Position numbers and translations under genes: made by a program | IMG/VR virus record: IMGVR_UViG_2889482124_000004 | Coordinates: 989-64,988 of that record | DNA length: 64,000 nucleotides | Origin: a virus | Reading direction: 5' to 3' (one strand) | In this document: positions 1 through 64,000 of the stretch, piece by piece | Position numbering within the stretch: position 1 is the stretch's first letter | How the letters are laid out: every line of letters begins with the position of its first letter | The notes under the pieces: model-generated | What the model saw: the letters and a program-made list of their open reading frames with translations, nothing else | The model's database searches: none | Told to the model about the DNA's origin: nothing

Positions 1-532
1 GAGGCTGAACAGACCGCTCGCTGAGCGGCTCGCAATGACTGAATGGATGCAAATTGTGTAGTTCACATCCGCCTTGGCCTAGCTGCATGTTGCAGTGCAC
101 AATAAAAGGCCTTGGAGAAGTTTCAACGAATAGCAAATAGCGGTCAATACTATTTATTGCGTTCTATATATGATATTTGGCATTTGAAAAACACAGTATT
201 TGCATGCACTGCCAAAAATTGAAATTCCAATTGCTTGATTTTTAAGAGCAATTCAAAAACACGACCAAACAAAAGAATCTTAAAGTAACAAAAAAATCAT
301 TTTGTAATTTTCATCAAAAAGACATCCGAATTGGCTTCGCAACAACAGATGTAAAAGCTATATCGTGATGCCTGCTTATATCAAAAGGCATCTACAAGAT
401 CCGCCAGCAAGGTATCACATGGGTATGCCCAGCTCGATATACTTGCCCCACTTCTGCCTGTGGCGCGCACCGACTGTTTGCCCAGCCTCGCACAGTGCGC
501 TCCGTCCATTGATTTCTTTCTCCTCTTATCAT

Positions 533-722
533 CCTAGCTACCATGCCCATCTCCCTTGCCAGCTGGAAGATAGATTCAAGAATCATAGTGACTCAGTATG
601 TCTCAAGAATTTGGCTAAGTGTATGATGTGATTGAAATTTGCGTTTCATGCTGTCTCGCAATGCTTCATAAAGACTCACACACTATTGGTAGCTAAGGTG
701 GTAGCTAAGCCTCCTAGCTACC
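533..722. repeat. Integrase arm-type sites of the att region
   Basis: TGGTAGCTAAG direct repeat at 687-697 and 699-709; inverted copies CCTAGCTACC(A) at 533-543 and 713-722, directly upstream of int. Confidence 0.7.
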
Positions 723-746
723 TTTATCGCGGCTTACAGAGGTGTT

Positions 747-2024
747 ATGGCAAAACTCAGCCACGTTCTTTCAGACCTTCAGATACGGCGTTGGATCGCA
801 AAAGGCGATCCTATTGCACGCTCGGATGGCGATGGGTTGACCTTCACTTTATCTATTAAGGGCACTGCAGCCTGGGTGCTTCGCTTCAGTGTGCCGGGAG
901 GCCGGCGCCGAGAACTTACACTTGGCAACTATCCTGATATCTCACTCGCAGCAGCACGCGAACTTTCCCGCGAAAAGCGTGCCCAGATTGACCGAGGCAT
1001 AGATCCCGCTGCAATCAAGCAGCAAGATAAAGCGCGAGCGGCCCAAGCATGGACGATGCGCGATCTGGTTGATGACTTCCGGGCTAAAGTTCTAAATAGT
1101 AGGAACTACTCTGCCTCGACTATCGAAAGCCGCGAGCACGACTATGCAAACGTTATTCTTCCTGCATTTGGGTCGTGGCGTGTAGACACAGTCACAAGCA
1201 TAGACATTGTGAATATGCTGAGGAATGCCAAGCGCACTTGGAACATAACCAAGCGCCTATTAACTAGTATGTCCATGCTGCTTGATCACGCATGCGGCAT
1301 CACCCTCATTGCCGCGAACCCCTGCACAGGAATCAAGATCACATCAATCATGGGAGCACGCCCAAAGCCTCGCACCAGAATGATGCTCACAACTGATGAG
1401 ATCTCTACGTTGTTGCGCGGCATCGATGACCTGGGCAAAGAGAACGCGCTGGCATTTAGAATTTTGCTTGCAACATGTGTGCGTGGCTACGAGCTAGTAA
1501 GTGCCAAGAAAGAGCACATAGACCTAGAAAATGGAAATTGGTGGGTTCCTGCAGAAAACGTCAAGACGCGCTCTGGATTTATGGTGCCTCTGGCCCCCTT
1601 GGTCATCGAATGGTTCCAGGAGCTTATTGCACTTTCCGGAGACTCGGTTTGGCTGCTCCCGTCGCGACGGGCTGATCGCATTAAGAAGTTTGGCGACGTA
1701 AACATCTGTCGCTCTACTCTATGGGCCGCATTTAATAGGGCGTTCAAGAGGGGGGACATTGATATTCGCCGCTTCACGCCTCACGACACAAGATCCACAG
1801 CGAAGGGGCATTTGCGCAATATAGGGGTTAGTCGTGAAATATCTGAAATCGCCTTGAACCACACCCTGAAGGGGATGGAAGGCATCTACGATGTAAGAAC
1901 GGAGATTCCCGAGCGACGTATTGCTATGGCTAAGTGGGCGGAGTTTTTGTATGCCTGTGAGCATGGAACAACGACTCCAGAGCCGCCAAAACGAGAAACA
2001 CCGCGCCTTCGCTTAGTAGCATGA
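747..2024 (+). CDS. int: Tyrosine recombinase/integrase, P4-like with N-terminal arm-binding (DUF4102) domain
   Basis: SDGDGL...LGNYPDISLAAAR N-terminus; catalytic R (TCVR), HDTR and LNH...Y motifs. Confidence 0.95.
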   Translation: MAKLSHVLSDLQIRRWIAKGDPIARSDGDGLTFTLSIKGTAAWVLRFSVPGGRRRELTLGNYPDISLAAARELSREKRAQIDRGIDPAAIKQQDKARAAQAWTMRDLVDDFRAKVLNSRNYSASTIESREHDYANVILPAFGSWRVDTVTSIDIVNMLRNAKRTWNITKRLLTSMSMLLDHACGITLIAANPCTGIKITSIMGARPKPRTRMMLTTDEISTLLRGIDDLGKENALAFRILLATCVRGYELVSAKKEHIDLENGNWWVPAENVKTRSGFMVPLAPLVIEWFQELIALSGDSVWLLPSRRADRIKKFGDVNICRSTLWAAFNRAFKRGDIDIRRFTPHDTRSTAKGHLRNIGVSREISEIALNHTLKGMEGIYDVRTEIPERRIAMAKWAEFLYACEHGTTTPEPPKRETPRLRLVA

Positions 2025-2150
2025 GCCACCAGATCGATTGCTACCGTCAAATCAATCACGCGAGTCGCGGCTCAAAGGACATATCTTCAGAGGGCTTTAA
2101 GTTCTGAAATTCGGCCAATCGTGACCAAATACTGCGCACTTTCGAAAAAG

Positions 2151-2177
2151 AAAAACCCGCAATTCGCGGGCTTTTTT
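2151..2177. terminator. Bidirectional intrinsic terminator between int and the convergent late operon
   Basis: AAAAA-CCCGC-aattc-GCGGG-cTTTTTT. Confidence 0.8.
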
Positions 2178-2198
2178 GAAGTCATATGAACAGATCTG

Positions 2199-2486
2199 TC
2201 ACGTCGATGGAATCAAACTCCATTGCGGCTGTGTCACCAAACGCTTCGCGCGGCGCTGGCCCAGGTCGTGCCGCTGGCGTGATGTAAGTCCGGGACGTGG
2301 AGTGGGCAACTTATGCAGCACCAGCTTAGGCGTGGCAAATAACTTCAAGCCATCGATCAGCCAGCCAGTGATTGCCGAAGAAACGACAATGCGGGCACGG
2401 TCGACCACATCAAATCCAGCAGATACAGCGCCAGCGCCAGCGAGGCAAGCAACAACTGCGATAGAGAAAAGGCGGTTGGTACGCAT
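2199..2486 (-). CDS. Hypothetical phage protein with a hydrophobic N-terminus
   Basis: AGGAG RBS upstream; last gene of the late operon. Confidence 0.65.
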   Translation of the reverse strand: MRTNRLFSIAVVACLAGAGAVSAGFDVVDRARIVVSSAITGWLIDGLKLFATPKLVLHKLPTPRPGLTSRQRHDLGQRRAKRLVTQPQWSLIPST

Positions 2487-2551
2487 ATCGAACTCCTAAT
2501 TGGTGGTGCAGCGGCTCACTGCGGAATCCCTGGCCATGGCGGGCAAACGGG

Positions 2552-2992
2552 TTACTCGATTCCCAGCAGCGCTTTGGCGGCAGCCTGGTCTGCAGCTTGC
2601 AGCAATTGGCGGCCAAAAGCGCCAGCGTCGCTGATGTTTGCGGCTGCAGGTTGGTAATTACCAGCTTTGGCAGTGGTACCAGATGTGCCTAATGCGAGGC
2701 TCGATGTGCCTGCACCAATGGCTGTGCGGGCAGCTACAGCATTCGCGGACAGCATCAAGGCCTTGCCTGTTTCAGTGGCATCGGTGATGTCGTTAACGAC
2801 GATTGTTACGGGGCCAGATCCGCCCCCACCTTCGGCCACGCCCTTGGTCACCGCCTGGTAAATTGTGCCGTTGTCTGGCTCCAGCATGACCGGCGCCCCC
2901 AATGGCTGCCAGCCGTCTGCGATCAATCGTCCAATCAGGGTTTCTGCATCCCCTAATGGGGCCTTCACTACTTTGTAGTCGGTGATTGCCAT
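2552..2992 (-). CDS. DUF1737-like domain fused to a fibre-type repeat (possible head fibre)
   Basis: Y..V....LIADGWQPLG...YQAV N-domain, GGGGS linker, two I(T/S)DA...G+ALL.A....AA+..IG repeats. Confidence 0.7.
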   Translation of the reverse strand: MAITDYKVVKAPLGDAETLIGRLIADGWQPLGAPVMLEPDNGTIYQAVTKGVAEGGGGSGPVTIVVNDITDATETGKALMLSANAVAARTAIGAGTSSLALGTSGTTAKAGNYQPAAANISDAGAFGRQLLQAADQAAAKALLGIE

Positions 2993-3011
2993 TTTTTACT
3001 CCTTGATTTGG

Positions 3012-3470
3012 TTAGAAATTGGCAATGCGATCGCCAAGAATTTCCGAGTAAGTACGCATGGCTACACCCTGACTCAACAAGCGAGATTGCTCGGATTCAG
3101 GCAGGCTATTGAAGATCGGCGTTGAGTAGAAGGCGGCCAGCTTCTCGCGGCGCTCATCGAGTTCACGTTTCTCATCGAGCACACGCTGCTGGTGGGCTGG
3201 TACTGTGCAACCGACCACTTGCCAGTCATCGGCCAAGGTGTCATTGATGCTCGGCGCCCAGGTGCTAACTGTCTCGTCTACGTTCTTGAGGGCAAGGTAG
3301 GCCGCATAGGGCACCATCGCGCCCTCGCCAAAATGTTCCTTGGCCGCGCCGGTCTGCACCGGGTAGCTGGCGGCTGGCACCAGATAGATGAACAGGCCTT
3401 TGCCGTTCCAGCCAGTGCGTTGCAGGCGCTTGCCTAGTTTCAGTTCCTTGATGGCGTCACCGAAGTTCAT
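3012..3470 (-). CDS. Tad2-like (DUF2829) domain fused to a crAss001_48/Sequestin-like helical domain; putative anti-Thoeris sponge
   Basis: MNFGDAI..LK.GK...R.GWNGKG...W.PS..D.LA.DW followed by HQQRV..E..EL..R..KL..F.....F..L...EQ..L..Q...M..Y..IL..RI..F. Confidence 0.75.
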   Translation of the reverse strand: MNFGDAIKELKLGKRLQRTGWNGKGLFIYLVPAASYPVQTGAAKEHFGEGAMVPYAAYLALKNVDETVSTWAPSINDTLADDWQVVGCTVPAHQQRVLDEKRELDERREKLAAFYSTPIFNSLPESEQSRLLSQGVAMRTYSEILGDRIANF

Positions 3471-3961
3471 TGAAATTTCTCCTTGGTTTGGGGAATCACT
3501 GGCCAGGCTGCGCGGCAGGTTGCTGCATCAGCTGCGTGTCCATCAGCTTTTTCTGCCAGCGCTGTGTATTCGCTGCTGCACTCTCCGAGTAGCTGGTTTG
3601 TGGTGCTGGCGTACTCAATGAGGGTGGCGGCGGAAGCGTCGGCAAGTCGCTGCTCGGCATCGGTGAGTTGCTTGCGCAGGCTGTAAGACTCACGGCGAGC
3701 GCGAGTAGCGTCAGCCTGCAAGGCGGCTTGTTTGGCGATTGCATCGTTCAGGACCTCTTGGTAATTGGCGGCCACGTCAGCGCTGGCTTTGGCCACACGA
3801 GCATTGGCCGCAGCTCGCTCGATGGTGGCTTGGTGGCGGTACTTGCTTGATTGCAGGCGCTCGTCCGCCAGATCCGCCCCCAGCCGCGCAGATTGGAAGA
3901 GCCAAACCAGCACACCGGCAAGAGTGGCGGCGGCAATGTGGGTTACGGTGGATAAGCTCAC
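3467..3961 (-). CDS. Rz-like inner-membrane spanin
   Basis: N-terminal TM helix, Ala-rich coiled coil, C-terminal Cys; follows the endolysin. Confidence 0.8.
   Translation of the reverse strand: MSLSTVTHIAAATLAGVLVWLFQSARLGADLADERLQSSKYRHQATIERAAANARVAKASADVAANYQEVLNDAIAKQAALQADATRARRESYSLRKQLTDAEQRLADASAATLIEYASTTNQLLGECSSEYTALAEKADGHAADAATCRAAWPVIPQTKEKFQ
3496..3744 (-). CDS. Rz1-like outer-membrane spanin lipoprotein embedded in Rz
   Basis: Alternative frame inside Rz; LLALAVSLTA-C lipobox and Pro-rich mature region. Confidence 0.8.
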   Translation of the reverse strand: MQSPNKPPCRLTLLALAVSLTACASNSPMPSSDLPTLPPPPSLSTPAPQTSYSESAAANTQRWQKKLMDTQLMQQPAAQPGQ

Positions 3962-3963
3962 GC

Positions 3964-4581
3964 CTACACTCCAGCGACGGATTCATTGCAGCGCGACAAC
4001 GGCACATTACCCAGACGGTGATCGACCCAGCCGACCATGAAGCTGGAATTGGCAACGCCTTTGGCTAGTGCTGAGTAGTGGGCGGCCTGGTAGCCATCGA
4101 GCAGCTTGAGAGTCAGCTCGCAGGCCTTTACCCGTCCCCGTCGTTTCTCTAAGGCCTGGTAGGCCAGCATGGTGCGCGAGCCAATTGCGCCATCGACCAC
4201 CACGGGCGCGTAATCGCGGCCGCCTCGGCTCAAGTCATTGAGAGATTGCTGAAACCAGCGCGCAGCCCTAGCTGGACCGGCATTGACACCGATGTCCGTC
4301 AGCTTCGTGCCCACGGCAGGTGAAAGCGCCAGCACCAGATCAAACTTCGGTTTCTTGATGTAGGACTCGGCATAGATTTCCTGTGCTTTTTCCACACTCA
4401 AATCCGCCATGGCTCCGGTGAAACCGTGGTCTCGGGCGACCGCCACGGTAATACCGTGATTTGTCTCGCCGCCTGAGTCATTTGGATCGTTGGAGTAGCC
4501 ACCCTCAATTGCCACCACACCAGCAATTACGGCCGCGATTAAAACGCTGAGACTGCCCCAGTTTTTGTTTTTTTCGCTCAT
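3964..4581 (-). CDS. Endolysin, glycoside hydrolase family 108 with a probable N-terminal signal anchor
   Basis: EGGYSNDPNDSGGETNHGIT motif, VDGAIG.RT and F..GW...R; start moved to ATG 4581 (GGAG RBS). Confidence 0.9.
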   Translation of the reverse strand: MSEKNKNWGSLSVLIAAVIAGVVAIEGGYSNDPNDSGGETNHGITVAVARDHGFTGAMADLSVEKAQEIYAESYIKKPKFDLVLALSPAVGTKLTDIGVNAGPARAARWFQQSLNDLSRGGRDYAPVVVDGAIGSRTMLAYQALEKRRGRVKACELTLKLLDGYQAAHYSALAKGVANSSFMVGWVDHRLGNVPLSRCNESVAGV

Positions 4582-4916
4582 TCTCGTGTCTCCAGGCCGC
4601 AAAGGTCGGTATCCGAAACGGCTGCAGGGGCGCGCGCCATTGCGGCCAGACGCTCACGATCAGCACGGCGCTCCTGGGTGCGCACGTAGTCTCGGCGCCA
4701 CTTCCAAATCAGATAAAAGGCCTGCAAGGCAATAAAAGCAATTGAGGCCAGCACCAGCCATTCGCTCAGCGGCAGCCCCCAGGCCTTGGTCACGCCAGTG
4801 GCAGCAGCGGCAGGACTTGCCTGCCAAGCGGCATTAGCAAGGTCTTGCTTCTGCTCAGCAGTCAGGTGCTGGTGGATGCCAATGAGCGCAAGGAATGCGG
4901 CTAGAACTTTTTTCAT
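4578..4916 (-). CDS. Holin (T7 gp17.5-like TM segment)
   Basis: GLPLSEW...IAFIALQ..YLIWKWRR hydrophobic helix with basic tail; directly upstream of the endolysin. Confidence 0.75.
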   Translation of the reverse strand: MKKVLAAFLALIGIHQHLTAEQKQDLANAAWQASPAAAATGVTKAWGLPLSEWLVLASIAFIALQAFYLIWKWRRDYVRTQERRADRERLAAMARAPAAVSDTDLCGLETRE

Positions 4917-4922
4917 AGCCGC

Positions 4923-4963
4923 AGTGTCGCGGCCATTGGCTTTTTATCTAAACCCTATGCAGG
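4923..4963 (-). promoter_or_regulatory. Late promoter copy 1 (lysis operon)
   Basis: Minus strand CCTGCATAGGGTTT (4963-4950)-N21-GACACT (4928-4923)-N6-ATG 4916. Confidence 0.75.
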
Positions 4964-4964
4964 G

Positions 4965-6836
4965 TCAGCGCTCATAGCTGTATGAGTCGGTGCGGCCCCA
5001 AGAGCCAGACTGCGATCCAGAACCCGAGACGCCAGCAGAGATATTCACTGCAGACAATGCGCCAGCAGCCAGCTGAGCCGTGAACTGGCCCACTGCCCTT
5101 GCCGCCTCCATGGCCAACTGCGCTGTTTGCACTGCATGCTGTGCCTTGACGTTGTACTCGCTGATTTGCGCCTCAGTGAATGCAATATTTGTGCGGGCCT
5201 GCAGGTCATACAGTCGCTGGTTCATTTCAGCCTGCGACACGTTGACTGCAGCGCCAGCGCGCCACCCTTCCGTTTCTGCACCAAATGCCTGCACCTCATA
5301 CGCGGCCTGGCGCAGCATGGCATCCACTTTGGTGCGCCACATTTCCGCATCGGCTTGGTATTCGGCCAGTAGGACACGAGCGCCCTCCATCTGCAGCTGC
5401 TTGCCTTTGATCTTGATGTCGGCCTTATTCGATATGGCCTGCACCGTAGTGGCCCAGGCGCGCGATTGGGCTTCAAACATCCCCGCTTTAGCCGTCTCGC
5501 CCTTCACTTGTGAGTCGTAGGCATCGAACTTCACCTTTTCAGCACCCACGCGCTCGGCATAGGCCTGCACGTCAGCTCGGTAGCCTTGAAATTGGGCCTG
5601 GATCACATCGGCCTTGACTTTGGCGCCATCCATCATGGCCTTGAATGTCTCAACGGCCTGCTGCACGGCGATGTACTTGGCTTTGAACATCTCCACCTCA
5701 TTGCTGTTGTGGGCCTGCGCGGCCTGGGCGCGCGTTTTCCAAACCTCTAGTGTGGCCAGCGCCCGATCTAGTCGCATGCGGAATGCATCACGCATCGCAG
5801 AGAAGGCCTGCACCCTGGCATTGAATAAGCCGACCTGGGCGTTAAACACCATTATTTGTGCCTCAGCACCAAACTTCGCCACCTCAAAAAGCCGTTTGGT
5901 TGTGTTCTCAAAGACGTTCTGCACCAGCGTTTCCAATGCAATGCCGCGCTCGACTGCAAAACGGATGTTGTCGATCTCCCATTTGGTGGCCTCAATCAGC
6001 ACGTCGCGGTTGTGCTCGCCCGCCTGGCCACGGCCCTGCTCTTTGACCACGTTCACTTGCTTGGCCAACATGCCCGGCGGCATTGAAAACCCGCGTGAGG
6101 CCCATGTAGACACCGCTTCGTCTACGGCGCGGCGCGTCTCAGCGGTCACGCGGTCGCGGGCGCGGTTGAAAAGCGCATCCTCTACGTGGGCAGGCAAACC
6201 GGTACCGCCTTGCATATGCCGTTTGACCCATGCCTGTAGGTCGTCCAGCAGCTCGCTTTCATAGACTGGCTCTGCCCAGTTGATGAACACATTGGGCACA
6301 GCAAAATCAACACTTGGCGCCACGCCGTTGAAGTCCTCCAGCAAAGGAAAATCAAAATCTGGGATGTCCTTGAGGGCGCCTATTTGCGGCAAGTCATAGA
6401 CCGGTGCGCCAGGCAGTGTCACGTCGGTGTCGATTACTGGCCTTGTGGGCGGTACCGGCAAGTTCATGGCTGGTGAGTTCGGAATCGTCAGCGTTGGCTG
6501 AACCGGTGCCGCTGGAATTGCATCCATGGCAATGGAGTCAAGGTCGGACAGAAGACCGTCGATAGTGGGGCTTTGGGGCACATTGGGCAGATCAATAGCG
6601 CGCGGTGTGAAAGTGGGTTGCGGTCGCAGGTCCACACCCATGTCAGGGGGGGTTGGAAACACAGGCTTGACCGGTGCTGGAACAGCGCCCACTCGAATTC
6701 CGCCCAAGTCATTGAGGGCTTCACGCAGCGCAGAGGACCAATCAACCAGGTTGGAGTTCATCAGCGCGCGCTGATCTTCAACCACGTTCATAGCCATGCC
6801 CATGGCGGCCAGTTCGGGATATTGGGATGCCATCAA
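4965..6836 (-). CDS. Virion/tail-associated protein (Pro-rich N-half, long coiled coil)
   Basis: 623-aa ORF overlapping the upstream gene in the tail cluster. Confidence 0.7.
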   Translation of the reverse strand: MMASQYPELAAMGMAMNVVEDQRALMNSNLVDWSSALREALNDLGGIRVGAVPAPVKPVFPTPPDMGVDLRPQPTFTPRAIDLPNVPQSPTIDGLLSDLDSIAMDAIPAAPVQPTLTIPNSPAMNLPVPPTRPVIDTDVTLPGAPVYDLPQIGALKDIPDFDFPLLEDFNGVAPSVDFAVPNVFINWAEPVYESELLDDLQAWVKRHMQGGTGLPAHVEDALFNRARDRVTAETRRAVDEAVSTWASRGFSMPPGMLAKQVNVVKEQGRGQAGEHNRDVLIEATKWEIDNIRFAVERGIALETLVQNVFENTTKRLFEVAKFGAEAQIMVFNAQVGLFNARVQAFSAMRDAFRMRLDRALATLEVWKTRAQAAQAHNSNEVEMFKAKYIAVQQAVETFKAMMDGAKVKADVIQAQFQGYRADVQAYAERVGAEKVKFDAYDSQVKGETAKAGMFEAQSRAWATTVQAISNKADIKIKGKQLQMEGARVLLAEYQADAEMWRTKVDAMLRQAAYEVQAFGAETEGWRAGAAVNVSQAEMNQRLYDLQARTNIAFTEAQISEYNVKAQHAVQTAQLAMEAARAVGQFTAQLAAGALSAVNISAGVSGSGSQSGSWGRTDSYSYER

Positions 6837-7987
6837 ATTCTCCTTTTGGTTGCATCGGCGGTCACGTACAGATCATTGATATGCGCACGCTCGCCATTCA
6901 GGCGCAGATCAAACGTGAAATGCCGCCCGCGCAGACCGCGCCCAAAGATGAAGCGGCCATTGGTCAGATGTGCAGCGGGCTCGCCCGCTAGCGGGTACGT
7001 CCACGACTGAGCTTGGGCACCGCTCTGCGTTTGGGTTACGGTCATGTTCGCGGTACCGCTCAACTCGTACTCCATAAATGCTTGGGTGGGGTGCACCAGC
7101 ATGCCCCGCCCAACATCCATTTTTCCGGTCGTCAATCGCGCATCGATGACTTCACCGCCACCGGCCAAGGCCCATACCCCACCATCGCCGGATGCAAAAG
7201 CCTGGCCATCGCAGACCACAATCGAGTCAAACGGATAGCGGTCGTAGCGCGACATCGCCCAGCCAGTCGTGTGCGCGGTCCATGCATAGCCTTGTGGAGC
7301 TTCCCCTATAGACCGCCACATGTCACGCGCATAAGCTGTTTCAGTCAGTCGCAAAGTGGCGCCGCTCACACCCCAAATCACATCCCGTGCTTTTGCGGAT
7401 TCAGTCAGACGGATGGTGATTGCCGCGTTACCTTGAATGTGGTCTTTGGCTATCGTCTTTTCCGTGATGCGTATCAACACTCCAGACAAACCGCGCCAAT
7501 GCTCATTGGCTCTTGCTGACTCGGTGATGTACGCTGTGACAGCACTGGCAAATGTGCCTTTTGACCGGGTTCGCTCCGTTGTGGCCGCGCCAATGCCCAG
7601 GCGCATCTGGCTGGATGCTTTTGCTGATTCGGTGATACGCGCTACTGGCGTGCCCTTAAATTGGCCCGATGCTTTCGCAGACTCCACAATCGCCAAACCA
7701 CGCGTGCCAGTAAACGCCCCTGACGACTTGGTACGCTCCGTAATGCCCAGCGACAGGTCACGCATGCCAGCAAAAATGCCACGCGATACGGCCCGCTCAA
7801 TCATCGGCGTGGCCACAACACCGGCAAATTGCCCTGATGAAATGGCGCGTTCAACCACCCTAATGCCAGGAGTGCCAGTAAAGGTCGCAGCAGAGCGCGT
7901 CGTCTCTGTTTGCCGTTGGCTTATACCCGTGCGCCAAACATCGTTGGATACCGTTATTTCGGTGACATATTCGTGCGCATCACTCAT
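6833..7987 (-). CDS. Tail-associated protein with 18-20-aa ITE.A.AS repeats
   Basis: About ten tandem (I/L)TE(S/R)A(K/R)(A/S) units. Confidence 0.7.
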   Translation of the reverse strand: MSDAHEYVTEITVSNDVWRTGISQRQTETTRSAATFTGTPGIRVVERAISSGQFAGVVATPMIERAVSRGIFAGMRDLSLGITERTKSSGAFTGTRGLAIVESAKASGQFKGTPVARITESAKASSQMRLGIGAATTERTRSKGTFASAVTAYITESARANEHWRGLSGVLIRITEKTIAKDHIQGNAAITIRLTESAKARDVIWGVSGATLRLTETAYARDMWRSIGEAPQGYAWTAHTTGWAMSRYDRYPFDSIVVCDGQAFASGDGGVWALAGGGEVIDARLTTGKMDVGRGMLVHPTQAFMEYELSGTANMTVTQTQSGAQAQSWTYPLAGEPAAHLTNGRFIFGRGLRGRHFTFDLRLNGERAHINDLYVTADATKRRI

Positions 7988-10613
7988 TCACAACCCCTAT
8001 AAACAGTGGCAAAGGCCGCGCGTCCTGCAATCGGCTAAAGCCTTTTCTTGCCGCGCCTGCGGTCGTCATTTCAAGCATGGCTTGGCCCATTGCGTTTCTT
8101 GTTGAGTCTTCTTGGAATGTGGCGAATTGGCCGCCTCTTGGCGGCGACATCATTAGGTAATTCCACTGCACATCCACCCCAGTAAGAATCGTTTTCGCGC
8201 CGCGCTGCTCCCACTCCACATCGCCCTGGTATGGCGTACCGGCAGGCTTGACCTCAAGGGTTTGCGGGGTAGGTTTAATTTTTGGCCAAGATCCCCCGCC
8301 CGTCCATCCCGATCCAATCGTCCCCCATGGCCCACCACCCCACACGGGATGAATTTGCGGGATCGGCCAATTAATGCTCCTGATGTAGCTTGTGATTACA
8401 TCCCCTTTTCGCAGTCCAGCCCAATCGCCATCATCCGCAAAATTACATGCCACCACCGATTTATTCGGACCACCTGTTACGGTGACTTTGATTCGACTCG
8501 CGCCCCATCCCCCAGACTGATCTACCCAATGAATGGGGTATCTTGTTGGATCGACCTGCCAGCCTAGGGATAGCTGGTATTCAATCTCTGAACGCCCGTT
8601 GTTCCACTTCGCGTGCACAAAAATCAGTGCGTTGCGGTTGTAGAAAGGAACGCAGGCGCCCACAGCCAAGGATTGGCCACCATAAACCGTTGTTGTAGTG
8701 CGCTCCCGTTGGTAGTACCGGGCTCGGTACAAAAAACCTGGCGCACCATACTGCAGCCCTTCATAATCGAATATGAAGTAAGGCTCGCTGTAACCCAAAT
8801 CCTTGCCTACGATCTTGGTTGTTGTCACGGTATCGCTGCGCAATTCCTCACGGTAGTCATAGTCCGTGGTGTAGATTCCGCCTGCCACGCGCGCCGTGCC
8901 TGACTCTTGTGTGCGTTCGAATGTGCCCACCTGCATGCACGATGGAAATGCAGGGCTATCCGAGAAATGCGAAACGCCATCCTCGCGGTGCTGTTTGACG
9001 ACTTTCAGAGTATTACCGCTGTAGTAGCCATACAAAACTGTGTCCCAGCGCTGTGGGTAGCCGCTCAGCTTATTGGGGTCGTGCCACATCTCAGTGCGCA
9101 AATCGATATTGCCGCCTAGTGCTGTGCTGGGCACTTTGAAATCTATATGCGGGACGTAGGGGCCAGAAGCCACCCGTGTTGCACCGCCGCTGGCCACAGC
9201 CAAAGGCGCCAGCTCCATATTGCGCCAATAATTGATCTCGAAATCGAAATCCTGTGAGTCCCAGAATGGGAGCCTGCTGGCCACCGTATTCCTTCCAGAG
9301 CGCCACATTTTGAACTCGATTGCGGCTCGCTCCTGCGGCGCAACCTGCGCCAACCCATCAAACAGGCGGCGAAAATATCGCATCAAGGTGCCTTCAGTCT
9401 CCTGGTCCAACTGCACCCACCATGCAGGCCTTTTGCCATCAAAGCTGCTCGCGCCGATATTGACTTTCATCTTGAATCCGTGGGCGATCAGCATTCCGGT
9501 TTCTTCCACTGGATCGTTGATTCTTCGTTCGATGCAGGTGTTATAGCCCTCTCGCCCATGGTCAGCAAAAGCCCAGCCGCAAGTATCGAACAGTGCAGAG
9601 TGCTGGTAAAAGCCACCGGTACCACCCACGCGAACGATGGCACCGGCCTTGCGCCAAGCCTCTCTTGATCCGTCTTCTGGGAACAGCTCGCCTGTTGGCA
9701 TGCCGCCAAATGTATCTAGCAATTCGAGCAATTCATCATCCCCCACCGAGCGCACAAACGCCTTAAACCCAGCTGTGGCTGTGGTGGGCACAACCGGCAG
9801 CGGCATGGCATCTACCCATTGCCCTACCACTTGCACAAGCCACGGCTTACCATCGCCAGCAATCGTGACTGCATGTGTGCGTGAGTAATGAAAGTCATAG
9901 CGCACTTGGCCATCGGCAATGGGTTCGCCGCTGCAAGCGATTGGAGTTATTCCCTCCAGCTCCTGGGCAATTTCCTTTTGGTACTCTTTGGGGATAGCCA
10001 GGTAAGCCCCCTCGTACACAGCATCACCCGTCACGCCCGATGGAATGCCCTGCTGGCCATAGCCAAGCACGCACTGCACCAGCTTTTGCATGGCTCCTGA
10101 GTACCACGATGGGTAGAGCTTGTCGTATTGCGTGAAAAGCATGTCAGGGTTGACCGCACCCAAAGGTCGAAGATCCTGAAACGCCACAGGCACATTGAAG
10201 CGCTCAAGCTCCACACTGGCCGGCGCCATCCCCTGCCCGTACTGCACAAGCCGCTTGCGGCATGTCTGAGTCAATGAAATTCGGACCTTGCCGTTCTCTG
10301 CCAGATTCACCCGCGTGACAGTCGGCACCCCGCTAAACAGCATGGGCGCACGCGTGGGATCGGTGGCAAATTTGGTTGCAGCTGGCGGTGGCGGCTCATT
10401 CTGGCTCAGCACCACCACTTTAAAGACGCCCCCCATATCGCGCAAAATGGCCTCTCGGCCACTTGGGAGCACACGGCGCCAGCGCAAGCTATCCAGTTCG
10501 GATACCTGCTTGAAGTTACTCAGGCGCTTGGCGAGAAACGATACTGCTGCGGCATCTTCTGTCGATAGCTCGGCATCCTCTGCGAAGCGCCCATACGGTC
10601 TGGGCGCATGCAT
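7980..10613 (-). CDS. Putative tail/structural protein, 877 aa
   Basis: Long ORF with coupled overlaps in the tail cluster; no recognised motif. Confidence 0.7.
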   Translation of the reverse strand: MHAPRPYGRFAEDAELSTEDAAAVSFLAKRLSNFKQVSELDSLRWRRVLPSGREAILRDMGGVFKVVVLSQNEPPPPAATKFATDPTRAPMLFSGVPTVTRVNLAENGKVRISLTQTCRKRLVQYGQGMAPASVELERFNVPVAFQDLRPLGAVNPDMLFTQYDKLYPSWYSGAMQKLVQCVLGYGQQGIPSGVTGDAVYEGAYLAIPKEYQKEIAQELEGITPIACSGEPIADGQVRYDFHYSRTHAVTIAGDGKPWLVQVVGQWVDAMPLPVVPTTATAGFKAFVRSVGDDELLELLDTFGGMPTGELFPEDGSREAWRKAGAIVRVGGTGGFYQHSALFDTCGWAFADHGREGYNTCIERRINDPVEETGMLIAHGFKMKVNIGASSFDGKRPAWWVQLDQETEGTLMRYFRRLFDGLAQVAPQERAAIEFKMWRSGRNTVASRLPFWDSQDFDFEINYWRNMELAPLAVASGGATRVASGPYVPHIDFKVPSTALGGNIDLRTEMWHDPNKLSGYPQRWDTVLYGYYSGNTLKVVKQHREDGVSHFSDSPAFPSCMQVGTFERTQESGTARVAGGIYTTDYDYREELRSDTVTTTKIVGKDLGYSEPYFIFDYEGLQYGAPGFLYRARYYQRERTTTTVYGGQSLAVGACVPFYNRNALIFVHAKWNNGRSEIEYQLSLGWQVDPTRYPIHWVDQSGGWGASRIKVTVTGGPNKSVVACNFADDGDWAGLRKGDVITSYIRSINWPIPQIHPVWGGGPWGTIGSGWTGGGSWPKIKPTPQTLEVKPAGTPYQGDVEWEQRGAKTILTGVDVQWNYLMMSPPRGGQFATFQEDSTRNAMGQAMLEMTTAGAARKGFSRLQDARPLPLFIGVVNE

Positions 10614-10614
10614 A

Positions 10615-11211
10615 TCACTGGGTCAGTTCTGTGCGATAGCCGACACGGAAGGTGCCGCCGTTCTGGAACGACTGCGGTGCTGGATACAGGCTGGCAGAAA
10701 GCAGCACGCCCGTGGTAGCGCCTTTGGCCGAAGCTGTCAGCAGCGCAGCACCTGTCACATTCACCACCGATTCAGTGGCGAATGTCACCTCGACTTCATT
10801 GCCGAAATTATCGATGTGCGTATCGTCGGCTGCATTTGCCTTCGGTGTCCAAGGAATTCGAGTTGTCAGTGTGTAGCCCTCGGTTTGGCTCACAATCTCA
10901 GATGCCACAGTGGAGAAACTGGAAGCGGCCCAGTTGAATGCGGGGGCCGTATTGCCAGAAAACAGAGCAATGAAGTAACCCGCTGGCTTTGGTGTAGTGC
11001 CATAGGCCACATTCAAGTCATGCAACAAACCTTCTTTCATGCGCAGGTTGCGCGACACATGGCGCGTGCCGTCCGCAGCATCCAGGACGAAATGGCCAGA
11101 GACACGCACCGACTCGCGTGGAAATACAATGCCCTCCGGTGTCACCTCATAGTGATCGGCGGCCAAGGATTCGAGCATTGCGCCAGCCAGGCGCTTAGAA
11201 ACGTTGAGCAT
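10615..11211 (-). CDS. Tail fibre/baseplate-type beta protein
   Basis: YFIALF...EGY...R..W motif typical of small phage tail proteins; ATG 11211 with AGGAG RBS. Confidence 0.65.
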   Translation of the reverse strand: MLNVSKRLAGAMLESLAADHYEVTPEGIVFPRESVRVSGHFVLDAADGTRHVSRNLRMKEGLLHDLNVAYGTTPKPAGYFIALFSGNTAPAFNWAASSFSTVASEIVSQTEGYTLTTRIPWTPKANAADDTHIDNFGNEVEVTFATESVVNVTGAALLTASAKGATTGVLLSASLYPAPQSFQNGGTFRVGYRTELTQ

Positions 11212-11237
11212 GAGCAAACTCCTGTGTAGATGCTATG

Positions 11238-11278
11238 AGTCTGCCAGCGGCGTAGCTTTTAACGAAACCCTATGCAGG
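11238..11278 (-). promoter_or_regulatory. Late promoter copy 2
   Basis: CCTGCATAGGGTTT (11278-11265)-N21-CAGACT. Confidence 0.7.
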
Positions 11279-12457
11279 TTGGAGAACGGTCAGAAGGCGC
11301 TCGCCCACCAGCACCGTCGCGCCAGCTGTCGCCGCAATGCCGGTAAGCACCGTTCTGTGCAACTCCACAATTTCACCCTCTGAGGTTCCAACCACGTAGC
11401 CATTAGCAGAAAGCCACAAGGCAGCTGCATTGCCACCGGCCAATTCGCCAAGCTGCTCTGCAGGCACTAGCGTGGCGCTGCCCTGGATAGGAGGCTGGCC
11501 GGCCAATCTGCGCACCACCAGGTCATCGGGCTGCGTGCCGGAGAGGAAAACAATGTGATCCACTTGGCCAACCCATATCCCGCCCTCCACCGGTGCCACA
11601 AAGGTAATGCGCTGGGGCAATTGCACAAAGTCGTGCCTGCAGTCGTGCAGGTGCACTGCCATTGGTTTTGAGAAATGTAGGGTGCGCGCCGTGCATGTCA
11701 GCAGTCGGCCACGCCAATGGTGCATGAATCTGCCAGATGGCATGGCATCCAAGTGCTGGAACTCAGGCGAGCCACCCAGCGCCGGCGGGGCCACAACATC
11801 GGCCGCCTGGGCTGATACCAGGTAATCGCCCACACGCTGCAGCTCACGGCTGCCAGGCTTTGTCATGTAAAGTCGAACGCCAGTCACCGAATCATCGAGC
11901 GAAAACGGGAACGAAACCCGCAGTCCACCGGACTGTGCTGGACCAAAAGCCACCTCAGACACCGACGACTCCAGACTGCCGCGCAGCCAGGAAACGGCCA
12001 CCCCATAATCACCTGGCGGCAGGCTGCCATCAAGATCAGACACTGCAGGCATGCCGGGTGTGTGCATCTGCAACGGCTCTGCCTTTGTTCCGTCGTACAC
12101 AAAAATGCCATCAGCGCCAGCAACAGCCACGCGCTGGTCAATCACACAATGGCTGGCCCAACTGCCGCCAAGGTCGGCCAGTTCCTCATAACTCCAGTCA
12201 TCGGGGTGAATTTTGACCCAGCGCGTGCCAAGCACGCCAAACAGATCACCATGCAACGCGCTGAACCACAGGTGCTTATAGGGCGTCTGCGTGACCGCGC
12301 GCACCTGGCCGCGCATGTTCAGGCGGCCAGTTTCGGTAATGTCCACGTTCAGGGCTTCTCGCACCCACACTGCAGGCGAATCCCCGCCGCGTACTAGGGC
12401 AGCATCCTCTGCGCGATTATTGATTCCTGCCAGCGGCATCAGTCTTGTGTCGGCCAT
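11270..12457 (-). CDS. Tail nozzle/stabilisation-like protein (beta-propeller-like)
   Basis: GINN...REALNVDI...G N-terminus typical of podoviral tail proteins. Confidence 0.65.
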   Translation of the reverse strand: MADTRLMPLAGINNRAEDAALVRGGDSPAVWVREALNVDITETGRLNMRGQVRAVTQTPYKHLWFSALHGDLFGVLGTRWVKIHPDDWSYEELADLGGSWASHCVIDQRVAVAGADGIFVYDGTKAEPLQMHTPGMPAVSDLDGSLPPGDYGVAVSWLRGSLESSVSEVAFGPAQSGGLRVSFPFSLDDSVTGVRLYMTKPGSRELQRVGDYLVSAQAADVVAPPALGGSPEFQHLDAMPSGRFMHHWRGRLLTCTARTLHFSKPMAVHLHDCRHDFVQLPQRITFVAPVEGGIWVGQVDHIVFLSGTQPDDLVVRRLAGQPPIQGSATLVPAEQLGELAGGNAAALWLSANGYVVGTSEGEIVELHRTVLTGIAATAGATVLVGERLLTVLQPA

Positions 12458-15381
12458 GCTAATGGGCTCCTTGACATATCGGCATTGCCATCTGGGGTGA
12501 TGAAATGCACCAAGTTTTTAACATCCGGCACACCGGCTCTCATTGCGTCGTAGCCAAGAAAGCGAATGTCTTGGGCTGATTGACCGGCTTCTGGTGTTCC
12601 AGTCACACGCATGCGCTTATCAAATTCAGACATCGCGTAGTCCATTTCAAGAGCATCCACTCCATGAGGCTTAATTTCACGAATCCAATGTGAAAGCCAA
12701 GCAGTCCCATATTTAGAAATCTCAAAACCTTGAAATTCAGGATTTCTAGGCGGGCCAGCATATAGGCTTTGCCGCATGAATACAGGCCCACCACGCGAGC
12801 TGCCTAGACTGCTAGATGCCCATCCAGAAAGCTGCATCTGCCTGTGAAAATGTTGCACCTCATGCTTCGAACCCAAAAATGGATCACGATAAACACCCGA
12901 GGGCATCACATAGTGCGTAGGGTCCACTGGACCCAAGCTGGCAAAACGCACGATTGGATTGCCCAGCTTCATTGTGTCTGAGCTGTCGTAATGCTCAGTC
13001 ACCAAATCACCGCCCAACATGACATGAAAACGCACCTCTAGCGAATTCAGTCCTTCTGGATACAAATATCTGTGCCAATTCTCTATTGCCAAATCGCCAA
13101 ATTGGGCGCTCGGCAAAGGACCCCAGCGTGGGTATATTGATTGATCTGGGACCGGGTTGAGGCGAAGCCATGCACGACCGAATACGACACCTGGTGCCCT
13201 TTCACCCCCATCGCTGTTAACGTAGTGCAGCAAACGAAAGGGGTGGTTGCGAACAGCTTGCGGCGGAGCCTCTACAGTCGCATAAATTGCGTGTGGGCTG
13301 AATGCAGGACGTGGCGGATCAAATACCATCGCATTAGGAAACCCAGCTACCAATACGGCCCTGTTCTTATTGCCCAGCGTAGCTGTACCAAAAGCGGTTT
13401 CACCATCGACGTCGATGCTGATATTCTCAATGTTCCCGGTTTGAAACTCATGCACAGCGGGTTCATTCGACGACTTCCACCCAGTCACATACACCAGCCG
13501 GGTGCTTTGCATATCCCACGGGAATTTAGGTATTCCAACGCCCCCGCTATTGAAGCCCCTGGGAAAAATAGAACGGTTGGGGTCTGGTGGCTCCGGTGGT
13601 GGAATGTAGGCGTTATAGACAAGGTGGCTTGCTGGAATACGTGACGGGTCAAATCCACGAAACTCTCGAATCTTGGTTCGATACTCGACCTGCGCCCTGC
13701 CGAAAACTTGGTGTGAATCCCCCTGCACATCATAGTCCTGCCACTGCAACCTGACAAAAGGCCTCCCAAACGCTTGTAATTCGGTCCCTTCAAATTGCAA
13801 CTCGGGCGTGAGATTTTTGAGTGTGGCAAAGCCAAACCAGTCGGATGACTTGCTCCACCTTGCCAGAATTTCATTCCAACGGATACCCACGTCATGGTTG
13901 CTGGCGCGAAAAGCGTCTATACCTTGCACGCCAAGATACCGGGTCCATAGTTGCACAACTGGCCCATCAACTTGAGGCGGCTCAATGCTCCAGCGTGGCT
14001 CTATTGCAATTGAGCGTAACGCTTCGGAAAGCCACGCCCGGCCAAAAACTATCGAATCAAAATTTCCAAGGCGCTCGTAGTACCGTCGCGTATTTTTTAC
14101 GTCAGCCGTTCCAAACGCCAACTCCGGCGCAATGCCATCGGGCCCAATGGGGCGCATGTCGTTGTGAACAGCGTTATACCGACTTGAAAAATAAGAGTCC
14201 CATCCACTAGGCGCTATCACACGCTCAGCTAAGTCAGCTAAGTTCGCACCAAAATTTAGACTGTCGATGCCCCGTATGTCGATTGTGCGAGCATTGTTGT
14301 AGATGTTGGTGTAGCCAAACCGCAGACCAGTGAACCCATACACCTCCATCGCACGGTTGATGTTCTCAATAGCAGTCCAGTGGCCAAAAATACCGCCTTC
14401 GGTCTCAGCGCTTGGAGTCTGACTGACGTAACGCAGCATCATTTGGGCTTCAACCCAACCAAAACGGTACTGCTCACCTTCAGTTGCATGGAAGCCGATA
14501 GGCTCTATCTGCAGGCGTAAGTTTTGAAGATAGGAAGCGCCCCCCATCGCGCCGGTGCGCCAACCTATCAAGAATAGGCTTTGATCGACAGGCCGAATGG
14601 TCGAGCCAAACGTTTGCGAATCCCATGCATCCGGTTTTACTTCTCGCGCTTTGTCTTGCACACGGGGGTTGCCCATGGCAATCATGTTATCGATGCCCCG
14701 CGCACGAAAATCACGAAGTGTGTGGCTCACCCAAGCGCTGCCATAGCTGGCCGACTGAACGCCGCCGACTGCTGCGAAACCGCGCACCTCATGCGAGAGC
14801 CATGCCTGGCCCAAAGCCATAGACTGAATACCTGAAGGGCGAGGGTAAAACTCACGATGGCTTAGTCTGGCACTGCCATACAGGTTTCTCGGGTTGATGT
14901 TGCCTGCGCGCAGGTATTGGTCTCGGTTAAAGGCTCTCGTCTGTCCAAATGCAAGAAAGCTAGAACCTACATGCTCTATATCTCTCGTCCAATTCGATAG
15001 CGAAGTTTGGCCAAATACCCCAGACTGAATGCCAGTCGGCCAAATATCCTGGCTCTTTGAAACAGTCGCTGAGCCAAACCTATTGCCAGACAAAATGCCA
15101 CTTGGCCGCAGTAGTCGCGCATTGTTGTAGATCTGACTCTTGCCAAGTACATGACTACTCCAACCTGCTGCTTGTAGTGTGCGACGCATTGAAACGACTT
15201 CAGCGTCGCCAGTGCTCAGGCCATCCCAAGACAAAGGAAAAATGTAACGGTCTTCTCCAATTGGCGATTCACTATCACCAAAATTTAAAGCGACCCTATC
15301 CCCAGCTGGTGGCAAATAATCGCCAGCTATAAAATTCAAAGCGACTTTATCGCCTTCAGGTGGGTCGTAGATCGTTACCAA
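12439..15381 (-). CDS. Large tail-fibre-like protein with ~22-aa P.G(I/F/W).S..FG.A repeats
   Basis: 980 aa; repeated GxxSxxFG units; duplicated N-terminal Y.PP.GD.VALNF. Confidence 0.7.
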   Translation of the reverse strand: MVTIYDPPEGDKVALNFIAGDYLPPAGDRVALNFGDSESPIGEDRYIFPLSWDGLSTGDAEVVSMRRTLQAAGWSSHVLGKSQIYNNARLLRPSGILSGNRFGSATVSKSQDIWPTGIQSGVFGQTSLSNWTRDIEHVGSSFLAFGQTRAFNRDQYLRAGNINPRNLYGSARLSHREFYPRPSGIQSMALGQAWLSHEVRGFAAVGGVQSASYGSAWVSHTLRDFRARGIDNMIAMGNPRVQDKAREVKPDAWDSQTFGSTIRPVDQSLFLIGWRTGAMGGASYLQNLRLQIEPIGFHATEGEQYRFGWVEAQMMLRYVSQTPSAETEGGIFGHWTAIENINRAMEVYGFTGLRFGYTNIYNNARTIDIRGIDSLNFGANLADLAERVIAPSGWDSYFSSRYNAVHNDMRPIGPDGIAPELAFGTADVKNTRRYYERLGNFDSIVFGRAWLSEALRSIAIEPRWSIEPPQVDGPVVQLWTRYLGVQGIDAFRASNHDVGIRWNEILARWSKSSDWFGFATLKNLTPELQFEGTELQAFGRPFVRLQWQDYDVQGDSHQVFGRAQVEYRTKIREFRGFDPSRIPASHLVYNAYIPPPEPPDPNRSIFPRGFNSGGVGIPKFPWDMQSTRLVYVTGWKSSNEPAVHEFQTGNIENISIDVDGETAFGTATLGNKNRAVLVAGFPNAMVFDPPRPAFSPHAIYATVEAPPQAVRNHPFRLLHYVNSDGGERAPGVVFGRAWLRLNPVPDQSIYPRWGPLPSAQFGDLAIENWHRYLYPEGLNSLEVRFHVMLGGDLVTEHYDSSDTMKLGNPIVRFASLGPVDPTHYVMPSGVYRDPFLGSKHEVQHFHRQMQLSGWASSSLGSSRGGPVFMRQSLYAGPPRNPEFQGFEISKYGTAWLSHWIREIKPHGVDALEMDYAMSEFDKRMRVTGTPEAGQSAQDIRFLGYDAMRAGVPDVKNLVHFITPDGNADMSRSPLAWPTQD

Positions 15382-15382
15382 T

Positions 15383-15748
15383 TCACACTTTCGGCGTCAA
15401 ATCAGAGCCAATCACATCATTTCGCCCATCAAGCCTGGCGATAACATCATACTTTAGCAATGGATTTAAATTTGGAATGAGCCATGTTCCATCAACCCCG
15501 GATTTGGTTTTTGCAACAAATAATCCATCCAGTGAAGCCAACTTCGAACGAATTCTAATAATAATTTCCGCAGAAACCGGAATCCAGTCATCGGTCACAA
15601 TTCCATCAGGATGCGCCCCCGAAAGGCTACCGCGACCATTTGAAATAACTCCAACATAACCCACACCTAATAACTCAGGTGTTTTATTAGAGATTGCGAG
15701 CAAAAGATCGTCATCTATAAATACACTTTCATAAGAAACCGCCATCAC
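15383..15748 (-). CDS. Tail fibre accessory protein (Ig/transthyretin-like)
   Basis: T.S..DGTW....L.....YDVI.R....ND motif; AT-rich. Confidence 0.65.
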   Translation of the reverse strand: MMAVSYESVFIDDDLLLAISNKTPELLGVGYVGVISNGRGSLSGAHPDGIVTDDWIPVSAEIIIRIRSKLASLDGLFVAKTKSGVDGTWLIPNLNPLLKYDVIARLDGRNDVIGSDLTPKV

Positions 15749-16680
15749 TCATTCTCCAGCAAGTAACCAAAATCAGGACTAGCCGGATAGGCTCTAGCGT
15801 TCCAATATGAAAGATATAGTTTATCAACGCCAGAAAAATCAAGAACAACATCAGAATAAATATCCGAATGTCCTAATTGCACCGTGAAAATTCTTCTAAA
15901 AACAGCACCTTCACCGGTGCCTGATACTGGATAATAAATTGGCGCAACAATGGGCACAAGTCCTGACGTTTTCTTTGCTGTGCCGCCAGACCTATAAGCC
16001 CACGTTGGCGAAGTTGAATAATCAGACGAATTCGTAGCAAAAACAGTGACATCAGTTCCTGCAACACCAGGTGCGTTTAAATCAGCAACAATTGCAAATC
16101 CATCACTCAGTGCGCCATCATTTTTCCTCTGACGTTCTACATGAAAAAAACTGCAGCTTTTATAAAAAACCTGTCCTGCTGCAGATGTCTGCCTGATAAA
16201 GCTTGCACCAATGGATACCGTCAAAGAATCGCCGGTATACCTCAAATAATCTCCAGCATGATCTTCGTAGATAGTAGAATGCGACAAGCCAGTTGATGAG
16301 GTCGATGCAATTGTTGATAAGGCTCTACCAGATGGCTCTCCAGCATCTGAAATTCTGTCGCACACAGCCCATCCAATCGTATAAAAGGTTGTTGCCGGAG
16401 CTGAAATTTGAAATGTCTTCTCGATTCTAAATCCAACAAATATTGGACTCTCCGACTGCAATGAATCGGTAAAGCTATAGAACATCCACTTAGATGCCCA
16501 AGGTGGATTACTACTGCTTGGAGGCGCTTGAGATACATCTCCATCAACATCATATCTATTAGCATGCGCAAACGAACTCAGGCCTATCGCTAACAAATAA
16601 TCATGCATACCTTTCATTGCGGCATGGGTGACGGATTGTGTCGGAAAACTTCTAAATAGCTTTCCTGTTGCTTTAGCCAT
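15745..16680 (-). CDS. Putative receptor-binding/tail tip protein, AT-rich
   Basis: 311-aa beta-rich ORF with lower GC than its neighbours. Confidence 0.55.
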   Translation of the reverse strand: MAKATGKLFRSFPTQSVTHAAMKGMHDYLLAIGLSSFAHANRYDVDGDVSQAPPSSSNPPWASKWMFYSFTDSLQSESPIFVGFRIEKTFQISAPATTFYTIGWAVCDRISDAGEPSGRALSTIASTSSTGLSHSTIYEDHAGDYLRYTGDSLTVSIGASFIRQTSAAGQVFYKSCSFFHVERQRKNDGALSDGFAIVADLNAPGVAGTDVTVFATNSSDYSTSPTWAYRSGGTAKKTSGLVPIVAPIYYPVSGTGEGAVFRRIFTVQLGHSDIYSDVVLDFSGVDKLYLSYWNARAYPASPDFGYLLENE

Positions 16681-17344
16681 TTTTTTCTACCCCCATTGGA
16701 CTCTCATGATGCCAGCATGCTTTTTGATCGAACCACAAAGCGTATTCCTCATAAAACTGCTGCTCATCTTTTCCAGAAGAAATCGCTGATTGGACAAAAG
16801 AAATAGCCAATTTCTGGCTATCCAAGTCATTAGGATTTGGAAATTTGGATTCAGCAACATACATCTGAAAAGTCGGCAGTGTCACAACCTTTTCCCAATC
16901 GATACCGCCCGCTCGACGCGTCATCCCGAACACTGCTGTTGCATCAATGCCGCTTGGGATTGAGACCATTTGCGCCGGCGGCTTGTCTCTGACCTCCTGC
17001 GCCTGCTCACTTTCAGCCATCGAGTCGCTTAAAGGCAACTCTGGCTGCAATAACAGGTCTGCGAGCATGGGTGGCAGCTTTGGCCGGAAGCTCTCCGGGG
17101 TCAAATCACTATTAGCCACAGGAATGCAGTCTGCGCAATCATGTGCATCGACATTAACGAGTGCTTTTGACAACCCACCATGCGACACCTTGATGTCGTG
17201 CCTCATTGACGCATTCAGGGTCGCAACCGTCCCATCCTTCGCCCTGATAGAAAACGCACCAAATTCGCCAACGATGATGGACTCTATGACCTTGCCGCGC
17301 AGTTCTTCTGTCAAAACTTGCGACAGCTCTATAGTGGATTGCAT
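16673..17344 (-). CDS. Hypothetical phage protein
   Basis: 223-aa ORF coupled within the operon. Confidence 0.6.
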   Translation of the reverse strand: MQSTIELSQVLTEELRGKVIESIIVGEFGAFSIRAKDGTVATLNASMRHDIKVSHGGLSKALVNVDAHDCADCIPVANSDLTPESFRPKLPPMLADLLLQPELPLSDSMAESEQAQEVRDKPPAQMVSIPSGIDATAVFGMTRRAGGIDWEKVVTLPTFQMYVAESKFPNPNDLDSQKLAISFVQSAISSGKDEQQFYEEYALWFDQKACWHHESPMGVEKNG

Positions 17345-17350
17345 AGGCCT

Positions 17351-17758
17351 TTAAACCCTGAAAATGCGGTTGACCCCGTTATCCCACACACAAATAATGT
17401 CGCCCCCGTTGGGTGTGATGGGCAAGCCAGTTGCTGTATCGATGTAGGCAATTAGCGGGCTGGTCGATTCAGTGCCAGAGTCTTTGTAGATCACGATGGC
17501 CTCTATGCTCGGTCCAGACACACCAACAAATGTGCAATCTGCCGCATCGGCAGCACCATTGGTCGTTGTTTTGGATGTCAAAGTGACTGGCGTGGTGACA
17601 CGCGCCGCTGGCGGAACATCTGAAATGTATTCGTGTGTGTCTACGTTAATAACGTAGGAGCCGGTATCTACCAAAACCACTTTGATGACATCGGATAGCC
17701 AGTTGAAGTTGCCTTCGAGGAAGCGCTGCCGCGCCTTGGAGAGCAAAGTATTTGCCAT
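17351..17758 (-). CDS. Conserved phage tail protein
   Basis: IK.VLVD...LT.KT...G..DAAD.TF...LIAYID...GLP.TPNGGDI...WD motif; strong AGGAGG RBS. Confidence 0.75.
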   Translation of the reverse strand: MANTLLSKARQRFLEGNFNWLSDVIKVVLVDTGSYVINVDTHEYISDVPPAARVTTPVTLTSKTTTNGAADAADCTFVGVSGPSIEAIVIYKDSGTESTSPLIAYIDTATGLPITPNGGDIICVWDNGVNRIFRV

Positions 17759-17811
17759 TAGAACCCCTCCTTAGGGATTGAATGGCGCACTCCTGCGCAC
17801 CAAAAAAAGAA

Positions 17812-18252
17812 TTAAACCAATGCTGGATTTTCAGCAATCACATGCTGGTCACCATGTGCTTCGCCCTGCTTGATTCGCTGGTGTCGGCCATCAATTCCAT
17901 CCTGCAAGCGCTGCAGTAAGGCATCATCGGTAGCCAGTTTTTTGCGGTACAACCGAATGTCCTGAACCAGCGCGGGCAGCTTCTCGCGCAAGCGTGGCAT
18001 CGTGGTGTCCACCAGGTTGCCATCCTTGAGCACCAAAAGAACCGGATCAGTGCTGGTCTGCCAGCGCATATCCTCCGGGTCGGCCAGGTAGAAATCGCCG
18101 CATTGGTGCCAGAAGAACAGCGTTTTTCGCATGTCCTGCGGCCCAATTCGCCGCATCTTGGCCTGTAGTACGATGTACTTGGCCACTTTTTCGTCTGCTG
18201 GCAAGGATGAAGTCTGGATGCGCAGCTGTTCTTGCATTTCCGTTTTATTCAT
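17812..18252 (-). CDS. Hypothetical phage protein
   Basis: 146 aa; ATGA overlap with the upstream gene. Confidence 0.65.
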   Translation of the reverse strand: MNKTEMQEQLRIQTSSLPADEKVAKYIVLQAKMRRIGPQDMRKTLFFWHQCGDFYLADPEDMRWQTSTDPVLLVLKDGNLVDTTMPRLREKLPALVQDIRLYRKKLATDDALLQRLQDGIDGRHQRIKQGEAHGDQHVIAENPALV

Positions 18253-18476
18253 GATGCTTTGCCCATGGTTGGAGTGCCGAACTTTTGCAAGTCACCGCAA
18301 CCAAGAGACGCGGCAGTAGCGCCCCCTGGTTTTCCTGGCTCTATGATTCGCACAGAGTCGTCAGCCTCTACACAGAGTCGCGCAATAGAGCCGGATTTGC
18401 GCTCCAGTGTCACGCGGGCCGCCCCAATATGAAACGACTCGCCGGCCTTGACATTGATGTACTTGCGATTTTTCAT
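18249..18476 (-). CDS. Divergent CsrA/RsmA-fold small protein
   Basis: KAGESFHIG..RVTL....G..ARL.VEA..SV.I resembles the CsrA beta strands; ATG 18476. Confidence 0.55.
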   Translation of the reverse strand: MKNRKYINVKAGESFHIGAARVTLERKSGSIARLCVEADDSVRIIEPGKPGGATAASLGCGDLQKFGTPTMGKAS

Positions 18477-18482
18477 AGCCTG

Positions 18483-18523
18483 ATTGAAACACCTTTGCAA
18501 CTCTGGAACAAACCCCATGCAGG
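18483..18523 (-). promoter_or_regulatory. Late promoter copy 3
   Basis: CCTGCATGGGGTTT (18523-18510)-N21-TTCAAT-N6-ATG 18476. Confidence 0.65.
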
Positions 18524-18524
18524 T

Positions 18525-21500
18525 TCACTGATTCGCCTCGGCGGCCATCGCTCGCATTTGCTGGCGGATAGCTTTTGGTGATGTGTCCTGAATGCGCTGT
18601 GTTCGATCCTTTTCCATGTTGCGCACGCGCTTCCAAATGTCCGGCATCTTGATGATGATGCGCTGGTCAGGGTTGTTGCGGTTCCAGGCCTCAAGCCTGG
18701 ATCTGACATTGGCCAATGCCGACTCATCTTTCTCAAAAAGCGCCGCGGCCCACTGTGCCTTGATTTCGCTGCTGGTGGTCGTGTAAAAACTGCGACTGCG
18801 CAGCATGAAGCTGTTGGTTTCCTGGACTTCCGAAACGCTTTTAGGTTGAAAGCCCGCCGCCTTCGATAGCGCCTCGGTCAACGTGGTGTCGAGCACCTTG
18901 TATCCTTTGGTGTCCTTATACATGCCACTGACAGCCATATCCACGCCCTTGGCCGCGTTGCGCACTGCGTTGGGCGACACTTCCAGTGCTGCGCCAGCAA
19001 CGTCGCCAGTCAGCAACTTGCGTGCGCCAGTGAAGCCGCGCGATATCAAGTCGCCGGCTGGCCCCACGACTTCCAACAAGTCACGCTCGCGGCTTTGCTT
19101 GCTCAAGAAAAGGCCGGTACCGGGAATCAGGTTGCCCAGACCCAAACGGCCAGACACATCGATTGGCGCACCTGGTAGGCCCGACATACCTTGCTCAAAG
19201 AACTCGCCCAGCTCGGCGCCAATCGTGCTCTGCAGGAACTCCTTTCGCCACTGCTTTGCACTGATGTTGTAGCCCATCAGCTGGCCAGCGCCATCAATCA
19301 GGTCTTCAGCATCCTCCACAAATGGCAGGCCGCCAGCGCCAGCGGTCAACATCAGCATGGCAATCGACCAGCCCACGGCGCGGCGCGCTGCTGCACGGCG
19401 TGGCGCGTAGGCGTCATCACCCTCACCAGCCTGGCGCGGCGGGTTCCACATGCGGTTCATCAGCTCCAGATAGGAGACGCTGTACGTTTTAAACGTAAAC
19501 AAAGTCCCGCCGATAGCCCCGCGCGCCCAGCGCGGTTTGTTGGCCTTCGAGTAAAGAAACTGGGTTTCCAGCACCGCATCACGGGCAAACTGGCCGGGAT
19601 TGGCCATGCCCTGCTCTTTGGCAATGCGGTACGCGGCAATGAAGGTGCTGCGGCGGTTGAACTGCTCGGCCAGGGCGAAAGGTTGGCCCCACGCCACTTT
19701 GACGCGCTCCCAGTTGTTTGCCATAGCTGCGCGTGCATCGCCTGACTTGGTGCCGTCTCCCGCGCGCAGCGATCCGGTACCACGCGCCTGGGCCATCAGT
19801 TGGTGGATCTCTTGCGGGCTCACCGTGCCGTCTTCCACCGCCTCATGCAAGGCCTTGGCCAGGTCGGGCTCGTATTGGTAGCCCTTTGTGCCCATGTCCT
19901 TGAGTGCCCGCGTCATTTGCTTTGCCGCATTGGCCATGCCGCCGTATTGCGACAGCCAAGGCATGGTGATCTGGAATGGCTGCATCATGTTGACCGCAGC
20001 TGAAGCCACCGAACCGCCCAGGTACTGCGCAAACAAGAAGCCACGAATTGCCTGGCCTTCATCCTGTGGATCTTGGATGTAACTGCGCAAGCTCATAGCC
20101 GCGTCGCGCAGCTCGCCCTTTTCCTTGGGGATGGCCTCGACTGCCGTTTCCATGGTGCCGGCATTCAGCCCGCCCGAACCCAAGCGGGCATTGGAATACA
20201 CGAAACTGGCCAGCACGCGGCCGACGTCCTCGCTGTAACCGTCAATGCCCTTGCGATGAATCAGGCGCTTGAGGGCGCTGTGGTTGTTCTTGGCCAACTG
20301 CAGGTACGCCTGGAATGCCTTGTCTTTAGCCTCGTTGCCGTCGCTCTTGAGCCCCAGCATCGAGCCGAATTGCTCCAGGCTCTCAGGGGTAATGCCTTGG
20401 AACAGCTTGAATGCCTGCTGGCTCATGGTGCCTTGAGTGACTGTCGCACCAGGGAATACCGTGGCCATTTTGATTCGCATCAGGTTGGCCTCGCGCTTGC
20501 TCTCAAACATACCGAAGTATTGGCGCTCGCCAGCCTGGTCAACCACATCTACGGTGTATTGACCAAAGCGCGACAGCGGCGCGTAGCCGTAATCCATCAG
20601 GCCTTTGGCCGTTTCGTAGCGGTTCACCACCGAGTTATTGATTGCCAGCAAGCGATCTGCCATGTCTGGGCGCTCTTTGGCTTCTGTCTGCAGCGTCTCG
20701 ACCACCAGGTCAAAGGCATCTTTGAGCATGGGTTGCTCCAGCACCAGCTCTCGCAAATCAGCAAATTCATCACCCAGCATGCGCAGCATGTCGGTGCGGG
20801 CGGTCATGTCGATACTACGGTCAATGGCGCCACGGGCCTCGCGGTACAGACTCACTTGCTGCTCGGTCAGGCCAAACCTGTCTTTAAGCTCTGAATCAGT
20901 CCACACCACACCAGGCTTGAGGAGGTCTCGCTCAAACTTCCCATTTACAACGGCATCAAATTGACCGACTGGCATGCCGCTCCACATTTTGAGCACCTGA
21001 TCGGACACCTTGCCCGAGCGCATGAGCATTGCGGCTTTCTCGGCAGTTGGCGTGTCGCTGTACTTTTTAGACAGCTCATCTACCAGCATTGGCTTGCCAT
21101 CCATGTCGCGCGCCCACATCAGCGTGCCCTCGAACAGCGGTTTGGCCACGGCTTTGTTGTCAGCTGCGGTGATCGGCTTTTTCTTCAGGTCGCCCAGGCT
21201 TTCCACACGCGGCATGAGGCGCGGCGCCGCGTCGGCCGCATCATTGGCCAGCATGGACACGTCATCAATAAAACGCTGCGCTGATTCAAACACCGGCTTG
21301 AACTCAGGCGCGCGCAACGCCAGGTTGCGCATGGTGCCTACGGTTTTATCCCAAAGTGACACCTTACCAGGATGTGTAAAGGTGTGGCTTAGTTGGTCCA
21401 GAGCGCTTTTTTTAATGCCCTCAATCGCCTCTGTACTAAAAAAATCAACATCCTCTTGAGGCTCGATCTTGCTTGCTTTGGCCAAGGCAGCTACACTGAC

Positions 21501-24500
21501 CCCTGACGGCCCCGATCCAGTAGGATGCACCGGCCCGGTGGAAACATCGGGAGCGACTCCAAACATTTCGGGGCCGTTTTCTATTTGCAACGCAGTAACA
21601 TCGTAAAACTTGTGCGGAATCCCATTCGGATCAAGCAAAGCCTCACGCACAGTAATCTTGGCCGCATACACTTTGCCACCCACCTCTAAAGGTGCCACGA
21701 GCGTGTGCATCATTCGCGTTTTGTGCGCCTTACGCTCATCAGGTGCTGACTCTTGCACTTTCACCGCGTTTTTAATCAAATCCGGCAGCGCCTTCACAAT
21801 TTCCGTGCGCCAACCGTCTCGCAAATTGCCAGAAGTCGCAAAAGCAGTATTGCGTCCCTCTGAAGAAAACTGAATCTGCACACCCATGTCATCATTTGCA
21901 AAGGCCTTGCCTTGCAAATTAGTGTTGTACCAAGCGCCAGCAAGCTCTCTCAATTGCTTTTGGCTACCATCCCACCCTTCCAGCGCCAGCTTTACTGGCT
22001 CTAAGGTACGAGACTCTGCCATGTGTGCATCCGCAGGCGTATTGCGCTGTGCAAGCACCGCGCGCACTCGCATGTCTTCACGCATCACATTGACCCCGAT
22101 GTCCAGCGCCCTGGAAAGTGCATCAGTAGCGTTATTGGGCAGGCCAAGAATATTTTTTAGCACCCGCAAAAAGGCATCCCATGCTGACTTGGCTATATTG
22201 CCAGCCGGCGCGTCGATATTCTTGAGAAATCGCTGAAAGTCCGGGTTGGTGAAGGCCTCCGCTGCAAACTCGCGCACGTTCTTCATCCCGTAGTACCCAG
22301 CCGACCCATGGCGCTTTTTAACGTGTTGGTACAGCTTGGACATCTGCAGGGATGGCAGGCTGTTTTGGTGCAATGCGCGAATCGTCACCGCGTGCACGAA
22401 CTCATGCATGAATATCTGCTCGGCACGGCTCTGGGCCTCTGGCCCCATCACTAAGGCGTCTCGCTTTGCGCTGTAGTAGGCAAGCCCGCCCTTTACCTCA
22501 TTTTCAAACACCAACACTGGGTTAGCCTTGGCTTTGCCCATCAGTTTTGCCAGCTGTCTGTAGAATGGATCGCGCGAACCATTGGCGATCATGCCCAGCA
22601 CATCGCTCGCAGGCTTGCCCTCTTGGACCATCGCCATGATGGCGCGGTCAAATGGCGTGCCTTTTTGTGTCAGTTTGCGCGGAAGGGCTCCGAAGGCATC
22701 AATGTCGCCATCAGGCACGCCGACAGCGGCCACCGGCTTGTCGATCACCACCATGCGCGCGGCCACGCCAGTGTTCACAGGTAGGCTCGGATCCATGAAA
22801 GAGCCATCTGGTAGCTTCTCATTCGTGGCGCCACGCTCAACCAGCCAAGAGCGGAAGGCCTCTGCGCGTTTGTTGGACTGAAAGAAAGCGCCCTCGCCCA
22901 TGATTGACACAATCCGGCCACCTGGGCGCAGCAAGCTGTAGGCGTGCATGACGTGCTGGATGTCGCGGCCTTCGGAGAATGGCGGGTTCATCACAATGCG
23001 GTCATACCCGGACCATGAGCCGTTTTGAGCGATACCGGTCAGTTCGCCACGGTCGTATAGACCAAGACGCTTGCCGTCTGCATCCTCCAAACGCACGCGC
23101 TGGCTCCCCATGCTTCCTACACCGCGCATCGTTCCCTCGACGCCATCGGGAGCACGAAAGGTGTCTCCATATGTGAAGAAGCGCCGCGGCTCCAGGGTTA
23201 GGAAGTCATCAACCTCGGCCAAATGAAACCCCTTGGCCTCCAGAAGCTCGCGACGGCTGCCCGAAAGCTCCACCACGTCAGGCCACACGCCAGAATCTGC
23301 AACGATGGCATCAGCGATGTGGCCCATGCCAGCTGAAGGCTCCAGCACAGCCATGCCTTCGGTGATTTCTGCAGCGTCTAGCATGCTCTGCACCACCGCT
23401 GGGCTGGTCGGGAAGAAGTCCAAACCGTCATTGGCGCGGCCCACCATGGAGCGCTCCAACTCCTTGATCCGGTCTGGCGAGCCCATTTCCTGCTGCAACG
23501 ATGCCAGCTCGCGCAAGGCACTGCGGAACTCTGCAGGCGTCTTAATGCCCATTCGCTCCAAGCGTTTGCGGTTGTCGTAGGCGCTCTCCAACTGCCATGG
23601 GATGGCCAGCTCTTTGCTGCCCTTGCGCTTGCCCAGCTTGACCAAGCCCTCGACAAACTCCAAGCCCAGACGCATGCGCTTGTCACCGTCGCCTTGCCAC
23701 AGCCCCTGCTGCATGGCCTCGCCTGGTGAAAGAATGACGCGGTTTTGGCCGCGCTTGATAGGCAGCACAATGGCTTTGCCCACCAGTCCGCTGCGCTTGA
23801 TGGCGCGCTCGGCCGTTTCTTTATTGGCGAATTCTGCAAAGCCGCCATCCGCCTTGTTGCCGAAGTGGCTCACGCGTAGCAGGTTCTCTTTGGCCCAGCT
23901 GGTATAGGCATCGGTCACATCATCAGCAGCCTTGGCCAGCAGCGCGCCCATCTTCTTGCCGCCGTCAACTTCCTGCAACTGACGCGCCAGGTTCGCCAGA
24001 TCACTGCGGAACATTTCAAAGCGGGGAAATTCTGCGAAATCCACCGTTTCGCCATCGATCGGCTCGCCGCTGCGCTTCATGCGTTCGCCGTACTCAGGGT
24101 ACTTAGCCTGCAGCTGACTGCTCTTTGCATTGCGCAGCTGGCCCATCAGGTATTCGACCTGTGTCCGCTGACGCACCCCGTCCAGGAACTGGGCCTTGCC
24201 ATCGTCAATAGCTTTGGCGATGTTGCGCATCGTGCCCGCCAAAGCTTGCTGCATGCGTGCAGCTGCCTCAGCAGAAGCAGCAAATCGTGCACGGCGTTCA
24301 GTGTTCACCTTGCGATCAGCGCCCAGCGCATCTGCGGCGCGCTCATCCAGCGCCTCGGCCATGGTGCGCAGGCGCTCGGCCGCGCTCTGGCTCTTGTCAT
24401 CATCAAAAGCATCGCGGCGCTGACTCGCCAACTCCTGCGCCTGTGTGGTATCACCGGCCATCAGTTTCTGGAAGGCCTCGGCCGCCTCTCGGGTGCGGAA

Positions 24501-27500
24501 CTGGAAGCCTGGAATCGCGCCATTGCCGCGATAACTGCTGTAGCTGCCACCAAGCTGCTTGGCGCTGGCATTGAGGGTGTCATAGGCATCACGCTCCACG
24601 CGATCAGCCAGCGCCACCACAAATAGGTCGTGCCCTTTCTTGGTGTGCTTGGTGGCGACGACTTCACCAGCCGTAGTGTTGCCTGCGCTCTGCACAGAAG
24701 TCAGCGCCTTGCGTTTAGCTGCCTCGCGCGCCTCTTTGGTCTGCGCTGCCTCCAACGCGTCAAACTGCTGGCGTTGCTCTGGTGTCAGTCGCAAGAATGC
24801 GGCCGTTCCCGAATCACCCTGATCGATCCAATGCTTCAAAAATCCTCGGAAGTCCTGCAAGGTCTTTGGGCTGGCAAGCGCTGCTGCCTTTGCTTCTCGT
24901 TCGGCCTTGAATTCGTCACGGATCGATTTGATTTCCGCCGCGCGCTTGCTCAAATCTTCAGCCGTTGTGTTGGCTACCAGCTCGCGCAAGGCCTCGGCTT
25001 GTTTTGCGCGGTGCGCGCTCATGCCGCTTGAACTCAAGACATGGCTGCTCGGGCCATAGCTGCGCCCCAAGGCGTAAGTCTTCATCATTTCAGCGTAGGC
25101 CGCTGCCACGATGTCGGCTTTCTTTTCTCCCTTGTTGCGATAGGCAAAGACCGTCCCGCCAGCGCGCAGAAGCTCGTCCTTGGTCAATTTTTCCAACTCG
25201 GCAACCACTGCGTCGCGGTTGGTCTCCAGGTCGGCAAATGCGCTCTTGTACTCATCCAGGTTCAGAGTGCCTGCGCTGATGCCGGCCTCAATGGCGTTGT
25301 GACGAGCAAGAAAAGCAATAGGCTCAGGCGCTGCGATGGCCTTCTCCACCGTGAACGTCACGCGGCGGCCTGCCGCCATATCCGCCTTGAAGGACGTGCG
25401 CCCACCATCGACTGGGTCAAACACATGCACATCACCTCTTGGGGAGATGCTTTCAACCAGCAAAGGCACTCCGCCCCTCACATAGTCAAAATCCTTTGAT
25501 GCCGTGATCGTGTCGCCTTGAACGGCTCCATTAAGGTAATCAGCCGAAATCTCGGCGATTTTTGCCTCTGCAGCTTTGGCAACCACACCTCTGAGCTTCT
25601 TTGCTGACACGCTATTAGGTTTTTCGATCACCACCTTACGCATGCCACCCTCACGCATAACCATGCGTTGACCGTCCACGATGCTCTTGAAGTCCTTGGA
25701 TGCGGCTTTCCACTCCTCCATGGTCATGCGCACCGGCTCTTCGGGCTTCGCCTTGGCCTTCTCCGTCTCGCGGGCTGCGGCGTCCTCTGCTGCCTTGCGC
25801 TCACGCGCGGCGCGCATCTTGTCCACCACGGATTGGCTGATCTCGGCCGCGCGCGCTGTCAGCTCAGCCATACGGGCCTTTGCGTAGTCGCCCAGGTTGT
25901 GCAGCTTGATGACGGACTTGGCCGCTTCAATGAACTTCTGCGCCTCTATGGCGTTCTCTTCGGCCAGGCGCTGCGCTAGCCGGTCGAGCCCTTTATCCAC
26001 CTCGGCACGCGGCTTGGCGAACTCGTCGTAGTCGGCGGGATAGGCATACCCGAAGTCGACGCCATGCTGCTGGCCGTCCACCCGGAACTTGCGCTCTGCA
26101 TGCGAGATCCCTGTGATGACGCCTGTTCCGTATGGCTTCTGTGTCCCGGCAATCTTGACGGTTTCGCCCCGAGCGAACGTCACGGGGGCAACGTCCCCGC
26201 CGTCGTTCGCGCGCATCAGGGTGAAGTGGTCGCGGTCGTTTGTGGCACTAGCACCCGTATTCGCTTCTTTCCCTGTAGCTTCCGGCGCAGCATCGGCGCT
26301 GTTGCCGGTCAAATTTGAAGCAGAATTTGCGAAAGGTGCCATCGGCTTCAAGATGCTGGGAACCACGGCCGGCTGTTCGCCGAACAGATACATCAACATG
26401 CTTTCGCGGTCGCTGTCCGTGAGCACGCCAGACTTCAGCAGCGTGGTGGCCTTAAAGATCGGCGCATTGAATGTGTCGCCCCGGCTCTCAGCTTCTGCCA
26501 CCGCGTTGTCGATCAGCCATTGAGAGGCGTAGCGCTCGCCCTTCTGTTTCGGGTGGGGACTGGTGGAGCGCCCTGAGCTGGTGGTGAAGGTGTCGCCCGG
26601 CATGATGGGGTCACCATCGACGGCGCGGCCCTCGTCGTTCATCGCCCGAGGTGCGGCAGGCGACTTTGCTACCTTTTTGACCGCAGTCTTTGGCACCTGG
26701 TTTGCGCTTGGCGAAGCCTTTACTGCCGCCAATGCTTGCTCGACCGGGGCATCCAACACGATGGCTTTGACCTGCTTGCCATCCTCTGCAGCACCTACTG
26801 CCTGGTGGTGGCCATCAATAATGTGACCATCGCTAGTCACAATGACGGCGCGATCGCCCCCTGCCGTTTTGGCAGCCGCCACCTTGGATGGCGAATACTC
26901 GGCCTGGGTAGGTTTAAGCTCTGCCGCATCCACGGTCTTGGTTTCATGGCCAATGCCCTGAGCATTCAAGTGCTTGACCAGGCCGCCATGGTTGGCAGTG
27001 GGAACTTGGGGCATGTCAGCGCGCGGGATGCCCAATGTTCCCGTCTCTGGCGCGAAAGCCTTTTCATCACCTACCACTGGCGCTGCCTGAGCTTTTATGG
27101 CGTCGGCAATCTTGCCCTGCAGTTTGCTATTTAGCTTCTCCCACTGAGACTTTGGCAGATTTTTTGCGATGACCGGTGCTACGCCATCCAAGCGCGCCGC
27201 CAGCGCGGATCGTTCTGCGGCAGGCATGCGGGCCCACTGTGCACCTGCATCGGTAATTCGCTGTTTTGGGTCAACGGCTTGCGGCTGAGCTTGCGTCGTT
27301 GGCGTCGTGCCATCTTGACTGACATTGTTTTGAGTCGCGGTGGCGCCATTGGCAGTTGCTCCTTCTGTGGTTGCTGGTTGCGCGGCTGTCGCGCGGGCTT
27401 GAATCGCTTTCTGAATCTTTTCCTGGCGGCCATGTTCACCTGGCAGCAGGCTGGCCAGCTGGTGCAGCTCGCCCGTGGTCATCTCGGCCAGCTTTTTGCG

Positions 27501-29357
27501 ATTGAGCTGGGCCAATGTCGCCAAGTTAGCGCCCTTAGCTTTTGATCCTGGCGCGAGGGGCGAAGATTCACCTCCACCTTGCACCTCAATACGCGCAGGA
27601 ACCGGCCCTGCATCCTCTTGCACGCTGGCAAATGCACCATCGGCAACATCGGGCATTTCACCGGCGGCCAGGTCTTCATCCAGTTCGGCCTGCAGAGCTT
27701 CTTGCTCGCGACGCGCACGACGACTCTGCAACTCGACCGCAAGCTCTTGACGCACCGACTTGCCTTGAGCGCTTTTAAAGGCATTTCTTAGTTGTTCATC
27801 CGACCAATCTGCAAACTCTGCAGCCAATTGAACGCCAAGAATTTCCCCGGTCTCTGGATCTACCGTGGTACTGGCCTTCTCTACTTTTTGGCGCGCCGCC
27901 TTCATGTCGATCGCATCCTGCGCCGCCGTCTGCAGGACTTCAGATTCGGTAGACTCGGGCTTGGCCTGGGCATGTGCAGCAGCTGTGTCTTGTTGCTGCT
28001 GCAATTGATCGCTCACGCCTGAATCAACTGCATGCGCCGCGCCGGCAGACAATGGCCCCGCGTTTGGGTCAATGCCCATTTGCTCAGAAGGCTTTGGCGT
28101 GACCAACTCTGGCTGGCTGAAATCCAGTGCCTGATCAATTCGGTCAGCATCCAACCTGGTGGGCGGATTCACGCCGGCCTGCATCAGCCGCTCTTCATCC
28201 AGAACCGGGGCACGGCCCTGCTCTGAGCGCGCCTGCTCTTGCAGCTGCTGGATGAATGCGGCACGCAGCGCGTCTTTGCCTGTCGGCGCCGGTGCTTCTG
28301 ATTCCACCTCTACGGCACCAGGCTGCACTGGTTGCTCCTGGGCTCCACTTCTAGAGGTCACGCCTTTAAAGCCTGCAGCGCCAGCCCCCATAGCGCCGCC
28401 CGTCAAGACGCCCATTACGACCGCCGAATCAAGGTCATCCGTCCAGTTATCGCCAAGGGCAATGTTTTGCAGGATCTGCTCAGTGACCGATTGCGGCAGC
28501 TCTTCAAACACGCCTTCGGCAATTGCGCCTTTGACCATTGCCGCTGGAATAGCGCGCAATGCAGTTTGTGTTGCTTGGGCAGTCGCTGGGTCGGCAACTG
28601 GATCGCGCAGCGCTTTCGCGCCTTGGGCGATCATGATGTCAGCATCACCCACACCGAGCTTTTGCGAAAGCCTGTTGCCAAAGGCACCAAATGCACCACC
28701 CAGAACGCCTGTGCCTACTGACAGGAGCGATTGCACCGGTGTGATTAAGCCGTCTTCAGTCTCTTGCCTGATCGCCGCTGCTTGGGCGCCTGCCATCACT
28801 GCACCCTCGCCTGCCGCGCTAGCAAACGCAGCACCTTTTGCGCCAGCTTGGCCAAGCCGTGTCGCGGCCATCAGGCCTCGTGCCGCCACGCCACCAGCAC
28901 CCATGGCACCTAGCGACTCGCCAACGCCCTCAAGAATCAGGCTTGGATTCTGTATCGCCGTTTTGGCCTTGTCGACGAACCCCTCGGCTTCCTCAAACTT
29001 GCGATGCGCTTCGCGAGATTGATCAGACTTGATGTTCTCGTTGACAAGATGCTTGGCTTCGGCGGGCTTAAAACCAACTTTTTCTTCAAGAAACTTGCCT
29101 ACGCGGCCGCCTGTGGGAATGTCGGCTAGACCGACAACAGCCTCGGGAACTGAGATAGCAGCGTTAAGCACCGTGCCAGCAATGTCACGAGCCATGCCCG
29201 TGACGCTTCGACCTTCGGGCTCAAAGCCCATATCTTCTTCACTCAGGAAGCGCTGCTTCTTATCCGGGCTATCTGGCGACTGGCTTGTTGAGCCATCTGC
29301 CGTGATTCCCATGTCCGCATCGGTAAGATACTTTGGTTTTGATTTGTCTTGTTCCAT
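18525..29357 (-). CDS. Giant PLxRFG-domain polyvalent protein (ParB-like, N6-adenine methyltransferase, zincin, LPD3/BECR-like domains); probable DarB-like ejected virion protein
   Basis: 3610 aa; L.PTQ...IIDGHH; FFPT...VLEPSAG.G...DRIVMNPPF; HEFVH; YAPLSRFG. Confidence 0.85.
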   Translation of the reverse strand: MEQDKSKPKYLTDADMGITADGSTSQSPDSPDKKQRFLSEEDMGFEPEGRSVTGMARDIAGTVLNAAISVPEAVVGLADIPTGGRVGKFLEEKVGFKPAEAKHLVNENIKSDQSREAHRKFEEAEGFVDKAKTAIQNPSLILEGVGESLGAMGAGGVAARGLMAATRLGQAGAKGAAFASAAGEGAVMAGAQAAAIRQETEDGLITPVQSLLSVGTGVLGGAFGAFGNRLSQKLGVGDADIMIAQGAKALRDPVADPATAQATQTALRAIPAAMVKGAIAEGVFEELPQSVTEQILQNIALGDNWTDDLDSAVVMGVLTGGAMGAGAAGFKGVTSRSGAQEQPVQPGAVEVESEAPAPTGKDALRAAFIQQLQEQARSEQGRAPVLDEERLMQAGVNPPTRLDADRIDQALDFSQPELVTPKPSEQMGIDPNAGPLSAGAAHAVDSGVSDQLQQQQDTAAAHAQAKPESTESEVLQTAAQDAIDMKAARQKVEKASTTVDPETGEILGVQLAAEFADWSDEQLRNAFKSAQGKSVRQELAVELQSRRARREQEALQAELDEDLAAGEMPDVADGAFASVQEDAGPVPARIEVQGGGESSPLAPGSKAKGANLATLAQLNRKKLAEMTTGELHQLASLLPGEHGRQEKIQKAIQARATAAQPATTEGATANGATATQNNVSQDGTTPTTQAQPQAVDPKQRITDAGAQWARMPAAERSALAARLDGVAPVIAKNLPKSQWEKLNSKLQGKIADAIKAQAAPVVGDEKAFAPETGTLGIPRADMPQVPTANHGGLVKHLNAQGIGHETKTVDAAELKPTQAEYSPSKVAAAKTAGGDRAVIVTSDGHIIDGHHQAVGAAEDGKQVKAIVLDAPVEQALAAVKASPSANQVPKTAVKKVAKSPAAPRAMNDEGRAVDGDPIMPGDTFTTSSGRSTSPHPKQKGERYASQWLIDNAVAEAESRGDTFNAPIFKATTLLKSGVLTDSDRESMLMYLFGEQPAVVPSILKPMAPFANSASNLTGNSADAAPEATGKEANTGASATNDRDHFTLMRANDGGDVAPVTFARGETVKIAGTQKPYGTGVITGISHAERKFRVDGQQHGVDFGYAYPADYDEFAKPRAEVDKGLDRLAQRLAEENAIEAQKFIEAAKSVIKLHNLGDYAKARMAELTARAAEISQSVVDKMRAARERKAAEDAAARETEKAKAKPEEPVRMTMEEWKAASKDFKSIVDGQRMVMREGGMRKVVIEKPNSVSAKKLRGVVAKAAEAKIAEISADYLNGAVQGDTITASKDFDYVRGGVPLLVESISPRGDVHVFDPVDGGRTSFKADMAAGRRVTFTVEKAIAAPEPIAFLARHNAIEAGISAGTLNLDEYKSAFADLETNRDAVVAELEKLTKDELLRAGGTVFAYRNKGEKKADIVAAAYAEMMKTYALGRSYGPSSHVLSSSGMSAHRAKQAEALRELVANTTAEDLSKRAAEIKSIRDEFKAEREAKAAALASPKTLQDFRGFLKHWIDQGDSGTAAFLRLTPEQRQQFDALEAAQTKEAREAAKRKALTSVQSAGNTTAGEVVATKHTKKGHDLFVVALADRVERDAYDTLNASAKQLGGSYSSYRGNGAIPGFQFRTREAAEAFQKLMAGDTTQAQELASQRRDAFDDDKSQSAAERLRTMAEALDERAADALGADRKVNTERRARFAASAEAAARMQQALAGTMRNIAKAIDDGKAQFLDGVRQRTQVEYLMGQLRNAKSSQLQAKYPEYGERMKRSGEPIDGETVDFAEFPRFEMFRSDLANLARQLQEVDGGKKMGALLAKAADDVTDAYTSWAKENLLRVSHFGNKADGGFAEFANKETAERAIKRSGLVGKAIVLPIKRGQNRVILSPGEAMQQGLWQGDGDKRMRLGLEFVEGLVKLGKRKGSKELAIPWQLESAYDNRKRLERMGIKTPAEFRSALRELASLQQEMGSPDRIKELERSMVGRANDGLDFFPTSPAVVQSMLDAAEITEGMAVLEPSAGMGHIADAIVADSGVWPDVVELSGSRRELLEAKGFHLAEVDDFLTLEPRRFFTYGDTFRAPDGVEGTMRGVGSMGSQRVRLEDADGKRLGLYDRGELTGIAQNGSWSGYDRIVMNPPFSEGRDIQHVMHAYSLLRPGGRIVSIMGEGAFFQSNKRAEAFRSWLVERGATNEKLPDGSFMDPSLPVNTGVAARMVVIDKPVAAVGVPDGDIDAFGALPRKLTQKGTPFDRAIMAMVQEGKPASDVLGMIANGSRDPFYRQLAKLMGKAKANPVLVFENEVKGGLAYYSAKRDALVMGPEAQSRAEQIFMHEFVHAVTIRALHQNSLPSLQMSKLYQHVKKRHGSAGYYGMKNVREFAAEAFTNPDFQRFLKNIDAPAGNIAKSAWDAFLRVLKNILGLPNNATDALSRALDIGVNVMREDMRVRAVLAQRNTPADAHMAESRTLEPVKLALEGWDGSQKQLRELAGAWYNTNLQGKAFANDDMGVQIQFSSEGRNTAFATSGNLRDGWRTEIVKALPDLIKNAVKVQESAPDERKAHKTRMMHTLVAPLEVGGKVYAAKITVREALLDPNGIPHKFYDVTALQIENGPEMFGVAPDVSTGPVHPTGSGPSGVSVAALAKASKIEPQEDVDFFSTEAIEGIKKSALDQLSHTFTHPGKVSLWDKTVGTMRNLALRAPEFKPVFESAQRFIDDVSMLANDAADAAPRLMPRVESLGDLKKKPITAADNKAVAKPLFEGTLMWARDMDGKPMLVDELSKKYSDTPTAEKAAMLMRSGKVSDQVLKMWSGMPVGQFDAVVNGKFERDLLKPGVVWTDSELKDRFGLTEQQVSLYREARGAIDRSIDMTARTDMLRMLGDEFADLRELVLEQPMLKDAFDLVVETLQTEAKERPDMADRLLAINNSVVNRYETAKGLMDYGYAPLSRFGQYTVDVVDQAGERQYFGMFESKREANLMRIKMATVFPGATVTQGTMSQQAFKLFQGITPESLEQFGSMLGLKSDGNEAKDKAFQAYLQLAKNNHSALKRLIHRKGIDGYSEDVGRVLASFVYSNARLGSGGLNAGTMETAVEAIPKEKGELRDAAMSLRSYIQDPQDEGQAIRGFLFAQYLGGSVASAAVNMMQPFQITMPWLSQYGGMANAAKQMTRALKDMGTKGYQYEPDLAKALHEAVEDGTVSPQEIHQLMAQARGTGSLRAGDGTKSGDARAAMANNWERVKVAWGQPFALAEQFNRRSTFIAAYRIAKEQGMANPGQFARDAVLETQFLYSKANKPRWARGAIGGTLFTFKTYSVSYLELMNRMWNPPRQAGEGDDAYAPRRAAARRAVGWSIAMLMLTAGAGGLPFVEDAEDLIDGAGQLMGYNISAKQWRKEFLQSTIGAELGEFFEQGMSGLPGAPIDVSGRLGLGNLIPGTGLFLSKQSRERDLLEVVGPAGDLISRGFTGARKLLTGDVAGAALEVSPNAVRNAAKGVDMAVSGMYKDTKGYKVLDTTLTEALSKAAGFQPKSVSEVQETNSFMLRSRSFYTTTSSEIKAQWAAALFEKDESALANVRSRLEAWNRNNPDQRIIIKMPDIWKRVRNMEKDRTQRIQDTSPKAIRQQMRAMAAEANQ

Positions 29358-29363
29358 CCCCGC

Positions 29364-29404
29364 AGCATCGCGTGCGGGGATGAAAGATCAAAACCCTATG
29401 CGGG
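29364..29404 (-). promoter_or_regulatory. Late promoter copy 4 (giant protein)
   Basis: CCCGCATAGGGTTT (29404-29391)-N21-GATGCT-N6-ATG 29357. Confidence 0.72.
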
Positions 29405-29537
29405 TAGCCATGCTCGCCACCAGTTGTGCTCGAACATCTAACTCTCTCGGAAAACACAAATGTGAGTTTTTTCGCCAAAACACGCCAAGATGTATCTTAT
29501 AGTTGCATTGTGTTTATTATTAACATTTAAAACTCCA

Positions 29538-29762
29538 ATGCACGCGAAAATTCTTGCTCCCTTAGCCATCGCACTTTTAGTCAGTGCTTGTTCATCACCA
29601 CAGCCTACTTGGCGAAAAGCCAGTGTCACGCCAGATGATACAAAGAGTGCTTTGGCTCAGTGCAAGTATGACGTGGGCCTTAGCAAGGTAGCTGAGGCAA
29701 AAGAGCAAGAACTTGTTCGTAGCTGCATGGAATCTAAAGGCTTTAGGTGGGTCACATATTGA
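29538..29762 (+). CDS. Small lipoprotein moron (possible superinfection exclusion)
   Basis: LLVSA-C lipobox, C...CM..KG(F/Y) motif; opposite strand to the late genes. Confidence 0.7.
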   Translation: MHAKILAPLAIALLVSACSSPQPTWRKASVTPDDTKSALAQCKYDVGLSKVAEAKEQELVRSCMESKGFRWVTY

Positions 29763-29842
29763 TCCACCTAAAGTTACGAGCTGCGCCACCGGAGACTAGG
29801 GGTGAATCATAATTATTACATGAAACTTACAAGTATAGGCAC

Positions 29843-32362
29843 ATGGTTAATTTCAAAAAACACCTCGCTGGCACGGTCGTGGCCAAGCCGATCGATCCCG
29901 TAACCCTTTATGGCACGCTCGATCGTGAGCATGATAAAGGCCCCTTACGTCCAGCACAAGAAGCGGTCCTAAGGGCTTGGCACCAGAATCAGTCCAAGAC
30001 ACGCGATGTGATCGTAAAACTTCACACCGGACAAGGTAAGACACTGGTCGGTCTGCTGATGCTCCAGTCACGTCTTAATGCTGGAAAATCCCCTGTTGTC
30101 TATCTCTGCCCGGATAATTTTCTGATAAACCAGACCTGCGAACAGGCTAAACAGTTTGGCATCCGGACTTGTACAAGCGATGCCGATCTGCCTGAAGAAT
30201 TTATCAATGGCGATCGCATCTTGGTCACGTCCGCGAGTAAGCTTTTCAACGGCATGACCAAATTCGGCTTGAATCATCAGTCTATTCAGCTTGACACCGT
30301 CCTCATGGACGACGCACATGCCTGTGCCGACCGAATCCGTGAACAATGCCGCATTCGTATCCCTAGGGAGGAGCCCGCCTACGCGGGGCTTCTGGCGCTG
30401 TTCAATACCGAGCTCGAACAACAAGGTGCAGGTACGTTTGCCGAGATTGAGCAGGCAAAAAGGGACGCCTTCCTTCCGGTACCATATTGGAGCTGGCTCA
30501 CATACGAGAGCGAGATTGCCTCCATCCTAGCCCAAAATTCTGACCGCAAATCGATCAAATTCGCATGGCCGCTACTGAAGGACATGCTCAAGCATTGCCA
30601 GTGTATCGTCTCAGGCGCGGCGATCGAGATAGAGCCCTATGTGGCTCCACTCAATGCATTTGGTTCATACGCCAAAGCGGCACACCGAATCTTCATGTCG
30701 GCGACGGTGACCGACGATGCCTTTCTGGTGAAGGGGCTTCAACTTTCACCGGAGACCATTTCGAACCCTCTGACCTATACTGAGGAAACTTGGTCTGGCG
30801 AGAAGATGATTCTTCTACCATCGATTATTCATGAAGATCTCGATCGCGAGAGCCGCGTTAAATGGCTGGCGACGCCTGGGGAAAATCGAAAATTTGGACG
30901 TGTCGGTTTGATTCCTAGCCATTCACGCTCAAAAGATTGGGAATCTCATGGCGCGAGAATTACCGACAAGAACAATGTCGACGTCGTCATAGACGGACTC
31001 CGCAAAGGAAATTACGAGCAGACCGTGGTGCTTGTGAATCGTTATGACGGCATTGATCTACCCGATTCGACATGCCGTATCCTGATGTTCGATTCTAAAC
31101 CTTTCTCAGAAAGCCTGATCGATCTTTATGCTGAACGGGTGCGACCTAACTCCAAGGCGACGCTCACTAAGACGATGCGCACGATCGAACAGGGTATGGG
31201 GCGTAGCGTTCGTGGAGAGAAAGACTACTCCGTAATCATCGTCGTCGGAACGGAGCTTGTGCGCACCCTTCGCGATGCGTCATCCCGTTTTTATCTCTCG
31301 CCCCAGTTCGCTAAACAAATCGAGATAGGGCTCGAACTTGGAAAAATGGCGAAGCAGGAAATTGCTGATGGTGAGGACCCAGCCAGCGCATTCAACGGTC
31401 TAATCAAGCAGTGCCTTACCCGCGACGACGATTGGAAGACATATTATGCTGAACAGATGGCAGGAGTCGCGCCAGCTGGCGCCAATAAGGCCATTCTAAA
31501 TATTTATGCGACCGAACTGGAGGCCGAGAAGTACTACATAGCTGGCGACTATGGTGCAGCTACTGCAGTCCTGCAGCGCCTTCTCGACAGCGGCAGCCTA
31601 GATGCTGATGACAAAGGTTGGTATTTGCAAGAGCGAGCCCGCTACTTCTACAGCTCAGCGCGTCCTGATTCACAAAGTCAACAAAAAGCTGCCCATAAAA
31701 GCAATATGCTACTTCTTAAACCAGCGACCGGCGTGACGGTCACCCAACTGACGATGCGCAGCCAAGGGCGTGTCAATAGAGTCCAGAAATGGATCCAAAA
31801 CTTTGATAATTATGGAGCTTTAGATGTCGCGGTTACGGATATTTTGGGACGGCTCGCGTTCGGCGTAAATGCCGACAAGTTCGAACATGCGTTTAACGAA
31901 TTGAGCTTCGCGCTCGGATTTGCCGGAGAGCGCCCCGATGCGGAATGGAAGGAGGGCCCAGACAATCTTTGGGCACTCAATGACAAGCATTACCTCCTCA
32001 TCGAATGCAAAAGTGAAGTCGACGTCACCCGTGCTGAGGTCACTCAGCGCGAAACCGAGCAGATGAACCGAGCCAGCGCCTGGTTTGACAAGCATTATCC
32101 AGGGTTCGAAGCAAAGAGGATCATCATCCACCCTGCGGGCAAGATACAAAGTGCTGCAGCCTTCACTCATTCGGTCGAGGGCATGCGTGAGCATGATCTC
32201 AAAAAACTCGTGAAATCGTGCCGAGCTTTCTTTAAGGCTTTCGAAGGGCTCAACTTCAACGATCTTTCAGACGAACATACGCAGAAATTGATTGATCTTC
32301 ACAATTTGTCCGTGCCTGAGATCCTGTCCTCTTACTCGAAAAAGCTCAGGGAGCTGAAGTAG
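29843..32362 (+). CDS. SF2 helicase with C-terminal PD-(D/E)xK nuclease; Hna-like anti-phage protein
   Basis: [25 protein letters not shown] motifs; GPDNLW...IECK nuclease; 839 aa. Confidence 0.8.
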
Positions 32363-32757
32363 AGAATCTAAAAAGCATCCCATCGATCTAGGACGCGGCT
32401 GCCGAAATCGATGGATTCCACTGCGGATATTTGATGCAAAAGCGGATGATCGCCGCATGATATATGCGGTGTGGGCCGCATATATCAGCATGGCTGCCCA
32501 TTTTCACCAGAACCTGATGTGTGAGACCAGAATCGATGGCCGGGCTGGATCGTGTTCGGTCGCTAAACATAGATACGGCTGTTCAGGCAACTCAGAAGAT
32601 CTGAGGCACAAGATGCTCCTTAGCCGATGTAGATCACTGCCTTAGAAGTGCATTTACAACAGAAGGAATCTGAACCAAACTACCCTGAAAAGTCCCCCTA
32701 ATCGACCATCTTCTGAGCCAAATTTTCATATACCTTAGAATAGAAAGCACAATAGTT

Positions 32758-33429
32758 ATGCCAATTACAGATCTTAAGTCCAAAGCCATGTGTGACTCAA
32801 GCAGATATTTCGAAGAAAAAGCATTGCATGATCTTGAGGTTTCTGATCTGGCATTCATTCACTTAGATCGAATTCTTGGCTTCCAGCGACTATCAAACTG
32901 CACTCTTTATACTAGCCTTCATGATTTAATGAATACTGCACAAGCCTCCTTCAATAATAACAGAACCAGAATTTACACCCCACTGCTCGCATGCTTCGCT
33001 GTCTTAGATCAGATTGGAGGAGCATATGGCAGCAAATCAAAGTCAACAAATTATAGAGGGGGCATAAAAATTGCTCTTGATTTATTCGGAACATATACAG
33101 AAAATGAAATAGAAAAACTCTACGCACTTCGAAACGGCTTATATCATGACGGAAGCCTACTAAGCGTTAGCACCAATAAAAAAACTAATGTTATATTTCG
33201 TATATCTGAAGAAACGACGAACACCATAACCCATCCAAAACAAGAATGGGATGGAATTTATCATGACGACATAAACCAATACATCACAACCATCAATACA
33301 AAAAAATTCAAAAATGATATCGAAAATATAATTACAAAATGTACTAATGATCTCCTCACAGGATCTCTAGAAATGAAAATCAATTGTCCACGAGAATTTT
33401 TTTATAAATTCCTTTTTGCCAAAAAATAA
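32758..33429 (+). CDS. HEPN-like protein (RxxxxH), candidate defence effector
   Basis: Helical ORF with LRNGLYH motif; strongly AT-rich. Confidence 0.6.
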   Translation: MPITDLKSKAMCDSSRYFEEKALHDLEVSDLAFIHLDRILGFQRLSNCTLYTSLHDLMNTAQASFNNNRTRIYTPLLACFAVLDQIGGAYGSKSKSTNYRGGIKIALDLFGTYTENEIEKLYALRNGLYHDGSLLSVSTNKKTNVIFRISEETTNTITHPKQEWDGIYHDDINQYITTINTKKFKNDIENIITKCTNDLLTGSLEMKINCPREFFYKFLFAKK

Positions 33430-33530
33430 AATCAAAAAATCATAATTTTAAAATCAGCCATCAAATTAACTACCAACATATTATTCTTCACCTCGGATTA
33501 ATAAATTTTGGTTGCTCTTAAATTTTAAAA

Positions 33531-34513
33531 TTACGTGTCAAGTCCCCGACGATCATGAGGTTTGTTTTTAAATAATTCAGGCTTCTTTTTGTACCAATCC
33601 TTCATCGCCTGCATGGGGGTGATTGCCCCGAGTGCTGACTGCGGGAATTGCTGGTTGTAGAGGTATACATAACGCTGCAGCGTTGAGGCCAAATCTTCGC
33701 TGTCATGAAAGTGATGGCTCTTGAGCACTTCACTGATCCTGCCATTAAAACGCTCGACCATGCCGTTCGTTTGTGGTGAACGCACAGCGTGAGGCGATGC
33801 TCAATGCCAAGCTGCTGGCAAAGCTGATCAAACTCGTGCTCGCCAGTAGGCTCTCTGCCGTTTTGGCCTTTCTTGCTGGAAAACAATCTGTCTGTGAATT
33901 CTTTGCCGTTGTCAGTCAGGATCTTCTGAATGTGCAGCGGGCAGGCTTTGTTCAGTGCCTGCAGAAATGCCTTGGCATTGGCTGCGGTCTTGCTCTTCTT
34001 GATCTGCACGAACACCCACCTTGTGGCCCTGTCAATAGCCACAAAGAGGTAGCTTCTGCTGCTCTCGTCTTGCATCTGAGGCAGGTATTTGACGTCGATA
34101 TGGACAAAGCCAGGCTCATAGGCCTTAAATTTCTTTGCTGCTGGTTTTGGTGCCTTGGGAAGCAGTTCACGCAGATTACCAACCCCATGGCGGCGCAAAC
34201 AGCGATCGAGTCCTGAGCGAGAGACGTCTGGGCAGACGAATTCGCGCATCACCGCCAATAGGTCATCGAGTGGCAGCAGCAAGGTTTTACGCAGATGCAC
34301 TGCAATCATTTCTTGCCCATGGTTCATCACCGTTTGAAGTCGGTGGGCAGTATGGCTGCGATCCTCAAATGAATCGCGCCCTCTCCACTTGCGCACAGTC
34401 ACTACGGTGATGCCAAAACGCCTAGCTAAGGCTGCATCGGTTTCTGTACTGGCGGCAATCTCGGCACGCACTGCTGGGGTCGTGCGTGCCATCTTGTGCA
34501 GAGAAATTTTCAT
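33531..34513 (-). pseudogene. IS481 DDE transposase with a frameshift near 33787
   Basis: HIDVKYLP, VAIDRATR, LTDNGKEF in one frame; RSPQTNGMVERFN continues in another frame. Confidence 0.85.
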
Positions 34514-34638
34514 TGCTGGGCTCCTTGCGATACAGGCTTCTTGGCCGCTTTGAGCGCTTCGCGAAGCTCTTGCAGAACCTCTCTTGCTCGAAATAACGGC
34601 CAGCGGGAAATGCTAATAGTATCGTCAGGGATGCGACA
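33536..34638 (-). mobile_element. IS481-family insertion sequence with 6-bp target duplication ATTACG
   Basis: Ends TGTCAAGTCCCCGACGAT and (reverse complement) TGTCGCATCCCTGACGAT; ATTACG at 33530-33535 and 34639-34644. Confidence 0.9.
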
Positions 34639-34639
34639 A

Positions 34640-35938
34640 TTACGCCCTTGCTATAGCAACCTCAGCAAGCGACGTCGTGTAATGCGGCGTCCTGCGCTCT
34701 TGCCGCTTCTCCCATTTCTTTTTGCCCAACAATGCCGCGCCAAGCTGAATCGAACCGTGGCCAAATCGATCGGTCACGGCGTCGATCGCTTTCATGAGTC
34801 GCTTCGATTTCTCTGCGTCCTCAATGTCAAACAGACCCAGCTCGCTCTGGTGAATGGCCGCATCTTGCAGGTCCAGCAGCATCACTCCCGCCTTGCAGTA
34901 ATTGATGCCTGGTTTGTAGAGGCGCTTCAGGCCAGCGAGCGCGGCGCTTGTGATCTGCAGTGTGTCTGCGCAAGGCCTCGAAAGAGGCACGACGATTGAA
35001 CGCGAATACTGCGTGTCTTTAACTCTAAATGGACTTGTGCGCGCAAACACGAGGACTTGCCCGACGTTGCTGTTTTGCTTGCGAGCCTTGGCCGCCGCGC
35101 GAGTTGCAAACTCAGTGATTGCGCTTGCAAGCTCAGTGATTTCAGTCACTGGATGGCCGAAGCTCCGCGTGTGTGCGATCTCCTTTTTTGCAGCTGCTTC
35201 TTCGATACTGATGCATGACTGCCCATGAAGCTCGCGCCACGTGCGCTCGAGCACGACGCTCCACCGACTGCGCACGGTACCGGCGTCCAACTGCATGAAT
35301 TGCCAGATCGTCTCAACGCCCGAGCTTTCAAGCTGCTTGCTGATGCGCCGGCCAATGCCCCAGACTTCACCTATCGCAGTGTTTTCATAGAGCAAGCGGC
35401 GCTGACGGTCGTTGAGGTCGACCAGATTACACACTTTCCCTAACCGCACAGGGTAGCTGCCCGGCTTACGATCCGTGGTCTTTGCGATGTAATTGGCCAG
35501 CTTGGCTAGAGTCTTTGTCGAACCGATTCCGACACATGTGGGTATTCCGGTCCACTGCAGAATTTTGGTCCTTGTGTCCCAGGCGCGCTGCGTAATCTCA
35601 GTCTTGCGCACACCGGCCAGGCCGATGAATGATTCATCAATCGAATAGATTTCTTGCTCGGGCCCCATCTCTGCTGCGAGAGACATCATGCGGGCGCTCA
35701 TGTCTCCGTACAGCGTGAAGTTGGCCGAAAGCGCCACCAGGCCCGCCGTGCGCTCAAGGTCTTTAATCTGAAAGAATGGCGCTCCCATTTTGATGCCGAG
35801 TTGCTTGGATTCATCGCTACGGGCGATAGCGCACCCGTCGTTGTTCGACAGCACGACCATCGGCCGTCCCTGCAAGCGCGGCTGAAAAACTCGCTCGCAG
35901 CTGCAGTAAAAGTTATTGCCGTCGACAAGCGCAAACAT
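34640..35938 (-). CDS. umuC: Y-family DNA polymerase V catalytic subunit
   Basis: ALVDGNNFYCSCER, VVLSNNDGC, YSIDE, C-terminal DUF4113-like W..RQ...TP.YTT. Confidence 0.95.
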   Translation of the reverse strand: MFALVDGNNFYCSCERVFQPRLQGRPMVVLSNNDGCAIARSDESKQLGIKMGAPFFQIKDLERTAGLVALSANFTLYGDMSARMMSLAAEMGPEQEIYSIDESFIGLAGVRKTEITQRAWDTRTKILQWTGIPTCVGIGSTKTLAKLANYIAKTTDRKPGSYPVRLGKVCNLVDLNDRQRRLLYENTAIGEVWGIGRRISKQLESSGVETIWQFMQLDAGTVRSRWSVVLERTWRELHGQSCISIEEAAAKKEIAHTRSFGHPVTEITELASAITEFATRAAAKARKQNSNVGQVLVFARTSPFRVKDTQYSRSIVVPLSRPCADTLQITSAALAGLKRLYKPGINYCKAGVMLLDLQDAAIHQSELGLFDIEDAEKSKRLMKAIDAVTDRFGHGSIQLGAALLGKKKWEKRQERRTPHYTTSLAEVAIARA

Positions 35939-35940
35939 GG

Positions 35941-36396
35941 CTACACCTGGAACTGTTTAATGGTCGACGTAACGACTCCCCAGACTTCTAGGGTCTGACC
36001 ATCAGAAAAGATGATCTCTGGATAGTCAGGATTCGCGGGCAGCAGCTTTGTCAGGCTACCCTTTCGGAACAGCTGCTTGCATGTGAATTCGCCGTCGACC
36101 ACAGCAATCACGATATGCCCGTGCTTGGGCTCGACTGCCTTGTCGATGACAACAATGTCACCGTCAAAGATACCTGCATCACGCATTGATGTGCCCGCAA
36201 TGCGCAGCAGATACGTCGCTTGCGGATGCTTCACCAGCTCAGCACCGATGTCGATGTGCTTGTGCAAAAAGTCGTCTGCAGGGCTTGGGAACCCCGCTGG
36301 CACGCTTGAGAACATCGGCAACGGCAGTGGGTCACCGGGCAATACTTTGAGGGGGATTGTTGGGGCTTGCATGCGTGCATCATGCTCGCATGTCAC
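35941..36396 (-). CDS. umuD: Pol V accessory subunit, S24 autopeptidase
   Basis: VPAGFPSPA cleavage site, G.SM catalytic Ser, FTCK catalytic Lys. Confidence 0.93.
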   Translation of the reverse strand: MTCEHDARMQAPTIPLKVLPGDPLPLPMFSSVPAGFPSPADDFLHKHIDIGAELVKHPQATYLLRIAGTSMRDAGIFDGDIVVIDKAVEPKHGHIVIAVVDGEFTCKQLFRKGSLTKLLPANPDYPEIIFSDGQTLEVWGVVTSTIKQFQV

Positions 36397-36525
36397 CAGT
36401 GAAACAATCGATTAATGGTCAGTTTGATTGACCTTTAAACGTCAAACCAATTCATTGCGTGAATCGCCTTGATATGTGCCCAAGAGGTCACGCAATTCAT
36501 AGCCCAAAGTGCTAAACTTAACTGT

Positions 36526-37242
36526 ATGTACAACGGCACAGGCATCTATACACTTCCTGAAGCATCTCGCCTCATTGGCGTGCCTGCTCAGAAGCTGAAT
36601 CGCTGGTTCTTCGGGTATGGCTACTCGAAAAAATATGGCGATGAATCGGTGCGTGCGTTTTCCGCTCCTTTATGGGAGCCGCAGTTAAGTAGTGAAGAGT
36701 TTTCCTCTCCAGTCATTGGGTTCCACGATCTACTCGAAGCTCGTTTTGTTGATGCCTTTGTTGCTCATGGCATCCCATTGGTTGTCGTTCGCCGCTGCAT
36801 GGAACATGCTCGAGAGCTGTACTCACTTGAGTTCCCTTTTACGTCTGGCCGCTTCAAAACGGATGGCAAAACCATTTTTGCTGAAGAAGTTGAGCGGGCG
36901 ATCAAGGAAGACGCCCTGCTGGACCTGAAGACGAAGCAATTTGCCTTCAAGGCAATCATCAACAACTCTCTCTACGATGGTATTGAATATGCTGGCGACA
37001 TTGCATCTAAGTGGTACCCAGAAGGCAAACGCTCTCCAATCGTGCTCAATCCTTCGAGACAATTTGGCAGTCCAATTGTTGAGAGCACTGGCACGCCAAC
37101 CAAGATTCTGTTCGACTCTTACTTAGCTGAAGGCCAGTCTCCTGCCGCGATTCAGCAAACAGCGCGCACCTATGAAGTGCCCATCAAAGCTGTTGAGTCA
37201 GCCGTCCTTTTTGAAGAAAATTTGAAGCGGACAAGGCATTGA
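36526..37242 (+). CDS. VapB45-like HTH/DUF433 antitoxin
   Basis: GIYT..EA.RL HTH; F.DLLE; I..NP...FG.P......G.PT; start at ATG 36526. Confidence 0.8.
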   Translation: MYNGTGIYTLPEASRLIGVPAQKLNRWFFGYGYSKKYGDESVRAFSAPLWEPQLSSEEFSSPVIGFHDLLEARFVDAFVAHGIPLVVVRRCMEHARELYSLEFPFTSGRFKTDGKTIFAEEVERAIKEDALLDLKTKQFAFKAIINNSLYDGIEYAGDIASKWYPEGKRSPIVLNPSRQFGSPIVESTGTPTKILFDSYLAEGQSPAAIQQTARTYEVPIKAVESAVLFEENLKRTRH

Positions 37243-37649
37243 AGTTCTTTCTGGATAACAACCTGCCACCAAACTGGGCTGAATGCGTCTCTGGATGCAG
37301 TCGAAACCAGTTTAGTGACGGCCATGTTCAGACTGTTACTCATCTAAGGGCAATGTTCCCAGCCAGCACTGACGACCTAGTTTGGATTGAACAGCTTGGC
37401 CATGAAAAAAACTGGGCAATCATTTCCCAGGACAAATTCCGCAAAAAACAAGGCGGCGAGCGCTTAGCGCTGAAAGCCAGCGGCATCTCTGTGTTCGTGC
37501 TTCAAAAGTCTTGGTCCTCCTACCCTTATTGGGAAAAAACAGCCCAATTTATTCTTTGGTGGCCTAAGATTGTTGAACTGGCCAACAACGTCGAAGGCGT
37601 TGCAATGGAAGTTCCTTGGCGACTTTCAGGTAAGTTTCAGCAACTTTAA
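37239..37649 (+). CDS. VapC45-like PIN-domain toxin
   Basis: FFLDNNL...D..WI...IIS.D acidic motif; TTGA overlap with the antitoxin. Confidence 0.8.
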   Translation: MKFFLDNNLPPNWAECVSGCSRNQFSDGHVQTVTHLRAMFPASTDDLVWIEQLGHEKNWAIISQDKFRKKQGGERLALKASGISVFVLQKSWSSYPYWEKTAQFILWWPKIVELANNVEGVAMEVPWRLSGKFQQL

Positions 37650-37764
37650 ATTGCTCTGTCCAAGGCTTCATCAAAAAATAGTCGCTTGGGCAATGTTCAC
37701 GAACTGAAGCACCCCATACTCGTCGCAGTAATGGCGAAAAATCAAAAGTTGCGTTTTAAAAGCA

Positions 37765-40026
37765 CTATGGCATGACGCTCCACTGCTTTCCATTCCAAGT
37801 TGCAACGGTTCCGTTTCCACCACGGTAAGTCCTTCCAACCACCCTATCCTTTGGGTTTGCTGGGGCGTCAGCAATCTGCTCAGCACCCTCAACTCTCTCA
37901 ACCTGCCCTGACCTCTGGTTGTAACGGATCACACTTCCCTCAGTGGTTGAACCATCAGCGTTCTTGGTCTGAGGTGTCACTTGCACACGCCAATCGCTGC
38001 CATCCTGCTGCCCCGTCAAAGTGCGCAAACGCTCTGCAATCTGCCCGCGCCGCTTCTCTGCCGTACCCTCTGCCAGCAATTCTTGCTGCAACCCTGCAAT
38101 AGCTTGCTCACGCTCAAGTGCTGGCTGGTTGCGTTGCTGCTCATAGGCCTGGCCATCACGCTCCAACCCCAGGCGCTCGCGCTGCACTGCATTCGCGTCT
38201 GCATCGCGCTGATTGGCGCCGGCTTGCGCCAGAGCTGCACGCTGATTCTGGCCTGCTTCTTGCGCTACAGCCAGTTGCCTGCGTGCTTCGCGCTCTGTTT
38301 CCCCTGTGGCCTGCTCTGCTGCGATTCGCGCATTCTGCCTGCGCTCTTCTCCTACATTTCCCAGGCCAGCTGTCATCACGCCTGCAGCAGAGCGACCAGA
38401 CACGCCACGGCCAAAGCGCTGCAGGTCTTGCGCCGCCCAGCGTGCATGGTTCATGTCCATGCGCCGCTCGCGCGATGCGCGCTGCTCCGCAGAGAAAGGT
38501 CCTGCATCCACGACCATGGTGCCGCCGAAACCAAATCCTGATGGCTGTTCTGCGGCCGCCGCGCCAGCTGGTGCCGTATATCCCGGCAAGCCTCGGCCAT
38601 TTCCACGATATGCGCCCGCCTCAGCCGCCGCTTGGGCTGTCGTTGATGGACTGCCAAGTCCGCGCGGCAAGTTCATGCCATTTGGATCGTCGCTGTACTG
38701 GCCGCGACCGTGCCGGTACGCACCTAGCGCCACTTCTGTGCCCTGCTGAGCAGCTCGAGCTGTTGCGGCCGGACTTCCCAATCCTTCAATTGAGGGAAAG
38801 CCAATAGCTCGATTTGCCTGTTGATCTATATTCTGCAGCCCGAGCTGTGGTTCGCGTAAAGGGCCAAGGCCACGTGCATTGCTATTTGCCGCAGGCGCTT
38901 GTGGTGCAGCAGTACTAACGGCCTGGGTTTGCTCTGCAGACTGCTTTGCCTGGCTTCGTAGATCTGAGAATGGTGTCGGGCTCGACACGTCGGCACCAGC
39001 GGGCGTAAGCGCTGGGCTGAGATATGCTGCATTGAATCCTGCTGCGCGCATTGGTCGAATCACAGCAGAGTCATAAGCGCCAGCAAGGCCGCGTGGAATC
39101 ATTGTGGCTGCATCCGCAACTGCTGCGCCCGCATCAGCGCCCCACCCCTTCACCTTATTCACGACTCCGCCAACCGCCTGCCGGTCTGCCTGAGCTTGTG
39201 CGCCCAGCGCAGACGCTCCAGCAGGCTGCGTTACTGGTGCCTTCAATCGTGTTTCATTGGGAATTTGGTCTGCAAGGCTTGTCGTCGGTGTTTGCGGCGC
39301 CGGTGCTGCAGCGCGCTGGTGCGTGGCAGGAAAGCTTTGACGCCCTTCCCATGATGGCATTCCAAGCCGGGGCTCTGCAGCTGCTGGCTTTGGCGCATCC
39401 GAGAAGCTGTTACCGGAGCGTTGGATACCAAAGCCGCGAGGAGCATTATTGGCGGGCGCTTGTTGGGGTGCTGCTGGCTGCGTGCTCTGCTGTGCAGCTG
39501 GTGCCCGTGGCGCATCTGAATAGCTGCTACCCGTGCGCTGCACACCTGGTGCGCCGGCAACACCTGTATTTTGTCTTTGGCGCTCATCCTCAGACACAAC
39601 GCCACCAGTAGCGCGCCGCAAGAGGCCAAAGCCACCAACTTGCCCGCCATTGGCAAAATAACGCTGCGGCTCTTGCGGCTGTTGTCCAGGCAAACCGCCG
39701 ACTGGCTGGTGAGTGGCTGCTTTAATTTGGTCCAGCGCCTGGACGCCAATAGCATGCACCTGCTCGGGCGGCAGTTCATGCTCGCCGTTGCTCACGGCAA
39801 CAGGCACACCGCTTTGGCTATTCCCCATCTGCATGAGGTTTTCATGGCCCAGCGCCAGGGAAGAGTCTGCGGGCATCACATAGCTGCCCTCTGGCATCGT
39901 CGTTTGGATGCTGTCAGAAGTGCCCGTGCCTGGCCCGCGAATTGGGCCGCCATTGCGAAAAGACTTGAGGCCAAGCCGTGGTTGTTCTGCAGGGGTTGCT
40001 TTTGGTCTTGGCTTGAGTCCGTACAT
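37765..40026 (-). CDS. Internal virion/DNA ejection protein
   Basis: GG.I.GPGTGTSDSI...SNGE motif; low-complexity Ala/Gln/Pro; lies between head-tail genes and the giant protein. Confidence 0.7.
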   Translation of the reverse strand: MYGLKPRPKATPAEQPRLGLKSFRNGGPIRGPGTGTSDSIQTTMPEGSYVMPADSSLALGHENLMQMGNSQSGVPVAVSNGEHELPPEQVHAIGVQALDQIKAATHQPVGGLPGQQPQEPQRYFANGGQVGGFGLLRRATGGVVSEDERQRQNTGVAGAPGVQRTGSSYSDAPRAPAAQQSTQPAAPQQAPANNAPRGFGIQRSGNSFSDAPKPAAAEPRLGMPSWEGRQSFPATHQRAAAPAPQTPTTSLADQIPNETRLKAPVTQPAGASALGAQAQADRQAVGGVVNKVKGWGADAGAAVADAATMIPRGLAGAYDSAVIRPMRAAGFNAAYLSPALTPAGADVSSPTPFSDLRSQAKQSAEQTQAVSTAAPQAPAANSNARGLGPLREPQLGLQNIDQQANRAIGFPSIEGLGSPAATARAAQQGTEVALGAYRHGRGQYSDDPNGMNLPRGLGSPSTTAQAAAEAGAYRGNGRGLPGYTAPAGAAAAEQPSGFGFGGTMVVDAGPFSAEQRASRERRMDMNHARWAAQDLQRFGRGVSGRSAAGVMTAGLGNVGEERRQNARIAAEQATGETEREARRQLAVAQEAGQNQRAALAQAGANQRDADANAVQRERLGLERDGQAYEQQRNQPALEREQAIAGLQQELLAEGTAEKRRGQIAERLRTLTGQQDGSDWRVQVTPQTKNADGSTTEGSVIRYNQRSGQVERVEGAEQIADAPANPKDRVVGRTYRGGNGTVATWNGKQWSVMP

Positions 40027-40034
40027 ACTCTGTC

Positions 40035-40700
40035 CTATGGAAGGATTGCTCTGTTGTGGTGCGGCACATCCTCTCGGGTCATGCGCCGCATGTCGCTGTC
40101 TGGCAATTCGCCAAAGTAGCTTGTGAATTTCTGCTCAGCCAATGCCGAGCGCTGTGGGTCAAAGGCTTCCGTGTCGGGAACGCTGTAGGCTTGGTGCAGC
40201 ACCCAATCGAGCAAGTGCACATGGCTGGCCTTGTGGATCTCTGGCTCATCCGTGCTAAGGGAAAGAAGCTCCAGCGGCAGGCGGTACACATCGAGGTGCA
40301 ACACGTCCCCCTCTTCGATCCGCCCAACAATGCGCAGCGATGTCTCGTCTTGGATTGCCCAGACAGCTGGCCGCTCTTGCTCGTCGCGCCAATCTTGGCT
40401 GTATTCGTCCAGCCACTCGCGCGACTTGATCGTGATTGCGCGCGTGCCGCTGCGACCGCGCAGCGTGATCGAAATGATCTCGTACACAGACTCATGCAAT
40501 GGGTATGTGTGCTGCGCAGGCTCAAGCGCAATTTGCACCACCGCACTGGTGGCGTCATCTCGAAGCAAGCGCCCGCGCATGCAGGCCTGCTCTTGTGCAT
40601 CGTTAAACCAATCCGTTAGCTCGCCATCGCTCCAGAAAAATGGCTCAGCCTTATCACTGGCCAACGTGCGAAACCTGCGGATCAACTCTTTGAGGTTCAT
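40035..40700 (-). CDS. Head-tail adaptor protein
   Basis: L.ELI..FR....D......WSD.EL..W.NDAQ...C.R N-terminus typical of podoviral adaptors. Confidence 0.75.
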   Translation of the reverse strand: MNLKELIRRFRTLASDKAEPFFWSDGELTDWFNDAQEQACMRGRLLRDDATSAVVQIALEPAQHTYPLHESVYEIISITLRGRSGTRAITIKSREWLDEYSQDWRDEQERPAVWAIQDETSLRIVGRIEEGDVLHLDVYRLPLELLSLSTDEPEIHKASHVHLLDWVLHQAYSVPDTEAFDPQRSALAEQKFTSYFGELPDSDMRRMTREDVPHHNRAILP

Positions 40701-41125
40701 TAGCGAGCCCCGAACTGCTCAACCAGAGTGCCAACTTGCTCACGCAAATCAGCCAAGCTCTTGCGCTTGTCTAGGTTCACCTCGTACTTGGCGGCATAGG
40801 CTTCTAGGCCGGCCTTGTCCATGCTGTCCAAAAGGGTCAACGTAGACTCCAGCGCCTGGTGCTCTGCCTCTGCCTCTTGGGCCTGTTGATCTTGGGCCAG
40901 CAACACCTTTGCCGCATCTGCTGCTCCGGTTTGCGCCAGCACTGGCTCGTCCACGGGCGTCTGGGCTACCGCATCTTTGTGAATTTTGAATTCCACAAAG
41001 CGCAGCAGCTCTTTACCAGCATCGCCTGTTACGGCCTTCACGTCGCCAGGCAACCAGGTTTGTGCCATGTGCGTGCGATCCGTATAGACCTTGCGGCCCG
41101 AATATTTGAGTTTCAAAACCTGCAT
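40700..41125 (-). CDS. Hypothetical head-associated protein with a C-terminal HeH/LEM-like helix pair
   Basis: MDK..L..YA....V.LD.RK....LR; ATG 41125 with GGAG RBS. Confidence 0.65.
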   Translation of the reverse strand: MQVLKLKYSGRKVYTDRTHMAQTWLPGDVKAVTGDAGKELLRFVEFKIHKDAVAQTPVDEPVLAQTGAADAAKVLLAQDQQAQEAEAEHQALESTLTLLDSMDKAGLEAYAAKYEVNLDKRKSLADLREQVGTLVEQFGAR

Positions 41126-41180
41126 CTTGGCTCCATGAATACCGGCGCTGGGGCAATGGCTGCTCCAGCGCCGGTCTGGT

Positions 41181-41666
41181 TTACTGGGCTGTGGCCACAC
41201 CTTCAGCGATTGCGTAAACAATCACCTCGATCTTGGATGCCTTGGCATTTGCGGCCACATTGACCTTGAGGGTCAAGTCAGCATCTTTGGGCAGCAGCAC
41301 CGAGCCCTTGCTGGTCGCTTTGCGCAAATGCGCTGCAGTTGCGAGATTCAAGCCCGCGCCAAAATACACGGCATCTTGCGGAACGGTGGCGGAATCCACG
41401 CCATCGTTGTAGGCAAAGCCCAGATCGCCGGTAATCGTGGCCGTCATGCCCTCGCTGACAATGACTGCACTGTCGACAACACGAAAGCCTGCTGGGATCT
41501 GCCCCAGCACCACCACATCACCAATTGCCAGGGGCGCATCGCTGCTTGCATCCAATGCCGCGCCTGCTGCATTTGTCTCCAAGACAAAACGCAGCGCGGA
41601 CAAATTACCCCAAGGGGTTGAGCCCAGCGCATTGCGGTGCGCCTGCTTCTTCGTTACTTTTGCCAT
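41181..41666 (-). CDS. Capsid decoration/cement-like protein
   Basis: GDVV.LG.IP.G motif, beta-rich, directly after the capsid; GGAGG RBS. Confidence 0.7.
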   Translation of the reverse strand: MAKVTKKQAHRNALGSTPWGNLSALRFVLETNAAGAALDASSDAPLAIGDVVVLGQIPAGFRVVDSAVIVSEGMTATITGDLGFAYNDGVDSATVPQDAVYFGAGLNLATAAHLRKATSKGSVLLPKDADLTLKVNVAANAKASKIEVIVYAIAEGVATAQ

Positions 41667-41700
41667 CTCTTGGCCTCCGAATAAATTGAAATGAGAGACA

Positions 41701-41714
41701 GGGGCCGAAGCCCC
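41701..41714 (-). terminator. Hairpin/terminator after the major capsid gene
   Basis: GGGGC-TTCG-GCCCC followed by TGTCTCTCATTT. Confidence 0.6.
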
Positions 41715-41719
41715 GTGCA

Positions 41720-43006
41720 TCACGCTTGCGCAGAAATACGCACAGCCGTATCGATGGCAATCACGCCATGGTCAGTGAAGTGCTTGACGCCACCGCCCTG
41801 CTCAACCAACCAGCGCAATTTCTGCACGCCGTGGATAGCGCCGATCAACAGCTCTTCCTTGTCGTCGTGGTCAAAGGTCTTCTCTTTCCAGAAGTACGGC
41901 ATGCCGCCGTGCTTGGAACGGCCAAATGCGTGAGCCAAGGCTTGACCGCCCAACAGCACTGCACGATCAATCGCGTGGGTCGTGCCGAATGCCTCAGGCA
42001 CTCGGGCGATGGACTCGTTTGCACTTGCGTAGTCCGCGCAAAAGCGAATCTCATTGCCCGCATAGAAGCGAATCGGCTTTGGCATCTTCATCAGCAAGAT
42101 GCCATTCCACAGGCCACACTCGCCCAGGAACAGCGGGTGCTGCTTGGCTTTGGAGGCGCGGGCCAGCGCATTGGCCTGTATGGCGCGGAAATCCTTCGAG
42201 CGGCTGAACGAGCTGTACTGGTCTGGGGAGACCAGCATCACGCGCAGCGGCGAATCGTTGGCCACCACATCACCTGGCACCTTCACTGCAGGCGGCGGCA
42301 ATGGAATGGTTTCGATCATGGCGCGCACCGAATCAACCGTATCCATGTCCAGCTCGTCGGTAGACTGCAACGTCACTTCACCGGCATTCACGCCAAAGCC
42401 ACCAATGCCATTGGAGCCGCCAGCAATGTAATGGCGGTTCTTGGTTGGCGCCAACACAGGGTTGACAACGATTTCAGCAAAGTCGGCATGCTTCTCGGTC
42501 GGCACGCGCCACTCGATGTTGTCGTGGAAACCGCGCGCGCCAGCCAAGTGGGTCAAGAGGGCTTGATCCTGGTAGCTGTCCATCAGGCTTTGCGCAATTG
42601 GACGGCCAATCTTGCGAACCTGCACAGGCGAGCGCAGCTCATCCATGGTGTCGCCCAAGTCCACCGGAAAGCGGGCTTGATCCACACGCACACGGCTGTT
42701 GTCATGCTTGATGCCAACGCCCTTGCCTTCTGCCATCTTGCTGCCCATGATCGGGTATGCGCCCACTGGCTGAACAAAGTGGAATCTCACTTCATCACCA
42801 GCACCACGGGTCAAATCCACGCTGCGCACAATTGGCAAGTCAGCGGTGGTTTGTTTGCGGATATTCTCTGCCGCACCAGCCTCGCCCTTTGGCATGGGGC
42901 CAGACAGACGCGCCAGTGTCGAATTGCGCTGCATGCTTTGTGCGAACAGGCCTGCTGCCTGCACGAACATAGCATTAGCGCGCGATGTTTGAGTTTTACC
43001 GGACAT
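41720..43006 (-). CDS. Major capsid protein, N4-gp56/DUF4043 family
   Basis: DL....GD.V.F, HPLF.GE.GLWNGIL, DRA.LLG.QAL, D.GVIA.DTA. Confidence 0.9.
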   Translation of the reverse strand: MSGKTQTSRANAMFVQAAGLFAQSMQRNSTLARLSGPMPKGEAGAAENIRKQTTADLPIVRSVDLTRGAGDEVRFHFVQPVGAYPIMGSKMAEGKGVGIKHDNSRVRVDQARFPVDLGDTMDELRSPVQVRKIGRPIAQSLMDSYQDQALLTHLAGARGFHDNIEWRVPTEKHADFAEIVVNPVLAPTKNRHYIAGGSNGIGGFGVNAGEVTLQSTDELDMDTVDSVRAMIETIPLPPPAVKVPGDVVANDSPLRVMLVSPDQYSSFSRSKDFRAIQANALARASKAKQHPLFLGECGLWNGILLMKMPKPIRFYAGNEIRFCADYASANESIARVPEAFGTTHAIDRAVLLGGQALAHAFGRSKHGGMPYFWKEKTFDHDDKEELLIGAIHGVQKLRWLVEQGGGVKHFTDHGVIAIDTAVRISAQA

Positions 43007-43055
43007 GATGTCCTCCTGCTATAGGGATGGCAGCCATTTGCGACTGCACATGGTG

Positions 43056-43991
43056 TTAAATCTTGTCGAGCAAACTATCAATTTGCTCTGGCGTCATCCC
43101 ATGCATTCGGTCGAGCAGCGCAGACGGGTTGCCCGCGCTCTCCAAGACCTGCTGGGTTTCATCCTTCGGTGGCGCTCCAGCCACTTCGGACAAAGAAGCT
43201 GGGGTATACCGCTGCACCTCCGGTGCTTTGGCGACTTTGGCTGGCTGTGCAGCGCTTGCACTGGCCTGGCCTTTGAATGCATCCAGAACTTCGTTCACTT
43301 GGGTTGCTGTACCCGACTGCAATGCATGCTGGACACCTTGCGCGGCAAAAGGCGGCAATGTGGCAATCCATGCACTGAATTGCTCAGATTGGTACACCTC
43401 CGACGCATCAGGATGCTTGCTAAAAATCGCGTCGAAGTGCGCCTGCTCCGCTGTGCGCGACTGCTCTGCGAGTTCTGTTTGCTTCTGATTTGCTTGGATT
43501 TCGGCCAGCAACAATGCGCGCTCTTTGGCCATCAATGTCTGCACACCTTTGGCAAGCCCCTCTTCCGAGAAATCACCAAAGATAGAAACATCAACGCCTT
43601 GCTCAATAGCCTCTTGCGCGGTCTGCAGGTTTTGGCTGGCGCTTGCCGCATCCGCTGGCTTGCTGCGCAACTCCTGCAATTCACGCTCCAACTGATCGAT
43701 CCGCTCTTGCGCAGTTTTTGCTGCATCACGCGCTTCGGTCAGCTTTTCATAGGGGATCGTGTATGCACCAGATCTACTGGCAATTGGCGCTACTTGCTCG
43801 CCATCCGGCAAGCCGTTTTTCGCCGTGTCCTGCTTTTCGGGTGCACTAGCGGCCGCCTCAGCCGCTTCGTTTTCGCCGCCGTTATTGGCTTCATTGCCTT
43901 GCTCGGATTCATCCAAATCCTGACCCTCAGACAAATCGCCAAGCTCTGCTTGCGCCAACAATGCCGCTGCTTCTTGCGGTGACAAACTCAT
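43056..43991 (-). CDS. Scaffolding protein
   Basis: Acidic coiled coil, TIPYEKL, HF.AI...HPD motif; directly before the capsid. Confidence 0.75.
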   Translation of the reverse strand: MSLSPQEAAALLAQAELGDLSEGQDLDESEQGNEANNGGENEAAEAAASAPEKQDTAKNGLPDGEQVAPIASRSGAYTIPYEKLTEARDAAKTAQERIDQLERELQELRSKPADAASASQNLQTAQEAIEQGVDVSIFGDFSEEGLAKGVQTLMAKERALLLAEIQANQKQTELAEQSRTAEQAHFDAIFSKHPDASEVYQSEQFSAWIATLPPFAAQGVQHALQSGTATQVNEVLDAFKGQASASAAQPAKVAKAPEVQRYTPASLSEVAGAPPKDETQQVLESAGNPSALLDRMHGMTPEQIDSLLDKI

Positions 43992-44142
43992 GTATTCACT
44001 CCATATGGCCATCCAGCCAGCCGGTGTGCAATTGAGCAAACAGCAAGGGCTGCAGCGCCTGCTGTTCACTCTCCTGCTATGGGATATGCAACCTCACAGA
44101 GGTAGCGGTTCACGTCACGCTGCCGCGCTTTGCTTGAATCAG

Positions 44143-44183
44143 AGTGTCTTAATTTTGTTCAGACCATTCAAACCCTAAGCGGG
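44143..44183 (-). promoter_or_regulatory. Late promoter copy 5 (scaffold-capsid operon)
   Basis: CCCGCTTAGGGTTT (44183-44170)-N21-GACACT. Confidence 0.72.
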
Positions 44184-44248
44184 GATGTGGCAAAGCGATC
44201 AGGCATTGCTATATCATTCGATACCAATGCAACATTAAGAAACACTAA

Positions 44249-44782
44249 ATGAAACTTAAAACCATAGCCTCAGTTGCTGCAGGTACTTTTGGATTGTTGG
44301 CGTCTACAGTTGGGCTAATAGCAGTATTTTTCCCGTCAATGCTTAACCTTGAGAAAAAAGCCCCAGAACAGCTGCAAACACTTATAGCTAAAGAGTCGGA
44401 CGTTCTTGAATTGGAAACATTTTTAAGAAAAAACGTTGGCAGGTATGTTTATCTCGACTTAGGCATTTGTATCAACTACCCTGAAAATGCTTGTCCCAAG
44501 ATAAGACAGGATGCTTACGGCATTGATGTTCAAGGATGTGGCAATAGCACCAAGTATGACAGCCTGTCCATAAACCCCCACAGCGATACTTCAGACCCCA
44601 TTTTTCTTCAAACGGGTGACCTAAGAGATCAATGCGTATGGAAAGAATTTGATCACGCCTCAGATGGTGAGCTTGTTGCTGCAGGATACTTCTATGTTCC
44701 AAACAACTTCGAAAACTTCCCCGAAGGTTTTCAACATTGGCACATTAACCGATCAACTGAAGAAATTGCATTGGGCAAATAG
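44249..44782 (+). CDS. Membrane-anchored moron protein
   Basis: N-terminal TM helix, four Cys, AT-rich, antisense to the head operon. Confidence 0.7.
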   Translation: MKLKTIASVAAGTFGLLASTVGLIAVFFPSMLNLEKKAPEQLQTLIAKESDVLELETFLRKNVGRYVYLDLGICINYPENACPKIRQDAYGIDVQGCGNSTKYDSLSINPHSDTSDPIFLQTGDLRDQCVWKEFDHASDGELVAAGYFYVPNNFENFPEGFQHWHINRSTEEIALGK

Positions 44783-44827
44783 ATAAAAATTATTCTTTGG
44801 ACGAGTAGCATTGATGGGCGGTGCTGG

Positions 44828-45547
44828 CTAAATCAACCAACCGCGCTCTTGCATGAAATCGACAGGATGCTTTGCGCTCTTGCTTAGGTTGCATGGCGGG
44901 CAAAGGATTTGAAGATTGGATGCCGCGTTGGTGCCGCCTTTTGAAAGAGGCGTGATGTGATCCAGGTGATAGCCAGATCGCCGCACATCACATAGACAGG
45001 CCACACACCTTGACCGCTGCCTTTTCAAGAGCCCCTCAACAATAGCCTTTGTCACGACTCCTTCAGCACCTCGACGCATAGCTTTTGCAGCTTTGCGACC
45101 TGGCTGCAATCGCTCCTTGTTCACCCGGTAAAACAACCGAGATCGCTGACGAAGTTCATTTCGATTGACAAGCCTGTACTGAGCCCTTTGCTGATTCACG
45201 CGCTCGCGGTTGACCTCCACATAAGCCTTCGCATCCGCAAGCAAACGATCTCGATTAGCCCAATACCGTGCTTTAGCTCTTGCTCGCGCAGCTTCTACAT
45301 TTTCTGCAGCATATTTCCTAGCAATCGCCCGGCGCTTTTCTGGATCCTCCCAATAACGCTCTTTTTTCTGGGTCGAGATTTGTTCCGCATTTTCCTTGTT
45401 GTACAGCTTCTGCTTTGCAGCAACGCATGGCTTGCATTCACCTCGCAAGCCATCTAAACAGGCAATGCATTTATAAAATGCTGACCTCGGTTTTTCTTGT
45501 TGACACTTAGAGCATTTTTTTGAAGCCGTGTCTTCCATTTCGCTCAT
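44828..45547 (-). CDS. Free-standing HNH endonuclease
   Basis: CxxC...CxxC N-terminus; HLDHITPLSKGGTN...NLQILC..CNLSK. Confidence 0.9.
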   Translation of the reverse strand: MSEMEDTASKKCSKCQQEKPRSAFYKCIACLDGLRGECKPCVAAKQKLYNKENAEQISTQKKERYWEDPEKRRAIARKYAAENVEAARARAKARYWANRDRLLADAKAYVEVNRERVNQQRAQYRLVNRNELRQRSRLFYRVNKERLQPGRKAAKAMRRGAEGVVTKAIVEGLLKRQRSRCVACLCDVRRSGYHLDHITPLSKGGTNAASNLQILCPPCNLSKSAKHPVDFMQERGWLI

Positions 45548-45616
45548 TGCGACTCCTCAATAATCAAAGATGGCTAAAGCCCAAGCGGATTTCACGCTTC
45601 TTTGGACTCGCATTGT

Positions 45617-47845
45617 TTAGTCAGCGCGCAGCGTTTCAATGCCTTGATTTGCCCCTGCAGCAGCGCTATCAGCCTGTAATGGAAGTTGCGGCGTTGTTGG
45701 ACTAGTGTCGCCTGGCACCCCACCTGGCTGCTCCACGCTCACGGACTGTGGTGGTACTGGATAGTTCGGGTCTTGTCCGGCTGGATTGGGTGGTTGCCAA
45801 CCTGCCTGCTTCATTACTACATCGCCGATTGGCGCCACCAATGGGTTTAAGGCGATCTTCTCTCCAGTTTGCATCGCTGCGAATGCGCTTGTGACACCGA
45901 CCTGAACCGCTTCGCGCACCAACTTCTCGATCTGCGCGTCCGCCATCCGCTCCTTGACCGACAGCTCCCGCTCTTTGAGCTCGTACATCAGCTCCTGTTT
46001 GACCTGCTCGCGCACCTGCTCTGGATCCGCCTGGCCATTGGCCTGCTGGATCGCCTCGACCACCTGCTTTTTGCGCGGCAGATCCATCAAATCCACCATG
46101 AACGGCATCATGACCTGCTGCATTTGCGCTGGCAGCGACTTGATCGACTCAGACAGCGCATTGAGCTGCTGCGCACGGAATCCGCTTGAAGATGGCACAT
46201 CCTCTAGTGCGACTTTGAGCCGAGTGCGCTTGATGTCGTTGCTGCGATAGGCAACGCCAGTGTGCGGGTCGACCTCGGGGGCATTGATCACCACTGTGCG
46301 CGGCGGATTCAACACATCGCCCTCGATGACGATGGTGGTTTCTTCCTTGCCCATGTCAGCAATGATGAGCGCCATGAGCAGCTCGCCAACCTGGGTGCGG
46401 GCATCCTTGAAGCTATCCATCAAGTCGGCAATTGAGATCTCGGACTGCTCCAGTTGCGTTTGCTCCTGCAACCCACTGCGCGCCGTTCCCTTCTGCCCCT
46501 GGAATGCTGGCGTTATGCCTGAAACGCCCTCGATTGATTGGCGCGAGTCCTGCATCAGCTGAAATTGCTGGTCGTTGAGCTGGAAGTCGCGCTTGACCTC
46601 AAACCGCGCGCCCTGCTTGGCCATATGCACCTCGTCCAGCACGATGTCAGCGTCAACCCTTGAAACCTGCCTGCGGAATTGCTCATCCGACATGGCCACC
46701 GCTCCCTTGGTGCGTTCTGTACGGGTAGCCGACATTCCCCAGCGCAGTTTGCTGATGCTGCTGTTGAGGTTATCCTGGGGAAAGATCATGTCACGCACCA
46801 GGCCGTAGGGCACGCCGGTCATGTCCTCCCGATAGCCCCAAACCGGCACATAAGGGAAGTGGCAGTGCGGGTATGGGCTTGGCCGGTCCACCAACTGGTG
46901 CGGGCCCATCCAGAATGCCTGGCGCACGCGGCCCATCAATTCCTCAACCAGCCTACCCCGGCCAGTGGTCACGGCCACCTGGTGCAGCTCGTTGGCCTGG
47001 TCGTATTCAACCGCGCGGCCATCGGGCATGCGCAGAATCGTGGTGCGCACCCAGCGCCGGTACCAGACCTCAGTGATGGCGATGGTTTCATTTTCGTCGT
47101 TGTACCAACTGTCCTCTGTCGCAGTCCATGCGCGCTCCGCGTTCGCCGCATTCAACAAGCCAGTCGACAGATCGCCTTCCAGCATCTCGCCGGCATGGCC
47201 TGCAATCCACTTCTCAAGCGATCGCAGGATGATAGGCGCATGCTCTGGAAACAACTGCGCAGCCCTTTGCCGCTCCACCCAGCGGCGGCGGTACAGCCAG
47301 CGCGCATCGCTGAGGTCTGGCTCTTGCGCATGCATGTCCCAGAACACCTCATTGCGGTGAACGTGGCGGCATTTGTATGGGAACTGGATACTGTTCTGCG
47401 CGCTTGCCACTTCAACCCAGCCCACGCCAGTCACGATCATGGACTTGAAGGCCTCCGACAACGCGCGATCCGCCTTGGCATGGCGCTCCGCCTGGTTGAG
47501 CCGGTAATTGAGCGCATCAGCCACATCTTGCCCACCAGGGTCGCCATCGGGTGTTACGCGCCAATCCGTGCGTGTCTTGGCCTCATAGCCACAGACCGCG
47601 CGGATGGCTGGCGTGATTTTGTTCTCCTTGGCTGGCGGAATGCCCAAGGCCTTCTGCCTGCGCAGCAGATCCGAATCGAGCTGATTGCCGTCGGCATAGT
47701 CTGCCTCACGGTCGGCCTGCGCGCGCCATGGCGGCTGATTGATGGCCTCACGAACAATGCTCTGAAACTCCTGCAGCGTAAGCGGCTCATCCGCGCCGTC
47801 GCGCACTTCATCCACCAAGCTGTTGATATTGTCTGTAGTGTCCAT
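45617..47845 (-). CDS. Portal protein (P22-like)
   Basis: Y.DG.Q, N.I.P....V.G.E, G.GW.EV, D.SDARW, FPYVP.W motifs; follows the terminase. Confidence 0.88.
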   Translation of the reverse strand: MDTTDNINSLVDEVRDGADEPLTLQEFQSIVREAINQPPWRAQADREADYADGNQLDSDLLRRQKALGIPPAKENKITPAIRAVCGYEAKTRTDWRVTPDGDPGGQDVADALNYRLNQAERHAKADRALSEAFKSMIVTGVGWVEVASAQNSIQFPYKCRHVHRNEVFWDMHAQEPDLSDARWLYRRRWVERQRAAQLFPEHAPIILRSLEKWIAGHAGEMLEGDLSTGLLNAANAERAWTATEDSWYNDENETIAITEVWYRRWVRTTILRMPDGRAVEYDQANELHQVAVTTGRGRLVEELMGRVRQAFWMGPHQLVDRPSPYPHCHFPYVPVWGYREDMTGVPYGLVRDMIFPQDNLNSSISKLRWGMSATRTERTKGAVAMSDEQFRRQVSRVDADIVLDEVHMAKQGARFEVKRDFQLNDQQFQLMQDSRQSIEGVSGITPAFQGQKGTARSGLQEQTQLEQSEISIADLMDSFKDARTQVGELLMALIIADMGKEETTIVIEGDVLNPPRTVVINAPEVDPHTGVAYRSNDIKRTRLKVALEDVPSSSGFRAQQLNALSESIKSLPAQMQQVMMPFMVDLMDLPRKKQVVEAIQQANGQADPEQVREQVKQELMYELKERELSVKERMADAQIEKLVREAVQVGVTSAFAAMQTGEKIALNPLVAPIGDVVMKQAGWQPPNPAGQDPNYPVPPQSVSVEQPGGVPGDTSPTTPQLPLQADSAAAGANQGIETLRAD

Positions 47846-47846
47846 A

Positions 47847-49127
47847 TCAGTCCTGCCAATCTGGCTCAGGGGCCTCTTTGTATTCGTAGGTTGCGTTCAC
47901 CATCAATGGCACGGCCTGGCCAAGGTAGCGAAACATGTCTGCACCGTGGCTGAATTCGTCATGCAGCGGCGCCATGGGCTCATCCGTCTTTGTGTGAATT
48001 GCGCGCCGGTACCGCTTCAGGCACTCCAACAGACGCACCGTCTTGCGCTGATCGAAATAGCAGCGGGGGAACACCATGCGCGCTGCCTTGATGCCCTCTT
48101 CCACACTGGTTTGGGCAAGTACTACCGGATTTCTGCCCATCGCCTGCAATTGCTCTTCGGTGCTCTTGCCCGTCTGGAAATTGCGAGTGCGGCCGTCATG
48201 CGGCAAGAAGTCAGTGCCCCAGCGAAACGGCCTTTTCTCAATCTGGGCCACATACCAATCCAGCGTGCGGTGGCTGTCCTCGATGTAGTCGATCAGGCGC
48301 ACATCCTGGGGTCCGCGCTGCACAAAGCCAATCGTCATGGCATCGTTCCAACCCAAGTCCCATACGGTGTGCACGGGCAGCGTTGGATCGTATGGCACAG
48401 GCATCACGCGGCCATCGAGCGCCAAGGCGGCAATCTCATGCCTGTAGATCGCGCCTTCGGCAACCGTGCGGGCCTTGCCTTCCCAGATATGCGCATAGTC
48501 GTCGGCCAGCATGCTGCGCTTGGCCTTCAAGCGCTCTTGGTTCAACACCTCTGGGAACCACGGGTTATCGCGCCAATTGATTTCTACGCACCAAGTGTCA
48601 TCGCCCGGTGCCGCTACGAAACGCACGTAGGTTTCGTCGGTCTCCATGTCTGGGTTGAGCGTGAGCCAGATTTCTGAGCCAGGCTTGCGGATCGTTGGAA
48701 TTAGCACGTTCCAACTGCGCTTGCTCACGCCGTGCGCCTCTTCCACCCAAACGATGTCGCAGCCCTCAAACGACTTGATCGAATCGACCGTGTGCGACTG
48801 CAGGCCTGAAAACAGAAAGAGCGAGCCGTTCGCGCCGCGTATCTCTGTCTCCAGGACCTCATAGAATCCGCTCAAACCAAGCCGTGAGATTTGATCCTGC
48901 AGCAACTGGTGCACAGACTGCTTAATCGACTTCTGAATCTCCCGCGCGCAAAGAATGCGAAGCGGCCGCTGCGCCGCCATGAGTAACAGCACGCCGGCCA
49001 CTGACCACGATTTACCACCGCCGCGTCCACCATGCATTACCTTGTAGCGGCGCGGCTCCCAGATACCAGCCAGCTTGGCGGGCAGCTGCAATAAAGGGAA
49101 TGGCGCTTGCCCAGCTGCAGTGCTCAT
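47847..49127 (-). CDS. terL: Terminase large subunit (PBSX-like)
   Basis: GGRGGGKS, CAREIQKSI, WVEEA, WDLG..D, SHGAD.FRY. Confidence 0.95.
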   Translation of the reverse strand: MSTAAGQAPFPLLQLPAKLAGIWEPRRYKVMHGGRGGGKSWSVAGVLLLMAAQRPLRILCAREIQKSIKQSVHQLLQDQISRLGLSGFYEVLETEIRGANGSLFLFSGLQSHTVDSIKSFEGCDIVWVEEAHGVSKRSWNVLIPTIRKPGSEIWLTLNPDMETDETYVRFVAAPGDDTWCVEINWRDNPWFPEVLNQERLKAKRSMLADDYAHIWEGKARTVAEGAIYRHEIAALALDGRVMPVPYDPTLPVHTVWDLGWNDAMTIGFVQRGPQDVRLIDYIEDSHRTLDWYVAQIEKRPFRWGTDFLPHDGRTRNFQTGKSTEEQLQAMGRNPVVLAQTSVEEGIKAARMVFPRCYFDQRKTVRLLECLKRYRRAIHTKTDEPMAPLHDEFSHGADMFRYLGQAVPLMVNATYEYKEAPEPDWQD

Positions 49128-49801
49128 TCGTCGTCATCCTCGGCTGGCCGCTTTGGCGGATCAACAAAGGCCACTGCCACAGAGAGGGGCACAAAGCCAG
49201 GTTGGCCTGGCTGCGCCTGCTCTTTGGCATCCATGTTGAATGCCTGCCGCTCTAGGTCGATTGCAATGCGTAAAGTCTCGCCCAGCACCTTTGCTGTCTT
49301 GGACCGCTCAGGCAGGCTGATGATCTTTTGGTACAGGTCGTTCATGCGATCCATGCCACGTTCATCTGGCGTGCGCATGAGATCGCCCAGGTCTTGCATG
49401 AGTGCAACTGTCTCTGGGTCGGTCTGTTGTTCTAGCTCATCAAAAAGGGCGTTGACGATCTTGCGTGTGCGGCGAATATCGGCTTGGTGGGATAGCTTGA
49501 CCGTGGCGATTAGCTGGCCAACATCCTCGACGGTCTTTCTTTCGTTAACAGGGCTAGCGCTGTTAACCGAGTTGTTAACCAATGCCTTGTTAACCAGCTC
49601 ATCTGCCTTGGCCTGGATCTTTGAAGCAAGGTCTCGAGTCCACCCATCCCGCTTTGCACGTTTGCTGATAGTGACGTGGCTGACGCCAGAGCCTTCAGCA
49701 ATCTCGCGTAGGCTTTTGATGCCGGCGCGGTAGTCTAGCTCGATGCGCTCCCAGTCCGCAACAGGCTTTTGTGGTGATGTGTCTGATTGATTTTTCCCCA
49801 T
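49124..49801 (-). CDS. terS: Terminase small subunit
   Basis: DWERIELDYRAG..SLREIA...G.SH..I.KRAKR.GW.RDL HTH. Confidence 0.88.
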   Translation of the reverse strand: MGKNQSDTSPQKPVADWERIELDYRAGIKSLREIAEGSGVSHVTISKRAKRDGWTRDLASKIQAKADELVNKALVNNSVNSASPVNERKTVEDVGQLIATVKLSHQADIRRTRKIVNALFDELEQQTDPETVALMQDLGDLMRTPDERGMDRMNDLYQKIISLPERSKTAKVLGETLRIAIDLERQAFNMDAKEQAQPGQPGFVPLSVAVAFVDPPKRPAEDDDE

Positions 49802-49807
49802 TCCACC

Positions 49808-49848
49808 AGTGTCTTTGGGGTGCCAGGGTAATCAAAACCCTATGCGGG
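49808..49848 (-). promoter_or_regulatory. Late promoter copy 6 (terminase-portal operon)
   Basis: CCCGCATAGGGTTT (49848-49835)-N21-GACACT-N6-ATG 49801. Confidence 0.75.
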
Positions 49849-50092
49849 GATCGCCCAAAGCGATGAAGTGCGCAACGCTCATCTTCACTCATACAAGTTG
49901 ACTCGCTGGCAATTATCTACGTGGATTGTTTTTTTGATTCAAAAGTATCTTATAGTTGCATTCTGAGTGGCTGAAATCGGCCATGAGCAGTCCTTCCATT
50001 ATTGGTCTTTGAGGACTCAAAACAAGCTCAATCTCATTATTGCGGGTAGATTTACTTCTATAAGAACGACTAGCATTTTTCACGTCATCTAG

Positions 50093-50253
50093 GGAAGCTC
50101 TGCAAAACCCTCGTTGCTGGGATTAATGCGGTATCAGGATGAGCCGCAAGGCGTCTTTTAAAGGCAACAGCTGTAGCTATTGGCGAAAAAGACAACACAG
50201 TGGATCGCCTGAGACCGCGCTCAGACCAAAACAGGGAGTTTTGCAGAGCTTCC
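50093..50253. mobile_element. 161-bp IS5-family-type MITE
   Basis: Perfect 16-bp terminal IR GGAAGCTCTGCAAAAC; CTAG duplication at 50089-50092 and 50254-50257; no transposase. Confidence 0.85.
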
Positions 50254-50291
50254 CTAGATCCAGTTACATCCCCCAACCAGAGGTAATGAAA

Positions 50292-51155
50292 ATGAAATTA
50301 AAAGCCAACTTTATTAAAGACTGGCATGAATATTTAAAGGAAATACTTACTAATCACTGGGGCTTTGATGTTAGCCAAATTAATGATAAAGATTTGCCAC
50401 TCGCCTACTTTAATGCTGAATCCCGCCGCATTGATCAGCGAAAAAGAAACATAGAAATATCAGATGTTTTTCAATGCCCCCCCGAAGTTGCAAGCGGGTG
50501 GTCAAAGATACAAGCAAAAATCAAAAATGGATGTGATATTACACCGCATCTAAGCAAGCTAGTTGATCGTATTGATAGTACAGACCTAATGCTTAATGAC
50601 TGGGGAATTTATCACTTTCACCTAGGAGCAGAATTAGATGGAGAGTTCATTAAAAGAACCGGCCCGCTACTATTTGCCTTTGTTACCGATAACTGTTTTT
50701 ATGTAATAAACATCTACCAACATGGCGAATGGACAAATAGCGATATAGTTGAAATAATTCACAGAAATTGGCCCTCCATAATTAAACACTACATTATTAA
50801 TCATGCAAAGCTTGCATATTATGCAACGGACAAAGAAAGAAAGATATTAAGAAGCAAGCATGCCAATTCATTCGTGGAAGTTACAGATGGAACCGTCTAC
50901 GCCCCAATCGGGGGCGGAATGGTATCTTCTGGCCATAACGTCAAATCAGTCATAAGAATTGATAAGCAGCACAAATTCCTGAAGCACTTGCAAAATTCGC
51001 TTGAAAGCGAACTTATTAAAATACGTCCAGATCTAGAAAAGCAAGGCTACAACGGCGAGCCAGAGTTAATTGCAAACCTTGAGATCACTGAAACAGAATA
51101 TAGAGCTGTATTTCCTGAGTACGCGTTCGTTGCAGTCCTGCATAAAAAAGCATAA
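50292..51155 (+). CDS. AT-rich conserved hypothetical cassette gene (possible RelE/BECR-like nuclease)
   Basis: GAGGT RBS, ATG 50292; D.MLNDWGI.HFHLG...RT..LLF......I.IY.H. Confidence 0.7.
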   Translation: MKLKANFIKDWHEYLKEILTNHWGFDVSQINDKDLPLAYFNAESRRIDQRKRNIEISDVFQCPPEVASGWSKIQAKIKNGCDITPHLSKLVDRIDSTDLMLNDWGIYHFHLGAELDGEFIKRTGPLLFAFVTDNCFYVINIYQHGEWTNSDIVEIIHRNWPSIIKHYIINHAKLAYYATDKERKILRSKHANSFVEVTDGTVYAPIGGGMVSSGHNVKSVIRIDKQHKFLKHLQNSLESELIKIRPDLEKQGYNGEPELIANLEITETEYRAVFPEYAFVAVLHKKA

Positions 51156-51211
51156 CAAGCCGTTTATTGGGCGACGCCAACAGCGTCGCCCAATAAACTC
51201 CACCGTTAGCA
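51150..51211 (+). other. attC-like integron cassette recombination site (62 bp)
   Basis: GCATAAC (containing the gene's stop)-aagcc-16-bp stem-tccacc-GTTAGCA. Confidence 0.72.
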
Positions 51212-51340
51212 GTTTGGATGCCTACTTTGGGTCAACTTTTGTCAGTCGCTTTTAATGGATAAGGGTAAATCTTTTGCATCCAGAGCTCTGTGTAATGCAA
51301 AGCAATCTGAAGCAGGTCCGTGCCCAGCGTACCTGCATCC

Positions 51341-51865
51341 TCATAAACCCAAAGCCATTTGCCTTTTATCCTGCACCTGCCTCAATGCAGCCACGTCTTT
51401 TTTCAGCTTCTCAACCTGCGCTGATAACTCGGTGGCCAGCAGCATATGCGCCCGGCTTGATTCAATAACGGCGGCCTCGGTTGCCCTGCCAGCGAACAGC
51501 ATTGCAATTTGTCTAGCCTCTGCTGGTGTCACCTCCAGAATCTCGTCACCGATTTCAACCTTTGTCATCCCGTTGCATGCAATTGTCAGGCTGATTGCGC
51601 GCGCTTCGGGGTGACTTTCCACCAGGGTGTAAACACCACGGGTGGATGAATGTAGGTCACCTCGGGTCTTGAGATCCTTGAGCATGTACTGCACCTTGTC
51701 CCTTTTAAGCCCAGTCAGGTCGACCACATTGTCTGCCGTGATATTCTGCTCTGCGTTTGAAAGCGCAATGCAGGCATCAAGCACGCGCTGAATGGATGTT
51801 GCTGGCGCTGGCTTGTTCGGCCTGCCTTCACCCAAGAGTGACTTTTCCTGAATCTCAGTCTGCAT
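51341..51865 (-). CDS. Winged-HTH protein at the end of the PR operon; candidate late activator
   Basis: V..LTGL....V...LK.L...G.L.....GVY wHTH; ATG 51865. Confidence 0.65.
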   Translation of the reverse strand: MQTEIQEKSLLGEGRPNKPAPATSIQRVLDACIALSNAEQNITADNVVDLTGLKRDKVQYMLKDLKTRGDLHSSTRGVYTLVESHPEARAISLTIACNGMTKVEIGDEILEVTPAEARQIAMLFAGRATEAAVIESSRAHMLLATELSAQVEKLKKDVAALRQVQDKRQMALGL

Positions 51866-52448
51866 TGCCCTCTCCTTCCTGCCATTGCGGCACCTTCGCT
51901 GGCCAGTGCCCAACCTCCCTAATTTGATCTCTTGTTTGCCTGGCCATTTCGTGGCCAAGCTCGATATGTGCAGACCGTCCACCTGGGACAAGTCGGTATT
52001 GGTCAAATGCGGCGTGGCATCCCTCAATGCCTGGGCGCGTGCAGCACAGCGGCATGGCACGGCGGTCATCGACTTTCAGGCCCATACCCTTACCGTCATT
52101 CTCGTGGGCATGCTGGCTATAGCCATGAACTCCGCAGAAGGCGCATGGGAGCGCAGCCACTAAGCGGCGGTATGGCTCACTTCGTAGCGGCTTCTCCTTC
52201 GATATTGAGGCAAGCACCTCAAAAGCGAGCCCAGGCCTTGCGGCTTTGGCCAGCACCCTGATCCCGTTCTTCTCGTTGAAACGGGCAGTGAATTCCGCGG
52301 ACTGTGTGGCGCGCATTGCATTTTCCGCAAGTCGCGTTTCGCGGTCGGCCACTCTCATAGAGTCGCCAAAGCTGAATGACTTGCGCGCGAAGCCGGACCG
52401 TTTCAGCCCCTTGGTGCCGGGATTCATGGGCTTGGTGCGATTCAGCAT
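51855..52448 (-). CDS. NinG/DUF968-like His-Me nuclease
   Basis: RS..YRR.VA.LPC..CG....HAH....KGMG.K.DD...PLC...CH..FD. Confidence 0.75.
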   Translation of the reverse strand: MLNRTKPMNPGTKGLKRSGFARKSFSFGDSMRVADRETRLAENAMRATQSAEFTARFNEKNGIRVLAKAARPGLAFEVLASISKEKPLRSEPYRRLVAALPCAFCGVHGYSQHAHENDGKGMGLKVDDRRAMPLCCTRPGIEGCHAAFDQYRLVPGGRSAHIELGHEMARQTRDQIREVGHWPAKVPQWQEGEGNAD

Positions 52449-52897
52449 GTGCGCCCCTTCAAAGCAACTGAATTGCGAAACTTCCACGCCACCATTGCTG
52501 CGTCGCGCTCGTGCTGGTTGCACCGCTTTGTCCAGCCGGTGATGCGGCCAAATGCCGGCGCGGCGACCTTGGCACCTTTGACTGTTGGGCTAACGCCATG
52601 GGCGGGAATGCCCATGTCAGCGCAAAGCGAAGCGATCAAGGAGCACCACGCATCGACCTGCCCAACACTGCGCGCAGTGGCTAGGGCCGCGCCATATGCG
52701 CCCTTCTGCCTGGCATTCCAGAGCCTTGTTTCCAAACGGCTGTCCTCGAACAACACGCTCGGCGAAGCAACAGCGCGTTCGCGCAAGAAACGTTCAAGCT
52801 GGAACGGCTCAATGGTCAGGAGCTCCACCAGCTTGCCGCTGTCGTACGCAGCAACACCGGTGGCAGCGCCTGGATCAATCCCGAGAATCAGGCCCAT
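52442..52897 (-). CDS. RuvC-like Holliday junction resolvase
   Basis: ILGIDPG..TG.A, FED, HERDA. Confidence 0.75.
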   Translation of the reverse strand: MGLILGIDPGAATGVAAYDSGKLVELLTIEPFQLERFLRERAVASPSVLFEDSRLETRLWNARQKGAYGAALATARSVGQVDAWCSLIASLCADMGIPAHGVSPTVKGAKVAAPAFGRITGWTKRCNQHERDAAMVAWKFRNSVALKGRTC

Positions 52898-53700
52898 GAC
52901 TCACCTCCTGTGGACTGTTCTGCGGCCATGCACTCGTCTGCCCGCCGCTGCGCTTCAGCCTTTTTCTGGTTCAGCTCGTCTGCCGCGCGTTTACGCTCAG
53001 CTTCCTTTTTGGCTTCATGCCTGCGGGCACTCTCATTCAACTCTTTGCGCATAGCAGCGAATCGCTCGCGTGTGTCTGGTGGCATCGTGCTTTCGGGCTC
53101 AATCCGGCCAGTCAGCAAGGCGACGGGGTTGAACGTGGGTGCGGGCAATGCAGGATCAATCTCTTGTGCGGCGCGCTCGGGTGTGATGTAGCCCAGCGAA
53201 AGCGCTCTCTCGATAGCCGGGTTGCGGCACTGGGCATCCCAGCCAATCGAGACAGTGACCACCGGCAGGGCTTTGGCTTCTTTCGCAGCGCGCACGATGC
53301 GCTCATAGGCCGACACAAACGCATTGCGGGCACCAAAATTGTCATTGGCCTTGGCCAGTGGGCTCGCCACCAGCCAGGCGTCGGCCATTTCGTTTGTCCA
53401 GACCACCGTGTTGCGCTCGTCGAGCGAAGTCAGCGCGATAGCCCAGGCCTCGTGCGCTGTGGGGCGGCCAACTGCGTCATCAATGCGGTCGAGAATGGCC
53501 TTGGCAGTCAATCGCCCTGCGTGCTCGGCGCGCACACGGCTCAATGCGTGAGCGACGACCTGTTGCGGGTAGCTGCTCAGGTCGGTGGCCAGCATCGCTG
53601 CAGCTGTTGGGCTCAGTTGCTGGCCCAGCAGCTCAGCAGTGCCGATCAGTTGCTGCACCAGCCACACATCCATGGCCTCAGTGTTTTGCGGGTTGGTCAT
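52888..53700 (-). CDS. Replication helicase loader/inhibitor-like protein (P-like)
   Basis: DL..Y....V..AL...R, GRP...EAW..AL...DE..TVVWT; follows the initiator. Confidence 0.7.
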   Translation of the reverse strand: MTNPQNTEAMDVWLVQQLIGTAELLGQQLSPTAAAMLATDLSSYPQQVVAHALSRVRAEHAGRLTAKAILDRIDDAVGRPTAHEAWAIALTSLDERNTVVWTNEMADAWLVASPLAKANDNFGARNAFVSAYERIVRAAKEAKALPVVTVSIGWDAQCRNPAIERALSLGYITPERAAQEIDPALPAPTFNPVALLTGRIEPESTMPPDTRERFAAMRKELNESARRHEAKKEAERKRAADELNQKKAEAQRRADECMAAEQSTGGESWA

Positions 53701-54761
53701 GCCGTGGTCCCTCCTTGTTGCTGCGCACGGTTCGCACGCATGATGGCCACCGCTTCTCCGGCGGCGTCAAAGTTCGATTGGGTTTGGTCGATCTGCTGGG
53801 CGCGAGTGCTGGTCATCGACTGCCCCGTCTCGCATTGCGTGGCCCACTTCTCGGCGTCGGCCAGCAGCAGCTTCACCGGGTGCATTTGCTTCACGATGAA
53901 CTCCTCGTTCACGCGGCGCACGTAGTGAACCGCGACACGCGGCGCACGGTCCACGCCAAGCCGGTCAACCAACCGGGCCATTTGGCCCGCTACGGTTGCG
54001 TTCCAGATTGGCCAGCTGTGGTAGCGGCGCTGGTAGGCCAGCGCGTATGCAATCCAAGCCTTGTGAGTTTTGGCACCATCGCCGGGGTAGCGCAGCTCAC
54101 CGGGGATTTCGTAGACCGTGCCGTTCGGCGCAGTGATAACCATGGCGGCCTGCGATTCGGGCGCTGCTGACGGCGCCGAAGGATTTACTGGCTCAGCAGT
54201 TGTGACAACCCCATCAACGGGGTCACCCTCTCGTCGTTCACGACGTGGGGGTGAATAAATCTCTGCAGTAGTCTTTGCAGTAATCTCATTCAGTAATCTA
54301 TCTTTGTTATCCAATTGCGCTTTTGTCGCTCCGCGAACTGCGTTTTTGTCGCACGGCGAACTGCGTTTGGCGTTGCCCGCGAACTGCGTTTGGCGCATTT
54401 CCCCAATTGCGCTTTCGTCGTTCGGGAATTGCGCTTTCGTCCATGCCTCGAACGCGGCATCGACAGCTTCCAGATCCAGCTTGAAATAGATGCGGTGCTG
54501 CAGGCGTTTGTGGGTTTCTTTCAAAAAACCCAGCTTGGCCAAATGTTTGCGCGCGGTCGCTTGCTCGCGGTATGAAAGGCCTGTTTCCTCTGTCCATTCC
54601 TCTGAGCTTTTGAACACACCACGCTCGTCGTCATTGCGGCTTTGCCAGTAATGCAACTGAGTGAAAAAGATGGACGAATTGATGCTGCCAAAGAACTTGG
54701 ACAGCTTTGGGTAGTACGCCAGCGCTCGGCCAACGTTTGCAAGTGAAAGGGATAAACTCAC
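53697..54761 (-). CDS. Replication initiator (O-like)
   Basis: N-terminal wHTH (F..QL.YW...W.EETGLS..EQ.TARK.L); contains iterons; GTG 54761. Confidence 0.85.
   Translation of the reverse strand: MSLSLSLANVGRALAYYPKLSKFFGSINSSIFFTQLHYWQSRNDDERGVFKSSEEWTEETGLSYREQATARKHLAKLGFLKETHKRLQHRIYFKLDLEAVDAAFEAWTKAQFPNDESAIGEMRQTQFAGNAKRSSPCDKNAVRGATKAQLDNKDRLLNEITAKTTAEIYSPPRRERREGDPVDGVVTTAEPVNPSAPSAAPESQAAMVITAPNGTVYEIPGELRYPGDGAKTHKAWIAYALAYQRRYHSWPIWNATVAGQMARLVDRLGVDRAPRVAVHYVRRVNEEFIVKQMHPVKLLLADAEKWATQCETGQSMTSTRAQQIDQTQSNFDAAGEAVAIMRANRAQQQGGTTA
54261..54442. repeat. Phage replication origin: six iterons plus adjacent short repeats
   Basis: (G/C)AAYTGCGYTT units at 54312, 54335, 54358, 54381, 54404, 54426 (22-23-bp period); three CAGTA(A/G)TCT repeats at 54261-54300. 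Confidence 0.85.
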
Positions 54762-55462
54762 GATTGCACCCCACTTGCCTGCGCTTTTGCGGCTTGATAC
54801 TTGCCCCATTCACCAGCAACCCAGTTAACCCCTTTGGGCGTGAATCTGGTGGCGTTGAAAGCATGGTCGTTCTGGCTGGCCACGCCAGCCTTGACAACAA
54901 AGCGGCCAGCGTCGATGTGGTTTTGGTACGCAGCCCACTCTCCACCTAAGCGGTACATGATTTTTTCGTCCTGCAACCAGGCACGGAATTCGTGCTCGTT
55001 TGCATTCAGCAGCTTGGCAACCTGCCGGAAGCCCTTGGCGCCGTTTGCGGCAACGTAGCGGTCGACATATTCGACCTTGGGCGCGGCCAGCGCTAATTGC
55101 TCGGCCTGTTGCTCAATCTGCTCAGCTTGGTCTGCTGCCAGGCGCAGCGCCTGGGCCATCGTCTTGGGCAGGCTTGGTGCTTGCTGGGCCTCCAGTTCTT
55201 GCCAGCGATCAATCACCCGCGCGCGGTGTTCGTCGCTATAGCCAGACACCACCAGGTGGGTGTCGCGCTCAATCAGGTCGTAAACCTCAATCGGGCGTCC
55301 TCCCGTATCCTCGCGGCGAGTTTTACGACTTGATCGTAAAAGACCCTTTTCAAACAAACGCTCGATAGTGGCCACAACATCGTTGTGCCGCGCTTCAACC
55401 AGTTCGGCTATTTCGCGGCTGCTCATAGTGGCCACCGCCACTGAAACTGCTTGCCCTGTCAT
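54758..55462 (-). CDS. Rha-family/antirepressor KilAC (ANT) protein
   Basis: MSSREIAEL...H, IDRWQELE, LP.T..QALRLAAD, APKV.Y.DRYV, TPKG. Confidence 0.88.
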   Translation of the reverse strand: MTGQAVSVAVATMSSREIAELVEARHNDVVATIERLFEKGLLRSSRKTRREDTGGRPIEVYDLIERDTHLVVSGYSDEHRARVIDRWQELEAQQAPSLPKTMAQALRLAADQAEQIEQQAEQLALAAPKVEYVDRYVAANGAKGFRQVAKLLNANEHEFRAWLQDEKIMYRLGGEWAAYQNHIDAGRFVVKAGVASQNDHAFNATRFTPKGVNWVAGEWGKYQAAKAQASGVQS

Positions 55463-55746
55463 ACCGAGCCTCCCATATGTGGAATTCCACGGGCAGCGGC
55501 ATGGCGCAAGACCTGCAAGTCAGTTTTGCTGATGACGAAGTGGTCTTTACCCAAAATATTCAGGTTCAGCGCGGCAATAAAAAGGGCAATGTTTTCAATG
55601 TTTTCGTTCTTCAAACGCGAAATCGTGGACTCGGACGTGTTCATCTTGTCAGCTACACGGGCTTGGCCCATGTCTGCAAGAGCGTTGCGCAAAGTGGTTT
55701 CGATCTTGCGTGCGCTTTCACGCAAGTCTTGAGAAACTTCAGACAT
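55459..55746 (-). CDS. cII: CII-family transcriptional activator
   Basis: RKIE...L...GQ..VA..M..SESTISRLK. Confidence 0.8.
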   Translation of the reverse strand: MSEVSQDLRESARKIETTLRNALADMGQARVADKMNTSESTISRLKNENIENIALFIAALNLNILGKDHFVISKTDLQVLRHAAARGIPHMGGSV

Positions 55747-55854
55747 GGCAAGACACCTTCATAAAAATTTCAAATTCATAGACTCCAAGGGCACAAAGGC
55801 CTTGCGCGTAAGCACGCGCCTGGATTTGGTAACGGGGGTTCTTTGGACTTTTGG

Positions 55855-56058
55855 TCATGCACAGACCCAAATGACTGCAGTGCCCAGCACAAAGGTGGCA
55901 AGTACCAGCACGCCGCGTCGATTCGGCGTGCTATCTGGAACTGACGCGGGATTGAGATCAGCAAGCGCTGCAAGCAACTTGCCGCAGTTGCAGTGCCTCC
56001 CGAAGTGGGCGGCGCAGTCGTCAATGTGGATTGCATCGGGAGTGTCTTGCTCAGCCAT
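55855..56058 (-). CDS. Small hypothetical membrane protein
   Basis: H..DC......CNC motif and C-terminal TM; GAGG RBS. Confidence 0.55.
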   Translation of the reverse strand: MAEQDTPDAIHIDDCAAHFGRHCNCGKLLAALADLNPASVPDSTPNRRGVLVLATFVLGTAVIWVCA

Positions 56059-56144
56059 TGACAGCAGCCTCTCGATTACGGGTGCCCACCACCTCCTGGG
56101 GCAGAATGGAAGCTCCTACACAACCATCCCCAGGAGGGGTAGAC

Positions 56145-56375
56145 ATGGAAAAACAATTGCTAGAAGAGCTACGCGAAATCAAGATGCTGTGCATAGCCAA
56201 CTTCATAGAGCTGCAGGAAATACGCAGCAAACTGAACATTGCCGAGACAGACCCAAAGGATCGGTACGCATACGCCGACCAACTGGGCGGACATATGGCG
56301 GTAATGCAAGAAAAAATTCGAGGATTGATCAAGGCCTATCCCCACTTCCAGGGCGATTTAGCCGAGAAAAGCTGA
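56145..56375 (+). CDS. Small antisense moron protein
   Basis: AGGAGG RBS, ATG 56145, helical 76 aa. Confidence 0.6.
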   Translation: MEKQLLEELREIKMLCIANFIELQEIRSKLNIAETDPKDRYAYADQLGGHMAVMQEKIRGLIKAYPHFQGDLAEKS

Positions 56376-56559
56376 ATCGCTGCTCGCTTAGGACACGGCC
56401 ACGCTCCTTGGCGAGCAAGTTGCGCGCACTATCGAGCACTGACTCGGCTCTCGCCAAAGAGAGGCCTTCAAGTTGCTCAAGGACAGCGTCTATCTGGCGG
56501 TTAAATTCGGCCAACTCTTCCTTGGAAGGCCATTTGTCGTCAGCGGCGGTTTTATGCAT
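56329..56559 (-). CDS. Small hypothetical protein
   Basis: AAGGAGG RBS, ATG 56559. Confidence 0.55.
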   Translation of the reverse strand: MHKTAADDKWPSKEELAEFNRQIDAVLEQLEGLSLARAESVLDSARNLLAKERGRVLSEQRFSFSRLNRPGSGDRP

Positions 56560-56647
56560 TGCTTGCAGCCTCCTTGGTAGGGCGGGCGCCCGTTTCAACA
56601 GAAAATGCAGGTTCCTCAACACGCAAATTTCTATCGAAAGGGCTCCC

Positions 56648-57178
56648 ATGCTCAGTGAAATCAGTCTTGCTCTCACAGCCATCACTGGCGCGAAAACAAT
56701 TACCGAAGGGCTTGTCGCGGAGAGAGATGCCGTCAAGATCAGAACAGCGACCTCCGAACTCCTTGGACTCCTGATTGATGTGCAGGGCACACTTCTTGCA
56801 TTGCAGCGCGATCAAGCAGTGCTCAACGAAGAGCTTGCGCGGCACAAGAAAGAAAAGTCGGAACTTGCCGATCGCCTGAAACGTGTTGAACGTACGCGCC
56901 AGGAGTACACCGACTATGAAAGAGTTCTTGTTGCGGGCGGCCATTGCGTTGTCTACGCCGCAAAGCCAGATGAACATAGAGTGCGGCACCCGCCCTACCT
57001 GTGTGCAACATGTTTCGAGGCCGATCAGTACTCGACGTTGAGCCTTCAAATGGGTACGCAAAAGAAACCCGGCAGAAAACTCGTTTGCCCTGCATCTGCA
57101 CTTCACACGCTTGCGCTTCCACGTGGAAGCTGGACGCCAGAGAACCTTTGCCCTGTGGAAAAAAGCGTTCAACCTTGA
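56648..57178 (+). CDS. Antisense moron: coiled-coil protein with a C-terminal Zn ribbon
   Basis: M..EIS.A.TA...A..I...L...RD; P.YLC.TCF...LVCP; ATG 56648. Confidence 0.7.
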   Translation: MLSEISLALTAITGAKTITEGLVAERDAVKIRTATSELLGLLIDVQGTLLALQRDQAVLNEELARHKKEKSELADRLKRVERTRQEYTDYERVLVAGGHCVVYAAKPDEHRVRHPPYLCATCFEADQYSTLSLQMGTQKKPGRKLVCPASALHTLALPRGSWTPENLCPVEKSVQP

Positions 57179-57429
57179 TTGCATGCCGCCCCCTTTTGCT
57201 GGGAGGCCGGCCTGCATGCTGTTTCCTTGGGCTCAAGGCGGGGATTGCGAGCTTTTTTAACAGACACACCCAAAAATAACTTTGGATGATCGAGCTTCAC
57301 TCGTGGAGGAATGCCTCGCTCAATCCAGTTGTGCACGCGCTGAGCGCCTCCAGCACGCAAGTCATAGCCAAGCAGTTCGGCCAGCTTTGAGGCACCGCCA
57401 TAGTGTTGAATAAGTTCAGCATCAGTCAT
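57169..57429 (-). CDS. cro: Cro-like repressor
   Basis: D.ELI...GG..KLA.LLG......QRV.NW..RGIP; divergent from cI. Confidence 0.88.
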   Translation of the reverse strand: MTDAELIQHYGGASKLAELLGYDLRAGGAQRVHNWIERGIPPRVKLDHPKLFLGVSVKKARNPRLEPKETACRPASQQKGAACNQG

Positions 57430-57436
57430 AACCGAC

Positions 57437-57488
57437 ATTAAACACTATGTTTTAGACCGATGCAACAGCACGTTTAAACGTTTTGTTG
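57437..57488. promoter_or_regulatory. OR operators and PR promoter
   Basis: 13-bp sites AAACActaTGTTT (57440), CAACAgcaCGTTT (57463), AAACGtttTGTTG (57476); minus-strand TTGCAT-17-TTTAAT. Confidence 0.8.
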
Positions 57489-57494
57489 AAAAAT

Positions 57495-58160
57495 ATGCAT
57501 ATGACCCCTACCATGACGCGCCTCTATCAGGCAATTGCATACCTGACCGGGAAATCCGAAGTGGGACCAACTGACGCTGCACATTTTTTGGGGCTGCCAA
57601 ACTCGCAGACCGTCAAAAATTGGGAATCACGCGGCCCTTCAAACGAGGGAATGGTTGCGATTGCTCTCAAAGGGGTGAGTTTGGGTTGGCTGCAAACGGG
57701 TAGCGGACCCATGCTTCCTAGCCTTGCTAACGTTGAGCCAGGGCCAAGCCTAAGAGGCGGCGACGTGCCTCTTATTTCCTGGGTGCAAGCAGGCACATTC
57801 TGCGAAGCCATTGATACATATACTGTAGGCGACGCCGAAAAGTGGCTTGTATGTCCCGTACCGCACAGCGAATCAACCTTTGCACTAAGGGTTCGCGGCG
57901 ACTCGATGACTGCTTTTGGCGGAGGACGCAGCTATCCAGAGGGCAGCATCATTTTCATTGACCCGGAGCGCCGCAGCCCAACAAATGGTGATCGCATAGT
58001 GGCCTGCTTAGAGGACAGTCCAACGCATGAAGTCACATTCAAAGTCTTCAAAGACGAAGATGGCAAAAAGTGGTTGATGCCTCTCAATCCAATGCACTCA
58101 CCAATCAGAGATAAGTTTCGCGTTCTTGGCACTGTGATTGGCCAATGGATTGACGACTAG
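57495..58160 (+). CDS. cI: CI repressor (HTH plus S24 peptidase)
   Basis: QTVKNWESRG HTH; VPLISWVQAG cleavage site; GDSM; TFK. Confidence 0.92.
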   Translation: MHMTPTMTRLYQAIAYLTGKSEVGPTDAAHFLGLPNSQTVKNWESRGPSNEGMVAIALKGVSLGWLQTGSGPMLPSLANVEPGPSLRGGDVPLISWVQAGTFCEAIDTYTVGDAEKWLVCPVPHSESTFALRVRGDSMTAFGGGRSYPEGSIIFIDPERRSPTNGDRIVACLEDSPTHEVTFKVFKDEDGKKWLMPLNPMHSPIRDKFRVLGTVIGQWIDD

Positions 58161-58181
58161 CTAGCATTTATCTCGAGCGCC

Positions 58182-58207
58182 AAGCCCGCACTACGCGGGT
58201 TTTTTTT
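58182..58207 (+). terminator. Terminator after cI
   Basis: GCCCGC-actac-GCGGGT followed by a T run. Confidence 0.85.
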
Positions 58208-58249
58208 CGCTCGAATTAAGTGCATTGTGAGAATTTCCACTAAAGAACC

Positions 58250-58301
58250 AAACACAATGTTTAAACATTACGTTGACACACTGAAAAACATGGTGTTTAA
58301 T
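58250..58301 (+). promoter_or_regulatory. OL operators and PL promoter
   Basis: AAACAcaaTGTTT (58250), AAACAttaCGTTG (58263), AAACAtggTGTTT (58286); TTGACA(58273)-17-TTTAAT(58296). Confidence 0.85.
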
Positions 58302-58660
58302 TATTCCATCGCAACAAAAGCGATGGGCACCAAGCGATCGAGCCGCATGCCTCACTCTCTTTAGAACGCCGCATGCAGCAAGCGGCCAATAAATGACTGC
58401 ACTCGCTCTACTACTTGCAAGCCGCCCGGATGGGGTCACGGTGCAGCGATCTGGGAAAGGCCTGGCGAACCCCACACACCGGGGTCATCAAGAATAGGTA
58501 GTTGAGGCGCGGCGCCAAGAAAAGAAAAACCGATGGGTGAAGACGACCCAGCACAACGGTCATGCTGGTTGGAATCCCGGCCTGGTCTTCGCAAGAGGGC
58601 CATCAAGAATGCTCGCACTGGCAGCAATGCCCGGCGGATAAGAGCTGCGGGCATTCTTGA

Positions 58661-59114
58661 GAGGAGTAGATAGGTTGAGGCGGCGATGATGCAGCTGGTG
58701 ATGAATTTAGCGGGAAAGCGGACTGGTTGCCCAGTCCGCCCCACACGGTCACAGCATAGAAATGATGAATGCAAAAATGCGCAAGCACGCAGCAACATCA
58801 ATTTTTATGCTCACCTTCACTTGGACTTTCATGGAGTGATCCCTGAAAAGTCCCGTGGCCACGGGACGGTTAATCCCGCTGAACTTATTACGCGCTTTTG
58901 CTAGCGCGGCCAGATGCTTACCTAGGATGGGCTTCTGGCATCGGCTTAATGTTGGCGTGCAATACCCTTGTCGCCGAGCAGGCAGCCTGCATGGCACCGC
59001 CATGCAGATTGCATACCAACACCGCACCTTAAGCGGCTTGACAGGCCGCAGTGCGCTGCGTCTACAGCGCATTGTGATTGTCGCAGATTCGCTGCCTCAA
59101 CCTATCTATTTCTT
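58661..59114 (+). ncRNA. Large structured RNA of unknown class in the PL leader
   Basis: 26-bp closing stem with 4 G-U pairs and no mismatch; nested stems with G-U pairs and GNRA loops; no credible ORF. Confidence 0.7.
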
Positions 59115-59200
59115 GACTACAAGAACGCCAGCAAATCAATGGCTTTTTATTCTGGCCCTCAGCAAAACAGCTCGCGGGCCTTTTTCATTTCAGGGGCTTC

Positions 59201-59488
59201 ATGGACGAAGAAAACACACAAAGCGCCAGTACCAAGAAAGGCATCAATTCCCTGAGTGATGATGAATTTCAGCGATTTATCAGTACTGGCAAAACAATGA
59301 ACATCAAGCAGATAAATGCAAGGCTTGGTGGCCCTTTCGTCACTGCAGGACTGATTGAAACCCTTCGAATCGAGTCCCGCAAAGAGCGGGCTGCAACACA
59401 CATCGCGGCAGATCACTTTCACAAGCTGGCCGCCCGGCTCGCTGCACACATCCTTACGCAATCTGGCCGCTCCACTGAGGAAGCCTGA
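59201..59488 (+). CDS. Hypothetical early protein
   Basis: First ORF with a plausible RBS after the PL leader. Confidence 0.55.
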   Translation: MDEENTQSASTKKGINSLSDDEFQRFISTGKTMNIKQINARLGGPFVTAGLIETLRIESRKERAATHIAADHFHKLAARLAAHILTQSGRSTEEA

Positions 59489-59499
59489 TTTACCCACCT

Positions 59500-59525
59500 G
59501 CCCGCATTACGCGGGCTTTCTTTTT
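59500..59525 (+). terminator. Intrinsic terminator
   Basis: GCCCGC-attac-GCGGGC-TTTCTTTTT. Confidence 0.75.
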
Positions 59526-59534
59526 GGAGGCCAC

Positions 59535-59954
59535 ATGGCTCAAAAACTCATAAACCCCACCAAGAAGGTGGATCGCAAATCGTTTAGCGAATTCCTCAGT
59601 GCACTGCCCGACCTAGAGGCAGAGCTGACTGATGCGCTGAATGACATGGTGCACGCCAGCACTGAAACCGGCAAGCTCAGCGAGCTGAACTTGAAGATCA
59701 AGATGAAGCCCCAGGGGGGCACATCAGGCCAAGTCGAGCTTGATATGGACGTGAAAGCCAAACTGCCCCAGCCTACACGCGGCAAAACCCTCATGTTCGC
59801 CACCCCAGACAACAACCTGCAGCGCGAGAACCCAAAGCAGCAAACGCTGGAAGGCCTGCGCACACCAGACCAGGAGGCGCAGGCCCAAACCATGGCGGCA
59901 CTGCGCAAAGCGCCAGCCGATGACGCTAAGGCACCCCTGCGCGCCGTCAACTAA
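59535..59954 (+). CDS. Conserved early phage protein that usually precedes DUF2303
   Basis: ETGK...L.L.I..KP...VK.KLP......F.TPD.NL.R..P.Q..L. Confidence 0.8.
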   Translation: MAQKLINPTKKVDRKSFSEFLSALPDLEAELTDALNDMVHASTETGKLSELNLKIKMKPQGGTSGQVELDMDVKAKLPQPTRGKTLMFATPDNNLQRENPKQQTLEGLRTPDQEAQAQTMAALRKAPADDAKAPLRAVN

Positions 59955-59984
59955 TTTCCAACCGTCCATTTCATAGGAGATCCC

Positions 59985-60839
59985 ATGGATCTGAACGAAA
60001 CCAATACCGAGACAGTCGCTAAGGATGTCTTGGCTGCTTGCAATCAATCAATCCGCGAAGTCGGCGGAACGCCACTCATGGTTTTGCCCGCAGGCTTCAC
60101 CGTGGCCAATTTGAGTAAATACCTCGACAAACCCACGCGCAAGAGCGGCACAACTGTGCTCAACGATGCTGCATCCTTCATTGCCGTGGTTGTGGAGCAG
60201 AAAGGCGCACAAACGCACTTGTTCAGCACAATCAGCCCGCCCTCCTTCACGGCCGTGTTCAATTCAAATGCGGGTGAAGCGGGCTATGGCGACCACCGTG
60301 CCACCTACAACGCCCCAATCTCGCCCGAGTGGGGTGAGTGGACGAAGGTGGACAAAAAGCACATGAACCAGGTGGAAATGGCGCAGTTCCTAGAGGCCAA
60401 TATGGTCGATGTTGTGCATATCGCGGCTGATCTGCCAAACCGCGAGCTTGGCAGCCCGGACGGTGCAACACTGTTGGAAATCTGCCGTGCGCTGGAAGCC
60501 AAGAAGAACGTGGAATTCAAGAGCGCCGTGCGCCTGGGCGATGGCTCCACCCAATTCACCTACAACGAAGAAGTGCGAGGTACAGCATCCGTTGCGGGCG
60601 GCACTCTGGAAATCCCTGCTCAATTCTCCATCGGCGTGCCGGTGTTTGAGAACGGCGAGAAGTACCGCCAGGACGTGCATTTCCGCTACCGCATTCAGGA
60701 AGGCGGCAAGCTGGTGATGTGGATCGAGCTGATCCGCGCGCACAAGGTGATTGAGGATGCAGTCAAGCAGATGCGTGCACACATTGCGGAAGCGACTGCG
60801 CTGCCTGTGCTGAACGGTACAGCGCCAGCAGCCCGCTAA
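59985..60839 (+). CDS. DUF2303/YfdQ-family protein
   Basis: P.R..G...L....SF, S.EW..W, Q...A.FLE.N, F.SA.RL..G, IP..F....PVF. Confidence 0.85.
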   Translation: MDLNETNTETVAKDVLAACNQSIREVGGTPLMVLPAGFTVANLSKYLDKPTRKSGTTVLNDAASFIAVVVEQKGAQTHLFSTISPPSFTAVFNSNAGEAGYGDHRATYNAPISPEWGEWTKVDKKHMNQVEMAQFLEANMVDVVHIAADLPNRELGSPDGATLLEICRALEAKKNVEFKSAVRLGDGSTQFTYNEEVRGTASVAGGTLEIPAQFSIGVPVFENGEKYRQDVHFRYRIQEGGKLVMWIELIRAHKVIEDAVKQMRAHIAEATALPVLNGTAPAAR

Positions 60840-60858
60840 TTCACCCAGCTCCATCCAC

Positions 60859-60971
60859 AAGCCCGGCCCCGCGCCGGGTTTTCTCATGGGCTATGACCAG
60901 AGGGCGCGCGCTGCTAGCCGCGTCCTGTGTTGATACCCCAAACCACCCGGCCCGCCATGTTGCGGGCTTTT
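60859..60971 (+). terminator. Two tandem intrinsic terminators
   Basis: GCCCGG..CCGGGT-TTT (60861-60882) and GCCCGC..GCGGGC-TTTT (60950-60971). Confidence 0.7.
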
Positions 60972-60988
60972 CTATTTCTGAGGCATCC

Positions 60989-61177
60989 ATGCACAAAGAC
61001 CAAAAATACGAGCCGCCATCGAATTGCTACCAAGGCGTGGAGCTTCGCTTGAACCCAGGCATAGACCCCGAGCGCCTGCGCGCATTCACCCTCCCCAGCC
61101 GCGTGGGCGACCAACTCCACTACCCCGATGGCCGCATTGAGGCCTTCCCTTACCCCAGTAAAGAGGCTAAGCCATGA
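60989..61177 (+). CDS. Small hypothetical protein
   Basis: Y.G.EL...PG....R..AF.LPSR.G..L.YPDGR; GAGG RBS. Confidence 0.7.
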   Translation: MHKDQKYEPPSNCYQGVELRLNPGIDPERLRAFTLPSRVGDQLHYPDGRIEAFPYPSKEAKP

Positions 61178-61293
61178 ATGCACCAGCGCCAGCACCCACC
61201 CCGTCAAACGATCCCGTCAAGCGCTGCGCAAGCTGTGGTGCTCCTGTCCCTTCTGAGCCCACTGAGGGTGAAGGCCTGCCCTGTGGGCATTGA
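61174..61293 (+). CDS. 39-aa putative Zn-binding microprotein
   Basis: MNAPAPAPTPSNDPVKRCASCGAPVPSEPTEGEGLPCGH; ATGA overlap and GAGG RBS. Confidence 0.55.
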   Translation: MNAPAPAPTPSNDPVKRCASCGAPVPSEPTEGEGLPCGH

Positions 61294-61305
61294 AGGGAGG
61301 AAAGC

Positions 61306-61683
61306 ATGTCAGAAAACCAAACACCGCACGGCAATGCACAGCCGATTGAGTCCGTTCTGATTGATGGCACCGCGTATGCCGTGCCCGCGCCCGTGGCTGC
61401 CGAGCTGCTGCGCCTACACCTTCTGCTAAAGGAAGGTGAAAACCCTGTTGCTGGCCAAAGCCGCTTTGGCAGCGAACTATGGGGCTTCTGCACGCATGAG
61501 CACGTTCGCATGGTTCTTGCCAACCCGCGATATGCCGCTGATGGCTATGAGGCTCGATACCTCTATACGCGGCCCCATGTTCCAGCACCCCCACCACCGC
61601 AAGTGAACATCCTTGCTGAAATCGAGCGCCATGCCAAAGCGCACATCATCGAAATCGAAAACTTACTCGCTCGCCGCTTCTGA
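61306..61683 (+). CDS. Hypothetical early protein
   Basis: GGGAGG RBS; followed by a terminator at 61673-61695. Confidence 0.65.
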   Translation: MSENQTPHGNAQPIESVLIDGTAYAVPAPVAAELLRLHLLLKEGENPVAGQSRFGSELWGFCTHEHVRMVLANPRYAADGYEARYLYTRPHVPAPPPPQVNILAEIERHAKAHIIEIENLLARRF

Positions 61684-61709
61684 AGCGGCTTTTTTATTGG
61701 AGAAAAGAC

Positions 61710-61871
61710 ATGTCACCAATCTTGAAAGCTGCACTGGTCGCTATCGGGGCAGTCGCCCTTATCGCTGCAATCTGGACAGCGGACGATGAAGCAAAAGCGC
61801 GCCAAGTCGTTGCAGCACTTGTTGCAGAAGCTGAGGCTGGGCGCCTGGTTGCCTATGAGGTTGCCCAATGA
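61710..61871 (+). CDS. Small membrane protein
   Basis: GGAG RBS; MSPILKAALVAIGAVALIAAIW; overlaps the next ATG. Confidence 0.6.
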   Translation: MSPILKAALVAIGAVALIAAIWTADDEAKARQVVAALVAEAEAGRLVAYEVAQ

Positions 61872-62266
61872 GTGAAAGCAACAAACCCGTCACTTTTGAA
61901 GCGTGGCGTATTACGTACCAGTCAGATCAACAAGCCCTGCGTGCACTGTGGACTGCGTTTACTGACCTCCAATCCAGCCATGTTGACCTGCAGGCTGCTC
62001 TCGCTGGCATGACTGGCCGCTACCAAGAACTGCTGCAAGAGCGCAAACCAGCACCGGCACCAGCGCCCATCCAAAAAGTTCAACTCACAAAAAACCAGCT
62101 GGCAGCGGTGATTGACTTCACCGATGAATCAGACGAGGTTGCTATTTACTGGAGTGAGGCTACAACAGCCCCTGAAACCGGCATTGTGATTCCAGCTGGC
62201 TATCGGGCATACCTTGTCGACCTCCCGGAAGATGGCTTTTTGCCGCTGGGAGACGGTCATGGTTGA
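61868..62266 (+). CDS. Hypothetical early protein
   Basis: FE.WRI.YQS..QA motif; translationally coupled. Confidence 0.65.
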   Translation: MSESNKPVTFEAWRITYQSDQQALRALWTAFTDLQSSHVDLQAALAGMTGRYQELLQERKPAPAPAPIQKVQLTKNQLAAVIDFTDESDEVAIYWSEATTAPETGIVIPAGYRAYLVDLPEDGFLPLGDGHG

Positions 62267-62597
62267 AATCAACTTGTTCGCCCTGCTCAACTGGTTTGCG
62301 CATGGTTTTTTCTTCGGTTGCGGGTTTGTGGTGGCGGTGATGCTCACTTGCTTGATTTGGCATTTCCTCAAGTGGCTTGGTCTGGATGACAAGCCAAAGA
62401 AGGCAAATGCCGCGCAACCTGTATCACCAGTGCTTTACGCCAGCCCTGAGCAACTGGCCGCATTCCAAGACAAGGACTCGAAATTCGGTTCATACCTTCC
62501 ATTGCGCAAAACGCCCGTAGGCAAATTCACCCAACCTCTCTATACCAGCCCACCAAGCGCCAGCAGCGCGGATAGCCAAGGAGACACTGAATCATGA
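62259..62597 (+). CDS. Hypothetical membrane protein
   Basis: ATG 62259, N-terminal TM; overlaps on both sides. Confidence 0.6.
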   Translation: MVEINLFALLNWFAHGFFFGCGFVVAVMLTCLIWHFLKWLGLDDKPKKANAAQPVSPVLYASPEQLAAFQDKDSKFGSYLPLRKTPVGKFTQPLYTSPPSASSADSQGDTES

Positions 62598-63103
62598 ACC
62601 GCGAACAGAGACGGCTGGCCGCGAAGCTGGCCAAGAACCCACCCAAACCCCAACGGAGCCGAAAGCTGTTCAGCATAGCGCCGCTCCACATGATGAATGA
62701 CTGCCGCACCTACGCAGAAGGCGAGCTGACTCTTGATCACATCAAGATCCGCACATGCTTTGCCCGATTGCGGGACGGGAGCGGAAACGATGATGACTTC
62801 AACCGGGTGGCAGTGGCGATCAATTTGGCAAAGGTACGCGCACTTGAGATTGATGAAATCTTGGCCGATAGCATCGAAGTTGCGCAGGACGCGATGATGC
62901 GCTGCAAAGCCAGATTTTATTCGCATGGACGCTTTGGCTTTGATGGTCCGGGCCTGCAAGCAGTGCTTAATGCACTCGATGCAAACGAAGAAATCGTGCA
63001 AAACAGCTCACCACGGCAAATGGAAAAAGCCCTGCATGTCGTGCGCGACGTGCTCGCTAGTGCGCATCGCAAAGGCCCGCGAATGTCAGAAATCATCATG
63101 TGA
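62594..63103 (+). CDS. Conserved hypothetical phage protein
   Basis: MNR.QRR N-terminus; AGGAG RBS; terminator at 63129-63150. Confidence 0.7.
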   Translation: MNREQRRLAAKLAKNPPKPQRSRKLFSIAPLHMMNDCRTYAEGELTLDHIKIRTCFARLRDGSGNDDDFNRVAVAINLAKVRALEIDEILADSIEVAQDAMMRCKARFYSHGRFGFDGPGLQAVLNALDANEEIVQNSSPRQMEKALHVVRDVLASAHRKGPRMSEIIM

Positions 63104-63167
63104 TCGACCATCATGAAATACATACCCGAGCCCGCACCAAGCGGGCTTTTAATTTTCTGGAGCCCGC

Positions 63168-63371
63168 ATGCTCAATGAATTCTTGCGCCTGGCCGGCCTG
63201 GCGATGTTCGCTTTCTTGATGTTCTTCGCCGCAATAGTCGCAACAAAACAAACCTTCGGCCAGCAATGCACCAGCACCTACCCCGATAGCAAAGCACATC
63301 AATCTTGGTGCACAACGGTTTTGGCCAGAGGCGTGACACCAGCTTATTTAGTGAAGGATAAAGCGCCATGA
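63168..63371 (+). CDS. Small membrane protein
   Basis: GGAG RBS, TM helix, Cys pair. Confidence 0.55.
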   Translation: MLNEFLRLAGLAMFAFLMFFAAIVATKQTFGQQCTSTYPDSKAHQSWCTTVLARGVTPAYLVKDKAP

Positions 63372-64000
63372 GCGATTACGACCCAACCCAAGAGAAATTC
63401 GACAAGGACATGGCCAATGGCGTCATGGAGGTGCTGCGAGACGATGGGATCTATCGTCATCTGCGCTTTCGCAAGCTGGGCGGTGGCTTTGTCTGGTTCG
63501 ACATCGTGACCTGGCCAGGCAGCCTGGTAATCACCGGTGATTGTAAGACCTTCACGTTTCAGCGCTTGGATGACATGTTTGAGTTCTTCCGCTCAAGCGG
63601 CAAGAGCATCAATCCTCAATACTGGCAGGAGAAGGTTGTGGATGGCCGCGACCGCGCTGAGTCGTTTGACTGGGACACATTCCGTGCCCAAGTCATGGAG
63701 GAATTCCAGCAAGGCACCGAGGACTGGGGTTATGACGACCAGCAAGAGGCACGCGAAGCCCTTGAGGTCGACCTCGACACAAGCCCGGACGAATTCGGCG
63801 GCGTCGATGTCCTGCGCAATTTTGAGCACACGGATAGCCGGGGCGTAATTTTCTCGTTTGACCTGAGCGAAGGAGCGCCCGATGGCAAGAGCTGGAATTT
63901 CCACTACATCTGGTGCTGTCGGGCAATCGTTTGGGCCATTTTTCAGTACGACAAATTGAAGATGGACAAGGCCTTGACTGCATACAAGGGGTCGATTTGA
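63368..64000 (+). CDS. Conserved hypothetical phage protein
   Basis: DDG.YRHLRF...FD..TWPG.L..TGD...INP.YW.EK; stop at the window edge. Confidence 0.75.
   Translation: MSDYDPTQEKFDKDMANGVMEVLRDDGIYRHLRFRKLGGGFVWFDIVTWPGSLVITGDCKTFTFQRLDDMFEFFRSSGKSINPQYWQEKVVDGRDRAESFDWDTFRAQVMEEFQQGTEDWGYDDQQEAREALEVDLDTSPDEFGGVDVLRNFEHTDSRGVIFSFDLSEGAPDGKSWNFHYIWCCRAIVWAIFQYDKLKMDKALTAYKGSI

Follow-up and report, generated by a model that had tools for sequence, protein, structure and literature searches.

A conserved structured cassette with an antisense small open reading frame in the early leader of temperate phages: a possible type I toxin-antitoxin-like module

Introduction

What is a 454-nt block of strongly structured sequence doing in the untranslated leader between the repressor gene of a prophage and its first early gene, and on which of its two strands does selection act? 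In this study, we explored this question for positions 58661-59114 of a 64-kb window (the window being the whole stretch of DNA analysed), which is a prophage. A first-pass annotation had described the block as a purely plus-strand non-coding RNA of the early PL transcript, without any credible open reading frame (ORF), and had offered a role as ribozyme, antiterminator or decoy. We examined its setting, fold, homologues, coding capacity and transcription signals, and compared the outcome with known systems.

Results

Genomic setting

The immunity region is delimited by a cI-like gene and a divergent cro-like gene, and the cassette lies in the untranslated leader between the cI-like repressor and the first early-left gene. 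The landmarks are the following.

57172-57438, minus strand: cro-like gene, divergent from cI.
57483-58160, plus strand: cI-like repressor gene (S24/LexA-type; phrog_4 transcriptional repressor, E 8.7e-37), upstream neighbour of the cassette.
58182-58202, plus strand: intrinsic terminator closing cI (terminator scan: 8-pair stem and T run).
58273-58301, plus strand: putative PL-like early promoter (TTGACA, 17 nt, TTTAAT, by eye; inverted repeats I3 and I12 on both sides).
58320-58620, no strand assigned: leader RNA region common to other phages, outside the element first described, with the invariant hairpin motif 58558-58581 (motif scan, alignments, covariation).
58603-58660 (arms 58603-58617 / 58646-58660), no strand assigned: hairpin between leader core and element (inverted repeat I4, 93% complementary).
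58661-59114, no strand assigned: 454-nt structured cassette (fold z -11; homologues of 446-458 nt; compensatory changes at 29 of 119 pairs).
59154-59185, plus strand: terminator-like hairpin and T run immediately 5' of the first early ORF (by eye; omitted by the terminator scan).
59201-59488, plus strand: first early-left ORF, 95 aa, no family (ORF list and family search).
59500-59516, plus strand: second terminator, 3' of the 95-aa ORF (terminator scan).

The promoter-like site at 58273-58301 is omitted by the promoter scan, whose rule demands A at position 2 of the second hexamer; at the matching place the related locus L045 has TTGACA/TATACT. Some 900 nt without a convincing plus-strand ORF follow this site, and the element begins about 350 nt into the presumptive early-left leader, a position that bears out the first-pass annotation. 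A hairpin plus TTTTTCATTTCAGG resembling 59154-59185 is present in four loci of other genomes. The 95-aa early-left ORF has no relatives in genome contigs or viral contigs; downstream of the terminator at 59500-59516 lie phrog_204 and phrog_210 genes.

Fold of the element

The plus strand of 58661-59114 reaches a minimum free energy (MFE) of -230.1 kcal/mol, against -154.1 ± 6.9 for 100 dinucleotide shuffles (z -11.06; 0/100 as good), and the minus strand of the same copy reaches -204.3 kcal/mol (z -7.15). The plus-strand MFE fold comprises 168 pairs and is retained when the whole leader, 58305-59200, is folded. Four parts of it are needed below.

58661-58686, no strand assigned: closing helix P1, 5' arm, pairing with 59089-59114.
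59089-59114, no strand assigned: closing helix P1, 3' arm (duplex -45.5 kcal/mol).
58718-58739, minus strand: 9-bp G+C hairpin directly 3' of the stop codon of the ORF described below, loop GCAA on the minus strand (MFE fold; helix 3).
58883-58913, no strand assigned: near-invariant 31-nt block containing hairpin 58892-58907 (invariant except at 2 positions of the six-sequence alignment).

The helices listed in the first pass are all present in the sequence. P1 forms 26 consecutive pairs, four of them G-U; helix 58698-58715 / 58874-58891 forms 7 + 10 pairs around one A.C mismatch, with three G-U; and the hairpins 58718-58739, 58753-58811, 58823-58853, 58950-59021, 58987-59007 and 59047-59076 all appear in the MFE fold. 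One listed helix, GCGGCTTG / CAGGCCGC, is missing from this single-sequence fold; it is helix 17 of the family consensus. As first described, the element is of no recognised class: no Rfam family, among covariance models that include sok, Sib, PtaRNA1, C4, GOLLD, ROOL, introns and ribozymes, matches the 64-kb window at its gathering threshold, the best match at E <= 10 within 58100-59300 (E 0.69, 20 bits vs a cut-off of 40) falls outside the element, and ARAGORN finds no tRNA or tmRNA gene in the window.

Homologues and covariation

Homologues were not reached by direct DNA similarity: searches with 58210-59200 and 58300-59200 gave no match in 50,697 phage records, 72,556 plasmids or 60 relatives (0/60). 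Leader DNA compared with 400 family genomes gave 17 short matches only (21-96 nt, in 16 genomes, E 5e-4 to 9e-3), which we set aside as scattered chance in G+C-rich sequence except for four terminator look-alikes and a leader block in locus L013. The phrog_210 gene led to four loci (L002-L005) without similarity to the leader and cI to just two distant loci; a P1 motif scan of viral contigs returned one match, a chance one inside a coding region. Public sequencing runs contained diverged copies of 58848-58985 in unlike flanks, and in one of these hairpin 58909-58939 carries three adjacent compensatory changes (58914 A>C/58934 T>G; 58916 G>T/58932 C>A; 58915 T>C/58933 T>G). A pattern built from the part unchanged in the diverged copies yielded three viral loci, a gapped pattern three metagenome loci, and a scan of viral contigs with the back-translated peptide 12 loci, of which 9 were new. 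Each of the 12 has the complete cassette together with the near-invariant block, which was outside the query; the block is near-identical in loci found via the peptide alone.

Thirteen further distinct copies, from viral and metagenome contigs, measure 446-458 nt between the ends of the closing helix, which makes 14 members with the window. Five of them (L045-L049, 446-458 nt) are 70.5-77.4% identical to the window over 254-400 nt, and each is closed by a long terminal helix, with MFE between -196 and -233 kcal/mol. Neither tblastn of a family peptide nor blastn of the L057 cassette found a match in phage records, a search in which low-complexity filtering may mask the peptide; the 31-nt block is found in 0 of 400 order genomes and the peptide profile in 0 of 399 class genomes, one genome being left unscored. 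Cassette and peptide gene are single-copy in their own genome.

In the six-sequence alignment (A3) the RNAalifold consensus has 119 pairs. Standard pairs fill 90.8% of cells, against 85.6 ± 0.6 in shuffles, and 29 of the 119 pairs are changed on both sides, against 13.3 ± 2.3 in shuffles (0/500), cells that are not independent since they come from just six sequences in two or three clades. When partners were slid by 1-3 columns as a control, 2-11 pairs were changed on both sides. P1 (helix 1) has such changes at 9 of its 19 pairs and helix 3 (58718-58739) at 3 of 8, with 95.8% of its cells paired. Five of the six aligned sequences were found via a pattern inside the element, and the co-varying pairs lie outside that pattern. 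The comparison of homologues for covariation, which had been proposed alongside the first-pass annotation as a check, thus finds the structure kept by compensatory change.

The leader around the cassette

The 24-nt motif at 58558-58581, for which a short block common to the window and L013 was the starting lead, has exact matches in 15 IMG/VR contigs. These contigs have in common a leader RNA of about 250-300 nt directly 3' of early promoters, with compensatory changes in several hairpins, and the element is absent from all 15. Downstream of the leader core strong structure is seen only in the window (z -4.4 to -7.1 per 300 nt); in the same region of the other leaders, z stays between about -2.8 and +1.8 for 14 of 15 scorable sequences, with L030 and L040 dropping to -4.6 and -3.2 in the first scoring window only. 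A hairpin resembling 58603-58660, CCATCAAG..., is found in L013 and L036. A 27-nt consensus motif has no match in the window.

Two further organisms, both from public sequencing runs, were compared with this region. One (B) matches the leader part and is divergent after 58620. The other (C) is a related prophage on a 55-kb contig that matches 58300-58620 and 59141-59250; 226 other letters replace 58621-59140 there, with both flanks kept. In most members the cassette is lodged in one hairpin loop of the conserved leader and P1 prolongs that hairpin; the window's cassette is placed 3' of the leader core, and that of L045 lies in a different leader body. This varied placement, together with the replacement in organism C, points to a swappable, stem-closed module.

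A conserved small ORF on the minus strand

The statement that the element has no credible ORF is contradicted by a conserved 27-codon ORF on the minus strand.

58749-58832, minus strand: small ORF of 27 codons (coding 58752-58832) plus stop (58749-58751), MKVQVKVSIKIDVAACLRIFAFIISML, conserved in the family.
58823-58853, minus strand: hairpin pairing the AUG, the first codons and SD-like GGGA/GGAG (helix 10; 13/13 intact members).

An ATG-initiated ORF occurs at the matching place in every copy of the six-sequence set, the other copies encoding 28-30 aa, and 13 of the 14 distinct family members have an ORF of 27-30 aa; in L054 the usual stop is lost and the frame reads 63 aa. Pairwise differences at codon positions 1, 2 and 3 number 140, 103 and 213, and 98 of 279 differing codon pairs are synonymous. 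Differences in ORF length amount to whole codons, indels being in-frame only; the other two minus-strand frames hold 4-5 and 0-1 stops. A longer protein via an in-frame upstream extension was rejected because the extension is unconserved (11-88 open codons). In all 13 intact-ORF members, sequence further upstream pairs with the AUG and the first codons, GGAG/GGGA lying in an inner mini-hairpin; the stems vary in sequence from member to member, so that codons 2-3 show covariation with the 5' side of the hairpin.

The predicted peptides are cationic (net charge +3 or +4) and very hydrophobic (GRAVY 1.19-1.61; last 15 residues 1.89-2.74). Type I toxins are described as shorter than 70 aa with a transmembrane region (PMC2887945), and, judged from its sequence, the peptide would fall within these bounds of size and hydrophobicity (<70 aa, a membrane-spanning stretch). 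Many type I toxins have a polar or aromatic C-terminal tail (PMC2887945), and the cassette peptide is without one; its short hydrophobic stretch includes R or K residues, which counts against a toxin reading.

Searched against 1.84 billion proteins, a profile of the six peptides retrieved 34 cluster representatives at E <= 1e-3, five of them at E <= 1e-10. Twenty-five of the 34 are 28-38 aa long, the other nine are longer and match at their C-terminal end, and none of the 17 listed members from 10 clusters bears a name. No NCBIfam family matches any of the six peptides at E <= 10, and PADLOC and PHROGs give no family; a match to Pfam SAM_5 was discarded as chance (1/6 peptides, E 0.06, 13.6 bits vs a cut-off of 27). 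Type I toxins, among them Hok/Gef, Ldr, TisB, Ibs, Fst and the ptaRNA1-type, are represented in Pfam and NCBIfam, and the cassette peptides match no known type I toxin profile in Pfam, NCBIfam, PADLOC or PHROGs. The type I toxin-antitoxin literature searched (prophage, betaproteobacteria, PtaRNA1, T1TAdb) gave no description of the peptide or the element. On these searches, the predicted peptide family is previously unnamed and wider than the cassette set.

The first-pass picture is thus partly retained: the element is structured, of no recognised class and kept by covariation, but carries a conserved ORF of 27-30 aa on the opposite strand. A conserved translated ORF had been named as what would speak against a non-coding RNA, and at the level of sequence a putative one is what the family presents. 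The ribozyme, antiterminator and decoy roles gain no support from this analysis.

Strand and transcription signals

Folding energies were compared between strands. In kcal/mol, plus/minus MFE values are -230/-204 in the window, -233/-219 in L045, -221/-203 in L046, -196/-210 in L047, -198/-198 in L048 and -207/-210 in L049; consensus energies are -115.6 plus vs -120.8 minus with six sequences and -105.1 plus vs -101.7 minus with 14. Given these energies, structure alone picks no strand. The G-U pairs that had been taken to indicate RNA-level selection on the plus strand do so in the P1 of the window only; across homologues they favour neither strand.

The peptide gene is antisense to cI and to the early-gene direction in eight of nine informative loci (window, L045, L047, L049, L053, L056-L058); six further loci without a cI-like match within reach are excluded from the nine. 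In the ninth, L046, cI and the peptide gene share a strand, the peptide gene lying downstream with four other ORFs in between. Both strands of the cassette were scanned for signals, and a single conserved candidate emerged for the minus strand.

59077-59085, minus strand: candidate extended -10, TGnGAYAMT, for a minus-strand transcript (same alignment column 6/6; visible in 13/13 rows).

This candidate has no convincing -35 and lies inside P1, so that a transcript starting there would omit the closing helix; the scan gave no other identifiable minus-strand promoter or terminator for the cassette. The invariant block as a -10 was rejected because its hexamer varies (TAATAA / TAACAA / TTAAAT). 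On the plus strand no promoter or terminator of a dedicated antitoxin sRNA was found. A metatranscriptome run contains a 231-nt contig over 58796-59026 with one difference, weak as a sign of transcription because DNA carry-over is possible.

Discussion

Our findings are consistent with a model, which we hold at about even confidence, in which 58661-59114, a cassette that temperate phages carry beside cI in the early leader, is a type I toxin-antitoxin-like module. Its core would be the minus-strand gene (58752-58832) for a 27-aa cationic, very hydrophobic peptide, a putative membrane-active toxin whose mRNA would be silenced by its own folding, with the start codon and SD-like bases locked in a hairpin. 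A second layer of silencing may be provided by antisense RNA, either from the early leader transcript or as a shorter plus-strand RNA. The closing helix P1 would let the cassette sit in leader RNA without disturbing the leader, and may also serve as an RNase III-type duplex. As the gene is antisense to the early transcript in most copies, an early (PL-type) transcript would be full-length antisense to the peptide mRNA. Several points speak against the model, among them the negative scans for a minus-strand promoter or terminator and for an antitoxin sRNA gene, and the lack of a match to known toxin families. PL should be repressed in a lysogen, which rules out the early leader as a standing antitoxin; in L046 the peptide gene has the orientation of cI; and the cassette gene is single-copy, whereas some type I families often occur in tandem. 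A bolder version, in which the antitoxin is the phage's own early (PL) transcript and the state of the CI switch decides whether the mRNA of the putative membrane toxin is neutralised, we consider unlikely.

Transcription across the whole element is certain only for the plus strand, given the promoter-like site at 58273-58301 and the plus-strand genes downstream, and the functional molecule might be, as first proposed, the plus-strand RNA itself, a structured domain of the early PL leader in which the ORF is secondary or unused. Such a domain could be an RNase III site that adjusts how stable the early-operon RNA is or how well it is translated, a Rho shield, or a decoy for a protein or a defence system. 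P1, with both sides changed at 9 of 19 pairs, forms only in an RNA spanning both ends, and in most members it extends the conserved-leader hairpin; in the window, L045 and L046 the plus-strand fold is the more stable one, and the element lies between conserved leader RNA and a terminator-like hairpin. We nevertheless regard a plus-strand function as improbable, for it leaves unexplained the third-position bias of the ORF, its in-frame indels, its conserved start and stop and the 34 peptide clusters. Exactly over the AUG lies the hairpin whose covariation involves codons 2-3; in L047, L049, L052, L056, L059 and L062 the minus-strand fold is at least as good as that of the plus strand; and twelve other leader-family members have no such structured insert, so leader function does not depend on it. 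The cassette might also be an ordinary accessory ('moron') gene for a small prophage membrane peptide, serving for example superinfection exclusion or lysis control without toxin-antitoxin logic. The immunity region beside cI is a common place for accessory genes expressed in the lysogen; in L046 the gene follows cI on the same strand, with four other ORFs in between; the search for an antitoxin RNA gene was negative; and near relatives differ in whether they carry the cassette. Such a gene would hardly need some 370 nt of conserved, co-varying structure around 84 nt and a sequestered start, and the antisense placement in the early leader in 8 of 9 loci points to sense-antisense regulation; this reading too seems to us rather doubtful.

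Mobility at the DNA level was also considered, with the P1 arms as the terminal inverted repeats of a MITE. Their length (25-26 bp), the variable position of the cassette with respect to the conserved leader, and the other sequence found in its place in a close relative would all suit such an element. A MITE is very improbable all the same: the cassette is single-copy in its own genome and occurs in none of the roughly 1,260 genomes searched (60 relatives, with 400, 400 and 399 genomes at family, order and class level), no target-site duplication is seen, the interior is conserved, coding and co-varying, and the P1 arms change by compensation rather than being kept identical.

The toxin-antitoxin-like reading, which we prefer, is of a kind already known (a small toxic peptide, a structured mRNA, an antisense RNA), and the cassette belongs to no known family by profile or covariance model. 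Like hok/sok and AapA/IsoA, it would place a small hydrophobic peptide gene in a highly structured RNA of a few hundred nt, with the start region predicted to be sequestered in a hairpin and a putative antisense RNA available from the other strand. Type I toxin mRNAs span 150-400 nt (PMC8594479), and those of AapA1 and hok combine SD sequestration with 5'-3' long-distance pairing (PMC8167048). The end-joining helix of the cassette is comparable to hok mRNA fold-back inhibition and to aapA1 mRNA 5'-3' long-distance pairing (PMC8167048), a likeness that holds only if the putative toxin mRNA includes both arms of the closing helix. Unlike these systems, the cassette has no match in Pfam, NCBIfam, PADLOC, PHROGs or Rfam and no dedicated antitoxin sRNA gene was found; it differs further in that, sitting inside the phage early leader, it is covered completely by the early transcript. 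In Ibs/Sib the antisense RNA spans the entire ORF (PMC8594479), as the plus-strand leader does here, and the peptide is likewise very short and hydrophobic; the peptides are unrelated by family searches, however, the structured flanks of the cassette are much longer, and it is single-copy rather than tandem. The main text of the T1TAdb paper, which names type I families from enterobacteria, Firmicutes and Helicobacter, contains neither 'Burkholderia' nor 'Betaproteobacteria' (PMC8594479).

The same phage leaders contain an orphan cis-regulatory motif, RF02917 (Burkholderiales-2), which was matched in 8 of the 11 related loci that were scanned. This 74-nt motif lies outside the cassette as a unit of its own, without exception on the peptide strand and opposite to early transcription; it ends about 10-13 nt before the cassette in four nested-cassette loci (L047, L049, L056, L057) and also occurs in the cassette-free leaders L031, L032, L039 and L041. 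It was undetected in the window, even at E <= 10, and Burkholderiales-2 had no mention in the literature searched or in the main text of PMC5737381.

In its position, 3' of a repressor-controlled early-left promoter and 5' of a terminator, the cassette is like the lambdoid PL leader elements, and as in these its long perfect duplex is a possible RNase III substrate. The lambda N-leader RNase III site and HK022 put RNA are about 70-200 nt long and act on the sense strand, without an antisense ORF. What is unusual about the cassette is how large its conserved scaffold is, together with its nesting in a phage early leader, antisense to a repressor-controlled promoter.

If the preferred reading holds, the carrier phages, which appear to infect Burkholderiales-type hosts, would possess an unnamed toxin-like peptide family with an unusually large, covariation-supported RNA scaffold, and the antisense position in the immunity-region leader would link a toxin to the lysis-lysogeny switch. 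Were the early transcript itself the antitoxin, host killing or the exclusion of other phages would be coupled to lysogeny, and the toxin would be switched off by full-length antisense pairing when the resident phage turns lytic; the cassette would also travel as a stem-closed insert that can enter loops of a conserved leader RNA without breaking it, and the orphan motif Burkholderiales-2 would gain a biological context. Overall, our findings illustrate that a 450-nt module can nest within another structured RNA, and that a striking 'non-coding' fold may conceal a 27-codon gene on the opposite strand.

Results and Discussion

Downstream of the cI-like repressor gene, the early-left region of the window contains the following features:

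58320-58620, conserved leader RNA, with its motif at 58558-58581; relatives in the leader-family loci L013 and L030-L044
59201-59488, first early ORF, preceded by a terminator-like hairpin (59154-59185) and followed by a clear terminator (59500-59516)
59535-60839, phrog_204/phrog_210 gene pair of the early-left operon

Both in the window and in its relatives, the conserved leader RNA (~250-300 nt) lies immediately 3' of repressor-controlled early promoters. Its invariant hairpin, GGTCATGCYGGTTGGAATCCCGGC, has exact matches in 15 IMG/VR contigs, and several of its stems show compensatory changes. In two of the relatives, L041 and L043, a hairpin comes directly after the leader RNA, with an intrinsic terminator and then a gene behind it, an arrangement which suggests a cis-acting role, for example in antitermination. 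A portion of the leader RNA in relatives corresponds to the Rfam orphan motif RF02917 (Burkholderiales-2), although the strand assigned by Rfam is opposite to early transcription, in conflict with that of the leader RNA.

The leader also shares a near-repeat with the cassette, the 454-nt structured element further downstream. A stretch within the leader region 58485-58520 is nearly repeated by the 5' arm of P1, the closing helix of the cassette (16/19 aligned positions, compared over 58655-58690), and of 500 shuffles 1 matched as well. This would allow the 3' arm of P1 (within 59089-59118) to switch partner and pair with the leader, at -32.3 kcal/mol versus -45.5 kcal/mol for P1 itself. The likeness possibly reflects such an alternative pairing, or a trace of cassette movement.

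Among other copies of the cassette, the one in L054 (3001 onward) carries a peptide gene that has lost the usual stop codon and is extended to 63 aa; the copy is possibly in decay or a variant. The viral contig of a further copy, L047, also harbors an Rfam RT-15 RNA, a motif associated with reverse transcriptase (9105-9285; 144.5 bits).

The phrog_204/phrog_210 pair shows 66% protein identity to an Acidovorax sp. NB1 prophage and two IMG/VR contigs (L002-L004), where the regions upstream of the pair are unrelated to the leader of the window. Elsewhere in the prophage region, one open reading frame on the minus strand (18525-29357) is 3,610 aa long.

The stem of the terminator following the first early ORF (GCCCGC...GCGGGC) is nearly identical to that of the post-cI terminator (58182-58202). 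This ORF is flanked by a terminator-like hairpin and a terminator; read-through would be needed for early-left expression further downstream.
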